From: Dehalococcoidia bacterium
Lineage (GTDB): Bacteria; Chloroflexota; Dehalococcoidia; Plut-88900
Direction of reading: 5' to 3'
DNA length: 64,000 nt
Assembly (NCBI GenBank): GCA_965197645.1
Contig: OZ240219.1
Location: 224,001 to 288,000 of the forward strand
This document shows, piece after piece, positions 1-64,000 of this stretch. Made by a program: the position numbers and the translations under genes. Below the pieces are notes generated by a model, which saw nothing but the letters and a program-made list of their open reading frames with translations, searched no databases and had not been told where the DNA came from. The stretch's first letter is position 1. Every line of letters starts with the position of its first letter.

Positions 1-1
1 C

Positions 2-1951
2 CCCTCTGTATCCCACCTGCTGAGGCTGCTGGTACTCCTCGTCGTCACCGCCTTCGCCTTCCTCGGTGTCACCGGACGGCTCACCGGCCTCATCGCTGGA
101 ACCATAGGCCTGGGGTGTACTCATGTCGACGTCGGGGTTCTCGGGCATATCGTCGGGGTCGAAGTCCTCCCACTCTTCGGGAGGCAGCTCCTGGTTAACA
201 AGCTGGGAGATATAGTCGTACAGCCGGATGGTGGCCTCGGCGGTATCCTCCACGGTAGCCGTGGGCGTTTGAAGTTCGGTCAGGATGCGGACCAGCTCCG
301 TTACCTGCTCCTTGATCTGGGTGGGGACCTTGAGACCCGCCCGCTGATCGAGACTGATCCTGACCAGGACCTCGACTATTGCCTCCTGCAGCGGGAGGGA
401 ATCGATGACCGGGCGCTCCGAAAGGGAATCGGTCTGGGTAAGCTGATAGCTGCCCTTTATGCCCTTGTATTCGTACTTGACCCGGGAGTCCAGCCTGGTG
501 TCTTCGGATACGGTAAATAGATCATAGGCCAGCCGACGCTCGGGGAAGATATTGAAGAACCTCTCCAGGTCCACAGTAGCAGCATCGCCGTTGGTGGCCA
601 GGTCGGCCCTCTCCACCCTGAGATTGGAGAAGAGGGTGGCCTCCTTATCATATACAAATTCGAAGCTGCCGAACTCCAGGTGGGCCACCTGGTGAGTGCC
701 TACCACCTTGTACCATCCGAAGTTCTGCTCCTTGGTAGGATACCTTCGAACGAACTCGGGAAGGTAGACAGCCCTGCCTTCGGTAGTGGGATTTTCGCCC
801 GACACCCAGCCGATGCCTCGCTCTCGAAGCTCATCGCTGTATTGGATCTGTATGTCCGTGCCGGCGAGGGCCACGGCGTACATCCACAGGATGTCTCTGA
901 CCTTGTCGAGCTCGATGCCCGAGGACAGCTCCTCAAGCATCTCCTTGCCCTTGGAGGACTCAAGGCGGAAGTAGGCGATGCCGCCCTCTTCATTTTCTTT
1001 GAGGATTTGCAGCCCCTCGTAGAACCACCTATCGAGGTCCGAATAGGGGATCTTCTCCATCACCACCGGGCTGGTCCTTATGAAGTCCAGCACCGCGTAG
1101 GGCGATTCGGAGAGGAGCGCGCCGGACAGCTTCAAGAGATGTCCTTGAGTCTCACCATCCAGCTCGGTGAGGGACTTGGAGGCATCGGACATGAAGGTGT
1201 TGATGTGAGAGGCGTCCTTGCGAGAAAACCGCTCGGTGAGATCGAGGAACCGGCCCCGCTGCTCCCGGTCTATGCGACCCAGGATAGTTGCGCCGGACTC
1301 GAAACAGGCCTTGGCGTCCCGCCAGTTGAGCTCGACCAGGGAGGTGAGAAGAGACAGGAAGCCTCGACGGTCCTGCTTCTCCATGTTCTTGAACACCGTC
1401 TCGGCCGAGTTGAGGCACTCGTTGGCTAGGTCGTAGGAGCGGCGGGACAGGGAGTCCAGGAAGGAAACGAAACGTCTCATCTCGCCCAGGGTCATGTATC
1501 GCAACAGTGACGGGCTCACCTCGAAGAACCGGGAAGAGAGGGTGCCCGATTTCCAGGTGCCCCTGTACAGCCCCTTCCCCAGAGCGGCCCAATCGCCCAG
1601 CTGATGGGGCGTGAGGTGTGCAAGCGCCTCGGGACTGGCCTGGAAGTAGGTAGCTGACAGCACCGCCGATTCTTTGGCCAGCGTCTTACCCCATTTGGCC
1701 CATTCCAGGAAGTGGGGGAAGGGCAGCTTGGCCAGCACGTTGGGGGTGACCCTGAAGTACTCGGAGGCGGCCTCCCAGGAACGGAAGGAGTGGCGAGCTA
1801 TGAGCACGCCCTCCTCTGCCCAGGACTGGAAGTCTTCGTTGCGCAGGATCTCGGCGATCAGCCTGGAGGACTTCTTGAACTGGGATGCTACGGCAGGAGG
1901 AAAGCTGGAAAGCTCCTGCTCCAGCTGTTCGAGGTTCTTTTCAGAGGCCAT
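2..1951 (-). CDS. CbbO/NorD-like VWA partner protein, N-terminal ~650 aa (runs off the window edge; absent from ORF track)
   Basis: Manually read open frame from ATG at 1951 (MASEKNLEQLEQELSSFP...) to the edge; contains 'TTEGRAVYLPE..HQVAHLEFGSF' and 'FTVSEDTRLD', typical of NorD/CbbO N-terminal regions, then an acidic linker; same strand as the CbbQ-like ATPase. The VWA domain itself would lie outside the window. Confidence 0.75.
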   Translation of the reverse strand, partial: MASEKNLEQLEQELSSFPPAVASQFKKSSRLIAEILRNEDFQSWAEEGVLIARHSFRSWEAASEYFRVTPNVLAKLPFPHFLEWAKWGKTLAKESAVLSATYFQASPEALAHLTPHQLGDWAALGKGLYRGTWKSGTLSSRFFEVSPSLLRYMTLGEMRRFVSFLDSLSRRSYDLANECLNSAETVFKNMEKQDRRGFLSLLTSLVELNWRDAKACFESGATILGRIDREQRGRFLDLTERFSRKDASHINTFMSDASKSLTELDGETQGHLLKLSGALLSESPYAVLDFIRTSPVVMEKIPYSDLDRWFYEGLQILKENEEGGIAYFRLESSKGKEMLEELSSGIELDKVRDILWMYAVALAGTDIQIQYSDELRERGIGWVSGENPTTEGRAVYLPEFVRRYPTKEQNFGWYKVVGTHQVAHLEFGSFEFVYDKEATLFSNLRVERADLATNGDAATVDLERFFNIFPERRLAYDLFTVSEDTRLDSRVKYEYKGIKGSYQLTQTDSLSERPVIDSLPLQEAIVEVLVRISLDQRAGLKVPTQIKEQVTELVRILTELQTPTATVEDTAEATIRLYDYISQLVNQELPPEEWEDFDPDDMPENPDVDMSTPQAYGSSDEAGEPSGDTEEGEGGDDEEYQQPQQVGYRG

Positions 1952-1960
1952 GTCGATAGT

Positions 1961-2554
1961 CTACCCGATGAGGGTCAGGAACTGATATAGCATTCTGGCC
2001 GTTGCGCCGTAGATAACGTGTTCCCGGTAGGTGTAGAAGTGCTCCAGCCACGGCTCACCGTTCACCATTTCCGTCTGCACTCGATAGTTGCCGGGGTCCA
2101 ATAGGTGGTCGATAGGCACTTCGATCACCTCGGCGACCTCCATCGGGTTGGTGTTGTAGCGGTAGGGGTAGGGGAATGTCCCAACGAAGGGGACTACCCT
2201 GAAGTTGGACCGGGTCTCGATCTCGCTGAGCTGACCCAGGATGGACACGTCCTGTTGGTCGATACCCATCTCCTCCCAGGTCTCCCTCAGCGCGGTGGCC
2301 TCGGCATTCAGGTCGCCCTCGTCGAAAACGCCGCCCGGAAAGGCGATGTCTCCTTTGTGGTGCTCCACCTGCTGAGAGCGCTTGTTGAAGACGATATTGT
2401 AGCTCTCCTCCTTTTCGAACAGGAGCAGGGCTACTGCGGCTAGGGTGCCCCCGGAATTTTCTAGGGGCTTCCTATCGACGTCTCGGAGAAGGTGTTTGAC
2501 CTTGGACAGGAAAGGGGACAGGGTAACGCTTGTCATATCGGTTGCTGGGTTCAC
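1961..2554 (-). CDS. CoA pyrophosphatase (Nudix, NudL/YeaB-like)
   Basis: Nudix box 'PGG..D..D...EATALRETWEEMG', upstream 'KRS...HKGDIAFPGG', C-terminal 'IYGATARML'. Confidence 0.9.
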   Translation of the reverse strand: MNPATDMTSVTLSPFLSKVKHLLRDVDRKPLENSGGTLAAVALLLFEKEESYNIVFNKRSQQVEHHKGDIAFPGGVFDEGDLNAEATALRETWEEMGIDQQDVSILGQLSEIETRSNFRVVPFVGTFPYPYRYNTNPMEVAEVIEVPIDHLLDPGNYRVQTEMVNGEPWLEHFYTYREHVIYGATARMLYQFLTLIG

Positions 2555-2587
2555 TCCAATCAGAAGCCGTATGATGGTGGAAAGGCG

Positions 2588-3490
2588 CTATTCGAAGATG
2601 CTGAGGACGACCTCTTCCACGCTGCGCTGGACCTCAGTGTCGTCTGTCAGCGCGGAGACAACGGCCACCTGGCAGGCTCTTCTGGGCGGTATGCCCATCT
2701 TGATGAGCCGGCCGGCGTAGATGAGCAATCGGGTGCTGGCGCCTTCCTGCAGACCATGCTCTCTCAGGTTGCGGCATTTCTCACCCAGCTTGGCGAGCTC
2801 CTTGGCTACTTCGGAGTCGCAGCCGCTTTCGTGGGCTATAACCTCCTGCTCGACAGACCGGGGAGGATAATCGAAATCTATGGCCACGAACCGTTGTCGC
2901 GTGCTGTGCTTCAGGTCTTTGAGTGCGCTCTGGTAGCCCGGGTTGTAGGAGATGACGAGGAGGAACTGGTCGTTGGCCTCCAGCAACTCTCCCCGCTTCT
3001 CTACGGGAAGGATTCGGCGATGGTCGGTGAGTGGGTGGATGAGAACGGTGGTGTCCTTCCTGGCTTCAACCACCTCGTCCAGATAGCATATGCCGCCGGC
3101 CTTGACCGCCCTGGTCAGCGGACCATCTATCCAGACCGTAGCATCTCCCTCCAGCAGGTACCTACCCACCAGATCACTGGCGGTCAGGTCTTCGTGACAG
3201 GCTACCGTAACCAGGGGGATGCTGGAGGCGTTGTCGTTGGAAGGGGCTTTCTTGCCGCCTTTGGGCTTGACCACCGTCAACGGCTGTCCCAGCCGGTAGG
3301 CCATGTACTCCACGAACCGGGTTTTGCCGCAGCCGGTCGGGCCCTTGAACAGAAGAGGGATCCTCTCTTTGTAGGCCGCTTCGAAGATCTCAATCTCATC
3401 TCCTACGGGTAGGTAGAAAGGCTCCTCTTGGAGAACATACTCCTCTATCTGCATGCCTTTGTATGCGTTCCTGGTCACCCCGGTGGTCAT
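2588..3490 (-). CDS. CbbQ/NirQ/NorQ-family AAA+ ATPase
   Basis: Walker A GPTGCGKT, '[15 protein letters not shown]', 'YLDEVVEAR', 'SYNPGYQ..LKDLK.STRQRF', '[12 protein letters not shown]'. Confidence 0.93.
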
Positions 3491-3497
3491 CTTCTAC

Positions 3498-4100
3498 CTA
3501 GCCTCTCTGCTTTTCCAGACCCTGCCACCGCTCTGCGACCTCCGCCTTCAACTCCTCGAGTCCGGAATCGTTATGTATTACTACGTCTGCGTGCTTTACT
3601 CGCTCCTCGGAGCTCATCTGGGACTTCATTCTGGACCTGGTCTGCTCTTCGGTCATGCCGTTGCGTTCCTGAAGCCTCCGGATGACCGAATCTTCGGAGG
3701 AGACGGTCACCCAGACCTGGTCCACCAGAGGGGTCCACTTGGCTTCCAGAAGGACCGCCGCCTCCACCACCATGGTCGTCGTGCCCAGCTTTTTCTGCTC
3801 TTCGATGCGCTCGCCAACCATATCATAAATCCTCGGCCACACGATGTCGGTGAGCTTTTTCATGGCGGAAGGGTCGCCGAAGACGATGCCGCCCAGCTTA
3901 CGCCTGTCTATCTCCCCGTTTTCCTGGGCGAGGTCCTCGCCGAAGGTGTCCAGGACTTGTCTCCAGGCCCGGGTGTTGGGTTCGTAGGCCTGGTGCCCCA
4001 CCTTGTCGGCATCGAGCACATAGGCTCCAAGGTCTGCCAGTAGCTGGGACACTGTAGACTTTCCGCTGCCTATTCCCCCAGTCAGCCCTATTACAAACAT
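3498..4100 (-). CDS. coaE: dephospho-CoA kinase
   Basis: 'IGLTGGIGSGKSTV', 'DAD', 'IDRRKLG.IVF', 'R..SQM'. Confidence 0.95.
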   Translation of the reverse strand: MFVIGLTGGIGSGKSTVSQLLADLGAYVLDADKVGHQAYEPNTRAWRQVLDTFGEDLAQENGEIDRRKLGGIVFGDPSAMKKLTDIVWPRIYDMVGERIEEQKKLGTTTMVVEAAVLLEAKWTPLVDQVWVTVSSEDSVIRRLQERNGMTEEQTRSRMKSQMSSEERVKHADVVIHNDSGLEELKAEVAERWQGLEKQRG

Positions 4101-4315
4101 CTATAGGTGTAGATTGTCCCCTCTCTCACAAGCTCGAGGTTCCCAATTCTATCAACCACCCTAGAGCGGGTCAAGGAACCGTTGCTTACGGTTGCTCGTG
4201 CGAGAGCGACCGTAAGAGGTTGGGAGATTATGGCTGAAGTGCGCCGCTGAGTCTTGGTTCAGCCACTGGCAAAGCCCAGACAGGATGCAGCCTGACGTCC
4301 AGGAATCCCGGGGGA

Positions 4316-4618
4316 TCAGTTGTACTCCTCGCCCACGTCTACGCATTCTCTCATGGTAGGCGGCCTGCTGAGGAGCTGCTCCATGTTGGCCTCCAGGTTC
4401 GCCCGCTCCTCACTATCCCGCCACTTGTGCCATTCCTCCATGCTCCGCCAGGTGGATACGACCACTATCGCTTTGTGATCATCGATGTCTATCAGGGTCT
4501 CACCGGTAACATAGCCCGGCTGCCTGATAGCGGCGGCGCGAATCTCGGTGGCGATGGCCAGGACGTGGCTCTCCTGGTGCGGCGCCGTGTGTCGTTCGAT
4601 TATGACTTTGGCCTGCAT
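4316..4618 (-). CDS. antibiotic biosynthesis monooxygenase (ABM) family protein
   Basis: 100 aa, 'QPGYVTGETL....VVVSTWRS.EEW..W..S.ER'; GGAG RBS. Confidence 0.8.
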   Translation of the reverse strand: MQAKVIIERHTAPHQESHVLAIATEIRAAAIRQPGYVTGETLIDIDDHKAIVVVSTWRSMEEWHKWRDSEERANLEANMEQLLSRPPTMRECVDVGEEYN

Positions 4619-4711
4619 GACGACTCCTTCCGTTCACCGGCCCTCAACCGCTCGTACAAAGGACGTGCCCCATACAACGGACATGCATGTACGTATCAAC
4701 CTTCGCCCGGG

Positions 4712-5887
4712 TCAATCGAAGGGGATCTCCCTCAGTTCGGTAGTCTCCAGGGTGAGCTGCTCGCTGCCGTCAGCGGTGACCACGTGCACGTCCTCCCAGA
4801 GAAGCTGCTCGGAGGCCACGGGCTCAGTGCTGATGACTACCCCTTCCTCGATGACGGTATCGTCGTCGGGTGCGATGCTGGGCGGCTCGGTCAGCTGGAT
4901 GCCTTGGCCGTGGCCCATCCTGCCTATGGGTGCGACCTCGAACCCGTTGCTCTCCAGCACCTGGGCACCTATGCGATGCAGCTCGGAGCACTTTATCCCC
5001 GGCCGCAGAGCATCGATCATGGCCTGGTTGGCGTTCAGCAGCACCTGATGCTCCCTAAACTGCTCCTCCGTGGCGCGGCCGAGGACTGCGTGGCGGGGAT
5101 AGTCGATGGTATAGGTGCGGACGTAGGCGCCGGCATCGACGTACAGTCTGTTGCCCTTCTTCAACGGCCTATCGAAGTGGAACTGGCTGTGACACCCAGG
5201 GACATCCGATACCAGGTGCACGAAGGAGGTCCTATCTCCCCCCTCCTCCAGTATCAGGCGCCGGAGGTTTCTCACCACGTCCCGCTCCGTCATGCCGGGG
5301 ACTATCTCGTCGAACAATCGCTGACGGGCTCGTCCGGTGATATCGGCGGCCTGTTTCATGTAGGCCACCTCTTCCTGGGACTTGATCATCCGTTGATATA
5401 CGGTGATCCCGGCGCCGTCCACAAACTCAATGCCGGGGAGAGCATCTATCAGGGCCAGGTATGAGCCGACGGGGATGCCCATGCGCTGCTCCTGGCCCAG
5501 CTCGGCAGCGACCGTCTTCCCGTCGCCTAAAGCGTCTTTGAGCGCCTCCAACACCAGATCATGGGGAAAGGTAACGACCCCGACGTAACCTCGCACGTCG
5601 TCCAGGTAGGTAGTCAGGCCCATGCTGGAGACCAGCCCCTGCCCAACTATGGCGATGGGTTCACCGCTGACAGGCAGGACGAATATGGCGGGACGGGTGT
5701 TGGAGTAGTGAAGGGCCAGGGTGCCCGTGGCGCCGGCGTAATACTGAAAGTTCTCTTCTTCCGACACGAACAGGACATCGATGTCCCTCTGGGCCATCAG
5801 CTGCTGTGCCCGGTCCCAGCGACGCTCCATCTCGCCCCGGGTGAACATGGCGAATGCCCCCTGGGGTTCGGCGGTGCCGGTTGTCAT
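4712..5887 (-). CDS. M24 family Xaa-Pro peptidase-like metallohydrolase
   Basis: Creatinase-type N-domain; metal ligands D..D, 'GHGQG', 'TEP', 'WED'. Confidence 0.88.
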   Translation of the reverse strand: MTTGTAEPQGAFAMFTRGEMERRWDRAQQLMAQRDIDVLFVSEEENFQYYAGATGTLALHYSNTRPAIFVLPVSGEPIAIVGQGLVSSMGLTTYLDDVRGYVGVVTFPHDLVLEALKDALGDGKTVAAELGQEQRMGIPVGSYLALIDALPGIEFVDGAGITVYQRMIKSQEEVAYMKQAADITGRARQRLFDEIVPGMTERDVVRNLRRLILEEGGDRTSFVHLVSDVPGCHSQFHFDRPLKKGNRLYVDAGAYVRTYTIDYPRHAVLGRATEEQFREHQVLLNANQAMIDALRPGIKCSELHRIGAQVLESNGFEVAPIGRMGHGQGIQLTEPPSIAPDDDTVIEEGVVISTEPVASEQLLWEDVHVVTADGSEQLTLETTELREIPFD

Positions 5888-5970
5888 GTCGTATCCTTTC
5901 TATCGACGGCTCCTTGTAGGCAAACAAGGGGGCCGAGGAAGCCTGGGGCAGGTCCGGCGCCTGAGGGCTT

Positions 5971-6855
5971 CTAGTTCTGGCCGAACCGCTTGTCCATATC
6001 AGTGAGAAACTCCTCGACAGGCTTGGACAGGGGAGGCTCTTCCCGGGCCTCCTTCTCCTTGGCCACCTTGGCATCGTACATCGACTCCAGCCGGTCAACG
6101 AGGGACTTCAGCTCGGGGTTGCGCACTACGCTGGCGCTGAACTCCAGGTACTGCTTCTCCGCCGCCCGGGTGTCCTGGAGCTCCTCGGGCAGGTCGTAGA
6201 TGTTGGAAAGCACCTTCATCACCACGGCCGCGCCCGTCAAGTCCTCTTCCACCTGTACGTATTGGGGAAGATGTATTGTCAGGTTCCCCGTTTCAAACCC
6301 CAGGTCCTGCATCTGCCGGGACACCATGTAGGCTATGCTGGTGGGGCCTTCGTACTTGCTGTGACGGATCTGATACTGCTCGGTGACGGCCTCGCTACCC
6401 TCTATTTTCAGGGAGCCCGAGACCCGAAGCGGCCGAGTGTGAGGGACTACGTCGTACATGCCCCCGATCAGGATATACCTCGTGACCCCCATGGCCTTGA
6501 ACAGCTCGATGACCGATTCGTTGAACCGTTCCCCGTAGGAGTGAGGTTCCAACATGCGAACGAACAGGAAGTCGGGGCCATCCTCCTGACGGGCGTAGTT
6601 GACGACGGTGTTGGGCACGGTGACCGTTCGCTCCCCATCGATGTATCGAAGGATGGGCCTGTACCGGGTGAAGTCGTAGAACTGGCCCGGCTCCTCCAGT
6701 CTGCCCAGCTCTCGGGCCGAGAAGTGGCGCTCAAGCCTGCTCAGCACCACGGTACCAACGCTTCCCACGTCCACCCAGGGCCTCAACATGGCGATGGCGT
6801 GCGTGTTCTCCAGCTCCGGCAACGGCTCTCGTATTTCGAATTCCCCTATCTTCAT
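5971..6855 (-). CDS. PAC2 (proteasome assembly chaperone) family protein
   Basis: 'PWVDVG', 'FYDFTRYRP', 'EPH', 'VPHTRP', 'YEGPTSI', 'LPQY'. Confidence 0.85.
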   Translation of the reverse strand: MKIGEFEIREPLPELENTHAIAMLRPWVDVGSVGTVVLSRLERHFSARELGRLEEPGQFYDFTRYRPILRYIDGERTVTVPNTVVNYARQEDGPDFLFVRMLEPHSYGERFNESVIELFKAMGVTRYILIGGMYDVVPHTRPLRVSGSLKIEGSEAVTEQYQIRHSKYEGPTSIAYMVSRQMQDLGFETGNLTIHLPQYVQVEEDLTGAAVVMKVLSNIYDLPEELQDTRAAEKQYLEFSASVVRNPELKSLVDRLESMYDAKVAKEKEAREEPPLSKPVEEFLTDMDKRFGQN

Positions 6856-6942
6856 TCCACTACTCTACCATTGTGAATCGGTCTATGTGGCCGGCGCCAT
6901 GTCTGCATAGGTTCTAACGAACTGGGGCAGGTATTCGATTGT

Positions 6943-8358
6943 CTATGATGGGTGGAACACCACCATCTTGAGCTCGGTCATCTCCTCGACGGCATAGCTG
7001 GGGCCCTCTTTGCCCATGCCCGAGTTCTTGACGCCGCCATAGGGCATTAGATCGGCCCGCCACTGGGGCCCGTAGTTGATGTGGAGGCTGCCCGAGTGGA
7101 CCTCTTTGGCAAACTTCATCGCCCAGTCCACGTTCTGGGTGAAGATGGCGGCCGAAAGACCGAACTCGGTATCGTTGGCCATCTCAACGGCGTGCTCGAT
7201 GTCGTTGACCTTGGTAACTGCTATGGCGGGGCCGAACAGCTCCTCACAGGAGATCTTCATCCGAGGGTCCACGTCAGCGACGACCGTGGGAGCGAACACA
7301 GCGCCTTCCCTATCGCCACCGGTGACCACCCTGGCGCCTCCCCCCACCGCCTCGGTGACCCATTCCCCCACCCGGATGGCGTCGGACTCTCGAATCATGG
7401 GCCCCATCTGGATGTCTTCTTCAATGGGATTCCCCACCTTGATCTCCTCCACGCCGCCTACCAGTGCCTCGAGATAGTCCCCGTATATCTTATCGTCAGC
7501 CAGCACCCGTTGAGTGGAGATGCACACCTGGCCGGCGTTGGAGAAGCTAGTGGCCACGGTGGCTTTTACCACCTTCTCCATGTCAGCGTCGGGCATGACG
7601 ATGAGAGGGCTGTTGGAGCCCAGCTCCATGGTCACCTTCTTTATACCGGCCTTGTGGCAGATCCTCTCGCCGATCTCTTTGCTGCCGGTGAAAGTGATCT
7701 TCCTAACTCGGTCGTCCTCGCAAATGGCGTCCCCTATATCCTTGCCCGGGCCGGTAACGCATTGGACGGCCTCGGGCGGCAGCCCGGCGTCCAGCAGCAC
7801 CTTCACCAGCTTCAGAGCCGACAGAGGCGTATCCGAGGCCGGCTTGATAACCACGGAGTTGCCTGCGGCCAACGCCGGACCTACCTTGTGGGCCAGCAGG
7901 TTTAGAGGGAAGTTGAAGGGGCCGATGGCCGCTACGACTCCACAGGGTACCCTCATAGTGAACCCGAACTGGCCCGTCCAGCCCGGGGCACCGTCCAGGG
8001 GCACGGTGACTCCGTGGATCCGTTTAGCCTCCTCGGCGGAGCCGGTGATCACCTGAATGGCCCTGTCCACCTCGCCGCGGCCCTCGGCGATCACCTTGCC
8101 CTCTTCCAGGGTTATTATCCTGGCGTGTTCCTCCCGCCGCTCTTCCAGCAGGTTGGCCGTCTTTAGCAGTATCTGATACCTATCGAACCCGGACATTTTG
8201 GCCATCACCTCGGCGCCCCTAACAGCGCTGGTAATGGCGGCGTCCACATCACTGGTATCGCCCTTGGGGACCGTATCTATCTGCGTCCCGTCGAAGGGAT
8301 TGACCACCGGGACCTTTTCGTCTTTGTCCACCCAGTCTCCGCCTATGAACATCCTCAT
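6943..8358 (-). CDS. aldehyde dehydrogenase
   Basis: 'PFNFP', 'FTGS', 'MELGSN', catalytic 'GQVCIS', 'EELFGP'. Confidence 0.95.
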   Translation of the reverse strand: MRMFIGGDWVDKDEKVPVVNPFDGTQIDTVPKGDTSDVDAAITSAVRGAEVMAKMSGFDRYQILLKTANLLEERREEHARIITLEEGKVIAEGRGEVDRAIQVITGSAEEAKRIHGVTVPLDGAPGWTGQFGFTMRVPCGVVAAIGPFNFPLNLLAHKVGPALAAGNSVVIKPASDTPLSALKLVKVLLDAGLPPEAVQCVTGPGKDIGDAICEDDRVRKITFTGSKEIGERICHKAGIKKVTMELGSNSPLIVMPDADMEKVVKATVATSFSNAGQVCISTQRVLADDKIYGDYLEALVGGVEEIKVGNPIEEDIQMGPMIRESDAIRVGEWVTEAVGGGARVVTGGDREGAVFAPTVVADVDPRMKISCEELFGPAIAVTKVNDIEHAVEMANDTEFGLSAAIFTQNVDWAMKFAKEVHSGSLHINYGPQWRADLMPYGGVKNSGMGKEGPSYAVEEMTELKMVVFHPS

Positions 8359-8536
8359 GCTTTAGTCCTCCTTCACTCGCCTACGCACTCCTCCTTGGGA
8401 GCAAATCTCAAGTGATTCTTGTTATACCCACCGGTGCCATCCCCGCGGGCGTACAGGGGGTAGCCTTCGGCCGGTCTTTCCGCCTTGAGGCCGTATTATA
8501 ACCCGATGCGCCACGTTCCGTAACCGCCTCTCAGGG

Positions 8537-8564
8537 TTGACAAACACCTTCACGATGCTATACT
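8537..8564 (+). promoter_or_regulatory. sigma70-type promoter upstream of the ABC operon
   Basis: TTGACA (8537-8542), 16 nt spacer, extended -10 TG-C-TATACT (8556-8564). Confidence 0.7.
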
Positions 8565-8772
8565 ACGGTATCCTTTTGCCGAAGCGGCTTGGTACATCCC
8601 TCCCTATCCCCTAACGCCCAAGGGAAGACTGTATCAACCACGACCAGGACGCTTATGGCCCGTTTGGCGGTTGGCTTACGAGGCGACGGTGGAAGGTTCA
8701 AAGCGATAGACGCGGAAGGTCTGAACAGAGGGCTAGAGTAGGTTTACAGAACACAACGAGGTTGGGTTAGTC

Positions 8773-9870
8773 ATGGCAAGTGCAGAATCGGTACTGGGCA
8801 TACACGGAGCAAGTATATCCCTGCGGAACCTGACCAAGCTCTATGGCGAGGTGCGGGCCCTGGACAACGCCAACATGGAGATAGAGGCCGGCGAGTTCAT
8901 AACCCTTCTGGGCCCCAGCGGTTCCGGCAAGACCACCACCTTGATGATGATCGCCGGGTTCGTGATCCCCACCGGCGGCGACATCCTCATCGATGGCAAC
9001 TCCATCGTAAGCATACCCACCTACAAGCGTAATCTGGGGATGGTGTTCCAGAACTACAGCCTCTTTCCTCACATGAACGTGGGCAAGAACATCGCGTTCC
9101 CCCTACAGATGAGGCACATGAAGAAGAGGGACATCGAACCTCGAGTGCAGGCGGCCCTGGAGCTGGTCAGGCTACCCGGGTTCGAAAAGCGAAGAGCCAA
9201 CCAGCTTAGCGGTGGTCAGCAGCAGCGTATCGCACTGGCCAGAGCTCTCGTGTACGAGCCCCAGGTCCTCCTTCTCGACGAGCCCCTGGGCGCACTGGAC
9301 CTGAAGCTGAGGCAGGAGCTCCAGATCGAGCTGAAGCACCTGCACGAAAGGCTGGGGGTTACCATCGTATACGTGACCCACGACCAGAGCGAGGCCCTTA
9401 CTATGTCGGACCGCATAGTGGTAATGAACTTCGGCGCCATCCAGCAGGTGGGAGGCCCGGAGGACATGTACAAGCTTCCCGCCAACAAGTTCGTGGCCGA
9501 CTTCATCGGCGAGTCCAACTTTGTTACCGGGCACGGGCAACGGGAGAACGGTCGCTTGCTGATGGAGTCTGAGGACGGCCTGAGGTTTACCGGCATCGCT
9601 CGAGGAGCAGACGTAGACGTGGACAACGCCACTATGGTCATCCGGCCCGAGAGTATCCTCCCCGCTGCCGACAACAAGGCCTTCGCCAACACCTTCGAAG
9701 GTGAGATAACGGAGATCCTATACCTCGGCGATCTCGTCAAGTACACGATAAGGCTGGGAGATGCCACCACTCTGGACGCCAAGTGGCAGCTCCGGGCGGA
9801 GATCAGCCTGCTCAAGAGGGGCGACAGAGTAAGGATCGGCTGGGAGGCCGAGGACATGGTGGCGGTCTAA
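8773..9870 (+). CDS. potA: PotA-like (polyamine/opine family) ABC transporter ATP-binding protein
   Basis: GPSGSGKT, LSGGQQQR, 'LLDEPLGALD', C-terminal TOBE region. Confidence 0.9.
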   Translation: MASAESVLGIHGASISLRNLTKLYGEVRALDNANMEIEAGEFITLLGPSGSGKTTTLMMIAGFVIPTGGDILIDGNSIVSIPTYKRNLGMVFQNYSLFPHMNVGKNIAFPLQMRHMKKRDIEPRVQAALELVRLPGFEKRRANQLSGGQQQRIALARALVYEPQVLLLDEPLGALDLKLRQELQIELKHLHERLGVTIVYVTHDQSEALTMSDRIVVMNFGAIQQVGGPEDMYKLPANKFVADFIGESNFVTGHGQRENGRLLMESEDGLRFTGIARGADVDVDNATMVIRPESILPAADNKAFANTFEGEITEILYLGDLVKYTIRLGDATTLDAKWQLRAEISLLKRGDRVRIGWEAEDMVAV

Positions 9871-9938
9871 AGGTTTAGCCCGAACCGGAACCGAGGAATA
9901 GACAGGCTCACAAGAGCCTGACTGGCTAGGGGCAAACG

Positions 9939-11435
9939 ATGGCAGAGGTAGCAGAGCAACGAGCCGAGGCAGCAGCGCCACCGCTGGTAATCAAACGGGA
10001 CTGGAGGCTAACCTGGCTTCGCATCAAGGAGCAGGGCTTCTTCATGGCCCTCGTGCTGCCTGCCGTCATACTGACCACCATCTTCCTCATCTACCCCCTT
10101 TTCCTCGTAGTACAGCTGAGTTTCGGCGACGACGACTACGTCGGAGAAACCCGTCCCACGAAGGTCAACTACAAGTTCAGCACGCTCGATCAGTATGACC
10201 GCGCCTTTACCGGCACATACGTCAATGTGTTCGACGAGTTCCCGGATATTGAAACCGATGGCGCCAACACGGTCCTCAATATAGAACGACGGCCCTTGGG
10301 CGACCTGAATGGCGACGGCTCGGTAACTATCGATGACGTTGTAGTTACCATCTATGGTCGAGCGGTGCCCGTCCAAGAAATCGACGCCAAAGGCGGGGAC
10401 GTTCTTTTGGCGACGGCGGTTGAAGGCTCGGTAGCCATCAACGACGTTATAGTCACCATCGGGAATCAAGCGGTGACCGTGGATGAATTCAACGCCAAAG
10501 ACGGAGAGATTACTTTGGCGGCGCCGATTGACGACACTGTAACCACCGACGATGTTGTAGTTACCATCGATGGCAGAGCGATACCAGTGCGGGAGCTCGA
10601 CGCCGAAGACGGTGAGATTTCTTTGCGGCACGTCCTCGCAACCTATCTGATAGATAAGAAGTCCGGGCCCGGTGTATACCACACCCTATTCAAGACCACC
10701 TTTATGATCTCGTTCCTGACGACCTTTATTGCATTACTGGTCGGCTACCCCGTTGCCTATCTTATCTCCAACGTATCGGATAAGACTCGTTCCATCCTCC
10801 TTCCTCTGGTGATAGTGCCCTTCTGGACCAGCATTCTGGTCAGGACCTTCGCTTGGAGGATCATCCTGGGGCAGCGAGGCTTCATCAACGAGGTGCTGGA
10901 CTGGATAAGTCTCCGCGGAGTAGCCGCCAGCATCATGCAGGGGCTGGACAAGATAGACTTCGTAGACCTGATCGCCTTTCCCGGCGACTTCGAGAGTGGT
11001 GATCCATTGCCGTTGGTCTTCAACCGGATCGGCACCCTTATCGGTATGGTCCACATCATGGTGCCCTTCATGATCTTCCCGATATTCGCCGTGATGCGGG
11101 GCATCCCCAACGAGTACGTCCGGGCGGCGGAGAACCTGGGCGCCGGGCCGTACATGGCGTTCAGAAGGATCTACTTCCCCCTGACCCTGCCGGGCCTCGG
11201 CGCCGGGGTGTTGCTGACCTTCATCCTGTCCCTCGGATTCTTCATTACGCCCGCGCTGTTGGGTGGGCCGAAGGACAGAATGGTCTCCAACATGATCGAA
11301 GAGCAGATCAACCGGTCTCAAAACTGGGAGTTCGCCGCAGCGCTGGCGCTGATGTTGCTGGCTGTGACTATCGTCCTGTACATCTTGTACGCTCGGTTCA
11401 TGAGCTTCGAAAAGCTGTACGGCGATCAACGCTAG
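9939..11435 (+). CDS. PotB-like ABC permease with a large extracytoplasmic repeat insertion
   Basis: 'PFWTSILVRTFAW', EAA-like 'RAAENLGA', 'FFITPALLGG'; about 190-aa loop after TM1. Confidence 0.88.
   Translation: MAEVAEQRAEAAAPPLVIKRDWRLTWLRIKEQGFFMALVLPAVILTTIFLIYPLFLVVQLSFGDDDYVGETRPTKVNYKFSTLDQYDRAFTGTYVNVFDEFPDIETDGANTVLNIERRPLGDLNGDGSVTIDDVVVTIYGRAVPVQEIDAKGGDVLLATAVEGSVAINDVIVTIGNQAVTVDEFNAKDGEITLAAPIDDTVTTDDVVVTIDGRAIPVRELDAEDGEISLRHVLATYLIDKKSGPGVYHTLFKTTFMISFLTTFIALLVGYPVAYLISNVSDKTRSILLPLVIVPFWTSILVRTFAWRIILGQRGFINEVLDWISLRGVAASIMQGLDKIDFVDLIAFPGDFESGDPLPLVFNRIGTLIGMVHIMVPFMIFPIFAVMRGIPNEYVRAAENLGAGPYMAFRRIYFPLTLPGLGAGVLLTFILSLGFFITPALLGGPKDRMVSNMIEEQINRSQNWEFAAALALMLLAVTIVLYILYARFMSFEKLYGDQR
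10323..10626 (+). repeat. three imperfect 108-bp (36-aa) intragenic tandem repeats
   Basis: Units start at 10323, 10431, 10539: VTIDDVVVTIYGRAVPVQEIDAKGGDVLL / VAINDVIVTIGNQAVTVDEFNAKDGEITL / VTTDDVVVTIDGRAIPVRELDAEDGEISL. Confidence 0.9.
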
Positions 11436-11497
11436 CTCCCCCTCGAATGGATGACCAAGAGTCGAGCAAAAGCGGATAGACAAGGAGAAAAGGGAAG

Positions 11498-12871
11498 ATG
11501 AAGGGTACAGCGGCTAGAGGCGTAAGCGTCTGGGGCGGACAAAAGGCACCGCTGCGCAGGGTAATCCTGTACTGCTTCGTAACCCTGGTGTTTGCCTTTC
11601 TCATCCTGCCCAACTTCATCGTCATACCTCTATCGGTAACGGATTCCATCTACCTGGAGTTTCCACCCCAGGGCTTCACGTGGCGCTGGTACCAGGACTA
11701 CTTCGGCGTTGAAGGGGCCAGCCACTTCGGAACGGCCGGAAGATGGATTCCGGCCACACTCATAAGCCTTCAGCTGGCCCTAGTTGTGGTGGCCATAGCT
11801 GTGCCGCTGGGCTCCCTGGCGGCCTACGGCATGACGCGGGGGAGGTTCCCTGGGAAGACTGTGTTCAATGCCGTGATCATATCTCCGCTGATCGTGCCGA
11901 TTCTGATCACGGCGATAGCGCTGTTCTTCTTCCTATCAAAGAACTTGAGGGCCTTCTTCGATCCGCTGCCGGCGCCCGACCTGCCCAAAACCCCGGCTGT
12001 TCCGGAAATAGGTTGGCTGATCCTCCTCATAGTGACGGCCGTGCTGGTGGCGGCAACCCTCGCCCTGCGGCTACTGCCTAACCTTTTGGGGAGGGACCCC
12101 GAAGGAGGGATGTTGCGAGCCCACCAGTTCATCCTGAGCTGGTTCGGCCCGCTGATGATCGTGCTAACTCCCCTGTTCCTGCTCGGTCTGTTCATGCTGC
12201 TTGGAGAGTGGATCTTCGCCCTCTTCTTGATAGGGGTAGGAGGAGCATCCCTGGTGGGCATGCTCCTACCCAAGTTCATGACGGTAGACCAGGACGGGCC
12301 GGTTCAGGCCGTCCTTGACCGGGTAGGACCATTTCTTCCCTTTTCATTTGGCTTGGTAGCGTTCTTCATGCTAATGGCGCTATTCACGGGCTGGACGGAC
12401 AGATTTGACGGCAATCTCCTCTCTTTGGAAGACCCTCTTCCACCTCTGCCGGGCCTGTCTCCCGGTCTGGTTCTGGCTCATGTAATGCTGGCCACGCCTT
12501 ACACGGTCATCATCCTCAGCGCGACCCTCAGGAGCGTCGACGTCACCCTTGACCAGGCCTCCGCAACGCTGGGCGCCGGACCTTTCACGACACTGCGCAA
12601 GATAGTGTTGCCCTCGATGATTCCCGGCCTGGCCGGAGCAGCCTTCTTCTCCTTCCTGACCTCGTTCGACGAGTTGCTGATCGCCCTGTTCCTCTCCACA
12701 ACCGAGATAAGTACTCTCCCCAAGGAGATATTCGACGGCATACGTACTGAGATCAGCCCAACCATAGCGGCCATCGCCACCATGCTCATAGCCTTGACGG
12801 TCATACTCCTGTCCGTAGCCTTGACATTCTCGTTGAGGCTCAAGCGGAAAGCGGGAATCCTCGAGGAGTAG
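11498..12871 (+). CDS. PotC-like ABC permease with extra transmembrane insertion
   Basis: 'FPPQGFTWRWY', 'PLIVP', 'QASATLGA', 'SFDE'; about 160-aa hydrophobic insertion. Confidence 0.88.
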   Translation: MKGTAARGVSVWGGQKAPLRRVILYCFVTLVFAFLILPNFIVIPLSVTDSIYLEFPPQGFTWRWYQDYFGVEGASHFGTAGRWIPATLISLQLALVVVAIAVPLGSLAAYGMTRGRFPGKTVFNAVIISPLIVPILITAIALFFFLSKNLRAFFDPLPAPDLPKTPAVPEIGWLILLIVTAVLVAATLALRLLPNLLGRDPEGGMLRAHQFILSWFGPLMIVLTPLFLLGLFMLLGEWIFALFLIGVGGASLVGMLLPKFMTVDQDGPVQAVLDRVGPFLPFSFGLVAFFMLMALFTGWTDRFDGNLLSLEDPLPPLPGLSPGLVLAHVMLATPYTVIILSATLRSVDVTLDQASATLGAGPFTTLRKIVLPSMIPGLAGAAFFSFLTSFDELLIALFLSTTEISTLPKEIFDGIRTEISPTIAAIATMLIALTVILLSVALTFSLRLKRKAGILEE

Positions 12872-12910
12872 TGGCGCTTCTTGGGCACGCAACATTCAAC
12901 CGAGAGGAAG

Positions 12911-13585
12911 ATGTTTATGTTTAGGACTCGCAAATCCTACCGGGTGCTGGGGCTCGCAGCCGCGGTAATGGCAGCGTTGTTGATACTGGCGGCATGCGGA
13001 GGTGGAGGCGGTACTGACCCCGAAGCCACTACCGAACCCGAAGCCACTACCGCCCCAGCCGACGATACTCCCGCACCTGCTGTTGCTACGCCAACTGCCG
13101 CTACTTCTGGGGAGACCGAGGAGGAGTCCACAACAACTGCCGCCGACACTTCCATGCCCACTGGAGAAGCCGGAACAGTATCGGTGGCCATCGAGGGCGC
13201 ACAGCTGCCGGAGCCCTTCGTCGGCGGAGAGGAAGTAGAGGGCACGGAGGAGATCATAGAAATGATGGCCATGGGTGGATCGGGGCAGACCGGCACCACC
13301 AGGCTCGTTCAGGTTGAGCGCACCGCGGTAATCGAGATCACCCTCTCTCCCGCGGGAGATGGAAACCAGATAGCTGTAATCGGCCGAGGCAGATGCGACG
13401 ATGAAGAGAGAAGCGAGCAGGTGGATTACGTCCTGTACGATGTGGAAGACGGAAAATCGATAAGCGTCGTCAACCAGCCGGTCGCATACTTCTCATTCAG
13501 CAGGTCGATCATACTGGTCTACAACGGTGATTCAATCGACTCCGGTGAGGCCGCCTGCGGGGACATCCGCAGCGCCTTCAGCTAA
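12911..13585 (+). CDS. lipoprotein with Pro/Thr/Ala linker and Cu/Zn-SOD-like C-terminal domain
   Basis: Lipobox LAAC, GGGGG, PEATTE-PEATTA repeat, C-terminal 'G.C....L..V.DG.S...ACGDI'; RBS GAGAGG. Confidence 0.7.
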   Translation: MFMFRTRKSYRVLGLAAAVMAALLILAACGGGGGTDPEATTEPEATTAPADDTPAPAVATPTAATSGETEEESTTTAADTSMPTGEAGTVSVAIEGAQLPEPFVGGEEVEGTEEIIEMMAMGGSGQTGTTRLVQVERTAVIEITLSPAGDGNQIAVIGRGRCDDEERSEQVDYVLYDVEDGKSISVVNQPVAYFSFSRSIILVYNGDSIDSGEAACGDIRSAFS

Positions 13586-13606
13586 TCGTCTTCGCTGAAC
13601 TGACCA

Positions 13607-13643
13607 CTGGGGCCGCCGGATTACCGGCGGCCCCAGCACTTTC
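13607..13643 (+). terminator. intrinsic terminator-like hairpin
   Basis: CTGGGGCCGCCGG-ATTA-CCGGCGGCCCCAG perfect 13-bp stem after the operon; weak U tract. Confidence 0.75.
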
Positions 13644-13860
13644 ACCGCAACCATCTCGCTTGACCAAGCCGAGTACGGCTAGTACGCTAGCCTCGGTCGG
13701 CAAAGGCGATGGCTGCTCACACTGGCCCAGGACCGTCGGGCCGCTTTCAACCCCAAAACGAGCGCCAGATGACTATGTCCCACTCAGAGATAAGGATCAC
13801 CCCTCAACGATACTCCTACCGGGGCCTCCTGCAGTACAAAGAATCCGCGAAAGGTGACCA

Positions 13861-14673
13861 ATGATTGACTACGGTCGATTCGACACACTGGACGTACAGG
13901 TGAAGGATTCTATTGCCGTTGTCACCCTGAATCGACCCGATGCACTGAATGCCGTCGATCACCAGATGCACCTGGAGATCGAGGAGGTACTGGGTGACGT
14001 CACCGAGGATCCAGAGGTTAGTGTAGTCGTCTTAACAGGTGCAGGCAGGACCTTCTCCGCCGGCGGAGACATCAGGGCGATGAAGGAGCGAGCAGACAAC
14101 CCCGAGGCGCAGCGGGAGTACGTTACTAATTTCATAATGCAGGGCCCGTGGAAGCTGGTTAGGAACCTCCTTGAGGTGCGTCAGCCGGTCATAGCCGCCG
14201 TCAACGGAGATGCCATCGGCCTCGGCGCAACCCTAGCCCTGATCTCCGACATGATCATCATTTCAGATGACGCCCGGATCGGCGACCCTCACGTGAGGGT
14301 CGGTATAGTGGCCGGCGACGGCGGCGCCGCCATTTGGCCTCTGCTCACCAGCCTGTGCAAAGCCAAGGAGCTACTGATGACCGGCGACCTAATCACCGCA
14401 TCGGAAGCCGAGCGAATAGGGCTGGTCAACAGGGTGGTCCCAGCTGACCAGGTGATGACTTCCGCACTCGAACTTGCCCAGCGACTGGCCTCAGGACCGA
14501 CACTGGCCATAAGGTGGACCAAGCTCGCTCTTAACAAACGGCTTCGCAACGAGGTCAACTTGGTGCTGGAGGCGTCCCTGGCCACGGAGGGACTCACCTT
14601 CCTGAGCGACGACCATCGAGAGGCGGTCACCGCCTTCCTGGAGAAGCGTAAGCCTACTTTCCAAGCAAGATAA
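13861..14673 (+). CDS. enoyl-CoA hydratase/isomerase family protein
   Basis: 'TLNRP..LNA', 'FSAGGDI', 'AAVNGDAIGLG', 'GIVAGDGG', 'AFLEKRKP.F'. Confidence 0.93.
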   Translation: MIDYGRFDTLDVQVKDSIAVVTLNRPDALNAVDHQMHLEIEEVLGDVTEDPEVSVVVLTGAGRTFSAGGDIRAMKERADNPEAQREYVTNFIMQGPWKLVRNLLEVRQPVIAAVNGDAIGLGATLALISDMIIISDDARIGDPHVRVGIVAGDGGAAIWPLLTSLCKAKELLMTGDLITASEAERIGLVNRVVPADQVMTSALELAQRLASGPTLAIRWTKLALNKRLRNEVNLVLEASLATEGLTFLSDDHREAVTAFLEKRKPTFQAR

Positions 14674-14678
14674 CCACC

Positions 14679-14858
14679 ATGATATTCAAGCTTCTTCTAT
14701 GGCCCATCAAGCTGGTCTTCAAGGTCCTTTTGTGGTTCCTGATGCTGCCGATCAATATCTTCATGGTGCCGGCCAAGATGGTGTGGCGCGTGGCCCAGGT
14801 CCTGATTTACCTGGTCATCATCGCTGTCATAGTCCTCATCGTCATCCAGTTTATCTGA
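14679..14858 (+). CDS. small hydrophobic membrane protein (59 aa; absent from ORF track)
   Basis: MIFKLLLWPIKLVFKVLLWFLMLPINIFMVPAKMVWRVAQVLIYLVIIAVIVLIVIQFI; starts 5 nt after the ECH stop; host-like C/G-ending codons. Confidence 0.65.
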   Translation: MIFKLLLWPIKLVFKVLLWFLMLPINIFMVPAKMVWRVAQVLIYLVIIAVIVLIVIQFI

Positions 14859-14969
14859 CGACGGACCGTCTCAATGGGCCAAGCAGACAGTAGGGACGGC
14901 GTTCCATCAGAAGACGGACGAGGGGATAACGACTCCGAAAAGACCGAGCCGGCTCCCCACAGCGAGAAA

Positions 14970-16100
14970 ATGAGCCAGTTCGTAGTCGACGCCGACAGCC
15001 ACGTCCTGGAACCCAAGGACCTGTGGCAGACCTACATAGAACCTCGGTTCCTGGACCGAGCCCCGCGCATCGAGGTGGACTCCGACGGCTGGGAGCAGTG
15101 GGTTATCGATGGAAAGCCCTATTCGTACCGTCACGGCGTGTTCGGAGACATGGGGGCCATCGGCAAGGACCTGAAACGGTACTTTACCCCCGGTGCGGTC
15201 ACCTACGAGGAGGGATGCCGGCTCTCTCCAGGGGGCTGGGATCCCCGTGAACGCGTAAAGATGCTGAACGAAGAAGGCATCGATAAAGTACTCCTGTATC
15301 CATCGCTGGGCATCACCTGGGAGGGCGGCTGCGACGACCCGGAGCTGGCCGCGGCGTGTTGCCGGGCCTACAACACCTGGCTCATCGAATGGTGCAGCCG
15401 ATATCCAGACCGGCTGTATCCCGTAGCCCACGCTTCCCTGAAGGACCCCGTCCAGGCAGCCTCGGAGCTGAAACGAACGGCGGAGGCCGGCGTGCGGGGT
15501 GCTATGGTGCGGGCCTATCCCTCGGGCGATAGGCCGTATGGACACCCGGACAACGATCCGTTTTGGACAGCGGCCCAGGACCTGAACCTTCCAGTGGCAC
15601 TGCACATCGGCGGCAACCCGAAGATGGCAGGCAGCGATCTATTCGACGTCAAGTTTGGGGCCGGAACGTGGTGGGTGTACGTCATGTTCGCCGCCGACAC
15701 ATTCATCGGTCTGACCAGCCTCTTTCACGGGGCCGTCTTCGAGCGCTTCCCCGGACTCAAGACGGCGGCCCTGGAAACAGGCTCGGCGTGGGTCGGCTAC
15801 TGGCTGGAACGCATGGACGAGACCTTCGAGAACCTCAAGTTTTCGATACCACTCAAGCAACGACCCTCCGACTACTTCAAGCGACAGTGCTGGGTCACCA
15901 TGGAACCGGATGAGGAGCTGGCCATAGCCACCATTCGCCACGTCGGCGCAGACAACTTCATGTGGGCCGCCGACTATCCCCATTCCGACGGCCACCTTGA
16001 CGCCGTCGCCAAGTTGAAATCGACGATCGAAGGACTCTCTACGGCGGACCAGGGAAAGATCCTGGGTGGAAACGCCGAGCGGGTCTATAACCTGAGATGA
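14970..16100 (+). CDS. amidohydrolase family (Amidohydro_2) protein
   Basis: 'DADSH', 'LH', 'ERFPGLK..LE.G..W', 'ADYPH.DG', 'NA.R.Y'; start chosen at MSQFVVD. Confidence 0.9.
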   Translation: MSQFVVDADSHVLEPKDLWQTYIEPRFLDRAPRIEVDSDGWEQWVIDGKPYSYRHGVFGDMGAIGKDLKRYFTPGAVTYEEGCRLSPGGWDPRERVKMLNEEGIDKVLLYPSLGITWEGGCDDPELAAACCRAYNTWLIEWCSRYPDRLYPVAHASLKDPVQAASELKRTAEAGVRGAMVRAYPSGDRPYGHPDNDPFWTAAQDLNLPVALHIGGNPKMAGSDLFDVKFGAGTWWVYVMFAADTFIGLTSLFHGAVFERFPGLKTAALETGSAWVGYWLERMDETFENLKFSIPLKQRPSDYFKRQCWVTMEPDEELAIATIRHVGADNFMWAADYPHSDGHLDAVAKLKSTIEGLSTADQGKILGGNAERVYNLR

Positions 16101-16142
16101 AGACCGCGAGGCGCAGCCGTCCTGCAGGCCTGAACCCCGGCC

Positions 16143-16559
16143 TTAGACCTTGCCCCAGGTTACTATTCGCTCAGGCGTGATGGCCAGGATGGGCCGGTTC
16201 GTCATGTCCATGGCTGAGTACTGTCGATACCGGCCTCTCAGCAGCTCCGCCGCCGATTGGTGCTCAGACCCTGCGTAGATAATCGAAGCGGCGCCGTGGA
16301 CCATCACGAAGCCCAACCGGCTCCAGTCATCGGAGTACTCGTCGACTGTCAAGCAGACCTGGGGATTGCCCCGAATGTTTCTTATCCGCTTCAGTTTTTC
16401 CTGCGCTACGGACTTGGGCTTCTCGTCGATGACGCTGTATATGCGGGACTCCGTCGCGGCGTAGCAGATGGGTACCACGTGGGGTTTGCCGGAAGCGTCG
16501 GCAGTGCCGAGCCGCCCAACTTTATGGTCCTCCAGGAACTTGAGCACCGATCCCTTCAC
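16143..16559 (-). CDS. pyridoxamine-5'-phosphate-oxidase-like, probable F420-dependent oxidoreductase
   Basis: 'GRLGTAD..GKPHVVPICY', 'IDEKPK...LKRIRNI..NPQV.L.VDEY.DDWS.L'; GTG start 1 nt after the hpnE stop. Confidence 0.8.
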   Translation of the reverse strand: MKGSVLKFLEDHKVGRLGTADASGKPHVVPICYAATESRIYSVIDEKPKSVAQEKLKRIRNIRGNPQVCLTVDEYSDDWSRLGFVMVHGAASIIYAGSEHQSAAELLRGRYRQYSAMDMTNRPILAITPERIVTWGKV

Positions 16560-16560
16560 C

Positions 16561-17955
16561 TTATTGACTCCCGTTAGCCGAGGCGTGATGGGCTTCCACC
16601 AATTCCTTAGCTGCAGTCTCACCGCTCCGCACGGCGCCTTCCATGGTGGAGGGCCAGTCGGTGTCCGTCCACTCCCCTGCGAGAAACAGGTTGCCAATGG
16701 GGGTCCTGGCGGGGAGACGATGCCTCATCGCCCCCGGAGCAGCCGAAAACGTGGCCATCGGTTCTTTAACTACGGATACGTGGGTTACACCCGCCTGGTC
16801 CGCCCTGGGCAGCAAGCCGGCAAGCTCCTCCAGGAACATCCGCCGGATCTCCTCCTTGGGAACGTCGATCAGGTCTCGGGCACCGCTCTGGGACAGGCAG
16901 ATGTACTGGCCATCCTGGCCGTTTCGGTTGTACATCCGGCTCTTGTTGAAGGCCCACTGGACCTTACTGTTCAGGAACGCTGCAAACTCAAACCGGGCCA
17001 CGGGCCTATCGTACCAGACGTGGACATTGACAATCGGGGACGATTCCAGTGCGGACGCGCGTCCAAAGAAGGGGTCCTCTTGCAACTCCGCCGAGAGCAT
17101 GGGAACGAAGACCTGGTGAGGTACGGCGCTGACGTAATAGTCGGCGGCGAGGAGCCCGCCTCCGGTCAGTGCAATGCCCTCGATACGGCCGCCTGCCACA
17201 CGCAGGCCAGCCGCCTCCGATTTCAGGACCACCTCTCCACCCCGGTCGGTGATGTATAGCTTCGCCGCGTCCTCTATGAGGCTGGTCAGCCCGACCTTTG
17301 AGTAGCCGATGTCCGCCCCTCTCGAGTCCTTGAAGAACCCCTCCTGGAACACCATCATGGCCTGGTTGGCGCTTACCCACCGTACGTCGTCGTTCAGTGT
17401 GGGTAGGGTGATGACGTTCCAGAAGTTGGCGATGGCTCTACCGGTCTGGCCGTGCTGTCGCAGCCAGTCGTAGAAGGTCTGGCCGTCCAACTCTTTCCTT
17501 CCCTTCTCGCCGAGGGCCATGATCCGCAAGGACGCCATAAGCGCAAGGGCTTTCTCCCGCGCCGACAGGTGGCGGTACGTTGCGAAGGAGGGCAACAGGT
17601 GGAAGGGGGTGGGGAGAGGAGCGCTGCTCAGCCCGGACGCACCGCCGGGACCATCGATGATCTGTACGGCCATGCGGTCCTGCACGTAGGTATTTTGGAA
17701 GACGCCCAGCCGCTTCAGGAAGGCGATGTATCGGGTGCAGCACCGCATGAAGACGTGCTGGCCATTGTCCACTTCGAAGCCGGTGGTACGGTCGGTGAAG
17801 GAGAATGCCCGGCCGCCGAGGAAGCCCCGCCTCTCAAGCAGCTTGACCCTGAACCCACCGTTGCCCAGTTTACAAGCAGCGGCGAGGCCCGCCAGTCCTC
17901 CTCCTATGACCAGGACCGTGGGTCGAGAAGACTCTCCGACAGCGTTTTCAGCCAT
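16561..17955 (-). CDS. hpnE: hydroxysqualene dehydroxylase
   Basis: GGGLAG, 'LGGRAFS', 'VDNGQHV', 'AGEWT...WPSTMEGAVRSG'; next to hpnCD. Confidence 0.9.
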   Translation of the reverse strand: MAENAVGESSRPTVLVIGGGLAGLAAACKLGNGGFRVKLLERRGFLGGRAFSFTDRTTGFEVDNGQHVFMRCCTRYIAFLKRLGVFQNTYVQDRMAVQIIDGPGGASGLSSAPLPTPFHLLPSFATYRHLSAREKALALMASLRIMALGEKGRKELDGQTFYDWLRQHGQTGRAIANFWNVITLPTLNDDVRWVSANQAMMVFQEGFFKDSRGADIGYSKVGLTSLIEDAAKLYITDRGGEVVLKSEAAGLRVAGGRIEGIALTGGGLLAADYYVSAVPHQVFVPMLSAELQEDPFFGRASALESSPIVNVHVWYDRPVARFEFAAFLNSKVQWAFNKSRMYNRNGQDGQYICLSQSGARDLIDVPKEEIRRMFLEELAGLLPRADQAGVTHVSVVKEPMATFSAAPGAMRHRLPARTPIGNLFLAGEWTDTDWPSTMEGAVRSGETAAKELVEAHHASANGSQ

Positions 17956-18788
17956 ATCTTGCCTGTCAAGCCAACCTTTTCAGCCGTGGTGAGCCGCACC
18001 CTGCAGTTGAAAACATCGTACCCCCGGGCTTCTATCCTGTCCAATAGCTTGATATAAAGGCCCTGCAGCACTGCAGGACACAACCTTGATCTGGCGTCCA
18101 GCAAAGGCAGAAGGTCCCGGCTCCTGGCGAAGTACTCCCTGGCCCGGGCCACCTGGAACTTCATCATCTCAACGAAATCGCCGCTGACGGTCCCGCTGGT
18201 CAAATCATTCTCTGAGTAGCGGAACCTGTCCAACTCGTCCTGAGGTACGTAAATCCTATCCCTGCCGCGGTCTTCCTCGATATCCCGAAGGATGTTGGTC
18301 AGCTGCATGGCGATGCCCATGTCGATGGCGTAGTCACGGGCCCGCTCGTCCCTGTAGCCGAAAATCTGAATGCAGATCAGGCCCACCACGGAGGCGACCC
18401 GGTAGCAGTACTGGCGAAGCTCCTCGAACGTATCGTAGCGGGTGGTGGTCAGGTCCATCTCGACGCCGCTGATGACGTCTTCCAGGTACTCGAGGGGTAT
18501 ATCGTACTTGCGAACGGCATCCATCAGGGCGATGAAAACGGGTCCGTTGGGTTCCCCCCGAAACGCTTGATGGAGCTGTTTGCGGTACTCCTCGAGCAGA
18601 CGGGTCTTCTCTTCCAGGGCGGCCTCTTCGTCGCTGTAGTCGTCACACTGGCGGCAGAAGGCGTAGGCGGCGTAGATGCCCAGCCGTTTGGGTCGAGGGA
18701 GGGCAACGAAGGCGTAGTAGAAGTTCTTCGCCCTTTTGCGGGTCACGCGGCGGCAATGCTCGTATGCCTGCTGGAGTGAGTACTCCAT
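17904..18788 (-). CDS. hpnD: presqualene diphosphate synthase
   Basis: 'NFYYAF', 'YAFCR.CDD', 'YCYRVASVVG', 'QLTNILRDI.ED..R.RIYVP'. Confidence 0.88.
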   Translation of the reverse strand: MEYSLQQAYEHCRRVTRKRAKNFYYAFVALPRPKRLGIYAAYAFCRQCDDYSDEEAALEEKTRLLEEYRKQLHQAFRGEPNGPVFIALMDAVRKYDIPLEYLEDVISGVEMDLTTTRYDTFEELRQYCYRVASVVGLICIQIFGYRDERARDYAIDMGIAMQLTNILRDIEEDRGRDRIYVPQDELDRFRYSENDLTSGTVSGDFVEMMKFQVARAREYFARSRDLLPLLDARSRLCPAVLQGLYIKLLDRIEARGYDVFNCRVRLTTAEKVGLTGKIWLKTLSESLLDPRSWS

Positions 18789-18803
18789 ATGCTCACGAGG
18801 CGC

Positions 18804-19712
18804 TTATCCCCCGTGGAGTAGCCCTTTCGTAAGAGTGCGAAGGCGGTGCTTGAGCAGCACAGGAGCGAACAGCCTGGCTTTATCGAACCCGGAGAGGGCG
18901 GGACGGCGGCTCAACACGTCGTAGCCGCTCTGCTCGATGGCGTCCAGCACCTTCATCCCTCCCCTGCTGAACAGCTCCAGGTCCACCTTCAGCCCGTCGG
19001 ATACCAGGCCTACCAGTTCGATCCCCTGGTGGAAAAGCTGTCTGGCCCGGTCCACCTCGAAGGCCATCAGATCTCTGAACCTATCGTTGCGGCGTTTCGC
19101 TCTCAGGTCCTCTTCCGTGTATCCAAAGCGGTCCATATCCTCTAGGGGGATGTAGATTCTTCCCATGCCGAAGTCCCTGGAGACGTCCTGCCAGAAGTTG
19201 GCCAGCTGGAGAGCCGTGCAGGTGGCGTCGGCCAGCTGCTGGCGCTTCACATCCCTGTACCCGAACAGGTAGAGTACCATGTGGCCCACCGGGTTGGCCG
19301 AGTGGTCGCAGTAGTAGAGCAGATCGGAATAGGCGGGAAATCTATGCAGGCGCTGGTCCATCCGGTTGGCCTCGATCAGCTTGAGAAAGGGCTCCCGCGG
19401 TATCTCGAACCGCCGGATGGTAGTCTGAAGAGCCACCAGCACCGGATGCAGGGGCCGGCCTTCATAGCACCTGACCAAATCCTGCTGCCACTCGTCCAGC
19501 TGGGCCAGCCTATCGCCCTCCACTTCGTCGCCCAGATCGTCGACGGTGCGGCAGTAGGCGTAGACGTTGAAGAAGTGTTGCCGCAACTTCCTCGGCAACA
19601 GCCATGAACCGACGGTAAAGTTCTCGTAATGGGTCCTGGCGAGCCGTTCGCAGTACCGAAGACCCTCTTCCAAGGAGACTGTGGAGCCGACGGTCTGGAC
19701 TGTGAAGGCCAT
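18804..19712 (-). CDS. hpnC: hydroxysqualene synthase
   Basis: 'HYENFTVGS.LLP', 'DDLGDE', 'SANPVG', 'CTALQLANFWQDV..D'. Confidence 0.9.
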   Translation of the reverse strand: MAFTVQTVGSTVSLEEGLRYCERLARTHYENFTVGSWLLPRKLRQHFFNVYAYCRTVDDLGDEVEGDRLAQLDEWQQDLVRCYEGRPLHPVLVALQTTIRRFEIPREPFLKLIEANRMDQRLHRFPAYSDLLYYCDHSANPVGHMVLYLFGYRDVKRQQLADATCTALQLANFWQDVSRDFGMGRIYIPLEDMDRFGYTEEDLRAKRRNDRFRDLMAFEVDRARQLFHQGIELVGLVSDGLKVDLELFSRGGMKVLDAIEQSGYDVLSRRPALSGFDKARLFAPVLLKHRLRTLTKGLLHGG

Positions 19713-21635
19713 TCAGCCACCTCTGCCGTTGGACGACGACAGCCGCTTGTACCGTCCCAGGGCTATCAGCGGAAAGTAGGTGCGATACATATGATACTTG
19801 ATGAGAAAGTCCCTGGGGAATCCCGTGCCTGTGAAGTGATCTTCTTCCCACGTCCCGTCCTCGCCCTGGTGATCCAGCAGATAGTTTATGCCCCACCCTA
19901 CTGCGGCGGAATCGGTCTCCCCGGCTGCCATGAGCCCAAGCAATGCCCACGCCGTCTGCGATGCGGTGCTGGGCCCTCGGCCCCTCTGGGAAGGGTCATC
20001 ATAGGTGGCGCAGGACTCGCCCCACCCGCCGTCGGGCTGCTGGTAGTCCCTCAGCCACTGCACTGCGCGCTGAATGTAAGGCTGGCCCATATCCTCGCCT
20101 ATCTCCTTCAGTGCGGGCAGCACGGCGCCCAAGCCGTAGATGTAGTTGACGCCCCAGCGTCCGAACCACGCGCCGTCGTATTCCTGTTCCCGCTTCAGAT
20201 AGTCGAGGCCCCTGCCCACGGCCTGAGAGGTCTCCGGTTTACTTCCCTCCATACCCAGGAACTCGAGCACGTGGGCCGTTACATCCTCAGTGGGCGGATC
20301 GATGGTCTCACCGAAATCGCAGAAAGGTATCTTCGTCACGAACCTCTTGGTGTTGTCTTTATCGAATGCGCCCCATCCCCCGTTCCGGCTCTGCATGCCC
20401 AGCACCCAGTCGGCTCCTAGTTTCATCGCCTGGTCTTTCTCGTCCTGGGGCAGGTCCAGCAGCCGGAGGGCTATGAGAACCTCGGCAGCGTCGTCGATGT
20501 CGGGATACAGGTCATTATGGAACTGGAATGCCCAACCCCCGGGCTCCAGATCGGGCGCCTTGACACGCCAATCGCCCGCAACGGTGATCTGCTCGTCCAG
20601 CAGCCACTCTCCGGCCTTGAGCAACAATGGGTCGTCAGCCTCCATGCCCGATTCCCGGAGAGCGATGACGGACCAGGCGGTGTCCCACACCGGGCTGACG
20701 CAGGACTGGGTCCGGAAGGTGCCGTTCTCACTGATGGCGAACCCACGGAACCCCTCCAGCCCTTTGGCCATGACCGGGTGATCGACGGGATACCCCAGGC
20801 AATGAAGCGCCATCAGCGAGTAGACCCACGGAGGCTGGATGCCTGCCCAGCTCCCGTCCGGGTTCTGGTGCTCAAGTATCCACTGCTCCGCTTTTTTGAT
20901 GGCCTTCCCCCGGCCCGGCTTCAACGGGATCCGTTCCCAGACACGTAGGCCCTTGTCCAGCCAGATGAAGAAGGACTGCCAGCCTATTCCGGATGGTTTG
21001 CCGCGAACGGTGTATTTGAGTGGGCCGGAATCGGCGGGGAACAGCTCGTCGATTCGAGCGTATTCGGGTACCTCCCGCACGGGACGCTTGTTGAGAATTA
21101 TCAGCATCGCAATGATGGTGGGCCTGGCCCACGAGGAGAACTCGTACAGGTTGAAGGGTAGGGCCGTGGGCAGGAACATGATCTCCGGGGGCATCACCGG
21201 CGTGGCGTCCCAGGGCCACTGCCCAAACAGGGCCAGCCAGATCTTGGTGAAATTGCGGACCTTGGGAACACCGCCCCGGGACAGGATAAACTCCCGGGCT
21301 TTGGCCATAAAAGGCTCGTTGGGAGATTCGCCGGCCAGCTTCAATGCAAAGTAAGCCTCGACGGTTGCATTGAGGTCGCTGGGGCCACCGAAGTAGATCG
21401 GCCACGTGCCGTCGCCTCCTTGCGTCCTCTTGAGGTAGTTGACTATCTGGTCCCACCGCTCCCCATCGGCTACGTCCAGGAAGTGAGTAAGCATGAGGTA
21501 CTCGGAGGTGATGGTAGCGTTGGCTTCCAGTTCCGCCCACCAGTACCCGTCATCATATTGCCGATCGAGGAGATAGTCCTGGCAGCGCTTTATGGCCCAG
21601 CTCAGGTTCTCGGCGTCGGTCCTGGTACCAGTCAT
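19713..21635 (-). CDS. shc: squalene-hopene cyclase
   Basis: 'YPDIDD', multiple QW motifs (QNPDGSW, QSRNGGW, QQPDGGW), 'WFGRWGVNYIYG', 'TGTGFP'. Confidence 0.97.
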   Translation of the reverse strand: MTGTRTDAENLSWAIKRCQDYLLDRQYDDGYWWAELEANATITSEYLMLTHFLDVADGERWDQIVNYLKRTQGGDGTWPIYFGGPSDLNATVEAYFALKLAGESPNEPFMAKAREFILSRGGVPKVRNFTKIWLALFGQWPWDATPVMPPEIMFLPTALPFNLYEFSSWARPTIIAMLIILNKRPVREVPEYARIDELFPADSGPLKYTVRGKPSGIGWQSFFIWLDKGLRVWERIPLKPGRGKAIKKAEQWILEHQNPDGSWAGIQPPWVYSLMALHCLGYPVDHPVMAKGLEGFRGFAISENGTFRTQSCVSPVWDTAWSVIALRESGMEADDPLLLKAGEWLLDEQITVAGDWRVKAPDLEPGGWAFQFHNDLYPDIDDAAEVLIALRLLDLPQDEKDQAMKLGADWVLGMQSRNGGWGAFDKDNTKRFVTKIPFCDFGETIDPPTEDVTAHVLEFLGMEGSKPETSQAVGRGLDYLKREQEYDGAWFGRWGVNYIYGLGAVLPALKEIGEDMGQPYIQRAVQWLRDYQQPDGGWGESCATYDDPSQRGRGPSTASQTAWALLGLMAAGETDSAAVGWGINYLLDHQGEDGTWEEDHFTGTGFPRDFLIKYHMYRTYFPLIALGRYKRLSSSNGRGG

Positions 21636-22630
21636 GCAGCTGCCCTCATCTGGGGACGCCGTCGAAACCAGTCCACCGCTTCCTCCAGACCCTCCTCGAT
21701 AGGCGTCTGAGGCATACCCAGCTCCCGTACCGCCTTCGACGGATCGAAGTACATCGGCTTCCGGGCCATTCGGACTCCGGCAAGAGGGATCCTCGGCTCC
21801 CTGTTCAACAGGCCGGCGGAGAACCAGTTCTCCAGGCGAGCTGCTCCCAGGGCCAGCCAGTAGGGCATGCGGAACACCGGCGCCGCCCTCCCGACAGTCT
21901 CGGCCAGCATCTGAAACAGCTCTTTGAGGCTGGCGTTCCGGTTGCCGAGGATGTACTTTTCACCGGTCACCCCCTTCTGCAGTGCCTGTATGTGCCCTCT
22001 GGCCACGTCCCTCACGTGCACCACGTTCAGGCCGGTGTCCATGTACGCCGGCATCCGACCTTCGATGAAGTCCAGTACGATCCTGCCGGTAGGAGTGGGT
22101 TTCACGTCAAAGGGGCCCACCGGCGCCGTCGGGTTCACGGTCACCAGATCCAACCCCTTGGACAAGTATTTCCGCGACTCGATCTCAGCCAGGTACTTGG
22201 TCAGGTGATATCCATCCACCAGATCGTCGATACCGGCAGTACTGGTCTCGTTCGGATAGGCGCCGCCGCTCCAGTGCCCAAAGACCGAAGCGGTGCTGGT
22301 ATACACCACTCGCTCCACTTTGGCTTCGACCGCGGCATCCAGTACGTTCCGGGTCCCCTCAACGTTGACCCTGTCATGGGCCTTGGGATCACGACTCCAC
22401 AGCCTATAGAGGGCCGCTACGTGAAACACCACGTCGCATCCCTCGATGGCGCGAGTGAGGGAGGCCTTGTCCAGGAGGTCGCCGGTCACCGTTTCCAAGT
22501 CTACGTCGCGTATGGCAAGGGTATCGCTGCGGGGCCTGACCAATGCTCGGACTGGGAAGTTGTCCTTCACCAGCTCCCTGACCACGTTGGCTCCTATGAA
22601 GCCAGTGGCTCCCGTGACCAATGCCCTCAA
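21632..22630 (-). CDS. hpnA: hopanoid-associated NAD-dependent epimerase/dehydratase
   Basis: TGATGFIG, 'HVAALYRLW', YxxxK, 'DVKPTPTG'; overlaps the shc start. Confidence 0.9.
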   Translation of the reverse strand: MRALVTGATGFIGANVVRELVKDNFPVRALVRPRSDTLAIRDVDLETVTGDLLDKASLTRAIEGCDVVFHVAALYRLWSRDPKAHDRVNVEGTRNVLDAAVEAKVERVVYTSTASVFGHWSGGAYPNETSTAGIDDLVDGYHLTKYLAEIESRKYLSKGLDLVTVNPTAPVGPFDVKPTPTGRIVLDFIEGRMPAYMDTGLNVVHVRDVARGHIQALQKGVTGEKYILGNRNASLKELFQMLAETVGRAAPVFRMPYWLALGAARLENWFSAGLLNREPRIPLAGVRMARKPMYFDPSKAVRELGMPQTPIEEGLEEAVDWFRRRPQMRAAA

Positions 22631-23361
22631 GACAGGTCCCCCGCATGAAGGAAGCCGGCGGCGAAGATTGCCAGGTTACCGCTTGCGATCTTGGAGCTTC
22701 TCGACAGCCGGACCATGGGATAGATGTTCAGGGGATGGGTGGCAGCGTAAGTGAGGGCTCGACAGGTGGAGACCTGTCCCGTGGAATCCAGGATTGAAGC
22801 AAAGTTGGGAAGGCGCTGGTCAACGGTATCTGTAATTGCACGGACGACCAGCACCGGCAGATCGAACACAGCCGCGGCCTCGACCACCGGGTAGCTCTCC
22901 ATATCGATGGCCTCGACCCCGAGCTGCTCACCGATGAGCCGCTTGGCTTCGGGGTCGCTGATCGGCTCCGATACCGTTGCGCCAGGCCCCTCTCGGTAGG
23001 CTAGCCCAGCATCATCGAGGGTCTTGCGGGCCTTCTCCAACAACCCCTGGCTGCAGGTCAGAGAGCTGTCCTGGCGGCGTGCCTCGGTGTACAGGACCAG
23101 GTCCCCGGCTCTAGCCTGGCTGGAGGCTCCACCTGCGTACCCCATGCACACCAGGGCCTCCGGCTTGCACTTCTCTCGGAGCAAGGTCACCATCTCCCGG
23201 GACCTCTGCCCTCCGATACCAACCGTCGCCAGGGCCAACTCTTTGTCTCTATAGCTCCCTTCGATCAGATCTAGTCCCTCCATCTTGATGTGTGATTTGC
23301 GGTTCAGCGCCTTTTCGATTCCGGAAAGCTCTCGCCTCATGGCTGCAACAATGGCTAGCAA
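22627..23361 (-). CDS. hpnG: hopanoid-associated nucleoside phosphorylase
   Basis: 'GIG', 'GYAGG', 'AIDMES', 'VRAITD'; operon context. Confidence 0.78.
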   Translation of the reverse strand: MLAIVAAMRRELSGIEKALNRKSHIKMEGLDLIEGSYRDKELALATVGIGGQRSREMVTLLREKCKPEALVCMGYAGGASSQARAGDLVLYTEARRQDSSLTCSQGLLEKARKTLDDAGLAYREGPGATVSEPISDPEAKRLIGEQLGVEAIDMESYPVVEAAAVFDLPVLVVRAITDTVDQRLPNFASILDSTGQVSTCRALTYAATHPLNIYPMVRLSRSSKIASGNLAIFAAGFLHAGDLS

Positions 23362-23380
23362 TCCCGGTCCACCACTCAGA

Positions 23381-23728
23381 TCAGGCCGGATCGTCCCGCA
23401 AGTTGGACTTCGCTTTCATTCGCCGCTTGCGTTCCTGCCACGCCTCGTAAGACTTGCCTGCCGCCGTGTCTTTGCCGGTGAACAGGATGTTATCTATCTG
23501 GGAGTAAGGAAGCGAGAACGGCCCGGCTCCCGACTCATCGAAATACTCGATAAGTGAGTCGTCCCCGCTGCTGTTTCGGTTGAAAATGTACCCGACGGTC
23601 TCTGTGCCATCGGTCTTACGGATGGTCGTGTTGCCTCGATAGTCGTAGGCTATGTCGATAATCCGGGAGATGGTCAGGTCTCCCCCCGGTTCCGGTATCC
23701 AGCCCTCCAGACTCTTCTCTCCCGGCAT
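23381..23728 (-). CDS. hypothetical protein within the hopanoid operon
   Basis: 115 aa, 'AYDYRGNTT', 'GYIFNR', 'FTGKDTAAGKSYEAW'; co-oriented with short gaps. Confidence 0.75.
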   Translation of the reverse strand: MPGEKSLEGWIPEPGGDLTISRIIDIAYDYRGNTTIRKTDGTETVGYIFNRNSSGDDSLIEYFDESGAGPFSLPYSQIDNILFTGKDTAAGKSYEAWQERKRRMKAKSNLRDDPA

Positions 23729-23748
23729 AACAGACCCTTACTCCGGCC

Positions 23749-24771
23749 TCAAAGCTTGCCCGTCATCGTGGCAACCGCCGAGTTCTTGAGTCCCTTCCAG
23801 GTGGAGAATGTGCTGTCCACGGCCGTGGGCTCGAAGCCGCAGTGGACCATGCAGTCCATGCACTTCGGGTTGCCGCTCCGCTTGCCGTAGTCCTCCCATA
23901 GCGTCTCTTCCAGAAGCTCCTTGAAGCTGTGGGCATACCCTTCCTGGAGAAGGTAACAGGGCCGCTGCCACCCGAACATGTTGTAGGTGGGGTTGCCCCA
24001 GGGAGTGCATTCGTAGTCATGCTTGCCCATGAGAAACTGGAGAAACAGGGGAGACTGGTTGAACCGCCAACCCCGCTTCTTGTCTTCTAGTATCTCTGCG
24101 AAGAGCTGGTTGGTCCTGGTCCTGCGAAGGAAATGCTCCTGGTCCGGCGCCTTGGAGTAGCTGTAGCCCGGGGACACCATCATCCCCTCGACACCCAGGC
24201 CCATCATTTCGTCGAAAAACTCTCTCACCCTTAGGGGTTGAGCATTATCGAACAGGGTGGTGTTGGTGGTGACCCTGAACCCCCGCTGGACCGCCTCTCT
24301 TATTCCTTCCACTGCCCTGTCATAGGTCCCGTCCTGGCACACCGCCTCATCGTGCTCCTCTTTCAGGCCGTCCATGTGGACGCTGAAGCTCAGGTACTTG
24401 GAGGGTTTGAGCACCCCCTGTTCCAGCTTCTTCTTCAGCAGGATGGCGTTGGTGCACAGGTAGATATACTTCTTGCGGTCCACCAGCTCCTTGACCAGCC
24501 GCTCGATCTCCGGATAGAGCAGCGGCTCTCCTCCGGGGATGCTGACGATGGGCGCTCCACACTCGTCCACGGCCGCCAGGCACTGCTCGACGGTTAGGCT
24601 CTTCTTGAGTATCTGCGGCGGATACTGGATCTTGCCGCAGCCGGCACAGGCCAAGTTGCACTTGAAGAGGGGCTCCAGCATCAGTACCAGGGGGTACCGC
24701 TTCCTCCTGAGCAGCTTCTGCTTCAGGACGTAGCCGGCGACGGTCAACATTTGGGATATTGGTACAGACAT
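23749..24771 (-). CDS. hpnH: adenosylhopane synthase, radical SAM
   Basis: 'YPLVLMLEPLFKCNLACAGCGKI', 'CTPWGNPT', 'C.DCMVHCGFE'. Confidence 0.95.
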   Translation of the reverse strand: MSVPISQMLTVAGYVLKQKLLRRKRYPLVLMLEPLFKCNLACAGCGKIQYPPQILKKSLTVEQCLAAVDECGAPIVSIPGGEPLLYPEIERLVKELVDRKKYIYLCTNAILLKKKLEQGVLKPSKYLSFSVHMDGLKEEHDEAVCQDGTYDRAVEGIREAVQRGFRVTTNTTLFDNAQPLRVREFFDEMMGLGVEGMMVSPGYSYSKAPDQEHFLRRTRTNQLFAEILEDKKRGWRFNQSPLFLQFLMGKHDYECTPWGNPTYNMFGWQRPCYLLQEGYAHSFKELLEETLWEDYGKRSGNPKCMDCMVHCGFEPTAVDSTFSTWKGLKNSAVATMTGKL

Positions 24772-24786
24772 AGTGAGATCTAAGTT

Positions 24787-25809
24787 CTAGTGCTCCCGCT
24801 CCAGGAAGAAGGCGGCCAGCCCCTCCAGCTCGCCGCGGGTGGAGGATGAGATTCCCATCGAATCAACACGGGACAGCGCCCTTTCTCGCTGTTCGGCGGC
24901 CAGCGATTGACAGTACTCCCGGGCGCCCAGTCTACCCAGCACGGCCAGCACCTCGTTTACCTTGTCCTCGCTGGGCTCTCCAGCCTGGAATAAACTCTGC
25001 ACCACCTTCCGGTTCTCTCCCGAGGACTCGTGGAGGGCGTAGACCAGGGGAAGGCACATCTTCTTTCGCCGAATATCCGACGCTACGGGCTTGCCGGTGG
25101 TCTCTTCCTTGCCCCATACGCCGAGAACATCGTCCCGTATCTGAAAGACCAACCCCAGCTCCCGCCCGCACTGCTTGAAGGACTGTACGATATCCGGTGA
25201 ATCTACGCCGATCAGCGCTCCGAGATAGAAGGCGCACTCGATCAGAGCGCCCGTCTTCCTGGAAATCATGTCCAGATACTGATCGGTGGTGGTCTCGGTA
25301 CGCTCCTCGAAGCTGATGTCCAGGTACTGCCCTTCTATCATCTCCAGGCAGGCCTTTTCGAGGCCTGCGAGGGCAGATACGAGCTTTTCTTTGGGGTAGC
25401 CGCAACCTCCGTTGACCAAGGTCAGGGTCGCCAGGCCCCGCATGGAATCGCCTGCGTTTATTCCCTGGGCCTTGCCCCATATCGCCCACACCGTCGGCTT
25501 ATGCCGACGCTCTTCGTCGCCGTCCTGAATATCGTCGTGGATCAACGAGAAGTTGTGTACCAGCTCCAGGGATACGGCGGCGGGAAGGGCATCTTCCCAG
25601 TTTCCGCCCACGGCCTCGCAAGCCCACAGGCACATCATCGGCCTCAACCCTTTGCCCGAAGAGCCGGAGATGGAAGCACCGCAATCGTCGACCCAGCCCA
25701 TGTGGTACCGGAGCATGTCGTAGAGGAGTAGGCCGTCGCCATCTATCGAGGCCTTGAGCCTGGCATCCAGTACGGGGACATATTTGTCGAAACTCTTGGG
25801 AAGTGCCAT
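24787..25809 (-). CDS. polyprenyl (FPP/GGPP) diphosphate synthase
   Basis: 'GKGLRP', FARM 'FSLIHDDIQD', 'GQYLD', 'KTG', SARM 'FQIRDD'. Confidence 0.92.
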   Translation of the reverse strand: MALPKSFDKYVPVLDARLKASIDGDGLLLYDMLRYHMGWVDDCGASISGSSGKGLRPMMCLWACEAVGGNWEDALPAAVSLELVHNFSLIHDDIQDGDEERRHKPTVWAIWGKAQGINAGDSMRGLATLTLVNGGCGYPKEKLVSALAGLEKACLEMIEGQYLDISFEERTETTTDQYLDMISRKTGALIECAFYLGALIGVDSPDIVQSFKQCGRELGLVFQIRDDVLGVWGKEETTGKPVASDIRRKKMCLPLVYALHESSGENRKVVQSLFQAGEPSEDKVNEVLAVLGRLGAREYCQSLAAEQRERALSRVDSMGISSSTRGELEGLAAFFLEREH

Positions 25810-25832
25810 AGGGCGAACCGATACTCTAGTAA

Positions 25833-27746
25833 TCAGCTTTTTGAGGAAGGGTTGGTGGGGATCTCACCGAGTGCGGATGCTCCAAACAGGTCCGGGAATG
25901 CCGCCTTTGCTCTGCGGACTATGCCGGGGCCGTCCAGGTCCAGCACCTCCCGGAGCTTGGCTCTGGGCCCATGCTCGATAAACTGGTCCGGCACGCCCAA
26001 CATGCTCATCTTGACTCCCCTGGGCATGATCCGGGATATCAGCTCCGCCACCCCGCTCCCGAATCCCCCCATGAGGACGTGCTCTTCGAGAGTCATTACC
26101 CGACCGGTGCGGCTGGCGCTCTCCAGGATGAGCTTTTCGTCAAGGGGCTTGGCGTAGCGAGCGTTGATCACGGAACATTCAACCCCGCCGGCGGATAGGG
26201 TCTCGGCCGCCTCCATAGCCGGATAGACCATGGATCCGATGGCCAGCAGCGTCAGGTCGTCGCCCTCCCTTAGCTGCTCGCCCGTGCCGATGGGGATGGT
26301 CCGAGGCTCGGTGTCCAACTCGACGCCGTAGCCTGTTCCCCTGGGATATCGCACGGCGATGGGCCCGTCGTGTCGCAGGGCGGTGTGGATCAAATGCTGA
26401 AGCTCGTTCTCGTCCTTGGGAGCAGCGACCACCATGTTGGGAAGACACCGCAAGAACGCTATATCGAATATGCCCTGATGGGTCTTGCCGTCCTCTCCAA
26501 CCAGCCCGGCCCGGTCCACGCCCAGCACCACGGGCAGGTTCTGAACGCACACGTCGTGGACTATCTGATCGAAGGCCCGCTGGAAGAAGGTGGAGTAGAT
26601 GGCCACCACCGGCCTGAGGCCACCGCTAGCCATCCCCGCAGCCTCGGTAACGGCCTGCTCTTCGGCCACTCCGACGTCGAATATCCGCTCGGGGAACCGG
26701 CCCTGCACCTGGTTGAGGCCCGTTCCTTCCAGCATTGCCGCACTCAACCCAACGACTGCTGGGTTGGCCTCCATCTGGCGTTCCAGGGTATCGGCGAAGA
26801 CCTTGGAGTAGGTTGGGGCGCCGCTTACCGATGGCGCCGGCGAGCTGGGTTGGTGGTACTTTATCGGGTCCTCTTCGGCGGGGGAGTAGCCCCGGCCCTT
26901 ATGAGTGATGACGTGGACCAGAGGCGGCTTGTCGGTGTATCGCTTGGCACGTCGGATCACCTTTTCCAGCTCGGAGATATCGTGCCCATCGATAGGACCG
27001 ATATATCTGAACCCCATGTCCTCCCACATCATCTTGGGAAGTATGAGGCCTTCGATACCGTACTTTATCTTCTGCGCCAGCCTCCAGACGAACTCGCCCT
27101 GGGGCAACGCCTTGGCCAACGACCGGCTGCCCTCGACCAGGGATTGAAAGTCGGGCCGCAGGGTTATCTTGTCACGCCAGTTGGTCAGCCACCCTATGTT
27201 CTCGGAGATCGACATTCCGTTGTCGTTGAGTATGACCATCAGGTTGTTGGGGTGCTGGTGAGCGATGTTGTTCAATCCCTCATAGCTGAGGCCCGAGGTC
27301 AGCGCACCATCGCCCAATACGCCCACCACGTACCCGTCTTCATGGGTGAGCTTCAAAGCGGTAGCGACGCCGAGGGCGGCCGCCAGCCCAGTCCCGGCAT
27401 GGCCGGCGCCAAAGGTGTCGTAGGGGCTCTCGGAAGGCTCGGCAAAACCGGACATGCCGCCCATGGTCCTGATCCCCTCGAACTCCTCCTTACGACCGGT
27501 TACCAGCTTGTGGGTGTAGCACTGGTTGCTGGTGTCCCACACTATCCGATCTCTGGGGCAGTCCAAGGCGCGGTGAAGAGCGAGGGTCAACTCGACGATG
27601 CCCAGGTTGGACGCCATGTGGCCACCGTTCTTGGTGATGACATCGATAATCCTCTTGCGGATCTCCTGGGACAGCCGGTCCAGGTCCTTGAAGGAGAGGG
27701 TCTTCAGATCCTTGGGGCCGTCTATCCTGTCCAGTATCTGGGACAT
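25833..27746 (-). CDS. dxs: 1-deoxy-D-xylulose-5-phosphate synthase
   Basis: 'GGHMASNLG.VELT', 'GDG..T.G..YE.LNN', 'NDN.MSI', 'DRAGLVGEDGKTHQG', 'RYPRG'. Confidence 0.96.
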   Translation of the reverse strand: MSQILDRIDGPKDLKTLSFKDLDRLSQEIRKRIIDVITKNGGHMASNLGIVELTLALHRALDCPRDRIVWDTSNQCYTHKLVTGRKEEFEGIRTMGGMSGFAEPSESPYDTFGAGHAGTGLAAALGVATALKLTHEDGYVVGVLGDGALTSGLSYEGLNNIAHQHPNNLMVILNDNGMSISENIGWLTNWRDKITLRPDFQSLVEGSRSLAKALPQGEFVWRLAQKIKYGIEGLILPKMMWEDMGFRYIGPIDGHDISELEKVIRRAKRYTDKPPLVHVITHKGRGYSPAEEDPIKYHQPSSPAPSVSGAPTYSKVFADTLERQMEANPAVVGLSAAMLEGTGLNQVQGRFPERIFDVGVAEEQAVTEAAGMASGGLRPVVAIYSTFFQRAFDQIVHDVCVQNLPVVLGVDRAGLVGEDGKTHQGIFDIAFLRCLPNMVVAAPKDENELQHLIHTALRHDGPIAVRYPRGTGYGVELDTEPRTIPIGTGEQLREGDDLTLLAIGSMVYPAMEAAETLSAGGVECSVINARYAKPLDEKLILESASRTGRVMTLEEHVLMGGFGSGVAELISRIMPRGVKMSMLGVPDQFIEHGPRAKLREVLDLDGPGIVRRAKAAFPDLFGASALGEIPTNPSSKS

Positions 27747-27934
27747 AGGCGTCCACCCCCCTTTCGCTCCAAACTCAACTAGATTTACAACAGGAGCGCT
27801 GCTAGCTCGGGTATATCGTCAGCCGAGGTACTAGGCTAGCATACGTACCCGATGCCGTCAAACGCGGAATAGATCTTATCACCGGCCCCCTCCATGCGGA
27901 GGAACCATGGAGTGCCCTGAGAGGTTCAGTGGTC

Positions 27935-28232
27935 GCCCCACCCCCCGGATTGGTTTACCCTCCCATCCACCCTGGGACGTTCTATACATTGGCGGCACAT
28001 CCCCCAAACCCCCTGCCAGAGGGAAGCCCTTTGGACTCTTTGGGCTGCAGACTCCGGCTCCCCACCTGCGCCACTAGCAGGCTGATTAGACATGGGGTGT
28101 GCAGATGGGCGAAGCAATTTTTCTGAGACTGCCTGCTGGAGGCCGGGAGTCTGAGGGTGTCCCTCAGAAATTGTTTCCTTTTCTTCCCTCTTCCTGCTAG
28201 TAAGGGGAACAGGGGGATGGTCGAAAGGGATT
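27935..28232 (-). repeat. composite intergenic repeat, copy 1 (inverted relative to the copy at ~54172-54520)
   Basis: Shares 'CTCCCAyCCACCCTGGGACG', 'GCACAT(T)CCCCCAAACyCCCTGCCAGAGG', 'CCGGGAGTCTGAG...CTCAGAAA' and 'AGGGGGATGGkCGrAA' with the reverse complement of copy 2; ends approximate. Confidence 0.85.
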
Positions 28233-28248
28233 TTCTCAACATCCTCCT

Positions 28249-29634
28249 CTAACTCCCGTGGCCACCCTCCACGCCGCCGGTGCGTCGGAATGCGGCTATG
28301 AAAAGGGCGTAGGCAGCAACCATGAGCAGGGCTCCCGCGGCATAGACCACCGTCAGCGACACGAATCCGATTACCGCATAAGCGAGGAGAGGCCCCAGCG
28401 CCGAGCCGGTGTCCTGCCACGAGGCGTACCTGCTCATCACCTGGGCCCGCCGGTGGAGCGGGGCCAGGCCTCCAACCAGGGCATCCAGGGACGTTAGTGA
28501 GGCGGCCGTGGCGACGAAGGCCAACGGCAACCACAGCAGCGTCAACCAGAGCAGTGCCGGATAGGCCAGCAGTACCAGCCCGGCGAGACAAATGGGAGCG
28601 GAGAAGAGCAGGACTCGCACCCGGCCGTACCTGTCGCTGAGATGGCCGAGGAAGGGCGCAAACATGGTTGCTATCCAATCGGTGGCCAGAAGCACCCCGT
28701 TCAACGTGGCCACGCCTATGAGCACCCCACTGAGGGTCACTCCGTCACCCAGCTCCTGGTTGAGGTAGAATCCCAGTGTAGCCACCAGTACCCCGTTGAG
28801 GACGACGTGAAACGAAAAGTAGGTGAAGTTAGCGGCTAACAGCTGACGAAGCCTCCGGGCTTCGAGCTCGGGTACCGGCGATACCAGCAGGTCCCATATC
28901 CGGTTTCGTCCTTCGGCGGAGTAGTGAGGAATGGGATTCATACGTTCCGTGCTCTTGTAGGCTGCAGATGGCCGTCCCTTTTCGGCGGACTCGCCTCGAC
29001 CCAGCGCCAGGGTAACGGGGAGGCTGAGGAGGCCCAACCCGGCCACGATGAAGAAGCTGGTGGCCCGGCCCGTGAGATCAAACAGAAGGCCTCCCAGCAA
29101 CACACCCACGGCGCTCCCGGCTCGCTGGCCGCCGCTGAAGAACCCCATCATCCGGCCCCTGTCCCCTTCTCCGCTGGACTCCAGGACTACCAGGTACCCG
29201 CTCAATCGCAGCAACGAGTAGCAGAGTCCCCACAGTATCCGGGCGATCAGCAGAACAGCGAATCCCTCTCCCGCTCCGTAGGCGACGGTTGTCCCCACCG
29301 ATAGGACCACTGCGAACAGAAGCGGTCGATCCAGTCCGAATCGATCAAGTACCCAGGCCGCCATGGGATTGGATACGATGCGTACGAGCCGGTTGGCGCT
29401 GAGCAGCACTCCCACCATCCCGGTGGGCACACCGAATGCGGACACCTGGGCGGGGAGCACGTTGTAGAGCATGGAATCTCCCATGATCACGGCGCCTACG
29501 ATGGTCGTGACCAGAAGTACCCGCTTGGAGACCAACCCGGCTCCCTTGACTCGGTCCATGTACGGAGTCCCTATAAACGAACTAATGAAGTCCAGTTTAT
29601 CACCGGGGCTCCGGGCCGATGACGAACGTTCCAC
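28249..29634 (-). CDS. MFS transporter
   Basis: About 12 hydrophobic segments, 'DRFG', 'LSDRYGR'; true start may be later; divergent from the grdE-like genes. Confidence 0.88.
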   Translation of the reverse strand: MERSSSARSPGDKLDFISSFIGTPYMDRVKGAGLVSKRVLLVTTIVGAVIMGDSMLYNVLPAQVSAFGVPTGMVGVLLSANRLVRIVSNPMAAWVLDRFGLDRPLLFAVVLSVGTTVAYGAGEGFAVLLIARILWGLCYSLLRLSGYLVVLESSGEGDRGRMMGFFSGGQRAGSAVGVLLGGLLFDLTGRATSFFIVAGLGLLSLPVTLALGRGESAEKGRPSAAYKSTERMNPIPHYSAEGRNRIWDLLVSPVPELEARRLRQLLAANFTYFSFHVVLNGVLVATLGFYLNQELGDGVTLSGVLIGVATLNGVLLATDWIATMFAPFLGHLSDRYGRVRVLLFSAPICLAGLVLLAYPALLWLTLLWLPLAFVATAASLTSLDALVGGLAPLHRRAQVMSRYASWQDTGSALGPLLAYAVIGFVSLTVVYAAGALLMVAAYALFIAAFRRTGGVEGGHGS

Positions 29635-29741
29635 ACCTGCAGCATCAATGTGGTAATTGGGGCCTCCGTATAGTAAAGTGGGCCGCGCACGGAGTCGGAC
29701 GCCCCGCGATACTCGGATCTCAGTCCGTTGGAGCTACTGCG

Positions 29742-31034
29742 ATGAAGCTTGAGCTAGGCAACTTCAGGGTGGACCAAATCTCCATTGGCCGGGAAGCCAC
29801 CAGGCTGGAAAACGGCGTTCTCCACGTCAACGAAGGCGAAGTGAAGGAGCTGGTGCTTTCCGACCACCACTTCAGCGACGTCCGGCTTCACCTTGCCTAT
29901 CCCGGCGACCCAATACGCATCGTTCACGCCCTGGACGTGGTGGAGCCGCGGCACAAGGTGTCGGGTCAGGGGACCGTGTTCCCGGGCCAGCTCGGGCCGC
30001 CCATAACCGTCGGGACGGGCCGTACCCATCGATTGACGGGCATGGCGCTTGTCGCCGTCGGCGAGCCCGTAGAGGGGGAGACCACCTACTGGCGAGAGGC
30101 ACTCATCGACATGTCCGGGCCGGGGGCCGAGTACTCCTGCTACTCCCGGACGGCCAACCTGGTCATGGAGGTCATATCGGCCCCACCTCGGGGCGCCAGG
30201 CCGGAAGACCTAGAGATCATCGACGTCATAAGAGGCTCCGAATACTCCCGGCAATACAATGAGGCCCTGAGGCTGGCGGGATTCCGGTTGGCGGACTATT
30301 TGGCGAGCGCCACAAGAGACCTTCAGCCTGAAAGCATCGACACCTACGAGTTGCACGACGTGGACCCGTCTCTTCCCAGGGTGGTCTACTCCACCCAGTA
30401 CGCCATGTTCGCATACGGCGAGTACACCGGCTGGCAACCCACTTTCATGCATCCCAACGAGCAGTTGGACGGCGCTATACACCAGGGCTTCAACGGCACA
30501 GGCAGTACCAGGGACGGCACTTACGGCTTCCAGAACGATCCGGTCATCGAAGAGCTGTACAACCGGCACGGCAAGGACTTGAACTTCTTCGGTATGCTGC
30601 TGTGTCCCCTGGGCGGCGAACGGCTGGTGGAGAAGGAACGGATCGCCAGCTATGCAGTGAAGCTGCTCAAGATGGCCCGGATAGACGGGATCATCGAGGC
30701 CTGGGTAGGCGGCGGCCACCCGGGCATCGATTCCATGCTTCTGATGCAGAAGTGCGAGCAGGCCGGCATAAGTACCACCCTCCTCAACCCGGAGATGGCC
30801 CGCACCCAGGACGACACCGGATTCGTTCACTTCGTCCCCGAGGCAGACGCCATAGTCAGCTTGGGCAACTATGAGCGCAAGATAACCCTACCGCCCATGG
30901 AGAACGTCATAGGCGGCACTCACATATTCGAGTCCGGCGAAGACGCCTCCGGCAGCCTCACTCTGACCCTCCGGCACATGTACGCCGCCACCAGTACCCT
31001 GGGCCTAAGCAAGATGATGGGAGTCCAGTACTAG
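29742..31034 (+). CDS. glycine/sarcosine/betaine reductase component B proprotein-like subunit (GrdE/GrdG/GrdI family), paralog 1
   Basis: 'MKLELG', 'DVVEPR.KV.G...FPG', 'IDMSGPGAEY', 'HPNE.LDGAI', 'QNDPVIEELY.RHGKDLNF'; start reassigned to ATG 29742. Confidence 0.88.
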   Translation: MKLELGNFRVDQISIGREATRLENGVLHVNEGEVKELVLSDHHFSDVRLHLAYPGDPIRIVHALDVVEPRHKVSGQGTVFPGQLGPPITVGTGRTHRLTGMALVAVGEPVEGETTYWREALIDMSGPGAEYSCYSRTANLVMEVISAPPRGARPEDLEIIDVIRGSEYSRQYNEALRLAGFRLADYLASATRDLQPESIDTYELHDVDPSLPRVVYSTQYAMFAYGEYTGWQPTFMHPNEQLDGAIHQGFNGTGSTRDGTYGFQNDPVIEELYNRHGKDLNFFGMLLCPLGGERLVEKERIASYAVKLLKMARIDGIIEAWVGGGHPGIDSMLLMQKCEQAGISTTLLNPEMARTQDDTGFVHFVPEADAIVSLGNYERKITLPPMENVIGGTHIFESGEDASGSLTLTLRHMYAATSTLGLSKMMGVQY

Positions 31035-31053
31035 CCAGGTTTGAGGATCCGCT

Positions 31054-32346
31054 ATGAAGCTTGAGATCGGCAATTTCACGGTAGATCGGTTCTCGGTTGG
31101 CGATGGAGGGACCGGGCTGGAAGACGGGGTCCTCCACGTTGACGAGAACGAGGTCAAGCAGCTGGTACTGGCCGACGGTCACTTCAGCGAGGTCAGGCTG
31201 CATCCCGTCTATCCGGGGGACTCGACTCGGATCATTCACGCCATGGACACGGTGGAGCCGCGGCACAAGGTATCGGGTCCGGGTACAGTGTTTCCGGGCA
31301 CCCTGGGACCTCCCACTACCGTCGGCGAGGGGCGCACTCACCGGTTGTCCGGCATGGCGCTGATAACCGTCGGTGAACCGGTCCTGGGAGAATCGACCTA
31401 CTGGCGAGAGGCGATCATCGACATGTCCGGGCCCGGGGCCGGTTACTCCTGCTACTCCCGGACCGCCAACCTTGTGATGGAGCTGCTCCCGGCTGCCCTC
31501 AAAGAGACTGAATCCGCTTACGTGGAGAATCTCGGTACCGTCTGGGGCTCGGCCTACTCCAGGGACTACAACCAGGCCGTCAGGGCCGCGGGTTTCAAGG
31601 TGTCCGACTACCTGGCAGGGGTCACCAGTGCCCTAGAGCCTGAGAGCATCGACACCTACGAGCTAACCGACGCGGACCCTTCGTTGCCCACGGTGGTCTA
31701 CGCCTCGCAGAACGCAATGATGGTCTACGGGACTAGCACCGGATGGCAGCCGACCTTCATGCACCCCAACGAGCTACTGGACGGGGCCTTACACCACGGC
31801 TTCAATGGACCCGCCAGCATCAGGGACGGCACGTATGGCTACCAGAACGATCCGGTCGTCAAGGAGCTGTACGCCCGACACGGAAAGGACCTGAACTTCT
31901 ACGGCTTGCTTCTCTTCCCGATGGGCGGTGAGAGGCTGGACGAAAAGGAGCGTATTACCAGCTACGCAGTCAAGCTCCTCCAGATGGTGGGAGCAGACGG
32001 GATAGTGGAGTCCTGGGTAGGCGGCGGCCACCCGGGCATCGACTCTATGCTCCTCGCCCAGAAGTGCGAGCAGGCCGGCATAGCGGTCTCTCTCTTAAAC
32101 CCCGAGATGGCCCCTACCCAGGAGGACACCGGGTTCGTCCACTTCGTTCCCGAGGCGGACGCCATAGTTAGTCTCGGGAACTACGAGCGTAAGATAAGCC
32201 TGCCGCCTGTGGACAAAGTCATAGGCGGGACCCACATATTCGAGTCTGGCGAAGACGCCTCCGGCAGCTGCGAGGTAACCATCCGGCACATGTACGCCGC
32301 TACGAGCACCGTTGGCCTGAGCAACATAGCCGGGGTACAGTACTAG
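31054..32346 (+). CDS. GrdE/GrdG/GrdI-family subunit, paralog 2
   Basis: Co-linear and highly similar to paralog 1 over the whole length. Confidence 0.88.
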   Translation: MKLEIGNFTVDRFSVGDGGTGLEDGVLHVDENEVKQLVLADGHFSEVRLHPVYPGDSTRIIHAMDTVEPRHKVSGPGTVFPGTLGPPTTVGEGRTHRLSGMALITVGEPVLGESTYWREAIIDMSGPGAGYSCYSRTANLVMELLPAALKETESAYVENLGTVWGSAYSRDYNQAVRAAGFKVSDYLAGVTSALEPESIDTYELTDADPSLPTVVYASQNAMMVYGTSTGWQPTFMHPNELLDGALHHGFNGPASIRDGTYGYQNDPVVKELYARHGKDLNFYGLLLFPMGGERLDEKERITSYAVKLLQMVGADGIVESWVGGGHPGIDSMLLAQKCEQAGIAVSLLNPEMAPTQEDTGFVHFVPEADAIVSLGNYERKISLPPVDKVIGGTHIFESGEDASGSCEVTIRHMYAATSTVGLSNIAGVQY

Positions 32347-32468
32347 ACTGGAGCACGGGGCAAGCGTCGGATCCGTCCTCTGCTTCGAGCCCGCCGTGTT
32401 CGGATCTCGCAAGACCGCAGAAGCCCACAACGTCGCAAGCGGTATATAGGGGCCTCATCGCAACGTTG

Positions 32469-32497
32469 TTGAATTGCCCCTTGCATTGAGATAGTAT
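32469..32497 (+). promoter_or_regulatory. candidate sigma70 promoter for grdB
   Basis: TTGAAT, 17 nt, TAGTAT. Confidence 0.45.
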
Positions 32498-32538
32498 CTA
32501 ACCTGTACGGACCCGCTGTTCCGAGATTGGGAGGGATC

Positions 32539-33858
32539 ATGGCCAAACTAAAAGTCGTGCACTACTTGAACCAGTTCTTCGCCGGCGTAGGCGGGGAGGA
32601 AAAGGCCGACACGCCTCCCGCTTCCAGGGAAGGCCCCACGGGACCGGGAATCGCCTTGGACAAGGCCTTTGGTGACGATGCGGAGGTAATCGGCACCGTC
32701 TACTGTGGCGACAACTACATCGCCGAACAGGGCGAGCCGGCCACCGACCAAGTCATCGAGCTGATCTCCCAGTTCAACCCTGACATCGTGGTCGCCGGCC
32801 CGGCTTTCGGTTCCGGACGCTACGGACTTGCCTGTGGCCAGGTCTGCCAAGCGGCCATCGAGAGCCTGAAGGTGGCGGCGATTACAGGCGCCCACAAGGA
32901 TAGTCCGGTCGCCGAGGCCTACAAGGGCAAGGTCCTGATGGCCTCCACCCGAGACACCGGCGCCGGTATGAACGATGCCGTTCCCGTCCTGACCAGGTTG
33001 GCTCTCAAGCTGGCCAGGCACGAAAATCTGGGGCCCGCTGGGGAAGAGGGCTATCTTCCCACGGGCCGTCGGGAAAACGAGTTCTCCGATAAAACCGCTG
33101 CTCACAGGGGCGTCGAGATGTTGCTGCGAAAGCTGCGGGGCGAAGACCCCCGGACCGAGTGGCCGCTGCCCCGGTACGATCGGGTCGCCCCCGCCCCGCC
33201 CATACAAGACCCCAGCGCAGCAACCCTGGCCCTGGCTACCGAAGGAGGCCTCGTCCAGCGGGGCAACCCGGACAAGCTGGAATCGGCTTGGGCCACCAAA
33301 TGGTTGAAGTTCGATATCGCGGAACAGCCGGCCATGTCGACCGAGACCTATCAGAGCATCCACGGCGGCTTCGATACGACGGCCATCAGCGCCGAACCCA
33401 ACCGGCTGGTGCCCCTGGACGTGGTACGCGACGCTGAAAAGGAAGGCGAGATAGGGAAGGTCCACGACTATCTTTACAGCACCACGGGCAACATGGGGCC
33501 CATCACCAGCATGAAGCAGTTCGGACAGGAGATCGCCGCTGAGCTATCGGCGGCCGGGGTAAGCGGGGTGATACTCACCGCAACCTGAGGCACCGGCACG
33601 CGTAGCGGCGCTACGCTGGCCAAGGAGCTGGAGCGGGCGGGACTTCCCACCGCTCTCGTCACCGCCCTGCACAATCTGGCGGAGAACGTGGGCGCCAACC
33701 GGATAGTCAAGGGCAAGGCTATCCCCCATCCCCTCGGCGACCCGTCCCGATCTCCTGAGCAGGAGCAAGAGGTGCGCAAGAAGGTGCTGGACCAAGCCCT
33801 CGAGGCGTTGAAAACCCAGGTGGACGGACCTACGGTATTCGAGGGCGCGGAAGCCTAA
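32539..33858 (+). CDS. grdB: glycine/betaine/sarcosine reductase selenoprotein B (Sec at TGA 33586-33588, codon 350), 439 aa
   Basis: 'VVHYLNQFFAGVGGEEKAD', 'GPAF..GRYG.ACG', 'HGGFD', 'VILTAT-U-GTGTRSGATLAKELERAG..VGANRIV..IPHPLGDP' continues in frame to TAA 33858. Confidence 0.93.
33600..33616 (+). promoter_or_regulatory. SECIS-like hairpin of grdB
   Basis: GCGTAGC-GGC-GCTACGC, loop starting 19 nt after the UGA. Confidence 0.7.
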
Positions 33859-33872
33859 CGCACAGACTCCCT

Positions 33873-35330
33873 ATGGTTGCCGCCAACGGAAGAAACCCAG
33901 TTGTAAAGGGCGTCACTTACTGCCTGGCCCACGTGCCGGACCTGGTGAGGCACGGCTCCAAGCCTTCGAGGGACATCCCCAGGGATCCGGCGCTTTCGGC
34001 CACGCTGTTGGACCACTGGCGGCCTTTCGAGGAGGCGGTGACCTACCCGCCCAACCAGGTGTTTCTGGGAAACCTTCGACCGGATGACTTGGCCAAGGCG
34101 CCCAAGCCCTGGTTCCGGAACCCTCACATGGAGGGCGGTCGCTTCGGCGCCTACGGCGAGATCATGCCCCAGGAAGAGTTCTACGCCCTGATGAAGGTCT
34201 CGGACCAGTTCGACCTGGTCATGTTGGAGGAGGAGTTCACATCCGAGGCGAGGGCACTGCTGGCCGCACACCCCCTCTTCACCGAGGAGGACGTCGAGCC
34301 ACTGGAGCAAGGCGTACCCCTGGACAAGATCCGGGAGGTGCTGAACGAAGGCACAGCCCTGCCCCTCTATACCGAAAAGGACCGCCTTGTAGGCTGCTTC
34401 CAGCGGGCCCACGAAGAGGACAAGGCTCTGACCGCCGACTCCCTGATCGAAAACCTGGCCGCCAAGGCAACGGCGGCGCTGGCCCTGCGCCACGCCTTCG
34501 ACAAGGTCCCGTCCATCCGGCCCACGGATATCGACTACCTGCTGGGGTGCGGCGAGGAGGCCATCGGCGACCGGTACAACCGGGGCGGCGGCAATCTCGC
34601 CAAGGCCGTCGGCGAGATGTGCGGATGCGTCAACGCCACCGGCTCGGACGTCAAGGCCTTCTGCTGTGCACCCAACCATGCAGTAGTCATCGGCGGCTCG
34701 CTGATCCAATCGGGTGTCTTCGATGAGATCGCCATAGTGGCCGGCGGCTCATTTGCAAAGCTAGGCATGAAGTACCGTGGTCACGTTACCAACGACATGC
34801 CCATCCTGGAAGACGTGCTGGCCTCGGTAGCCATATTCATGGGCCCCGACGACGGCGAAAACCCCAAGGTCCGCCTGGACATCATCGGCAAGCACGATAT
34901 CTCATCGGGGTCGTCCAACCAGGCCATCACCCAAGCCGTGGTGGTTGATCCCCTCAAGAAGCACGGCTTCAAGATCACCGACATCGACCGTTACGCCACG
35001 GAGCTGCACAACCCCGAGATAACCGAGCCCCAGGGCAGCGGCAACACCCCTCGGACCAACTACCGCATGCTGGGCGGCATGGCCGTCAAGGAGGGGGAGA
35101 TAGAGGTCAGCGGACTGGACCAGTTCGTGGAGGACCACGGCATGGTCGGTTTCTCGCCCACCCAGGGGCATATCGCCTCGGCGGTGCCGTTCATAGGACA
35201 CGCCAGAGACATGATCCTGTCCGGCGATATCCAGCGGACCATGTTCTACGCCAAGGGCAGCCTGTTTCTGGGGCGGATGACCAACCTGTCGGACGGAATC
35301 TCCTTCATAATGGAGAGCAACGAGTTGTAA
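33873..35330 (+). CDS. grdC: glycine reductase component C beta subunit (GrdC-like)
   Basis: 'LAHVPDLVRHGSKP', 'YPPNQVFLGN', 'EEAIGDRYNRGGGNLAKA', 'ELHNPEITEP.G.G', 'GF.PTQGHI', 'KGSLFLGRMTNL.DG.S'. Confidence 0.9.
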   Translation: MVAANGRNPVVKGVTYCLAHVPDLVRHGSKPSRDIPRDPALSATLLDHWRPFEEAVTYPPNQVFLGNLRPDDLAKAPKPWFRNPHMEGGRFGAYGEIMPQEEFYALMKVSDQFDLVMLEEEFTSEARALLAAHPLFTEEDVEPLEQGVPLDKIREVLNEGTALPLYTEKDRLVGCFQRAHEEDKALTADSLIENLAAKATAALALRHAFDKVPSIRPTDIDYLLGCGEEAIGDRYNRGGGNLAKAVGEMCGCVNATGSDVKAFCCAPNHAVVIGGSLIQSGVFDEIAIVAGGSFAKLGMKYRGHVTNDMPILEDVLASVAIFMGPDDGENPKVRLDIIGKHDISSGSSNQAITQAVVVDPLKKHGFKITDIDRYATELHNPEITEPQGSGNTPRTNYRMLGGMAVKEGEIEVSGLDQFVEDHGMVGFSPTQGHIASAVPFIGHARDMILSGDIQRTMFYAKGSLFLGRMTNLSDGISFIMESNEL

Positions 35331-35374
35331 ATGGGATATAATGGACGCCAAGCTCGAGCACGGAGGTGAACCAC

Positions 35375-35836
35375 TTGGATCTCAAAGGTAAGAAAGTAAT
35401 TGCCATAGGGGAAAGAGACGGTGTCCAGGGCCCAGCCATTTCAGAGTGTGTCGAGAGCGCCGGCGCCGAGGTGATACTGGAACAGACCCAGTGCTTCGTC
35501 TGAACTGCCGCAGGTGCCATGGACCTGGATGGTCAGGAAAGCATTAAGCGGATTATAGACGAGACCGGCAGGGATGACGTTGTAGTCGTCCTCGGCTCTC
35601 CGGATGCCAACAGCGCGGAGCTGTACGCCGAGACGGTTACCCACGGCGATCCCACCTGGGCCGGTCCCTTGGCCGGAGTACCCTTGGGACTGCCCGTGTA
35701 CCACATCATCGAGCCTGAGGTGAAGGCCACGGTGGATCCCGGCGTGTACGAAGACCAGGTGGGGGTCATGGACGTGGCCCTGGAGTCCGACAAGATTTCG
35801 GACGCCCTGAACAAGGTTAGAGAGAAAGATAGCTAA
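35375..35836 (+). CDS. grdA: glycine reductase selenoprotein A (Sec at TGA 35501-35503), 153 aa
   Basis: TTG start after GGAGGTG; '[18 protein letters not shown]', '[13 protein letters not shown]', '[26 protein letters not shown]'. Confidence 0.95.
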
Positions 35837-35971
35837 AGGAAAAGTTTCCCGTCGAGCAGAAGCCGCCGGCTGAGCACTCCGCACAGTTGGCGGCTTTACC
35901 TTGCGGGGAGAAGACCCATGGGTTCAAGACTGAGAGTAGACACCTCTCCTGCCCCTCCACAGCGATAGGAC

Positions 35972-37138
35972 GTGTCGGATACGAAGCAGCTGGTCATCAT
36001 AGGCTCAGGCCCCTATGGCTTGGCCGTCGCCGCCTACGCAAAGCACCTGGGCCTGGACTTCACTCTGCTGGGGCCGCCCATGGGCCTGTGGCGAAACCAT
36101 ATGCCCCGGGGCCTCCTACTACGCTCGCCGACGGACTGGCATGTCGATTCCGTGGGCGGTCGCTCCTTTAACGATTTCCTGGAAAGCAGGGGCCTCACGC
36201 CCGAGGACGTCTTCCCAATACCCGTCGAGCTGTTCCTGGAGTACACCGACTGGTTCACAGCAGAAAACGATCTACGGACCGACCCTCGCCTCGTCAAGAC
36301 CCTCAGCCGACAGGACTCGCTGTTCGAACTCGTGTTGGAGACCGGTGAGACGATCAGGACTAGCAACGTAGTGGCCACCCTGGGTATGCCCTACTTCAAG
36401 CACGTCCCCGACGAGCTGGCGAAGATGATTCCCGAGCACCAGCTTTCCCACGCCGTTGACTCCGTGAACTTCGAGTTTCTGCGAGATAAGGACGTGTTGA
36501 TCGTCGGCGGCAGGATGACCGCTTTCGAGTGGGCGGTACTTATGGCCGAGCAGGCCAATGCTCAGGCCCACATCGTCCACCGCCACAAGACTCCTCCTTT
36601 CGTGAACTCCGACTTCTCGTGGATATGGCCCGAGGTGCAAAACACCACCTACGTCCGCGGCTGGTTCAGGAACCTCCGCGAAGCCCAACAAAAACAGATC
36701 GACAAGCGGTTCTACAAAGAGGGGCGGCTTAAGATGGAGCCCTGGCTCAAGCCCCGGCTTGATGCTGGTGGAGTGCGTATATCAGCCAACACGGCTATCC
36801 GCTCAGCCCGTCCCGGGCCCAACGGCCGTCTCGACGTGGAGTTGGACAACGGAACCTCCGTGACCGTGGACCACGTGATGCTGGCCACGGGTTACCGACT
36901 GGACCTGAAACGCGTTCCCTACATCGCCAACGGGAACATCCTGGACGACCTTCGGATAAACGAGCGAAGCCCCGTGCTGGACGAGGACTTCCGGTCCAGT
37001 ATTCCCGGTCTCTACTTTACCGGGCTGTCCGCCGTCCAGGATTTCGGTCCCTATTTTGGGTTCTGCGTGGGAAGTCCCTCGGCGGGCCGGGTGATAGGCA
37101 GGAGCCTAGAAAAGACTGCCGGCGCCCGCTCCTCCTAG
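35972..37138 (+). CDS. FAD/NAD(P)-dependent oxidoreductase (flavoprotein monooxygenase-like)
   Basis: 'IIGSGPYG', 'W..HMP.G..LRS', degenerate second 'VGGRMTA.E', 'ATGY', 'PGLYF.G'. Confidence 0.85.
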   Translation: MSDTKQLVIIGSGPYGLAVAAYAKHLGLDFTLLGPPMGLWRNHMPRGLLLRSPTDWHVDSVGGRSFNDFLESRGLTPEDVFPIPVELFLEYTDWFTAENDLRTDPRLVKTLSRQDSLFELVLETGETIRTSNVVATLGMPYFKHVPDELAKMIPEHQLSHAVDSVNFEFLRDKDVLIVGGRMTAFEWAVLMAEQANAQAHIVHRHKTPPFVNSDFSWIWPEVQNTTYVRGWFRNLREAQQKQIDKRFYKEGRLKMEPWLKPRLDAGGVRISANTAIRSARPGPNGRLDVELDNGTSVTVDHVMLATGYRLDLKRVPYIANGNILDDLRINERSPVLDEDFRSSIPGLYFTGLSAVQDFGPYFGFCVGSPSAGRVIGRSLEKTAGARSS

Positions 37139-37221
37139 CTCGGACGGGGCTTGACCCCACACCTACGTCTAGGGCACATTAAGCACCGTATTTCCATGCC
37201 TCGAAATCGGAGGAGAACTGC

Positions 37222-38784
37222 ATGTACGCCGAAGATCTCGCCGTCGTGAACGGCAACGTCATCACCATGGAACCGGACCAACCGTCCGCCGAAGCCGTGC
37301 TCATACACGACGGGCGCGTTGTCCACGTCGGCACCACGGAGGAGGTTCGAAGGGTGGCGCCTGCCGTACAGATCTTCGATTGCGAAGGGAGGACGGTAGT
37401 ACCGGGCTTCATCGACGCCCACTGTCACCTGGAGATGACCTGCCTGGCCGCCGACTACACCGTGGCGTGCCACGCTCCCCCGATGAAAAGCCTGTCCGAG
37501 ATTGCGGCGGCAATGCGCCGGAAAGCTGAACTGACAACGCCCGGCCAATGGATAATCGGTCGAAGCTCCTTCACCCTCTACTCGAAGGTGGAGGAGGGCC
37601 GGCTGTTCACCCGGCAGGAGCTGGACTCGATTTCGGAGCAACACCCTATCATTGTGTTCGCCGGGTTCCACGTCGGGATGCTCAACACCCTGGGCATGAA
37701 GAAGCTGGGCCTGTGGAACAAGGTCGATAGTCCGCCCAGGGGAGTGGTCATCAACCAGGACGAAGCTGGAGAGGCCACCGGCGTCGTTACCGAGATATGG
37801 GACCTGATGCCCTCGTTTTCGGCGGCCGAGACCAGGGACGCGCTCAGGTCGAAGGTGGTGGAGCTCTTCGTCTCCAAGGGGATCACCTCGGCCTACACGA
37901 TACCCTTCTCCTCCGACGATATACGATCGATCCAGGAGCTGCAGCCGGCGGGCGAGTTTCCGTTGCGCATTAGGCTCTACTACCACGTCCCCAAGCTGGT
38001 CTCGCTGGACTCGTTGCTGGCGATGGGAATGAGACCGGGATTCGGCAGCGACATGCTGAAATACGGCGGGGTCAAGATATTCGTCGATGGGACAGCCAAC
38101 GACGGCTACGGCAACCCGGTCGAAGACTTCAAATGGACCGCGCGGGAACTCAATCGGTTCGTTTCCCGGGCCCACGATGGCGGCCAGCAGCTGTTCATGC
38201 ACATCGCCAGCATACCCGCGATAACGATGGCGGCGGACGCTGTCGAAGCCGCTCTACGCAAAACGACGATGCCTCACCGGCACCGGATAGAGCACGGCGC
38301 AGATAACATCCAGGACCCGGAGGACATGAAGCGAATACAGAGCCTGGGCATCGGAATGGTGGCTACACCCCAGTTCATCTATAGCGGGGGGAGCAAGCGG
38401 AGACGGAGCGGCCCAAAGCGCGCCCGGTTCCGCACTCTGATAGACCACGGCATCGAAATCATAGGCGCCAGCGACGCCACCGGCACCGTGCCCGATGGGG
38501 TGGCGCCCCTGTTCAACATCGCCTGCGCTGCGGTGCGTCGAAACGTATCCGGCGAAATCCACGACGTCGAGGAGCGGATAACCGCCGAGGAGGGGCTGAA
38601 AATGTTCACCACGTGGGCTGCCAAGGGCGGCTACGAGGAGCATGAAAAGGGTTCCGTCGCCGTGGGCAAGCTGGGAGACCTGGCCGTCCTGTCGAACGAC
38701 CCGCTGGAAGCAAAGGACGACGAGCTGTACAACATCGACGTGGAGGCTACTATCCTGGGCGGCCAGGTGGTGTACGAAAAGTAG
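37222..38784 (+). CDS. YtcJ-like metal-dependent amidohydrolase (Amidohydro_3)
   Basis: 'PGFIDAHCH', 'KIFVDG', 'HRIEH', 'SD', 'KGS..VGKLGDLAVL', 'T..GGQVVYE'. Confidence 0.9.
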   Translation: MYAEDLAVVNGNVITMEPDQPSAEAVLIHDGRVVHVGTTEEVRRVAPAVQIFDCEGRTVVPGFIDAHCHLEMTCLAADYTVACHAPPMKSLSEIAAAMRRKAELTTPGQWIIGRSSFTLYSKVEEGRLFTRQELDSISEQHPIIVFAGFHVGMLNTLGMKKLGLWNKVDSPPRGVVINQDEAGEATGVVTEIWDLMPSFSAAETRDALRSKVVELFVSKGITSAYTIPFSSDDIRSIQELQPAGEFPLRIRLYYHVPKLVSLDSLLAMGMRPGFGSDMLKYGGVKIFVDGTANDGYGNPVEDFKWTARELNRFVSRAHDGGQQLFMHIASIPAITMAADAVEAALRKTTMPHRHRIEHGADNIQDPEDMKRIQSLGIGMVATPQFIYSGGSKRRRSGPKRARFRTLIDHGIEIIGASDATGTVPDGVAPLFNIACAAVRRNVSGEIHDVEERITAEEGLKMFTTWAAKGGYEEHEKGSVAVGKLGDLAVLSNDPLEAKDDELYNIDVEATILGGQVVYEK

Positions 38785-38799
38785 GAGGGATCGTCCGGA

Positions 38800-38895
38800 G
38801 TGTATGAACGAGAGTGGTCAGCAGAGCTGTATGACCACGTAGTCCCCTATCGGGGTCGTGGCGACCTGGACTTCTACGTAGGACTGGCCGGTCAA
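38800..38895 (+). pseudogene. probable N-terminal remnant of a class I SAM methyltransferase
   Basis: AGGAGG upstream; 'AELYDHVVPYRGRGDLDFYVGLA' resembles such N-termini but runs into antisense btpA before the GxGxG motif. Confidence 0.5.
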
Positions 38896-39698
38896 AGCTC
38901 TTGCCTGACCTCGTTGGCCAGCTTCATCAGCTTCGCAACCCGGGCAGGATCGACCGGGTTGGTGGTCAGCCCGTCCTTCTTGAAGGCCGTGCCCACTATC
39001 ACTCCATCGGAATGCTCCAGCATCTCTCTAAGGTTCTCCGGGCCAACACCGCTGCCTACCATGACCGGGGTATCGCCAGCCGCGTCCTTGACCTGGACCA
39101 GATGCTGAACGGAGGTCTCTCGGCCGGTGGCCTCCCCCGAAACGATCAGAGCATCGGCCCTGCCTCTGTGGATGGTGTCCTCTACCTCGACAGCCAAGGG
39201 GCGGTCGCCCAGTGGCGCCGAGTGCTTGGTGGCCACATCTGCCAAAATCAGTGCGTTCCCGCCGAGCAGTTCTCGGTATCTGAGCACCCGGTGCGCCTCA
39301 CCCTCGATAACGCCCTGATCGGTCACGCGAGCTCCGGTCAGAATGTTGACCCGGATGAACTGAGCGTCGACGGCGCGGGCTACGGCCAAGGAAGCCATGG
39401 CATCATTTCGCAGGACGTTTATGCCCAGGGGCTGCGTATACCTGTTGCGCACCTCCAGGGCGAGGGCAGTCATCAAAGCGACGGTGTGAGGCGGCACCCG
39501 GTTAGGGAAGAAGGGCGCATCCCCAAAGTTCTCCACGATGAACCCGTCCACTCCGTTGGCCGCCAGCGCTTCTGTATCGGCGTGCATCCGGCTACGCGCA
39601 GATTCCAGATCGACCGCTCCGGGGGTTCCTGGCAAGGGGAGCAGGTGAAGCATCCCTATGACCGGCTTCGGTCGACCGAAGAGGCTGCTCAAGTCCAT
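38892..39698 (-). CDS. btpA: BtpA/SgcQ family protein
   Basis: 'KPVIGMLHLLPLPG', 'ENFGDAPF', 'GINVLRND', 'FIRVN', 'DV..KH', 'VGSGV', 'IVGT..K.DG'. Confidence 0.92.
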   Translation of the reverse strand: MDLSSLFGRPKPVIGMLHLLPLPGTPGAVDLESARSRMHADTEALAANGVDGFIVENFGDAPFFPNRVPPHTVALMTALALEVRNRYTQPLGINVLRNDAMASLAVARAVDAQFIRVNILTGARVTDQGVIEGEAHRVLRYRELLGGNALILADVATKHSAPLGDRPLAVEVEDTIHRGRADALIVSGEATGRETSVQHLVQVKDAAGDTPVMVGSGVGPENLREMLEHSDGVIVGTAFKKDGLTTNPVDPARVAKLMKLANEVRQEL

Positions 39699-39743
39699 GG
39701 GACGAATCTTATCACCCTGGACGAAGGCCAACCCGGCCTGGCT

Positions 39744-39799
39744 GGATTGCCACGCCCCGACTTTGTCGGGTCTCGCAATGACGAGGCCGTCGTTGCGAG
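39744..39799. repeat. REP-like palindromic element
   Basis: GGATTGCCACG-CCCGAC/GTCGGG-TCTCGCAATGAC followed by inverted GTCGTTGCGAG. Confidence 0.6.
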
Positions 39800-39841
39800 C
39801 GACGGGGGAGAGGGACGGATTGAATCCCTGGTTAAGATCCC

Positions 39842-40765
39842 TTAATCTTCTGTCCTTCTGACGGAGTGGCCTCCAAACTGGTTACGCATCGCAGCCAGAA
39901 TCTTGGCGCTCAAAGGCTGGTCCTGCCGGGAACGGAACCGGGTCTGTAGTGCCGCCGTGATGACCGGCACCGGCACACCCAGGTCCACCGATTCCTGGAT
40001 CGTCCACCTGCCTTCGCCGGAGTCTTCGACGTAGGCCCTGATCCCCTCCAGCTGGGGGTCTTCATAGAGGGCGGCGGCCGTGAGATCCAGCAGCCAGGAG
40101 CGGACCACGCTGCCGTAGCGCCAGATATCGGCGATGGCGGCCAGGTCCAGGTCGAACTCCTGCTTCGCCTCCATCAGCTCGAAGCCCTCGGCGTAGGCCT
40201 GCATCAGCCCGTACTCGATGCCGTTGTGCACCATCTTCACGAAGTGGCCAGCCCCGGCGGGGCCCACGAAGCCATATCCAGTTTCGGGTGAAGGGGCCAG
40301 CGCCTGGAAGATTGGCTCTAATCTACGGTAGGTCTCGGCATCGCCGCCGATCATCAGGCTATATCCCTCCGTGCGTCCCCAAACTCCACCGCTGGTACCG
40401 ACGTCCAGGAACTTTACTCCTTTGTCAGACAACTCCTTCGAGCGTCTCATGCTGTCCTTGTAGTTGGAGTTCCCCCCATCGATAACCACGTCTCCCTCGG
40501 AGAGAAGGGTGGAGACCGCTTTGATGACGCTTTCGGTGACATCCCCCGCCGGCACCATGACCCAGACTACCCTGGGAGGAGTCAACTGGGACACAAGATG
40601 CTCGAGGTGCATAGAGCGTCCCGCCCCCGCTCTTACCAGAACGCTGATGGCTTCCGTCGCCTGTGGGTCATAGACCACGACTCGGTGGTCTCCGGCCAAC
40701 AGCCGTTGGGCCATGTTCCCGCCCATTCTTCCCAGACCGATAATCCCTAGCTCCATGTCGCTCAT
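39842..40765 (-). CDS. gnd: 6-phosphogluconate dehydrogenase, decarboxylating (short type)
   Basis: GLGRMG, 'WVMVPAG', 'IDGGNS', 'GTSGG', 'GHFVKMVHNGIEYG', 'MRNQFGGH'. Confidence 0.95.
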   Translation of the reverse strand: MSDMELGIIGLGRMGGNMAQRLLAGDHRVVVYDPQATEAISVLVRAGAGRSMHLEHLVSQLTPPRVVWVMVPAGDVTESVIKAVSTLLSEGDVVIDGGNSNYKDSMRRSKELSDKGVKFLDVGTSGGVWGRTEGYSLMIGGDAETYRRLEPIFQALAPSPETGYGFVGPAGAGHFVKMVHNGIEYGLMQAYAEGFELMEAKQEFDLDLAAIADIWRYGSVVRSWLLDLTAAALYEDPQLEGIRAYVEDSGEGRWTIQESVDLGVPVPVITAALQTRFRSRQDQPLSAKILAAMRNQFGGHSVRRTED

Positions 40766-40774
40766 CTCCTGTTG

Positions 40775-42394
40775 CTATCCGATCTCATCGGCGAGTTGGT
40801 CAATTGCTGCCGGCGTATCCCCGTCAAGGTGGACCCAGGCCACCCGGCGCCCGGCGTTCTGTAGAGCCTTGAGGTCACCCAAGGCCTGGGCATCGGAGAG
40901 AGTACCGAAACTGAAGCCCCTGCCGGGAACGGGGACCTCGTCTTCGTGGCTGGACGTCAGCAAGAGAAACAGCCCGGAGTCCGGGCCGCCTTTGTGAAGC
41001 TGTCCCGTCGAGTGGAGGTATCGGGGCCCGTAGCCCACGGTGGTGGCCACCCCGGACCCTTCGGTAACCACGCGTCGCAGATGGGATAGTGCTTGGTCCA
41101 CGTGGGGCTCCGGACTTACATACGCCAGAATCGCCAGGTAGTCTCCGCACTCCGCAGACGTCACTAGCTCTCTCAGTGATGACGAAGTTGCCGGTACGGG
41201 CAGCTTCCCGGTATCTCGATGCGCCTGAAGCAGCGCATTGGTCATGTCCTTGCTAGCCTGAACGGCGGGTTGGTCGAAGGGGTTGATCCCCAGAATCGAG
41301 CCGGCAACGGCGGTGGAGAACTCCCACCGAAAGAACTCGGCGCCAAGGTCGTAATTGTCCCCCAACTTCAAGCCGTAGTAAGGGGCCTCTGCGACGATCT
41401 CACCGTTGCTACCGGTATGCAAATCGACGAACAACCGGTCGTCCCCATAGCTTTCCGGCGAAAGCTGAGTTTCGCCAACAATGGGAACGATGCCCTTGCC
41501 CTCTTTACCGGTGCTCTCTGCAACGAGCTGCTCGATCCAAAGCCCGATGCCATCTATGGACTGCGATGTGGTGAGGGTGAGCTTGTCCCGTCCCTCCAAC
41601 GCCAGGGCAGCCATGATTGCTCCAAGGGCAGCACCCGGGTTCTCTCGGACGGGGACACAGGGGCCGCAACTTGCCCGCATATCATCAGCCCGGTCCAGCA
41701 GCAATCTCAGATCGATTCCCAAGAGGGCAGCGGGCACCAGGCCGAAGTGAGACAGCACCGAGTACCTGCCGCCCACATCAGGCGGGTTGAGGAAGATGCG
41801 CCGGAACCCCTCCTCTACGGCCAGCTTTTCCAATGGGGTTGCCGGATCGGTGATTGCAGCGAAGCTCTGACCTGCTCGTTCCCTCCCGATCGACTGTTCA
41901 ACGATGCTTCGGAAGTAAGCGTACAGAGCGTTGGGCTCCGCGGTAGAGCCGGACTTGGAAGAGACCAGGAACAGGGTAGCCGATGGGTCGATGGAGTCAG
42001 CGGTAGCCTTAACCGAAGCCGGTATCGTGGAGTCCAGAACGATCATCTCAGGGTAACCGGGAGCACTGCCGAAAGCTTGCCGAAGCACCTCGGGCCCCAG
42101 GCTGCTGCCGCCCATCCCCAGCAATACAACGTGGCGAAATCCGGCCTCGATTATCTCAGCAGCAAAGGCCTCAAGGAACGGAACCCGTTCTCTCATCAGG
42201 TCGGAGACGGTGAGCCACCCCAGCCGGTAGGCGATCTCTCCTGGGTCCGGCTTCCATACGGTGTGGTCGCGGGCCCAGATCCTGCCGACCACGTCGGCTT
42301 TCTCCAAGCCATAGATGGTCTCCTCGACCTTGGACATATAGGCGCCAAGGCCCGCGCCCCATTCAATTTCCTGTAACGTCCTGTTCCTTTGCAT
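40775..42394 (-). CDS. pgi: glucose-6-phosphate isomerase (type seen in Tal-Pgi fusions, here stand-alone)
   Basis: 'LGWL', 'GMGGSSLGPE', 'SSKSGST.E', 'ITDP', 'VGGRYSVLS', 'EQLVAESTGK', 'NPFDQP', 'HSTGQLHKGG'; start uncertain. Confidence 0.9.
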   Translation of the reverse strand: MQRNRTLQEIEWGAGLGAYMSKVEETIYGLEKADVVGRIWARDHTVWKPDPGEIAYRLGWLTVSDLMRERVPFLEAFAAEIIEAGFRHVVLLGMGGSSLGPEVLRQAFGSAPGYPEMIVLDSTIPASVKATADSIDPSATLFLVSSKSGSTAEPNALYAYFRSIVEQSIGRERAGQSFAAITDPATPLEKLAVEEGFRRIFLNPPDVGGRYSVLSHFGLVPAALLGIDLRLLLDRADDMRASCGPCVPVRENPGAALGAIMAALALEGRDKLTLTTSQSIDGIGLWIEQLVAESTGKEGKGIVPIVGETQLSPESYGDDRLFVDLHTGSNGEIVAEAPYYGLKLGDNYDLGAEFFRWEFSTAVAGSILGINPFDQPAVQASKDMTNALLQAHRDTGKLPVPATSSSLRELVTSAECGDYLAILAYVSPEPHVDQALSHLRRVVTEGSGVATTVGYGPRYLHSTGQLHKGGPDSGLFLLLTSSHEDEVPVPGRGFSFGTLSDAQALGDLKALQNAGRRVAWVHLDGDTPAAIDQLADEIG

Positions 42395-42621
42395 ATGCTG
42401 AATCGTGAGCCGGTCCCGCGGGAAGATGAACGAGTCCCAGCAGCGAATATACCATGCGGACGGGGCAAGACCAAAACGGCGCCGACGGCCTGCTGCCCCA
42501 GGGACTATGGTCGTAGACATGAGAATAATCGACCCCGAGACCGGTAGCCGGATGTACAACGAAGGGAAGGCGGGTAGACCGAGCTTCTTGGTGGTCCTAG
42601 AGGCGCCGGGGTTAGAGGTTC

Positions 42622-43323
42622 CTACTCTTTCAGGTGCTCGATCAGCCAGTCCTTCAGCAGGGCGTCCAGCTCTTCTTTACACTGGTCGAGACTGTGGTCA
42701 GCGCCCTCGTAGATCTTCAGCTCTTTGGGCTGACTGGCCCACTGGTATATGAGTCGAGCGGCGCGGAGGGGAATAATCTCATCGTCGGCCCCGTGGACCA
42801 GCAGCAGAGGTCTAGGGGCGACAGCGCCGACGTTCTGGGCGCCGGCGCTCTGGCTTGACAGGCCCACTACGGCCTTGACCTTGTCGCTATAGGGAGCGGC
42901 GGAGATCGCTACCGCACCGCCGAAGGAGTGGCCTATCAGCGCCAGCCTCTTGTACCCGACCCCCGATAGCAGGGAGACTCCGGCCAGAGTGTCCATAACG
43001 CATTCGTACAGGTTGTTCGGCTGCCGGTAGTCCAGCCGCAACGAGGCTATCCCCTGTCGGGACAGATCATCGGCCAGCCGGGCGAACATCCCGTCCGCCG
43101 GCCCGCTGGTCCCTCCCCCGGCGCCCCATACCCAGACGATGGCTGCTTCCAGCTTCTCGGCTGGGTGAAGAAGCCCGTAGATGTTTCCCCGCGTGGTCAT
43201 CACAAGCATCGCCTGGCCTGTGTGGCCTTCGGGCGGTCTGAACGGATGGTAGTCCAACACCCGGATAGTTTCGCCGCTTTCCGTCTCTTTCGGGGTCTTA
43301 TCCGGGATGTTTGGACGGGTCAT
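42622..43323 (-). CDS. alpha/beta hydrolase
   Basis: GHSFGG, 'LLVHGADD', C-terminal 'GADH'. Confidence 0.85.
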   Translation of the reverse strand: MTRPNIPDKTPKETESGETIRVLDYHPFRPPEGHTGQAMLVMTTRGNIYGLLHPAEKLEAAIVWVWGAGGGTSGPADGMFARLADDLSRQGIASLRLDYRQPNNLYECVMDTLAGVSLLSGVGYKRLALIGHSFGGAVAISAAPYSDKVKAVVGLSSQSAGAQNVGAVAPRPLLLVHGADDEIIPLRAARLIYQWASQPKELKIYEGADHSLDQCKEELDALLKDWLIEHLKE

Positions 43324-43461
43324 ACGGCTCTGTACCGATTCATGATTGACTGATTCTAACAGACATTGGATTGCCTGGTAATCAAGTAAAAGTATCGCCG
43401 AGGATGTATAATCCCTAGGTTTCGTGTGGCTAGGCTCTTTGACCAGCGCAGCTGAGGGAAA

Positions 43462-44712
43462 TTGGAAGCCCAGACTGAAAACGCTCCTCCTTACCGATGG
43501 GTCATCATCACGTCGCTTACCGCGCTGACGGCGACGCACCTGACCATCATCTACACCATCGGCATCCTGCTGCCGGACATCGCCGAGGATCTGGACCTGT
43601 CCCCTTCCGAGCAGGGCTGGCTCGGCTCGTCGGTGCTCCTGGCCAATCTCTTCTTCGCCATCCCCCTGAGCACTTTGCTCACCCGGTTCCGCCCATGGAG
43701 GGTCGTTGCGCTCCTGTCTCTGGCCGTAGGGCTGTTCGGTCTGCTACAGGGCTGGTCTCCCATCCTGGCGATCTTGCTGATAGGGCGTGTGGGGTCTGGG
43801 TTGGGCTTTACGGCCGCCATGGCGCCCCGGGCCTTGCTGATCCAGCAGTGGTCCAGCCCCAGACAGCTTCCCGTTACCAACGGCATATGGATAGGCGGCG
43901 TAGACCTGGTAATGGGTATAGGTTTCTTCCTCATCCCCCTGGTCATCAAGTTGTGGGGATGGCAGAGCACCTACTACTTTCTGGGCGGCATCGGGTTGGT
44001 TCTCGCCGCCGTATGGATCATCGTTGGCCGTGAGCGGGAGACAGTAGAATACAAGAAGCGCGCCGATTCCCAGGACACCACTCCCCTTTCAGCGATTTTC
44101 AGGCATCCTGAGCTATGGATGTTGGCCCTGGGAATGACGGGTTCCATGATGGGGAATACCGGCTTTCAAGTGTTCTGGCCAAGGTTCGCGGAGGAACAGC
44201 TCGGTATCTCTCTCCAGATCATCGGAATAGCCCTGGGGCTGAGCTCATTTGCCGCCGCTCCCATCGCTTTCGTAGTGAACGCCGTGCCGACCCTACTCCG
44301 GAAACAACCCGCAGTCTTGGCCGTAAGCGGGATAGCCGTCACCGGCGTCTACATGGGCCTCCTCTTCGCCACCTCCACCCCGACAGTACTGGCGCTGGGC
44401 TTCGCCGAGGGGCTATCGAGGGCCTACTTCCCTGTGCTGATGACCATGGTGTACCAGATGCCGGGTATCAAGCCGCGGGAGGTGGGAGTCGGTCTGGCTT
44501 TCATGGAGACCTGCATATGGGGGGGCGGCGCCATCGGCCCGTTGGTGGTCGGATTCGTGGAGGAATCGACTGGCGACCTACGGCTAGCCATCATGATCAT
44601 CTCATTCGCGCCGCTGGTGCTTCTGATAACGTCGGGAATGCTAATGGCCAGACGCTGGTCCCCGATGCCCCAAGCGCCTCCCGAAAGCTCGGCGCTACCC
44701 CAGGAGCTTTGA
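43462..44712 (+). CDS. MFS transporter
   Basis: About 12 hydrophobic segments in two halves. Confidence 0.85.
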   Translation: MEAQTENAPPYRWVIITSLTALTATHLTIIYTIGILLPDIAEDLDLSPSEQGWLGSSVLLANLFFAIPLSTLLTRFRPWRVVALLSLAVGLFGLLQGWSPILAILLIGRVGSGLGFTAAMAPRALLIQQWSSPRQLPVTNGIWIGGVDLVMGIGFFLIPLVIKLWGWQSTYYFLGGIGLVLAAVWIIVGRERETVEYKKRADSQDTTPLSAIFRHPELWMLALGMTGSMMGNTGFQVFWPRFAEEQLGISLQIIGIALGLSSFAAAPIAFVVNAVPTLLRKQPAVLAVSGIAVTGVYMGLLFATSTPTVLALGFAEGLSRAYFPVLMTMVYQMPGIKPREVGVGLAFMETCIWGGGAIGPLVVGFVEESTGDLRLAIMIISFAPLVLLITSGMLMARRWSPMPQAPPESSALPQEL

Positions 44713-44721
44713 TGCGTAGCC

Positions 44722-45792
44722 CTATCGGGCTGCCAGCTCCGGCATCACCTTCTCAGCGAAGAGCTTCATCGATTCCTTCACCAACTCGCTGGGTATCCTG
44801 CTCCGGCGGTTGAATTCCAGGATGAAGGTATCGATGGTGGGCAGCTGTTCCCGAAGGGCCAGCAGCTGCTCGATGCAACCCTCGGGACTGTCGTAGATGC
44901 ACTTCTGTACGGTCGTTTCGAAGGGCCAGATCATCCACCTGATGGCTCCGGGGAGCCCTTCCGGCTGCGTGTGGTCTACACCGATCGACTCCATGTACTC
45001 GATCCCGTCGGCGACATCGCTGTCCCGCCAGTTCTCCGCCATTATCCGATGCGCCTTCTCGCGGGTTTCAGCAACGAAAAACGACACGGCGACGTTAGCG
45101 GGTTGAGGACCGACTTGCCTTCTCGCCGGCTTCGCAGCCTCGAACTCAGCGAGCCTTAACGCCAGGTTAGATGCGTCCTGGGTTAGCGTGGAGCAGATAG
45201 ATCCCAGACCCAACCCGGCGGCATATTTGAAAGTGCTGCTGCTGTTAGACGCAAGGAGCAGTGGGGGGTGGGGGTCTTGGACCGGTTTCGGGAGCACGGT
45301 GATCTCTTCGGTACGCCAGTACTTGCCGCAGAAGGTGATGGTTTCTTCGGTCCAGGCCCGTTTCATCAGCTCTATGCACTCGGCTATCCGTTCACGGCTC
45401 TCCGGCAGGGGAGTGTCCGGCTTTATGCCAAAGGGTCTGCCGATGCTCCGGGCGATGGGCCCGCCGTAGGTGCCTCCCAGGCACAGGTCCAACCGGCCCT
45501 CGGTCAGGATGTCGCAGGTGGCGGCATCCATCGCCAGGTGCAGGGGATGGTGAAGAGGCGTCTGGGTCGCCAGCGGGCCGAACCGGATGTTGCTGGTCCG
45601 TTGGGCGGCGGCCGCGGCCATCATTAGAGGGACCGACATGGGGCGGGTGGGATCGAATACCGACTCGGCCAGCCAGGCGCTGTCGAAACCCAGCTTGTCG
45701 GCCAGCACGATCTCCTCGATCGTTTCCCAGTGCCGGCGGGGTACGTCCGAGCCCTCGTAACCGGGCGTCTGCCAGAACACTCCGAAGCGCAT
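44722..45792 (-). CDS. LLM-class flavin-dependent oxidoreductase
   Basis: 'MRFGVF', 'ADKLGFDSAWLAE', 'D.LT.GRL.L', 'PKPVQ.PHPP', 'LFAEKVMP'. Confidence 0.9.
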   Translation of the reverse strand: MRFGVFWQTPGYEGSDVPRRHWETIEEIVLADKLGFDSAWLAESVFDPTRPMSVPLMMAAAAAQRTSNIRFGPLATQTPLHHPLHLAMDAATCDILTEGRLDLCLGGTYGGPIARSIGRPFGIKPDTPLPESRERIAECIELMKRAWTEETITFCGKYWRTEEITVLPKPVQDPHPPLLLASNSSSTFKYAAGLGLGSICSTLTQDASNLALRLAEFEAAKPARRQVGPQPANVAVSFFVAETREKAHRIMAENWRDSDVADGIEYMESIGVDHTQPEGLPGAIRWMIWPFETTVQKCIYDSPEGCIEQLLALREQLPTIDTFILEFNRRSRIPSELVKESMKLFAEKVMPELAAR

Positions 45793-45794
45793 GA

Positions 45795-47441
45795 CTAGGA
45801 GCTCTTCTCCACTTCCCTCTGTCTCAGCTCCACCCTTCGAATCTTGCCGCTGATCGTCTTGGGCAGCTCCGTCACGAACTCGATTTTCCGGGGGTACTTG
45901 TACGGTGCGGTGGTCCTCTTCACGTGGTCTTGGAGACTCTGTACCAGCTCGTCTGAGGATGTGTGCTCGGGAGTGAGGACCACGAAGGCCTTCACCACGT
46001 CGCCTCGTACGGGGTCCGGACTGGCGACCACGGCCGACTCGGCCACCGCCGGATGCTCTATCAGGGCGCTTTCAACTTCGAAGGGTCCAATTCGATACCC
46101 GGCCGAGATGATCACGTCGTCTGCTCGGCCCACGAACCAGAAGTAGCCGTCCGAGTCCTCATACGCCTTGTCTCCAGTGAGATACCAATCGCCCTGGAAC
46201 ACCTGGCTGGTGGTCTCCGGGTCCCGCCAGTATCCGGTGAACATACCCGCCGGCCTCTCCGGGACTACCTTGACCGCTATCTGCCCCTCCTCTCCGGCCG
46301 GCAGCTCCACGCCCTCGTCGTCCAGGATGCTGATCTGGAAGCCCGGCACCGGTTTGCCCATGGAGCCGGCCTTTACCGGAAGGCACCGGTAGTTGCCCAC
46401 CAACAGCACCGTCTCCGTTTGACCGTAGCCGTCATAGATGGTAAGGCCTGTGCCGTCCTCCCACTGCTTGATCACCTCCGGGTTCAAGGGCTCTCCGGCG
46501 CTGGTGCAGTGGCGCAAGTTCCCCAGATCGTGCTTAGACAGGTCTTCCAGGACCAGGAGCCGGTAGACGGTCGGGGGTGCGCAGAATGAGGTGACGCCGT
46601 ACCGTTGGAGCACGTCCAGCGTCAAGGATGGATCGAACCGGCCCCGGCCATCGTGCTGGAGTACGGCGGCGCCCTGCATCCACTGGCCGAACAGCTTTCC
46701 GTAGGCGGCCTTGGCCCACCCCGTATCCGATATGGTCCACTGAAGGTCCGTATGCCGGAGGTCGTGCCAGTACTTGGCGGTCACCAGGTGGGCCAGCCCG
46801 TAGGATGCCTGGGTATGAAGCACCATCTTCGGGTTGCCCACCGTGCCGGAGGTGAAGTATATGAGCATCGGGTCGTCGCTTCGGGTCGGCTGCGTCTCAT
46901 CCAGGTATGGCGAAGCGTCCGCCATCGCCTGGTCATAGGAGGTCCAGCCCCTCTTTTCATCGCCCACCAGCATGAGGGTCTTTAGCGAAGGACAGCTCCC
47001 GGCGGCCTCCTCCACTCTCCCTGTGCCGTCCGCATCTGCGATGACGAGGTTGGCCTCCGCGGTGTTGATCCGGTACTCGATGTCCTTCGGCGTGCACATG
47101 GTGGTGGCCGGCATGGGCAGGACGCCCAGCTTGATCATCCCCAGCATGGCTACGTACCACTGGGGTATCCTGGGCAGCATCAGAAAGACCCGGTCGCCTC
47201 GTTTTATGCCCAGGTCGCGGAGAACGTTGGCGAATCTGTTGGACTCGGTCTTCAGGTCCCAGAACGAGTGCTGCGCCCTCAGGTCCCCCTCAGATGTCAG
47301 CGAGATTAGGGCCAGCTTGGTGCGGTCTTCCGCCCACTTGTCCACAACGTCAAACCCGAAGTTGAAGTACTCCGGCACCTCCAGCCGGAAATCGCGGTAC
47401 TCCTGCTCGTAGTTGAGCATGTTCGGGGGTTGGTCTCTCAT
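45795..47441 (-). CDS. medium-chain acyl-CoA synthetase
   Basis: 'YFTSGTVG.PK', 'SAGEPLN', 'YGQTET', 'TGD', 'GRADDVI..AGYRIGPFEVE', 'PKTISGKI'. Confidence 0.93.
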   Translation of the reverse strand: MRDQPPNMLNYEQEYRDFRLEVPEYFNFGFDVVDKWAEDRTKLALISLTSEGDLRAQHSFWDLKTESNRFANVLRDLGIKRGDRVFLMLPRIPQWYVAMLGMIKLGVLPMPATTMCTPKDIEYRINTAEANLVIADADGTGRVEEAAGSCPSLKTLMLVGDEKRGWTSYDQAMADASPYLDETQPTRSDDPMLIYFTSGTVGNPKMVLHTQASYGLAHLVTAKYWHDLRHTDLQWTISDTGWAKAAYGKLFGQWMQGAAVLQHDGRGRFDPSLTLDVLQRYGVTSFCAPPTVYRLLVLEDLSKHDLGNLRHCTSAGEPLNPEVIKQWEDGTGLTIYDGYGQTETVLLVGNYRCLPVKAGSMGKPVPGFQISILDDEGVELPAGEEGQIAVKVVPERPAGMFTGYWRDPETTSQVFQGDWYLTGDKAYEDSDGYFWFVGRADDVIISAGYRIGPFEVESALIEHPAVAESAVVASPDPVRGDVVKAFVVLTPEHTSSDELVQSLQDHVKRTTAPYKYPRKIEFVTELPKTISGKIRRVELRQREVEKSS

Positions 47442-47626
47442 GGCTGTCTCCGGTCCGGGAGTTCCTGTCGAATGGAACAGGATCGCCTGTCACCTAGAAT
47501 AGGATCGAATTTAAACAACGCCTCTCCCGTTGTCAAATGGGCATCCTTCTCCAACACAGGGCTATGCCCGTATAATATGGGGCCTAGACCAGAACGCCCA
47601 CCTGTAGCGACGGGAAAGGAACGGAG

Positions 47627-48847
47627 ATGCAGGCGTATCCGGACAGCCCTCCCCGGCTGGATAGAGTCGAGACCAGCATACCCCTCAGCTATTACTACGA
47701 CGCCGCCCACTATCAACGGGAGCTGGACATCTTCTGGCTGAGAGGCTGGATCTATGCCTGTCGCACGGATGAGGTCGCCGCACCGGGAGACTACGCGGTG
47801 GCGAAGATCGGTGATCAAGCTGTGTTCGTCACCCGAGACAGGGGCGGTCGGCTCCGGGCCTTTCACAACACCTGCAGACACCGGGGCTCGATCTTGTGCA
47901 CCAAGGCCCAGGGCCGGTTCAAGGGCGGCGCCATAGTGTGCCCATACCACGGCTGGACATATGACCTAGAGGGGAGCCTGGTCTCCACACCTCACCGGCT
48001 GCCCGTCGGGGACTTCGATATGTCGGCGTACCCTCTGTACGATGTGGCTGTCGACCAATGGGGAGGCTTCGTCTTCGTCAACCTGTCCGTCGATGGGGTG
48101 GTCCCGCTGCAGAGCGTCCTCGGCGACCTGCCCGTCCGTTTTCAGAACTACCACATAGACGAACTGAAGGTGGGACACCGGGTGGTCAGAGAGGTGGAAG
48201 CCAACTGGAAGATACTGGTGGAGAACTTTGCCGAGTGCCTTCATTGCCCCAACGTCCACCCGGAGCTGTGCCGCATAGTGCCGCTGCATGCCCGGGGGTT
48301 GCTCTACCCCAGAGAGGACCCGGAACGCCCTCCCACCGATGACCCAACCAGGGAGTTCCGGCTGGAGCTGGCCAGCCCCGAGATGGTCACCTACACCATG
48401 GACGGGACCACCAACCGACCTTTCTTCCGAGACTTAACGGATGACCAGAAGGGCAATCCCTACCAGGCGGAGGGAATGCTTCCCAACTTCTACCTCAACG
48501 TGCACCCTGACTACATCAACACCATCAGGATGCTGCCCAAGGGGCCCACCCGTACCGAGGTAACCTACGACTGGCTGTTCGAGGTCTCTACCATGGAGCG
48601 AGAGGACTTCGACGTCAAACAGGCCTACGAGCTCTGGGACATCACTTTCCTTCAGGACACCAGCAACTGCGAGTGGCAGCAGGAGGGCCTGCTCAGCCGC
48701 CGACACCACCACAACGTATACATGCCCCAGGAAGCAGGGGTCTGGTCCTTCAACCAGTGGGTGTTGCAGGAGTTGGGGGAACAGGAAGGCCCTCCGCTCA
48801 AGGGCAGAAAGCGTTGGTCGGGGTCTGTTCCCGCGCCTACCGGTTGA
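47627..48847 (+). CDS. Rieske non-heme iron oxygenase alpha subunit (GbcA/choline-monooxygenase-like)
   Basis: Rieske CRH...CPYH; Fe site 'ENFAECLHC..VHPEL' and 'QD'. Confidence 0.9.
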   Translation: MQAYPDSPPRLDRVETSIPLSYYYDAAHYQRELDIFWLRGWIYACRTDEVAAPGDYAVAKIGDQAVFVTRDRGGRLRAFHNTCRHRGSILCTKAQGRFKGGAIVCPYHGWTYDLEGSLVSTPHRLPVGDFDMSAYPLYDVAVDQWGGFVFVNLSVDGVVPLQSVLGDLPVRFQNYHIDELKVGHRVVREVEANWKILVENFAECLHCPNVHPELCRIVPLHARGLLYPREDPERPPTDDPTREFRLELASPEMVTYTMDGTTNRPFFRDLTDDQKGNPYQAEGMLPNFYLNVHPDYINTIRMLPKGPTRTEVTYDWLFEVSTMEREDFDVKQAYELWDITFLQDTSNCEWQQEGLLSRRHHHNVYMPQEAGVWSFNQWVLQELGEQEGPPLKGRKRWSGSVPAPTG

Positions 48848-48930
48848 AAAAGATACCCTCGTTGTTCACAATAGCGGCGTCTGGTGGTGCTCCGAAGACT
48901 CCTTGACCAGAGATCGAAAGGGGGAAGGCT

Positions 48931-50016
48931 ATGAGCGTTCAAGGTACGACTACACGGGTGGAACGCATCCATTCCTTGCGCATAATCGAGGAATACTTCT
49001 GGATGTACCTGCGTCACCTGCACACCTCGGTGTCGCAGCGCCTGGGGGAGCCGGGCATCAAGGCCCTTGAGCAGGGATACCGGACGGCGGGCCGGTACCG
49101 GGGCGAGGGACTGCGGGAGAACCCCCAGAACCTGGCCGAGGGCAACGATGCTCTAGCCCTGATGCGAGCTTGGGATGTAGCCGATCTCGCATTCACCGAT
49201 CCTGATGCCAACCTGAAAGTCGAAGGCGGGTCGGGTCGGGTAACCGTCAGTCTGCCCAACACACCCGGGAGCGCCTACTTCGCATCCCGTGAGGGCGGGG
49301 ACGTACTGGCCCCTTACTGGAGAGAAACCCTGGCGGGAATCGCCGAAGGCTACGACGACCAGCTTTCCGTGTCTCACTCCGATACATCGGCCACCGGGCA
49401 GCAGCCGTTGACCATTACCTGGACCTACTCGGGAGACACCGCCAGCGCATCCGATACCATGCCCATGGACACCTTTGCCGACGTAGCGGCCACCATCCGA
49501 ATGTCCCGAAGGACCTTCGGGGTGTTCTCGGCGCTGTGCATGTACACCTACTGGGCCCTCAAGGAACGGTTCGACGCCACGGGCGAAGAGCTGGTCAGAA
49601 CGTCGTTGTACAACTTCGGGTTCGAACGGTCGTCGGGAATGCTGGAGCAGGCCAAGAAAGAGGAACTGCCCATCAACTTCGAGACGTGGAGCGAGCTGGG
49701 CAAGGAGCGGGATCCCTACGGCACTACATTCGTGTTCAGGGGCGAAGCCCACACGTCTCCCGGCGTCATGCAGTCCTCCTGCACCTACTGCCCGTGCGCC
49801 GAGGTCTGGTCCGAGGAGGGTAACAAAGGCTTGGCCTTCGGGTACATCTACGACATGGAGGTGCACCGGGGTCTGGTCGAAGGCTTCCACCCCGGCGGCG
49901 TGGTGGCCTGGGAAAAGGTCAAGACCCGAGGTGACAAGGTGTGCAACTTCCGGTTCTCCATCCCAGAGCTGGTGACCGACACAGACCCCGAGTGGGCCCG
50001 GAAAGCCCTGCGCTAA
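48931..50016 (+). CDS. two-domain protein resembling the L-2-amino-thiazoline-4-carboxylic acid hydrolase-like family
   Basis: Repeated 'L..R..E.G...L......G..R' halves; C-terminal 'CP.AEVW..G..Y..E.H......F.P..T.GD..C.F'. Confidence 0.6.
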   Translation: MSVQGTTTRVERIHSLRIIEEYFWMYLRHLHTSVSQRLGEPGIKALEQGYRTAGRYRGEGLRENPQNLAEGNDALALMRAWDVADLAFTDPDANLKVEGGSGRVTVSLPNTPGSAYFASREGGDVLAPYWRETLAGIAEGYDDQLSVSHSDTSATGQQPLTITWTYSGDTASASDTMPMDTFADVAATIRMSRRTFGVFSALCMYTYWALKERFDATGEELVRTSLYNFGFERSSGMLEQAKKEELPINFETWSELGKERDPYGTTFVFRGEAHTSPGVMQSSCTYCPCAEVWSEEGNKGLAFGYIYDMEVHRGLVEGFHPGGVVAWEKVKTRGDKVCNFRFSIPELVTDTDPEWARKALR

Positions 50017-50029
50017 CCTGCAGCCGGAG

Positions 50030-52090
50030 CTAGCGCAACGCGGCGGCTATGTTCCCTCCGTCTACCGTGGTGACGTTGGCCGTGGACTTGGTCTGAAGGG
50101 CCTGGTGCACGAAAGCCTGGGCCACGTCGGCCGCCGTAACCTCGATACCCAGCAGGTTGCCGGCCATATATTCCGACTCGGTGACTCCACGTGCCTTGGC
50201 CCTGGCAGAGATCAGCTCCGGCGTCAGCATTCCGCTGCGAATGTGGTCGGCGTTCACGGCGTTGGACCGGATGCCGTCCCGCCCGTAGTCCAGGGCGTAC
50301 TGGCGAGCGAGGAACAGCGTCGCAGCCTTGGGAAGGCCGTAGGGCCCGAAGTCGGCGCCCGGGTTGACCGCCTGCTTGGAAACGTTGAAGACCAGCGTTC
50401 CACCCATCCCCTGTGCCCTCATTATCTCCACGGCGTTTTGAGCGACGGTCTGATGGGCGAAGAAGTTCAGCTCGAAGCTCTCTCGCAGCGAGGCGTCGCT
50501 CACCTCACCGATCTTCCCCTGCCACGCGGCCCCGGCGTTGGACACCACTATATCGACACCGCCGAAAACCTCGCAGACCCGATTGAAGACCGACCGAACC
50601 GATTCTCGATCCGTCACGTCACACTCGATGCCCAGAGCCGTCGAGCTTGTTTTCGAAGCCGCATTCTGCGCCGCGTCGGCATCGACGTCCAGGACGGCCA
50701 CCTCCGCCCCCTGCTTGCTGAATGCAGAGGCTATGGCCGACCCGATGGCCCCTCCGCCCCCGGTGACCACCACCACGTGGCCGGCCAACGGCTTTTCGGC
50801 TGCCTTGCCCAGCTTGGCCTGTTCCAGGGACCAGTACTCCACGTCGAACATCTCCGCCTCGGAGATAGATTCGAAGGCGCCGATTGCCTCGGCGTCGGTT
50901 ATCGTCCGCACCGTGCTCTCGGCTATGTCGGCAGCAACCCGGGCAGCCTTCGCATTCCTGCCCAGGCCGTACAGGCCGAGACCGGGCACCAGCACAACCC
51001 TGGGCACGGGGTCCAGCTCGACCAGGGAGTCGGAGTAGCGGGCGTTATGCCGTCGATAGTACTCCTTGTACCTGTGCATAAACTGGACAGCGGCGTCTTC
51101 AACCGCTTTCTTGAAGGAGCCGGCATCTTCCGCATCGGGCGCCGGAACTAACAGGGGCCAGTTCTTGGTCCTGATGGTGTGATCGGGCGTTGCCACGCCT
51201 GACTGGCTGTAGCGTTCCAGCTCTTTGCCATTGACGTAGGAAAGGATCTCGTCCGAGGTCCTGAAGTCCAGCACGAACGGCTTTTGTCCTGCACCATCGT
51301 CAGAGCCGGCTATCTTGCAGGCGCCCCGCAGTATCGGTCCCACCGAAGCGGCGGGCAGGATGCTTTCCGGTAGTTCGATCGTTGGAAAGACCCGCTTGAG
51401 GCCCCTTTTCAACCGCTTCTCCACCAGAGTCACGAAATCTATCATCCTGTCGTAGGCCTCGATGGCGGTCTCTCCGAAGGTGAATATCCCGTGCTTGATC
51501 AGTACCAGCCCCTGAACGTCCGGGCGTTCCTTGAACACCTTTTCCGAGATTTTGGACAGCGGGAACCCGGGCATCACGTAGGGCACAATGCCGATCCTAT
51601 CGCCCAGGACGTCCCTGCACAGCTCGTCCCCGTTCTGCTGGTCGGTAAGGCTCAAGACGGATACGGCGTGGGTGTGGTCTACGAACTTGTGAGGAAGATT
51701 GGCATGCAGCAACGTCTCCACCGAGGGGTTGGGAGAGTTGGCATCCAGCAGGTTGGTGCGCTGGTAGTTGACCATTTCGTCGTCCGTGAGGCTCTCGACG
51801 TTGCGCAGCTCCAGCAGCGGGTCCAATCGCACGGCGGGAAGGCCCGGCGGCTCGATATCGGCCATGTCCCAGCCACTTCCCTTGACGCAGAGAACGTCCA
51901 CCTGCTTGCCCAGCAGGTCCCGCATCCGGCACTTTACCGAGGTGTTTCCGCCGCCGTGCAGCACCAGCTCAGGGTTGCGACCCAGAAGACGGGTGGTGTA
52001 GACGCGTAGCGCCAGGTCCTCATTGACGCCCTGGTCGGCGTACCGTTTAACCATCTCCCGAGCATCGGTGTCGGACCACATGTTTTTCAT
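50030..52090 (-). CDS. bifunctional class II aldolase / short-chain dehydrogenase (RhaD/RhaEW-like)
   Basis: 'LVLHGGGNTSVK', 'PSVETLLH', 'HTH', 'TPDH.IRTK', 'EYWSLEQAKL', TGGGGAIG, YxxxK. Confidence 0.92.
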   Translation of the reverse strand: MKNMWSDTDAREMVKRYADQGVNEDLALRVYTTRLLGRNPELVLHGGGNTSVKCRMRDLLGKQVDVLCVKGSGWDMADIEPPGLPAVRLDPLLELRNVESLTDDEMVNYQRTNLLDANSPNPSVETLLHANLPHKFVDHTHAVSVLSLTDQQNGDELCRDVLGDRIGIVPYVMPGFPLSKISEKVFKERPDVQGLVLIKHGIFTFGETAIEAYDRMIDFVTLVEKRLKRGLKRVFPTIELPESILPAASVGPILRGACKIAGSDDGAGQKPFVLDFRTSDEILSYVNGKELERYSQSGVATPDHTIRTKNWPLLVPAPDAEDAGSFKKAVEDAAVQFMHRYKEYYRRHNARYSDSLVELDPVPRVVLVPGLGLYGLGRNAKAARVAADIAESTVRTITDAEAIGAFESISEAEMFDVEYWSLEQAKLGKAAEKPLAGHVVVVTGGGGAIGSAIASAFSKQGAEVAVLDVDADAAQNAASKTSSTALGIECDVTDRESVRSVFNRVCEVFGGVDIVVSNAGAAWQGKIGEVSDASLRESFELNFFAHQTVAQNAVEIMRAQGMGGTLVFNVSKQAVNPGADFGPYGLPKAATLFLARQYALDYGRDGIRSNAVNADHIRSGMLTPELISARAKARGVTESEYMAGNLLGIEVTAADVAQAFVHQALQTKSTANVTTVDGGNIAAALR

Positions 52091-52163
52091 CTCAGCATCC
52101 TCTGTTGATGGCTTGTCTGCCCGGATTATACAGCCCGACCCAGGGATGGAGGCGACGGGACAG

Positions 52164-52967
52164 CTATTTCCTGGCCGTGATTACGTGGCACTGAACTGGC
52201 GCGGCCAGCCCGTCGTCGTCCATGTACTGGCAAAGCGAGTCGGTCACGCCCTTTACAAGCACGGATAAGACCTCATCATCGGTGAACAGGTCCGCGACCG
52301 GCGTCGAGGCGAGGTAACCGGGCAGGAACTCGGCGATGGACGGATGGCGAATCCATTTGCCCTCGATGCGAATGTGCGCCTCCCGAAACGCTGCGCCTGC
52401 GATCAAACCCAGGAGCTCATCGCGGTCGCCCAGCGAGAAGGACCAGCGGACTACCTCCGCCGCTTCGAGGCTGACGTGTCGCTCCAGGGCATCCGCCACC
52501 GCCCGGTGCCACGGACAATGCTCGATCGATCTGAAGACGTTCAGCGCCATCCGGCCTCCCGGTCTCAGTACCCGGTTCATCTCCTTCAGGGCGGCCGATT
52601 TGTCGGCGAAAAACTGGAGCCCCTGCTGGCAGAGCACAACGTCAAATTCCGAGCTCCCGAAGGGCATTTCGGCGGCATCAACGCGTTGCCACTCTATCCG
52701 CTGTCCCCCCATCGAACGCGCCACGTCGAGCATGCCCCGGTTGACGTCCAACCCGACCACCCGGCCCTCCTCTCCCACCCTTCGATCCGCCTCCCGAGTC
52801 ACCAGGCCCGTGCCACAGGCTACGTCAAGTACGCGATGACCACGCCGTATGCCGGCGGCTTCGATCAGGTCCTCGGTCCATGGCGCAACGATGCTCTTGC
52901 CAATGTACCGATGGTACGCTTGGGAGGAATCTGGGTGCAGCTGCCAGGTCCGGTCCGGATTCGCCAT
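52164..52967 (-). CDS. class I SAM-dependent methyltransferase
   Basis: 'VLDVACGTG', 'GLD', 'FDVVLCQQGLQFF', 'RVLRPGG'. Confidence 0.9.
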   Translation of the reverse strand: MANPDRTWQLHPDSSQAYHRYIGKSIVAPWTEDLIEAAGIRRGHRVLDVACGTGLVTREADRRVGEEGRVVGLDVNRGMLDVARSMGGQRIEWQRVDAAEMPFGSSEFDVVLCQQGLQFFADKSAALKEMNRVLRPGGRMALNVFRSIEHCPWHRAVADALERHVSLEAAEVVRWSFSLGDRDELLGLIAGAAFREAHIRIEGKWIRHPSIAEFLPGYLASTPVADLFTDDEVLSVLVKGVTDSLCQYMDDDGLAAPVQCHVITARK

Positions 52968-53094
52968 TGCCGGATGGTACGCCATCCCCTTTCGGGCTGG
53001 CAAATAGACCCGCTCGGCTATTGCGATGCGGGCATTACAAGTGGTACAAATGGGGCAGAGCGTCTAACAGGGATATCCAGCAAGGAGACGAGGA

Positions 53095-54171
53095 ATGAAA
53101 GCCAAGGCAGCCGTCCTGTACGAATACAACACGCCGCAAGTCGTCGAGGAGGTGGACGTAGCATCCCCACAGGAAGGTGAGGTGATGGTGAAACTCGCCG
53201 CCTCCGGTGTGTGCTACAGCAACTATCACATCATCCTGGGCCACTTCCCCATGGTGGAGTGTCCCACCATCCTGGGCGACGAGGGCGCCGGCACCATAGT
53301 AGAAGTGGGGGCCGGGGTCAAGAACGTCAAGGTCGGCGACCCCGTGGTGCTGTCGTGGGTGCCCAACTGCAACAACTGCTTCTACTGCAACCGCGGAGAG
53401 TTCCAGCTCTGCGATAAAGGCTTCGCCACCTCCCGGTTCAGTAAGGACGGCAAGTTCATCGACATCTACTCCAACGTCTCCTCCTTTTCCGAGTACACAG
53501 TTGTCCCGGAGACCGGGGTCATACCCATCCGGACCGACGTCCCCCTGGACAAGGCCGCCCTGGTCGGGTGCGCCGTGCCCACGGGTTGGGGCTCGGTGGT
53601 CAACACGGCTAGAGTGGAGCCGGGTTCCACCGTCGCCGTCATCGGACTCGGTGGCGTGGGACTGAGCGCGGTGATGGGGGCCGTCACGGTGGACGCCGAG
53701 AAGATCATCGGTGTGGACATTAACGGCGCCAAGCTGGAGCTTTCCAAGGACTTCGGCGTTACCCACGTGATCGACTCTTCCAAGGAGGACCTGGTGACGG
53801 CGCTAAAGGAGCTGACCGATGGGCGAGGCCCGGACTACGCCTTCGATACCATCGGCATCCCGGAGGTCACCTCCCAGGCCTATACCGCCATCCGTAACGG
53901 TGGAACGGTGGTGACCGTCGGCATGAATGCCGTTTGGGCCGAAGTTACCCTCAGTTTCCCCCTGATCTACGGAGAGCGGAAGCTGCTCGGGTCCCGGTAC
54001 GGCTCTATCCAGCCGGCAAAGGACATCCCCCGCATCCTGGACCTGTACATGGCGGGCAAGCTGGACCTGGACAAGCTGATCACCAAACGGTTCGGCATCG
54101 AGGGTATCAACGAGGCCTTCGATACAATGGTTGGGGGCGAAGTAGCCCGTTGTGTAATCGATTTCGGGTAA
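53095..54171 (+). CDS. Zn-dependent alcohol dehydrogenase family protein with variant catalytic-Zn motif
   Basis: Structural CNNCFYC..C, 'GCAVPTG', GLGGVG; 'CYSN' and 'GDEGAG' instead of CHSD/GHEGAG. Confidence 0.9.
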   Translation: MKAKAAVLYEYNTPQVVEEVDVASPQEGEVMVKLAASGVCYSNYHIILGHFPMVECPTILGDEGAGTIVEVGAGVKNVKVGDPVVLSWVPNCNNCFYCNRGEFQLCDKGFATSRFSKDGKFIDIYSNVSSFSEYTVVPETGVIPIRTDVPLDKAALVGCAVPTGWGSVVNTARVEPGSTVAVIGLGGVGLSAVMGAVTVDAEKIIGVDINGAKLELSKDFGVTHVIDSSKEDLVTALKELTDGRGPDYAFDTIGIPEVTSQAYTAIRNGGTVVTVGMNAVWAEVTLSFPLIYGERKLLGSRYGSIQPAKDIPRILDLYMAGKLDLDKLITKRFGIEGINEAFDTMVGGEVARCVIDFG

Positions 54172-54520
54172 ACGTTTCCGCCCATCCCCCTTGCCTCCTT
54201 CCCGGCCGAGAAGGGGAAAATGTTTCTGAGATACACCCCTTTAGAGGGCTCAGGGTAGGCTCTCAGACTCCCGGTAAAGAGGATTCCTCGATGGACTCGG
54301 AATGACAGAAGGGGAGGTGGGGGCAGCCCCTGCGGCTGACATCATGGGAGTCCAGAGTTTTCTCCCGACGGCAGTCCCGGAAAAAAGAGCTTCGCCCCTC
54401 TCTTCTCTCACATTATGGGTGCAGGGCCTCGCCCTGCCTCTGGCAGGGAGTTTGGGGGAATGTGCCCCCAAGTGTAACATCGTCCCAGGGTGGGTGGGAG
54501 TGTAGAACCACCTGGGGCGG
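54172..54520 (+). repeat. composite intergenic repeat, copy 2, with nested REP-like pieces
   Basis: See copy 1; also contains 'CCCTTTAGAGGGCTCAGGGTAGGC' and 'GGATTCCTCG..CTCGGAATGAC'. Confidence 0.85.
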
Positions 54521-54541
54521 AGCGCCCGCCAGAGCGCGGTG

Positions 54542-55681
54542 CTACGTCCGAAAAGCCGGCATGACCTCGTCGGCGAACCTGGTCAGCTGCTCAGAGTACT
54601 CCGCCAGAGACATCCCCTCCGGCCAGTGCAGGATCACGTGCTCCAGGCCCGGGTACCGCGCCTCGAACTCCTTCAGCACCTCGATGGCATAGGAGGACGG
54701 GCCGCACAGCCACACCTTCTGGTCCACTCCGTCCTGCAGCGATGGGGTGCGGGCCGGTGCGCCGGGCGTACCCCAGGGCCGGCCCTCCTCGTCGGCGTAC
54801 CTGACTAGACCAAAGGGCGCGAACCATTTGTACCGTTCGTCGTGATACGGCTCGACGCGTCGCATGGCCTCTTCCCGGGTCTCGTCTATGTAGAAGAAAA
54901 GCCCTAGCGCCAGATCTTCACCCAACTCCAGATGACGGCCCGAGCGCTCAGACGCATCTTGAAAGGTGTGGAACACCTGGTCAACCAGCAACTCTCCGGT
55001 GCCGTGCACCACGCCATTGATGCCATTCTGGGCTATGTATTCGATGGTCCGGCCGCTGACTATCGGCTGCCATATCTGCACGGGCCTGTTGATGGGCCTG
55101 GGGACCAAGGTGACGTCCTCCAGCTGGTATCCCCGATACTCGACCTGGGCAGGGATGGTGTAGTTCTTGCCGCGATGGGAGAACTGCTCCTCGTTGAAGG
55201 CCTTGAACAACACCTCCATCTGCTCTTCGAACAGTTCTTTGTTGGCATCGTTGTCCGCCATCGGCGAGCCCATCGTCTCGACCTCTCGTGTGTGGTAGCC
55301 GCGGCCGACGCCAAAGATGACCCGGCCGTTGGTCAGAATGTCGGCCATGGCGTAGTCTTCGGCCAGTCTGATCGGGTGCCACATCGGCACAATGCTGAAG
55401 GCACAGCCGAACTTGAGCCGTTGCGTCTGGGTGGCCAGGTAGGTGCTGAGCATGAGCAGGTTGGGCACGCATTCGTAGCCCTCCCGCTGGAAATGGTGTT
55501 CGGCCATCCACAGGGCGTAGTAGCCCTGCTCCTCCATCTGCCGGGCGATGCGGGTCGCCATGTCGAAGCACTGGACCAGCTTTTCATTGGGATAGCGCCG
55601 CTCGTCGGCTGGGGTGCCGTCCGACCCCACGTTGTCCAGCTCGACGTGTCCCACGTAGAGGACCGAGAAATGCTTAATCAT
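54542..55681 (-). CDS. LLM-class flavin-dependent oxidoreductase
   Basis: 'WMAEHHF', 'HPIRLAED.AM.D.LT.GR..FGVGRGY', 'FADEVMP'. Confidence 0.92.
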   Translation of the reverse strand: MIKHFSVLYVGHVELDNVGSDGTPADERRYPNEKLVQCFDMATRIARQMEEQGYYALWMAEHHFQREGYECVPNLLMLSTYLATQTQRLKFGCAFSIVPMWHPIRLAEDYAMADILTNGRVIFGVGRGYHTREVETMGSPMADNDANKELFEEQMEVLFKAFNEEQFSHRGKNYTIPAQVEYRGYQLEDVTLVPRPINRPVQIWQPIVSGRTIEYIAQNGINGVVHGTGELLVDQVFHTFQDASERSGRHLELGEDLALGLFFYIDETREEAMRRVEPYHDERYKWFAPFGLVRYADEEGRPWGTPGAPARTPSLQDGVDQKVWLCGPSSYAIEVLKEFEARYPGLEHVILHWPEGMSLAEYSEQLTRFADEVMPAFRT

Positions 55682-55702
55682 TCCAGGGGACCCGCTATCC
55701 GG

Positions 55703-56881
55703 CTAACTGCGTTTGGCGACACTTGCGGAGTACGATTCCTGGGCCTTGTTCATGGCCCTGGTGTTCATCTCCACCAGCTCCGTCCTCTTCGCGATCGACC
55801 AGGCCTGGGACTCCCCCAGGCTGGCGACGGACCCCTGGAACTGGGGCATCACGTACCGAGCTATCAGCTCGTAGCTGTGAAGCACCTGCTCCCGGGTACC
55901 CCACTCGGTGGCCTGCACCAGCAGCCTGCCGAAGCCGCCCGATTCCTCGTCCAACCGGCGGATGTGGGCGATCAGGTCGTCGGGCGTCCCGACACACCAG
56001 TTTTCGGTTTCCACCATGTAGTCGACAATCTCTTCCATGGGCCCATCGTAGGATCGGGGCAGGCCCAGGGTGTTCTCGAAGTACTCTCTCTGGTACCGGC
56101 CCGAGCCGAGTCGAGCCTGCTCTATGGCTTCCTTCTTGGTCTCGGCGAGATGAACGTGCAGCACGATGCCCCAGTCGTCCCTGCTCACGGTGTTGCCATG
56201 CTCGGCGGCCGTCTCCTCGGCGATCTGCCAGAACTTCGCCAGGTCAGGAGCAGCCGCGCCAGGCACGGCGACGGTGTTCAGAGACAACACGCTCAGCCCG
56301 AACTTACCGGCGCATACCATTCCAGCCGGCGATTGGGATGCGGCGACGGCCACCGGCATGTGAGGCTGGGTGAAGGGGCGCAGATGCACTCGTGCCTCTC
56401 GCAGGGTGAACCACTCCGATTCGTAGGTGATGGGCTCGGTCTCCTTCCAGAGACGGAGAATGATCCCCAGGGCCTCGTTCATTCGACTTCTCTGAACGGA
56501 CGGTTCGATGCCCAGCATATAGGCATCCCCGACCAGGGCGCCCGGACCGACTCCCATCATCACCCGGCCCCGGGTCATGTGGTCAAGTTGGATCATCCGG
56601 TTCGCCACCATCAAGGGATGATGATAGGGAAGGCTCAGCACGCCCGTGCCCAGCTTGATGTGCTTGGTGCGTTGGGCTGCGGCCCCTATGAAGATCTCCG
56701 GGGAAGCGATGGTCTCCCAGCCGGCACTGTGATGCTCGCCGATCCAGGCTTCATCGAACCCCAGGTCGTCCAGCCACTCGATAAGCTCCATGTCCCGTTC
56801 CAGGGCCAGCGTGGGATTTTCCTGCTCCCAATGAAATGGCGCCATGAATATACCGAACCTCATCCGACTTGGTAGTGTCAT
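55703..56881 (-). CDS. LLM-class flavin-dependent oxidoreductase (limonene 1,2-monooxygenase-like)
   Basis: 'FGIFMAPFH', 'WIGEHHSAG.E.I.SPE.FI', 'LDHMTRGR..GVGPGAL..DA', 'SYEL.AR.VMP.FQG'. Confidence 0.92.
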   Translation of the reverse strand: MTLPSRMRFGIFMAPFHWEQENPTLALERDMELIEWLDDLGFDEAWIGEHHSAGWETIASPEIFIGAAAQRTKHIKLGTGVLSLPYHHPLMVANRMIQLDHMTRGRVMMGVGPGALVGDAYMLGIEPSVQRSRMNEALGIILRLWKETEPITYESEWFTLREARVHLRPFTQPHMPVAVAASQSPAGMVCAGKFGLSVLSLNTVAVPGAAAPDLAKFWQIAEETAAEHGNTVSRDDWGIVLHVHLAETKKEAIEQARLGSGRYQREYFENTLGLPRSYDGPMEEIVDYMVETENWCVGTPDDLIAHIRRLDEESGGFGRLLVQATEWGTREQVLHSYELIARYVMPQFQGSVASLGESQAWSIAKRTELVEMNTRAMNKAQESYSASVAKRS

Positions 56882-57014
56882 GATCCGAACCTCCCCCGAC
56901 TTATAGGGCTAAAGAGTCACCTGAGAGCATCGTGCGCTCCGATAGTTTCCGATTTCAGTAAATAGCTATCCCGTTGGCTCCGGGCCTTGAAACCCCGTTT
57001 GCGGATGTGGCCTC

Positions 57015-57254
57015 TTATTGCTGCTTGGCTAGCTCATCAAGCCTATGGGACAAGAGAACCAGTAGGTTGTGCTGTTGTCGTAGCACCTCAAAAAGATAAG
57101 CGCTGAACTCTCCCTTGCCATAACTACCTGTAGCGCCAGTATGCAACGGTCCGAAGCTAGTGCTCTTGTCGTCGTGTTCCTTCTTAAACGAGGCAATAGT
57201 GGCCTCCAACGTATCCAGTCTCTCCCCAATCCGGTCCCGGTCTGATTCTGTCAC
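57015..57254 (-). CDS. hypothetical protein
   Basis: 79 aa, AGGAGG before GTG. Confidence 0.6.
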   Translation of the reverse strand: MTESDRDRIGERLDTLEATIASFKKEHDDKSTSFGPLHTGATGSYGKGEFSAYLFEVLRQQHNLLVLLSHRLDELAKQQ

Positions 57255-57316
57255 CTACCGGCCTCCTTTGTGCTCTCTCATTCTTTCGTGTGAAGTTCGG
57301 CTGTGGGGATACCGGC

Positions 57317-57586
57317 TTATTCCGCAATTTCTCCTTGCCAATGTTCCACGGCAACTGCACTCCCGTCTAATATACTGGCAACAAAATAGGCTTCCCATGA
57401 CCCTGCTGCTAGAGCCAGGTTAGGAGATTGGGTTCCATTATCAGAGTGGTGACGGATAAACGTTAGGCAACCACTTTGGTCAACCCGCACTTCATCAGCA
57501 TAGACGTATATCTGGCCATCCTGACTAAGGTTCGTTTTGACACACCAATAGTATCCTCCGTATTTCTCAGCCCCTGATCCTGCCAC
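57317..57586 (-). CDS. hypothetical protein
   Basis: 'YGGYYWCVKT.LS.DG.IYVYADE'; GTG start after a purine-rich stretch. Confidence 0.65.
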   Translation of the reverse strand: MAGSGAEKYGGYYWCVKTNLSQDGQIYVYADEVRVDQSGCLTFIRHHSDNGTQSPNLALAAGSWEAYFVASILDGSAVAVEHWQGEIAE

Positions 57587-57946
57587 AGTCCTCTGTCCTT
57601 CCTTGTGATCTCTCGCTGCACTCAATGCTTATTCCTTGCCCTGGCTTTTCCCTTGTCCCATGCTTCCAACTTGCCCCATATCTATCCCACAAAATCAGCA
57701 GTATCTCAGCTATCCGTAACACGAAGCTCTCTCATTCTTCCAGGCACAACTCGGTGGCGAGGGCACCGCTTTTGATTACAGCTTGCACACAGTGGTTGAT
57801 AGCGTCAAACAGGTTGAGCGTGATCTCTGGACACGGACGGACTTGCCCGTTGAATCTCCACCATAATCATAATTTGAGACCGCATATCGTACATGGGCAT
57901 ACACCCTCCGGGCTGATTCTGCCATCACGCCCTCTTACTCGTTATC

Positions 57947-58423
57947 CTAGAGACAACTATCCAACATCGCCTTTACCTCCTCCGGCAGATCATCCCGTAC
58001 CTCACGAGCAGCAACCAACGCCTCCACCCACTCAGGCTCCGACCAAAACTCATCTATGGACCCAGTGTCCAAGATCACATCCGAGTCCATGTCCTTCACC
58101 ACCTTGACAATGGTCTTCGCGTAAACGATTTGGGCCTGATGAAATTCTCTAAGCTCAACAGGCGGCTCTATCCGTTCGAGAAAGTTAAACCAGTCCTCCC
58201 AAAACTCGCCGACATCACCCCTCACGCCAAGCAGGCCATCCCTACCAGATTGATTCATACGTTCAAAAACGTATCTCTCAACACTGGTATAGAAAATATC
58301 GGTAGCCGGAGAAGAAGATGGAGTAGGCGTTATCTCAGTAGAGCCACAGGCAGCCTCCACCAGCGCAAAGGCCATTAACAGAACTATGCTTCCCTTCACC
58401 AAAGCCGACCCAGTCCTCACCAT
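57947..58423 (-). CDS. putative lipoprotein
   Basis: Hydrophobic signal ending 'AACGS', Pro/Ser/Thr linker. Confidence 0.65.
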   Translation of the reverse strand: MVRTGSALVKGSIVLLMAFALVEAACGSTEITPTPSSSPATDIFYTSVERYVFERMNQSGRDGLLGVRGDVGEFWEDWFNFLERIEPPVELREFHQAQIVYAKTIVKVVKDMDSDVILDTGSIDEFWSEPEWVEALVAAREVRDDLPEEVKAMLDSCL

Positions 58424-58425
58424 GC

Positions 58426-58545
58426 TTAATCGTCAACCAGCAAGATTAATGTTGCTGGTATGCCCCCGAACACCAGGAGCACGGAGATCATGACAAACCA
58501 CAACCCCACTCCCCACAAACCAGCTGAAAACCGCGGTTTGATCAA
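58426..58545 (-). CDS. candidate 39-aa membrane peptide
   Basis: AGGAGG 9 nt before TTG; MIKPRFSAGLWGVGLWFVMISVLLVFGGIPATLILLVDD; stop 2 nt before the next ATG. Confidence 0.45.
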   Translation of the reverse strand: MIKPRFSAGLWGVGLWFVMISVLLVFGGIPATLILLVDD

Positions 58546-59114
58546 GGACGACTCCCTCCTACTTCGCTATTTCCTGGTCATCGCTGAAAATTGAAGCCGA
58601 GCTCCTCTTCACATACATCAAGAGCGGCATCGTAATCGGCATGGTGGCGGCGGCAGCGGCAAGCATGGGCAGGGGCACGACAAACGACGCCATCAACATG
58701 ACTCACAACCCGACCTTTCCATAGACCCACCACATTGCAAAGCCCGCATCAGCTAACCCTGCCAGTTCGGTTACGGCATGAACCAAAATCATCAACACCT
58801 CAGCTATCCGTAAAATGACGTTCTCTTACCTTACGAGCTCACGGTGAGGTCGGCGATGACGACCTTTGGCTCGAATATCTCTTACTCTCCCGGCTTTTGC
58901 CGAGTTTAACAGATTCGGCGTTTTCGCCGCACCAACTGCCGAGGGCGACCGGAAACACGACCCTCCTGCCATCCCTAGAAGGTGAGAGGGATTTTATCAC
59001 CTCGTCATGGCAAAAGGTGAGGTTCCGGGCTATCCTGCCACCGTTGTGGACACGGGAAGAACGGGGCCATTAGAATAGTGCTCGGTTCCCGAAGTTACCG
59101 AGTGGAGGTGAGTC

Positions 59115-59468
59115 ATGCCGGCCAACGAGGTCACGATCTACCTGAAAAACGGCTGAACGTCCTGCAGAAAGGCGAAGGAGTTCCTTTCGCAAAAGGGTGT
59201 GTCGCTGACGGAGCGGGAGATATTCAAGCAACCCCTCAGCAAACAGGAGATAGAGGGCCTGCTCGAACTGCGGCCCCTGGACGAGGTATTCTCCTGGAAG
59301 AGCAGACGGTTGAAGGCCCTGGAGTTGGACGCGGAGGGGCTGTCCGACGAGGAGAAGCTGGACTGGATGACCAAGGAGCCGGCCCTGGTTCGCCGGCCCA
59401 TGATAGACGTGGGCGAGGAGCTAGTGGTGGGGTTCAATGCCAAGAGGCTGGCGGAGATTTATCCCTAA
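59115..59468 (+). CDS. ArsC/Spx-family selenoprotein (Sec at TGA 59154-59156), 117 aa
   Basis: GGAGGTG RBS; MPANEVTIYLKNG-U-TSCRKAKEFL; C-terminal 'EPALVRRP....VVGF'. Confidence 0.9.
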
Positions 59469-59481
59469 TCAGGAGGGACAG

Positions 59482-60336
59482 ATGAGCGCTCAGACACATG
59501 AACGGCCCGACATGCTGGTCGAGACGGACTGGCTGGAGAAGTACATGGATGATCCCCAGCTGCGGATAGTGGACATGGGGCCGGTAGACGGGTTCAAGCG
59601 GTGCCACATTCCCGGCGCCATCGGCCTCAACAGGGACTATCTCAAAGACCCGGACAACGATCTGTTCGTGATGCAGCCAGAGCAGTTCGAAAAGGCGATG
59701 GGGAAGGTGGGCATCGGCAACGAGCACAACGTGGTCGCCTACGACGATTACGGGGGACTGTACGCCGCCCGGCTGTGGTGGGCGCTGCGGACCTTCGGCC
59801 ACGATAAGGTATGGGTGCTCAACGGGGGATGGAACAAGTGGATGAGGGAGGGCAGGGCGTGGACACAGATAGCCGTCACCGGGTACCACTCCCGCGACTT
59901 CAACCCCCACCCGCCGGCTACCTTCAAGGCCCGAGCCGACTACTCGATGCTCTGCTCGGCCGAGAATATCATGGAGAGATTAAGCGACTCTGATTTCGTT
60001 ACCCTGGACGTGCGCGGCGACGGTGAGTACAACGGGACCAACCTTCGGGGCATGAACCGGCGCGGCGGGCACATGCCCAACACCGTGCACATCGAGTGGT
60101 CCAAGGCGGTCACCGACGACGACCTGCGGACCTTCCGCCCTCCGGACGAGCTAAGGGAGCTGTACGCCTCGGCGGGCGTGACGCCGGAGAAACAGGTAGC
60201 CACATACTGACAGGCCGGAATACGTGCGGCGCACGCTGTATTTGTTCTCAAGCTGCTGGGCTACGAAAACGTCCAGAACTACGATGGTTCCTGGGGCGAG
60301 TGGGGCAACCGGGACGATACGCCTATAGAAGCTTAG
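59482..60336 (+). CDS. two-domain rhodanese/sulfurtransferase selenoprotein (Sec at TGA 60208-60210), 284 aa
   Basis: 'LVETDWL', 'HIPGA', 'AARLWW', 'LNGG', 'D.R...EY.G', 'TY-U-QAGIRAA', 'YDGSWGEW'. Confidence 0.92.
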
Positions 60337-61093
60337 GCCCGACCACGTACTTCAGGTTGGCCGTGGTCACCTCGGCCACTTCCTCGACCGAGATGCCCCT
60401 GACCTCGGCCACCTTCTGAGCTACCCTGGCCACCTGGGCAGGCTCCAGCGGGTTCCGCTTCTTCCACGGCTGGGGGAAGGAGTCGGTCTCCAGGATCATG
60501 TACTCCATTGGGAGCCGTTTCGCTACGTCGGGGAGATGGGGGATGCTCAGCAGGGTCTTGGAGAAAGAGACATAGATCCCCATATCGACGCACTCGTCGG
60601 CTATGCGCTGGTCCGCGACGAAATAGTGCATGATGGCGCCCACCTCGTAGACGTGCTCCTCCTTGAGAATGCGAAGGCAGTCCCAGTAGGCGTCCCGGCT
60701 GTGGAAGACAATGGGCATCTTCAGCTCTCTGGCCAACCTCACGTGGTCCCGAAAGACCTGCTGCTGTAGCTCGCGGGGCGCCTTGCCCTTGAGATAGTCG
60801 AGGCCCGGTTCGCTCACGACGACCACCCTGTCGCTGGCAAGGGCCATCTCCTTGAGCTGTTCCAGGGTCTCGTCGGTGATGGACTCATCGACGGACATGG
60901 GATGGATGCCGACGCCGGCGTAGATATCGGGATAGGCCTCGGCGATACGGATGCAAGCCCGTGAAGACTCGACGGTAGTGCCGGCGGTGATGATGCGCTC
61001 GACGCCGGCCTCCCTGGCTCGCTGGACCACGGCCTCCAGCTGCTCGGAGGGGTAGTCGTCCAGGTGGGTGTGGGAGTCGGAGAGGTTGGGCAT
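60323..61093 (-). CDS. tatD: TatD family hydrolase
   Basis: 'DSHTHL', 'GIHP', 'E.GLDY', 'HSRDA', 'LETDS'. Confidence 0.9.
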
Positions 61094-61125
61094 GGTAGTT
61101 GAGTTGGGGCCGGTTGCCTATTGGC

Positions 61126-61773
61126 TTAGGCGGCATCCCCTTGCCGGTCGGGTTCAAGGGCATCGACCAGCCCCGCGGCCGCAGCCGTTATGTCCGGTGC
61201 AGCGAGGATGGCTCGGATTACGGTCACGCCGTCGGCGCCAGCGGCCAGCACCTCCGCTACGTTGGATGCATCTATGCCTCCGATAGCGAAGACGGGGATG
61301 CCCACCGCTTCTTTGACCCGCCTGATAATGTCCGGGCCATCGGGCGGTTTGCCGGGGTGAGAAGCGGTCTCGTAGATGGTGCCCAGGGTGACGTAATCGG
61401 CCTCTTCGTCCTGGGCTTTCACGGCATCCTCGACGCTGTGCACCGAGCGCCCCACGGACATGTTCCGCCCTCCGATCTTCCTGGCCACATATACCGGGAT
61501 CGAGCCGGCCGGTAGATGCACTCCGTCCGCCGAAATGGCTGTAGCGATATCGACCCGTTCGTTGATGACCAGACTGGCCTTGCCGTTAGTGACTCGCCTC
61601 AGCTTGACGGCCAGATCATACAGCTCCCCCGAAGGCATGTCCTTTTCTCGCAGGTGCACCACGTCCACACCCCCCTCGACGGCTTGGGCCACGGCATCTT
61701 CGATGGAAATGTCCTTGCAAAGGGTGCGATCGGCTACCAGGTGGAGGCGGGCCTGGGATACGGCGCTAGGCAT
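61126..61773 (-). CDS. thiE: thiamine phosphate synthase
   Basis: 'LREKD', 'INERVD.A....DGVHL', 'SVHS', 'T.SHP', 'AIGGI'. Confidence 0.88.
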   Translation of the reverse strand: MPSAVSQARLHLVADRTLCKDISIEDAVAQAVEGGVDVVHLREKDMPSGELYDLAVKLRRVTNGKASLVINERVDIATAISADGVHLPAGSIPVYVARKIGGRNMSVGRSVHSVEDAVKAQDEEADYVTLGTIYETASHPGKPPDGPDIIRRVKEAVGIPVFAIGGIDASNVAEVLAAGADGVTVIRAILAAPDITAAAAGLVDALEPDRQGDAA

Positions 61774-62482
61774 CGGGTGAGCCGAGGTAGTACGTCTCGA
61801 AGGCCTCGTAGGAGAGAGGCACGATGTCCCTGACCAGGCCGGTGATGGCGTCGGCGTAGGCCCGAATCTCGGGTTGGGCGCCCTCGCCTGTCCGAAGCTC
61901 CAGGAAGTTCATGAGGGCCCGGAAGTTGAGGGTCCAGTAGAACTCGGTGTAGTAGGCGGTGCCGAGTACGCCCCGGAAGACCTCGCGAGTGCGCTTGCGA
62001 AGGTGCTTATGGGGCCTTGCCTTTTCCACCATCTTCTCGTAGAAGGAGTGCTCCTGCCGCATCAGCTCTTCGTACTCTTTCAAGTCATCCTCGTCGAATA
62101 TATCGGGGAGGCCCTCCCCGTCGGGAACGTAGAACTCCTCCTTGAAGACCCGGTATCGAGCGGAGCGTTCGTTGTAGGAAGCCATCCGGTGTCGGAACCA
62201 CTGGCGGGCGACGAAGATGGGGCACTTTATCAGAAACTGGAACACAGCGTGCTCGAAGGGCGTGCCGTGCTTGTTCTCCATGAGGAAGAAGATGAGACGC
62301 CGGTCCCGCTCCGGGTCGCCTTTTGCGCCGGTGGAAACCCGGGCCGCATCGAGAATTCGCTGGTCGGAGCCGATGTGGTCCAGCAACTGGACGTAGCCCT
62401 TGTCCAATACCCGGACCTTGTTTTCGGCGGTCTCGGGAACGGAAGGGGCCACTTTAGTCAAATCGGTCTCCCACCTTTTCAC
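61766..62482 (-). CDS. thyX: FAD-dependent thymidylate synthase
   Basis: 'H.TPFEH', 'RQWFRHRMASYNERSARY', 'NFLELR....AQ.EIR'. Confidence 0.95.
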   Translation of the reverse strand: MKRWETDLTKVAPSVPETAENKVRVLDKGYVQLLDHIGSDQRILDAARVSTGAKGDPERDRRLIFFLMENKHGTPFEHAVFQFLIKCPIFVARQWFRHRMASYNERSARYRVFKEEFYVPDGEGLPDIFDEDDLKEYEELMRQEHSFYEKMVEKARPHKHLRKRTREVFRGVLGTAYYTEFYWTLNFRALMNFLELRTGEGAQPEIRAYADAITGLVRDIVPLSYEAFETYYLGSPDA

Positions 62483-63632
62483 GGGCCTTCTTGCCCATCT
62501 CTATGCCCGCGACGATCAGGCGCAGCGCCCGCTCGGTGGAGCCCGCGATAAGCTGGTGGGCGTTGCTGATGGAGGCGTCCAGGCCCATCGGACCGGGAGT
62601 GATGCTCATGACCGAGCTGACGCCGTGCCGGTAGATCTCTTCGTAGCCTGGGGCCACGCCTCCGGTTATCGCTATAACGGGGATACCCAGCGCATGGGCC
62701 CTGGTGCCGACGCCCATGATAGTCTTTCCGTAGGACGATTGGCCGTCCAGCTGGCCCTCGCCGGTGATCACAAGGTCGGCGTTCTGGAGCCGGGAGGAAA
62801 ATCCGGTGGCGTCCGCGACCAGGTCCACTCCGGGTCGAAGGACGGCGTCAAGGAAGGCCATCAAGCCTGCGGAGAGGCCTCCCGCAGCGCCGGCGCCGGG
62901 AACGTCCTTGACGTCTTTGCCCAGGTCTTGTTTCAGGACATCGGCGTAGTGAAACAGGGCTTGATCTAGGGTATTGATCATCTCCGGAGTGGCCCCCTTT
63001 TGAGGGCCGTACATGGCCGCTGTCCCCTCCTGCCCACAGAGGGGATTCGTAACGTCGGTGGCCACCTGGAACCGGGACTCGGCAACGCGGGGGTCGATTT
63101 CGGTCAGGTCTATGCGGTCGAGGTCCGCCAGGGCTGCACCCCCACCGGGCAGCTCGTGGCCCCGGGAGTCCAGCAGTTTCGCTCCCAGGGCTTGGGCGAC
63201 ACCGGCACCGCCATCGCAGGTAGCGCTGCCGCCCACACCGAGGATGAAATCCCGCTTGCCGCTATCCAGTGCGTCGCGGATCAACTCGCCGGTGCCGTAC
63301 GTGGTGGCCACCAGGGGACTGAGGTCATTTCGAGGAACCAGCGCCAGGCCCGAGGCCCGAGCCATCTCGATGGCCGCGGTGCGGCCGTCCCCCAGCACCC
63401 CCCAGATCGCCTCCACCGGCGAGCCCAACGGCCCGGTCACGGTAGCTGTGAAGGTCATGCCGCCGGTGCCCTGCACCAGCACCTCCAGGGTGCCGTCCCC
63501 GCCATCGGCCATGGGGGAGATGAGGACCTCGGATTCGGGCAGGACGTTTCTGATGCCCTCGGTGATGGCATCGCAAACCTGGAATGCGCCGAGACTGCCT
63601 TTGAAGGCCTGGGGAGCAACGACGATCTTCAC
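62454..63632 (-). CDS. glycerate kinase (GlxK/GarK family)
   Basis: 'AP..FKGSL', 'ADGGDGT', 'GGSATCDGG', 'GPQKGA', 'GAAGG', 'TGEG.LD.QS..GK'. Confidence 0.93.
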   Translation of the reverse strand: MKIVVAPQAFKGSLGAFQVCDAITEGIRNVLPESEVLISPMADGGDGTLEVLVQGTGGMTFTATVTGPLGSPVEAIWGVLGDGRTAAIEMARASGLALVPRNDLSPLVATTYGTGELIRDALDSGKRDFILGVGGSATCDGGAGVAQALGAKLLDSRGHELPGGGAALADLDRIDLTEIDPRVAESRFQVATDVTNPLCGQEGTAAMYGPQKGATPEMINTLDQALFHYADVLKQDLGKDVKDVPGAGAAGGLSAGLMAFLDAVLRPGVDLVADATGFSSRLQNADLVITGEGQLDGQSSYGKTIMGVGTRAHALGIPVIAITGGVAPGYEEIYRHGVSSVMSITPGPMGLDASISNAHQLIAGSTERALRLIVAGIEMGKKAREKVGDRFD

Positions 63633-63738
63633 ACGGAGAATTATATCTTATAGAAGGAGGCGCCGTAACCGAATGCCTGCATCATGGGGGAGACCGTTTT
63701 CGGGTATACTTTTGTATGCCCGTTCAGGACCTTTGCTG

Positions 63739-64000
63739 ATGACAAACCAGCGGCATGTAATACAGGAGTTGATCGAAATCGTCGGGGAGCAGTACGTTAT
63801 CTACGCTCCCGAGGACCTGCTCGTCTTCGAGTACGACGGCTCTACAGAAACGGGCTTTCCCCAGGTTGTGGCGGTGCCTTCCACCGCGGAGGAGGTCTCC
63901 AGTATCGTCAAGCTGGCACGCCGGGAGGGTCTGCCCGTAGTGCCCAGGGGCTCAGCGACCAGCATAAGCGGTGGGGCCATTGCCGCCCAGGGGGGCATCC
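63739..64000 (+). CDS. FAD-linked oxidase (GlcD-like), N-terminal part, truncated by the window edge
   Basis: 'EDLLVFEYDG', 'P.TAEEVS.IVK', 'PRGSATSISGGA'. Confidence 0.82.
   Translation, partial: MTNQRHVIQELIEIVGEQYVIYAPEDLLVFEYDGSTETGFPQVVAVPSTAEEVSSIVKLARREGLPVVPRGSATSISGGAIAAQGGI

Follow-up and report, generated by a model that had tools for sequence, protein, structure and literature searches.

Among the closest described systems, the glycine reductase GrdABCDE of Peptoclostridium (Eubacterium) acidaminophilum, Clostridium sticklandii, and C. difficile brings together a GrdA that carries selenocysteine (Sec) in a CxxU motif, a GrdB-family protein that also contains Sec, and a partner of the GrdE family, and its protein C comprises GrdC and GrdD. 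Sec is decoded by means of a hairpin following the UGA, and the genes are arranged in the order E-A-B-(A)-C-D. According to an excerpt of PMC9908766, a GrdE peptide (aa 242–266) bears a pyruvoyl group derived from a cysteine, and a UxxCxxC motif with Sec is named for GrdB in an excerpt of PMC13188914. In the betaine reductase GrdHI, the substrate subunit is devoid of the pyruvoyl-forming cysteine, several protein B sets are served by a common GrdA and protein C, GrdH keeps UxxCxxC, and the known systems have GrdD. Fluoroacetate reductase (FarE family, NF053623) is a further complex of the Grd type; the leaving group of its X-CH2-COO- substrate is other than an amine. Finally, loci without GrdD are found in Deferrimicrobia, Thermodesulfobacteriota, Actinomycetota, a Burkholderiales MAG, and Brevibacillus massiliensis; most of them keep a canonical GrdE (C242) and GrdB (UGTCTRCG), and in some a thioredoxin gene separates grdB from grdC.

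The window analyzed here, a stretch of 64,000 nucleotides from a Dehalococcoidia bacterium, carries what appears from its sequence to be an intact selenium-dependent enzyme of the glycine reductase type, whose parts are unlike those of every characterized version; it therefore probably cleaves an unknown compound and yields an end product other than acetyl phosphate. We lean, by a little more than an even chance, toward the view that these genes encode a functional, non-canonical kind of Grd-type selenoprotein reductase and that their host respires oxygen. All the genes that an earlier note on this DNA had listed between 28249 and 38784 are present (Table 1), every reading frame is intact, and the grd genes follow the order E-E-B-C-A, unlike that of glycine reductase.

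Table 1. Features of the Grd-type cluster and related genes (window positions, except where genome positions are indicated).
Feature	Position	Strand	Match or remark
MFS transporter	28249..29634	-	PF07690, 132 bits
GrdE-like 1	29742..31034 (longest ORF from 29619)	+	PF09338, 330 bits
GrdE-like 2	31054..32346	+	PF09338, 315 bits
GrdB-like selenoprotein	32539..33858	+	PF07355, 441 bits; TIGR01918, 500 bits (cut-off 65)
In-frame TGA (Sec) of grdB	33586..33588	+	Codon 350
SECIS-like hairpin	33589..33626	+	Rfam SECIS_4; directly 3' of grdB UGA
GrdC	33873..35330	+	NF040746, 659 bits (cut-off 450)
GrdA (selenoprotein A)	35375..35836	+	NF040748, 220 bits (cut-off 130); TTG start
TGA (Sec) of grdA	35501..35503	+	Codon 43
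Class B flavoprotein monooxygenase-like protein	35972..37138	+	Pyr_redox_2 and Pyr_redox_3
Amidohydro_3 (YtcJ-type) metal hydrolase	37222..38784	+	PF07969, 229 bits
Luciferase-like monooxygenase	44722..45792		
Rieske oxygenase alpha subunit	47627..48847		
Thioredoxin	214783..215079 (genome)		Beside tRNA-Sec

The two GrdE-like proteins share 73% identity; for the first one, we consider the internal start given in Table 1 as the likely one because the Pfam match begins at residue 42 of the longest ORF. The pyruvoyl-forming cysteine is C242 of SGN-C-VSACDK, in the numbering of locus L066 and of the excerpt of PMC9908766. Both of our proteins have an asparagine at this position, in an alignment that is ungapped between the anchors DGA...TY, and neither is thus a GrdE proprotein with Cys242 as found in glycine reductase. 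A tree of 89 GrdE rows is split, with an SH-aLRT support of 100, into a clade of 37 rows that includes both proteins and in which no member (0/37) has Cys242, and an opposite side of 52 rows, 44 of which have C242 and 8 of which are GrdI-like. Likewise, among the best 120 database relatives of GrdE-like 2, none (0/120) has a cysteine at position 242 and 86 have an asparagine. Without a pyruvoyl cofactor in these subunits, Schiff-base binding of the substrate would therefore be impossible. The pair scores 244 and 222 bits with the GrdG model (NF040793, cut-off 780) and 102 and 111 bits only with the FarE model (cut-off 675), which sets it apart from fluoroacetate reductase despite a common Pfam family.

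The GrdB-like protein departs from known ones as well: its Sec lies in the motif TATUGTGTRSG, both cysteines of UxxCxxC being absent (UxxGxxS). UGTCTRCG is present in 54/66 of the GrdB rows compared; UGTGTRSG is carried by our protein, both of its own paralogues, family relatives, and one Formimonas paralogue. The protein scores above the cut-off of the subfamily model covering the glycine, betaine, sarcosine, and D-proline selenoproteins B (TIGR01918), and below those of the specific models for glycine GrdB (TIGR01917, 463 bits for a cut-off of 602), sarcosine GrdF (NF040794, 497 for 800), betaine GrdH (NF040795, 421 for 775), and D-proline reductase PrdA/PrdB (TIGR04483, 81 for 300). As for the motifs of PMC9751293, searched as regular expressions, the glycine-type GrdB motif is matched by 29 of the 66 rows and not by ours, and the GrdF motif by none of the 66, ours included. 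In the GrdB tree, our protein joins none of the supported clades (glycine, GrdH, and putative sarcosine), which agrees with the earlier description of the cluster as non-canonical; the nesting within glycine or betaine reductases that the earlier note had named as refuting its view is seen in neither the GrdB nor the GrdE tree. One has to keep in mind that these trees were computed quickly with IQ-TREE (LG+G4, SH-aLRT as the sole support measure), that several of their branches are long, that the deepest GrdB split has a support of only 60, and that they hold no sequence passing the GrdF or GrdG cut-offs and no Far reductase, classes that were judged by model scores and one motif.

GrdI, too, does without Cys242, and the cluster could be the functional equivalent of a betaine reductase, reducing glycine betaine, or a quaternary compound much like it, to a tertiary amine and an acetyl unit, with the adjacent flavoprotein oxidizing the freed amine; we regard this as unlikely, at about one chance in a handful. 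The flavoprotein does resemble N-oxygenating class B monooxygenases, and RNA-library runs in which pieces of the locus occur bear the label sponge metagenome. Sponge-type hosts are rich in betaines. However, the GrdH clade, with L063 and L069 (790 and 838 bits with NF040795), excludes our GrdB, whose UxxGxxS differs from the UxxCxxC that both keep, the fully supported split separates our GrdE-like proteins from the GrdI-like rows, and the transporter of the cluster belongs to the MFS, no betaine-transporter model being matched. The flavoprotein itself, moreover, shows no match to PF00743 at E ≤ 1e-3, and a search of the other 11 family genomes gave no homologue at E ≤ 1e-30. It carries the motifs GSGPYG and LATGY and is grouped by the Atlas with Lys/Orn monooxygenase-like clusters. 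We also considered it as a thioredoxin reductase and rejected this assignment (29 bits with TIGR01292 for a cut-off of 343, no CxxC). Being monooxygenase-like, devoid of CxxC, and without a counterpart in those 11 genomes, it is probably, by its sequence, an accessory neighbor of the system and not a substitute for thioredoxin reductase.

We thus return to a non-canonical reductase and to its protein C, of which GrdC is the sole subunit. In our genome, a single contig that is 94% complete by marker count, the GrdD profile NF040747 gives no match at E ≤ 1e-3, and a tblastn search with the Terrisporobacter GrdD gives a best E value of 3.5; the absence of grdD noted earlier therefore extends to the whole genome, and no second locus provides it. 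The protein C of the textbook, GrdC plus GrdD, is accordingly incomplete here. This is, however, no oddity of the cluster itself, as had been implied, but the mark of an entire GrdC lineage spread over several phyla. Indeed, no GrdD lies above the cut-off in five other GrdD-less genomes, and at E ≤ 1e-10 none is found in 301 genomes of the class, 32 of which encode a GrdC above the cut-off. In the GrdC tree, 22 loci and the window stand on one side (SH-aLRT 100), whereas the other 57 rows all have GrdD directly 3' of GrdC; on this placement, our GrdC is a member of a distinct lineage without GrdD, together with the loci of other phyla mentioned above, which have the same C-A gene order. C252 is present in 23/23 members of this lineage, and C231 in 0/23, against 55/57 in the other one. 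The lack of GrdD does not by itself imply a new substrate, since GrdD-less loci of the Deferrimicrobia type have canonical GrdE and GrdB. A protein analogous to GrdD, unrecognized by the searches, may exist.

Structure prediction bears on the pairing of GrdC. The model of a GrdC homodimer scores 0.95 while the best of three controls scores 0.00; in calibration, the mark was reached by 20/30 proteins solved as one-chain pairs and by 1/23 solved as single chains. The runs share at least 87% of their contacts, with a pLDDT of at least 92, and the predicted interface includes positions C231, R234, Y235, and C252. Since solved structures show thiolase-like enzymes as dimers, this result may reflect mere likeness; from the model, GrdC nevertheless probably works as a homodimer.

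The enzymes expected downstream of acetyl phosphate are missing as well: in contrast to glycine reductase hosts, AckA and Pta were found in 0/12 genomes of the family, ours included, and AckA occurs in 1/32 of the GrdC-positive genomes of the class (G024) versus 34/301 overall, these family and class genomes being samples that are related to one another. These data bear on another reading, that of an ordinary glycine or sarcosine reductase whose acetyl phosphate would be made by an unrecognized protein. GrdA and GrdC do score above their equivalog cut-offs, relatives are named “glycine reductase” or “sarcosine reductase” in public sources, and the Dehalococcoidia Grd is interpreted in PMC9751293 as a glycine reductase; the missing Cys242, the unmatched GrdB and GrdF motifs, the specific model scores below their cut-offs, and the failure to find GrdD, AckA, and Pta in the genome nevertheless make this improbable in our eyes.

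Regarding electron supply, the earlier note had reported neither trxA nor trxB, which holds true for the cluster; at the genome scale, no canonical TrxB was found (best TIGR01292 match of 73 bits for a cut-off of 343, the top three matches being other flavoproteins by Pfam), but a thioredoxin gene does exist elsewhere (Table 1). The surroundings described as oxygen-using are indeed so, with a Rieske oxygenase and a luciferase-like monooxygenase in the window and a haem-copper oxidase COX1 (538 bits) in the genome, the oxidase being a difference from the glycine reductase hosts named above. As Grd enzymes are described as oxygen-sensitive in an excerpt of PMC13688921, one could wonder whether the genes are relics or have another role in an organism with no functioning Grd complex, a reading to which the incomplete protein C and the lack of a recognizable thioredoxin reductase would also lend themselves.

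The decoding of Sec speaks strongly enough in the other direction for us to hold such a relic very improbable. The selABCD set raised by the earlier note is represented by SelA, SelB, SelD, and tRNA-Sec, all encoded in the genome. The grdB hairpin scores 31.5 bits with SECIS_4 (E = 6e-4) and falls short of the gathering threshold of 38, but its stem-loop CGUAGC-GGC-GCUACG is retained in 11/11 sequences of the alignment, where one pair has undergone a compensatory change, and UGA and hairpin are conserved across paralogues and relatives whose proteins are 71–79% identical. GrdA, encoded by a single gene in this genome, has the canonical CFVU in the motif CFVUTAAGAMD, in agreement with the CxxU of selenoprotein A. 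The GrdB-GrdC-GrdA core is kept in 10/11 of the other family genomes, and short contigs from RNA libraries (at least 95% identity) map to both GrdE genes, GrdB, GrdC, and GrdA, spanning the UGA of GrdB and that of GrdA; these contigs come from four libraries of one study in which DNA carry-over is possible, and thus do not prove transcription. Together with the intact frames, the Sec machinery, the conserved SECIS-like hairpin, and the RNA-library contigs argue for a functional system.

For this non-canonical reductase, we propose that the Sec-containing GrdB and the two unprocessed GrdE-like subunits would form a substrate-specific “protein B”. By analogy with betaine reductase, its substrate would most likely be an X-CH2-COO- compound, in which X leaves readily, as a quaternary nitrogen, a sulfonium, or a similar group would. 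The carboxymethyl group would be taken by the GrdB selenol and handed on to the Sec residue of GrdA; this canonical protein, the only GrdA of the genome, may be common to this set and to two further GrdB and four further GrdE-like paralogues encoded elsewhere in the genome. The last step would be performed by GrdC alone, probably as a homodimer, and the acetyl group released by hydrolysis or transferred to CoA; release as acetyl phosphate is not expected, because none of the 12 family genomes yielded GrdD, acetate kinase, or phosphotransacetylase, and the enzyme would therefore serve catabolism or assimilation instead of substrate-level phosphorylation. Reducing power would presumably come from the thioredoxin encoded beside tRNA-Sec.

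Among the neighbors, the MFS gene, divergent from the grd genes, matches only weak NCBIfam subfamily models (MFS efflux, sugar-acid). It had been proposed as the importer of the system; this did not hold in the sister genus, where it is not conserved beside the Grd core and where a different, CynX-like MFS lies upstream of that core, so its tie to the reductase is uncertain. The amidohydrolase, which had also been linked to the reductase, fares better, at least as a neighbor: its best family matches (33–36% identity) adjoin the GrdB-GrdC-GrdA core in 9/9 sister-genus genomes, and its reaction may precede that of the reductase. Its closest solved chains, 3icj and 3igh, are both uncharacterized hydrolases.

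In the textbook account, Grd reductases let strict anaerobes conserve energy: GrdD makes acetyl phosphate, from which ATP is obtained. The system described here alters this picture in several respects: an entire Grd lineage lacks GrdD, the Dehalococcoidia Grd systems also lack acetate kinase, the genome of the host codes for a respiratory oxidase that reduces oxygen, and the GrdD-less lineage is joined here to a large protein B clade devoid of both hallmark catalytic features. The window system is a real variant of Grd reductase, differing from the characterised ones.

The host genome is a single contig of 3.21 Mb, of which the window covers positions 224001-288000, with about 61% G+C and 94% marker completeness. 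The gene list and coordinates that the earlier note gave for the cluster were correct, with all genes found in order, and its view of the surroundings as oxygen-using held as well: the window carries a Rieske oxygenase and a luciferase-like monooxygenase, and the genome encodes a haem-copper oxidase subunit I. The nearest GrdC, GrdB and GrdA proteins (72%, 71% and 79% identity) come from MAGs titled Dehalococcoidia. The genome holds one GrdA, one GrdC, three GrdB paralogues and six GrdE-like genes; the relatives have 4-9 GrdE-like genes per genome, frequently as tandem pairs or triples. Several protein B sets in one organism, using common proteins A and C, are a known arrangement, and our genome follows the same logic. 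The contexts of its other Grd-like loci gave no clue to the substrate, their neighbours being dehydrogenases, CoA-transferases and a transposase.

Features of the window, of the rest of its genome and of two fetched loci (positions are those of the window unless marked genome or locus)
Feature	Position	Strand	Remarks
Hopanoid and isoprenoid gene block	16561-27746	-	amine-oxidase-like flavoprotein, two squalene/phytoene synthase genes, squalene-hopene cyclase, epimerase-like gene, PNP_UDP_1 gene, radical SAM gene with DUF3463, polyprenyl synthase, DXP synthase; looks complete
Grd cluster	28249-38784		the genes of the next six rows
MFS gene	first in cluster	-	
GrdE-like 1 and 2	after MFS gene		tandem pair, 73% mutual identity; start of GrdE-like 1 probably 29742, since the family model does not cover the 41 additional N-terminal residues of the longest ORF
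GrdB-like gene	after GrdE-like pair		in-frame TGA
GrdC gene	between GrdB-like and GrdA genes		
GrdA gene	after GrdC		TGA within CFVUTAAGAMD
Flavoprotein gene, then Amidohydro_3 gene	last two in cluster, after GrdA		
Putative hairpin	about 35866-35903		3' of grdA, seen by eye
Second MFS gene	43462-44712		adjoins the group of the next row
Luciferase-like monooxygenase, AMP-dependent ligase, Rieske ring-hydroxylating oxygenase alpha subunit, ATC-hydrolase-like gene	44722-50016		grouped
tRNA-Sec gene and adjoining thioredoxin gene	genome 214533-215094		about 9 kb before the window
Pyr_redox_2 protein, 704 aa	genome 506804-508918	+	
GrdE-like tandem pair	genome 529591-532264 (L029:9591-12264)	-	without a GrdB in the vicinity; flanked by four family III CoA-transferase genes
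SelD gene	genome 941844-942767		one in-frame TGA of its own
PrdB-like ORF	genome about 2775824 (L005:1426-2250)	+	
PrdB-like ORF	genome about 2794286 (L006:1150-1953)	-	
IS1595-family transposase gene	genome about 2851829 (L028:5829-6866)	+	2 kb before the third GrdE-GrdB pair
GrdC-GrdD open frame, Terrisporobacter vanillatitrophus	locus L063:10007-12574	+	855 aa; 821 and 550 bits
Protein B set, Candidatus Formimonas warabiya	locus L058:2169-4763	+	cultured anaerobe

The missing grdD, first remarked on in the window, was upheld across the genome: the GrdD model found no match, and tblastn with a Terrisporobacter GrdD (cut from a fused GrdC-GrdD ORF, 550 bits for NF040747) gave a best E of 3.5. 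The T. vanillatitrophus frame appears to be a natural GrdC-GrdD fusion, because the models of both proteins pass. Across 80 fetched GrdC loci, GrdD lies directly 3' of GrdC in 57 and is missing from 23, one of which (L107) breaks off within GrdC and allows no judgement. The other 22, together with the window, make up one side of a branch with a support of 100 in the GrdC tree. This lineage includes sequences titled Dehalococcoidia, Brevibacillus massiliensis, Syntrophobacterales, Desulfogranum and Deferrimicrobia, and MAGs labelled Burkholderiales, Actinomycetota, Nitrospira and Deltaproteobacteria; GrdD passed its cut-off nowhere in the five genomes of the lineage that were searched. In our sample of the class (301 genomes), GrdC is over cut-off in 32 and GrdD reaches E<=1e-10 in none.

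The two GrdC lineages also differ in their cysteines: Cys252 is present in 23/23 proteins of the GrdD-less lineage, the other lineage having L, C or A there, and Cys231, found in 55 of the 57 GrdD-linked proteins, is missing from the GrdD-less ones. ORF clustering of the 23 GrdD-less loci and the window, done with a greedy ORF caller that is noisy in high-GC DNA, revealed no conserved GrdD replacement near GrdC; the recurrent ORFs were GrdE, GrdB, GrdA, ABC transporter and thioredoxin only. Acetate kinase (AckA) and phosphotransacetylase (Pta) were found in none of the 12 genomes of the family sample, and AckA occurs in a single one of the 32 GrdC-positive class genomes (G024) versus 34 of 301 overall, which should be read as a pattern and not as a statistical test, because the genomes are related and belong mainly to two families.

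Protein B is just as unusual. According to PMC9908766, the pyruvoyl group of GrdE derives from Cys242, the labelled peptide being aa242-266; the Cys of SGN-C-VSACDK stands at this position in a Peptostreptococcaceae GrdE among our loci. Both window GrdE-like proteins have Asn at this position, in an alignment ungapped between the anchors DGA and TY. The GrdE tree (89 rows) falls into two sides. The side of the window pair has 37 rows, none with Cys242, and comprises four other paralogues of the genome, family relatives and most other Dehalococcoidia, as well as one Formimonas warabiya paralogue, a Burkholderiales MAG, an Actinomycetota MAG and Sporobacter rows; the opposite side (52 rows) consists of 44 with Cys242 and 8 GrdI-like ones. 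Among the best 120 database relatives of GrdE-like 2, position 242 is never Cys and is Asn in 86. A Ser-derived pyruvoyl group was also considered and rejected: the residue aligned with Cys242 is Asn, and the idea was dropped because a downstream Ser is not kept across all paralogues.

The selenocysteine motif of the window GrdB reads UGTGTRSG; 54 of the 66 GrdB rows compared have UGTCTRCG, and a 2026 review (PMC13188914) names the UxxCxxC motif as the presumed point of contact with GrdA. The Cys-free version is common to all three GrdB paralogues of the genome, the family relatives and one Formimonas paralogue, and other Dehalococcoidia families show UGTSTRSG, UGTGTRCG or UGTDTRCG. The window GrdB is over cut-off only for the subfamily model TIGR01918, not for more specific models, and fits neither the GrdB nor the GrdF motif published in PMC9751293.

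The trees agreed with the "non-canonical" label given by the earlier note, with the proviso that, among the specific GrdB/F/H, GrdE/G/I, Far and Prd models, GrdH alone had a passing sequence included. The window GrdB lies outside the supported glycine-motif clade, outside the supported GrdH clade (L063 and L069, which belong to it, are over the NF040795 cut-off) and outside a supported clade with a Formimonas cluster, which increases on glycine betaine and is interpreted as a sarcosine reductase in PMC9768040; the GrdE-like proteins stand opposite the Cys242 and GrdI-like rows with an SH-aLRT of 100. The system works like a Grd reductase, but it does not qualify as a glycine, sarcosine, betaine, fluoroacetate or proline reductase by the tests that define these enzymes.

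The GrdD-less GrdC lineage also occurs with canonical GrdE and GrdB sets (Deferrimicrobia-type loci), and Formimonas has the Cys-free class of protein B next to GrdC-GrdD; the two are mutually independent traits, both combined in the window. The unusual Formimonas set has Tyr at GrdE position 242 and the GrdB motif UGTGTRSG, and adjoins a canonical GrdA-GrdC-GrdD; it is not among the proteins named in the accessible portion of the proteome paper (PMC9768040).

Can the UGA codons be decoded? The means of Sec decoding are present: the genome search for sel genes proposed by the earlier note found SelA (548 bits), SelB (347 bits), SelD (380 bits) and tRNA-Sec, the last adjoining the sole strong thioredoxin gene in the genome. 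Directly 3' of the grdB UGA, there is an Rfam SECIS_4 match (31.5 bits, E 6e-4), below the gathering score of 38. A hairpin, CGUAGC-GGC-GCUACG, lies 14 nt past this UGA and is kept in 11/11 aligned sequences (the window, both other GrdB paralogues of the genome, seven relatives and one Formimonas gene), with one base pair altered on both sides. A consensus scan found no terminator after grdA.

Concerning the neighbours, the Grd core of the sister genus runs Amidohydro_3, cupin, LLM oxidoreductase, GrdB, GrdC, GrdA and two EutA-like genes, with no GrdE within 10 kb. A link between the Amidohydro_3 enzyme and the Grd core is plausible, because the best match of the window hydrolase is the Grd-adjacent one in all nine sister-genus genomes (about 34-36% identity). 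The flavoprotein, for which the 11 other family genomes give no homologue at E<=1e-30, carries the FMO/NMO-type motifs GSGPYG and LATGY and groups with Lys/Orn monooxygenase-like clusters. It was rejected as a TrxB substitute on account of these motifs, its lack of CxxC and its absence from relatives. No canonical TrxB was found in the genome, the best TIGR01292 matches being other flavoproteins, and for this reason the 704-aa protein, with a Pyr_redox_2 and dimerisation-domain core and an unassigned N-terminal extension of about 245 residues, is a candidate disulfide/thioredoxin reductase.

A sequence search of the PDB found no relatives of GrdB, GrdE or GrdC. Modelled as two copies, GrdC scored 0.95 (best of three controls, 0.00). 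In calibration, 20 of 30 proteins whose solved structures are pairs of one chain came up to the mark, as did 1 of 23 with single-chain structures. Contacts agreed between the GrdC runs at 87% or more, with pLDDT of at least 92. The modelled interface takes in residues 227-242 and 251-263, so C231, R234, Y235 and C252; it holds 6 of the 16 lineage-discriminating positions, a plain count not used as evidence. Thiolase-like folds are dimeric, and the pass of the model may reflect just that. GrdC Cys264 is invariant, in a D-V-x-A-F-C context that we take to resemble that of the FabH nucleophile; the only computed support for this likeness is a weak FabH match of the GrdC part of L063.

A protein B devoid of a pyruvoyl group would not bind an amine as a Schiff base, so its substrate should bear a good leaving group on the carboxymethyl carbon, by analogy with betaine reductase. 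The carboxymethyl group would pass from the Sec of GrdB to that of GrdA, and GrdC itself could carry the acetyl thioester, because the invariant Cys264 sits in a FabH-like context. Release as acetate or acetyl-CoA would be the economical reading, since GrdD, AckA and Pta are lacking. The system is probably functional, and its final step probably differs from that of textbook Grd.

A wider reading, which we consider rather unlikely as a whole, would be that of aerobic, host-associated Dehalococcoidia with an undescribed Grd class. Protein B would work with neither pyruvoyl group nor CxxC motif, and protein C would be a GrdC homodimer in which the lineage-specific C252 and the FabH-like C264 stand in for GrdD. 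Carboxymethyl groups would be stripped from osmolyte-type compounds (e.g., betaines, sulfonium acetates), with products of the adjacent amidohydrolase also serving as donors, and delivered as acetyl-CoA; the 4-9 GrdE-like paralogues per genome would give each set another substrate specificity around a common GrdA and GrdC. If true, the last Grd step has an alternative solution and the substrates of the family extend beyond glycine, sarcosine, betaine, proline and fluoroacetate. Public labels of the relatives of the window proteins are either generic or "glycine reductase"/"sarcosine reductase"; such automatic labels on hundreds of Chloroflexota proteins would then probably be wrong, which would affect metagenome-based predictions of amine and osmolyte turnover. 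A literature search confined to main texts outside subscription journals returned no description of Grd reductases in sponge or SAR202 Chloroflexi, nor of GrdD-less Grd systems; GrdA and GrdB are reported as undetected in PMC1976440.

Two sequencing runs, perhaps those from which the locus was derived, contain every sampled word of it. Four runs that are metatranscriptomic by their records, all from one study and labelled sponge metagenome, contain 7-12% of the words; habitat wording follows run labels only, and X10-X14, with small word shares, were not used to name it. Contigs of these four runs (78-456 nt, at least 95% identical, several without any difference) map on both GrdE-like genes, on GrdC, on GrdB (one spanning the UGA and the GrdB-GrdC junction) and on GrdA across its UGA, and touch the flavoprotein gene at its start and the hydrolase gene at its end. 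The MFS gene and the greater part of the flavoprotein and hydrolase genes received no contig, which is no sign of silence. We regard these contigs as a hint of transcription only, because DNA may be present in RNA libraries.

Elsewhere in the genome, there are two small PrdB-like ORFs, which align to the GRDB family in its C-terminal part, with no PrdA seen near them. Each stays open for about 110 codons beyond an in-frame TGA (VPAU motif), and both are likely further selenoproteins.
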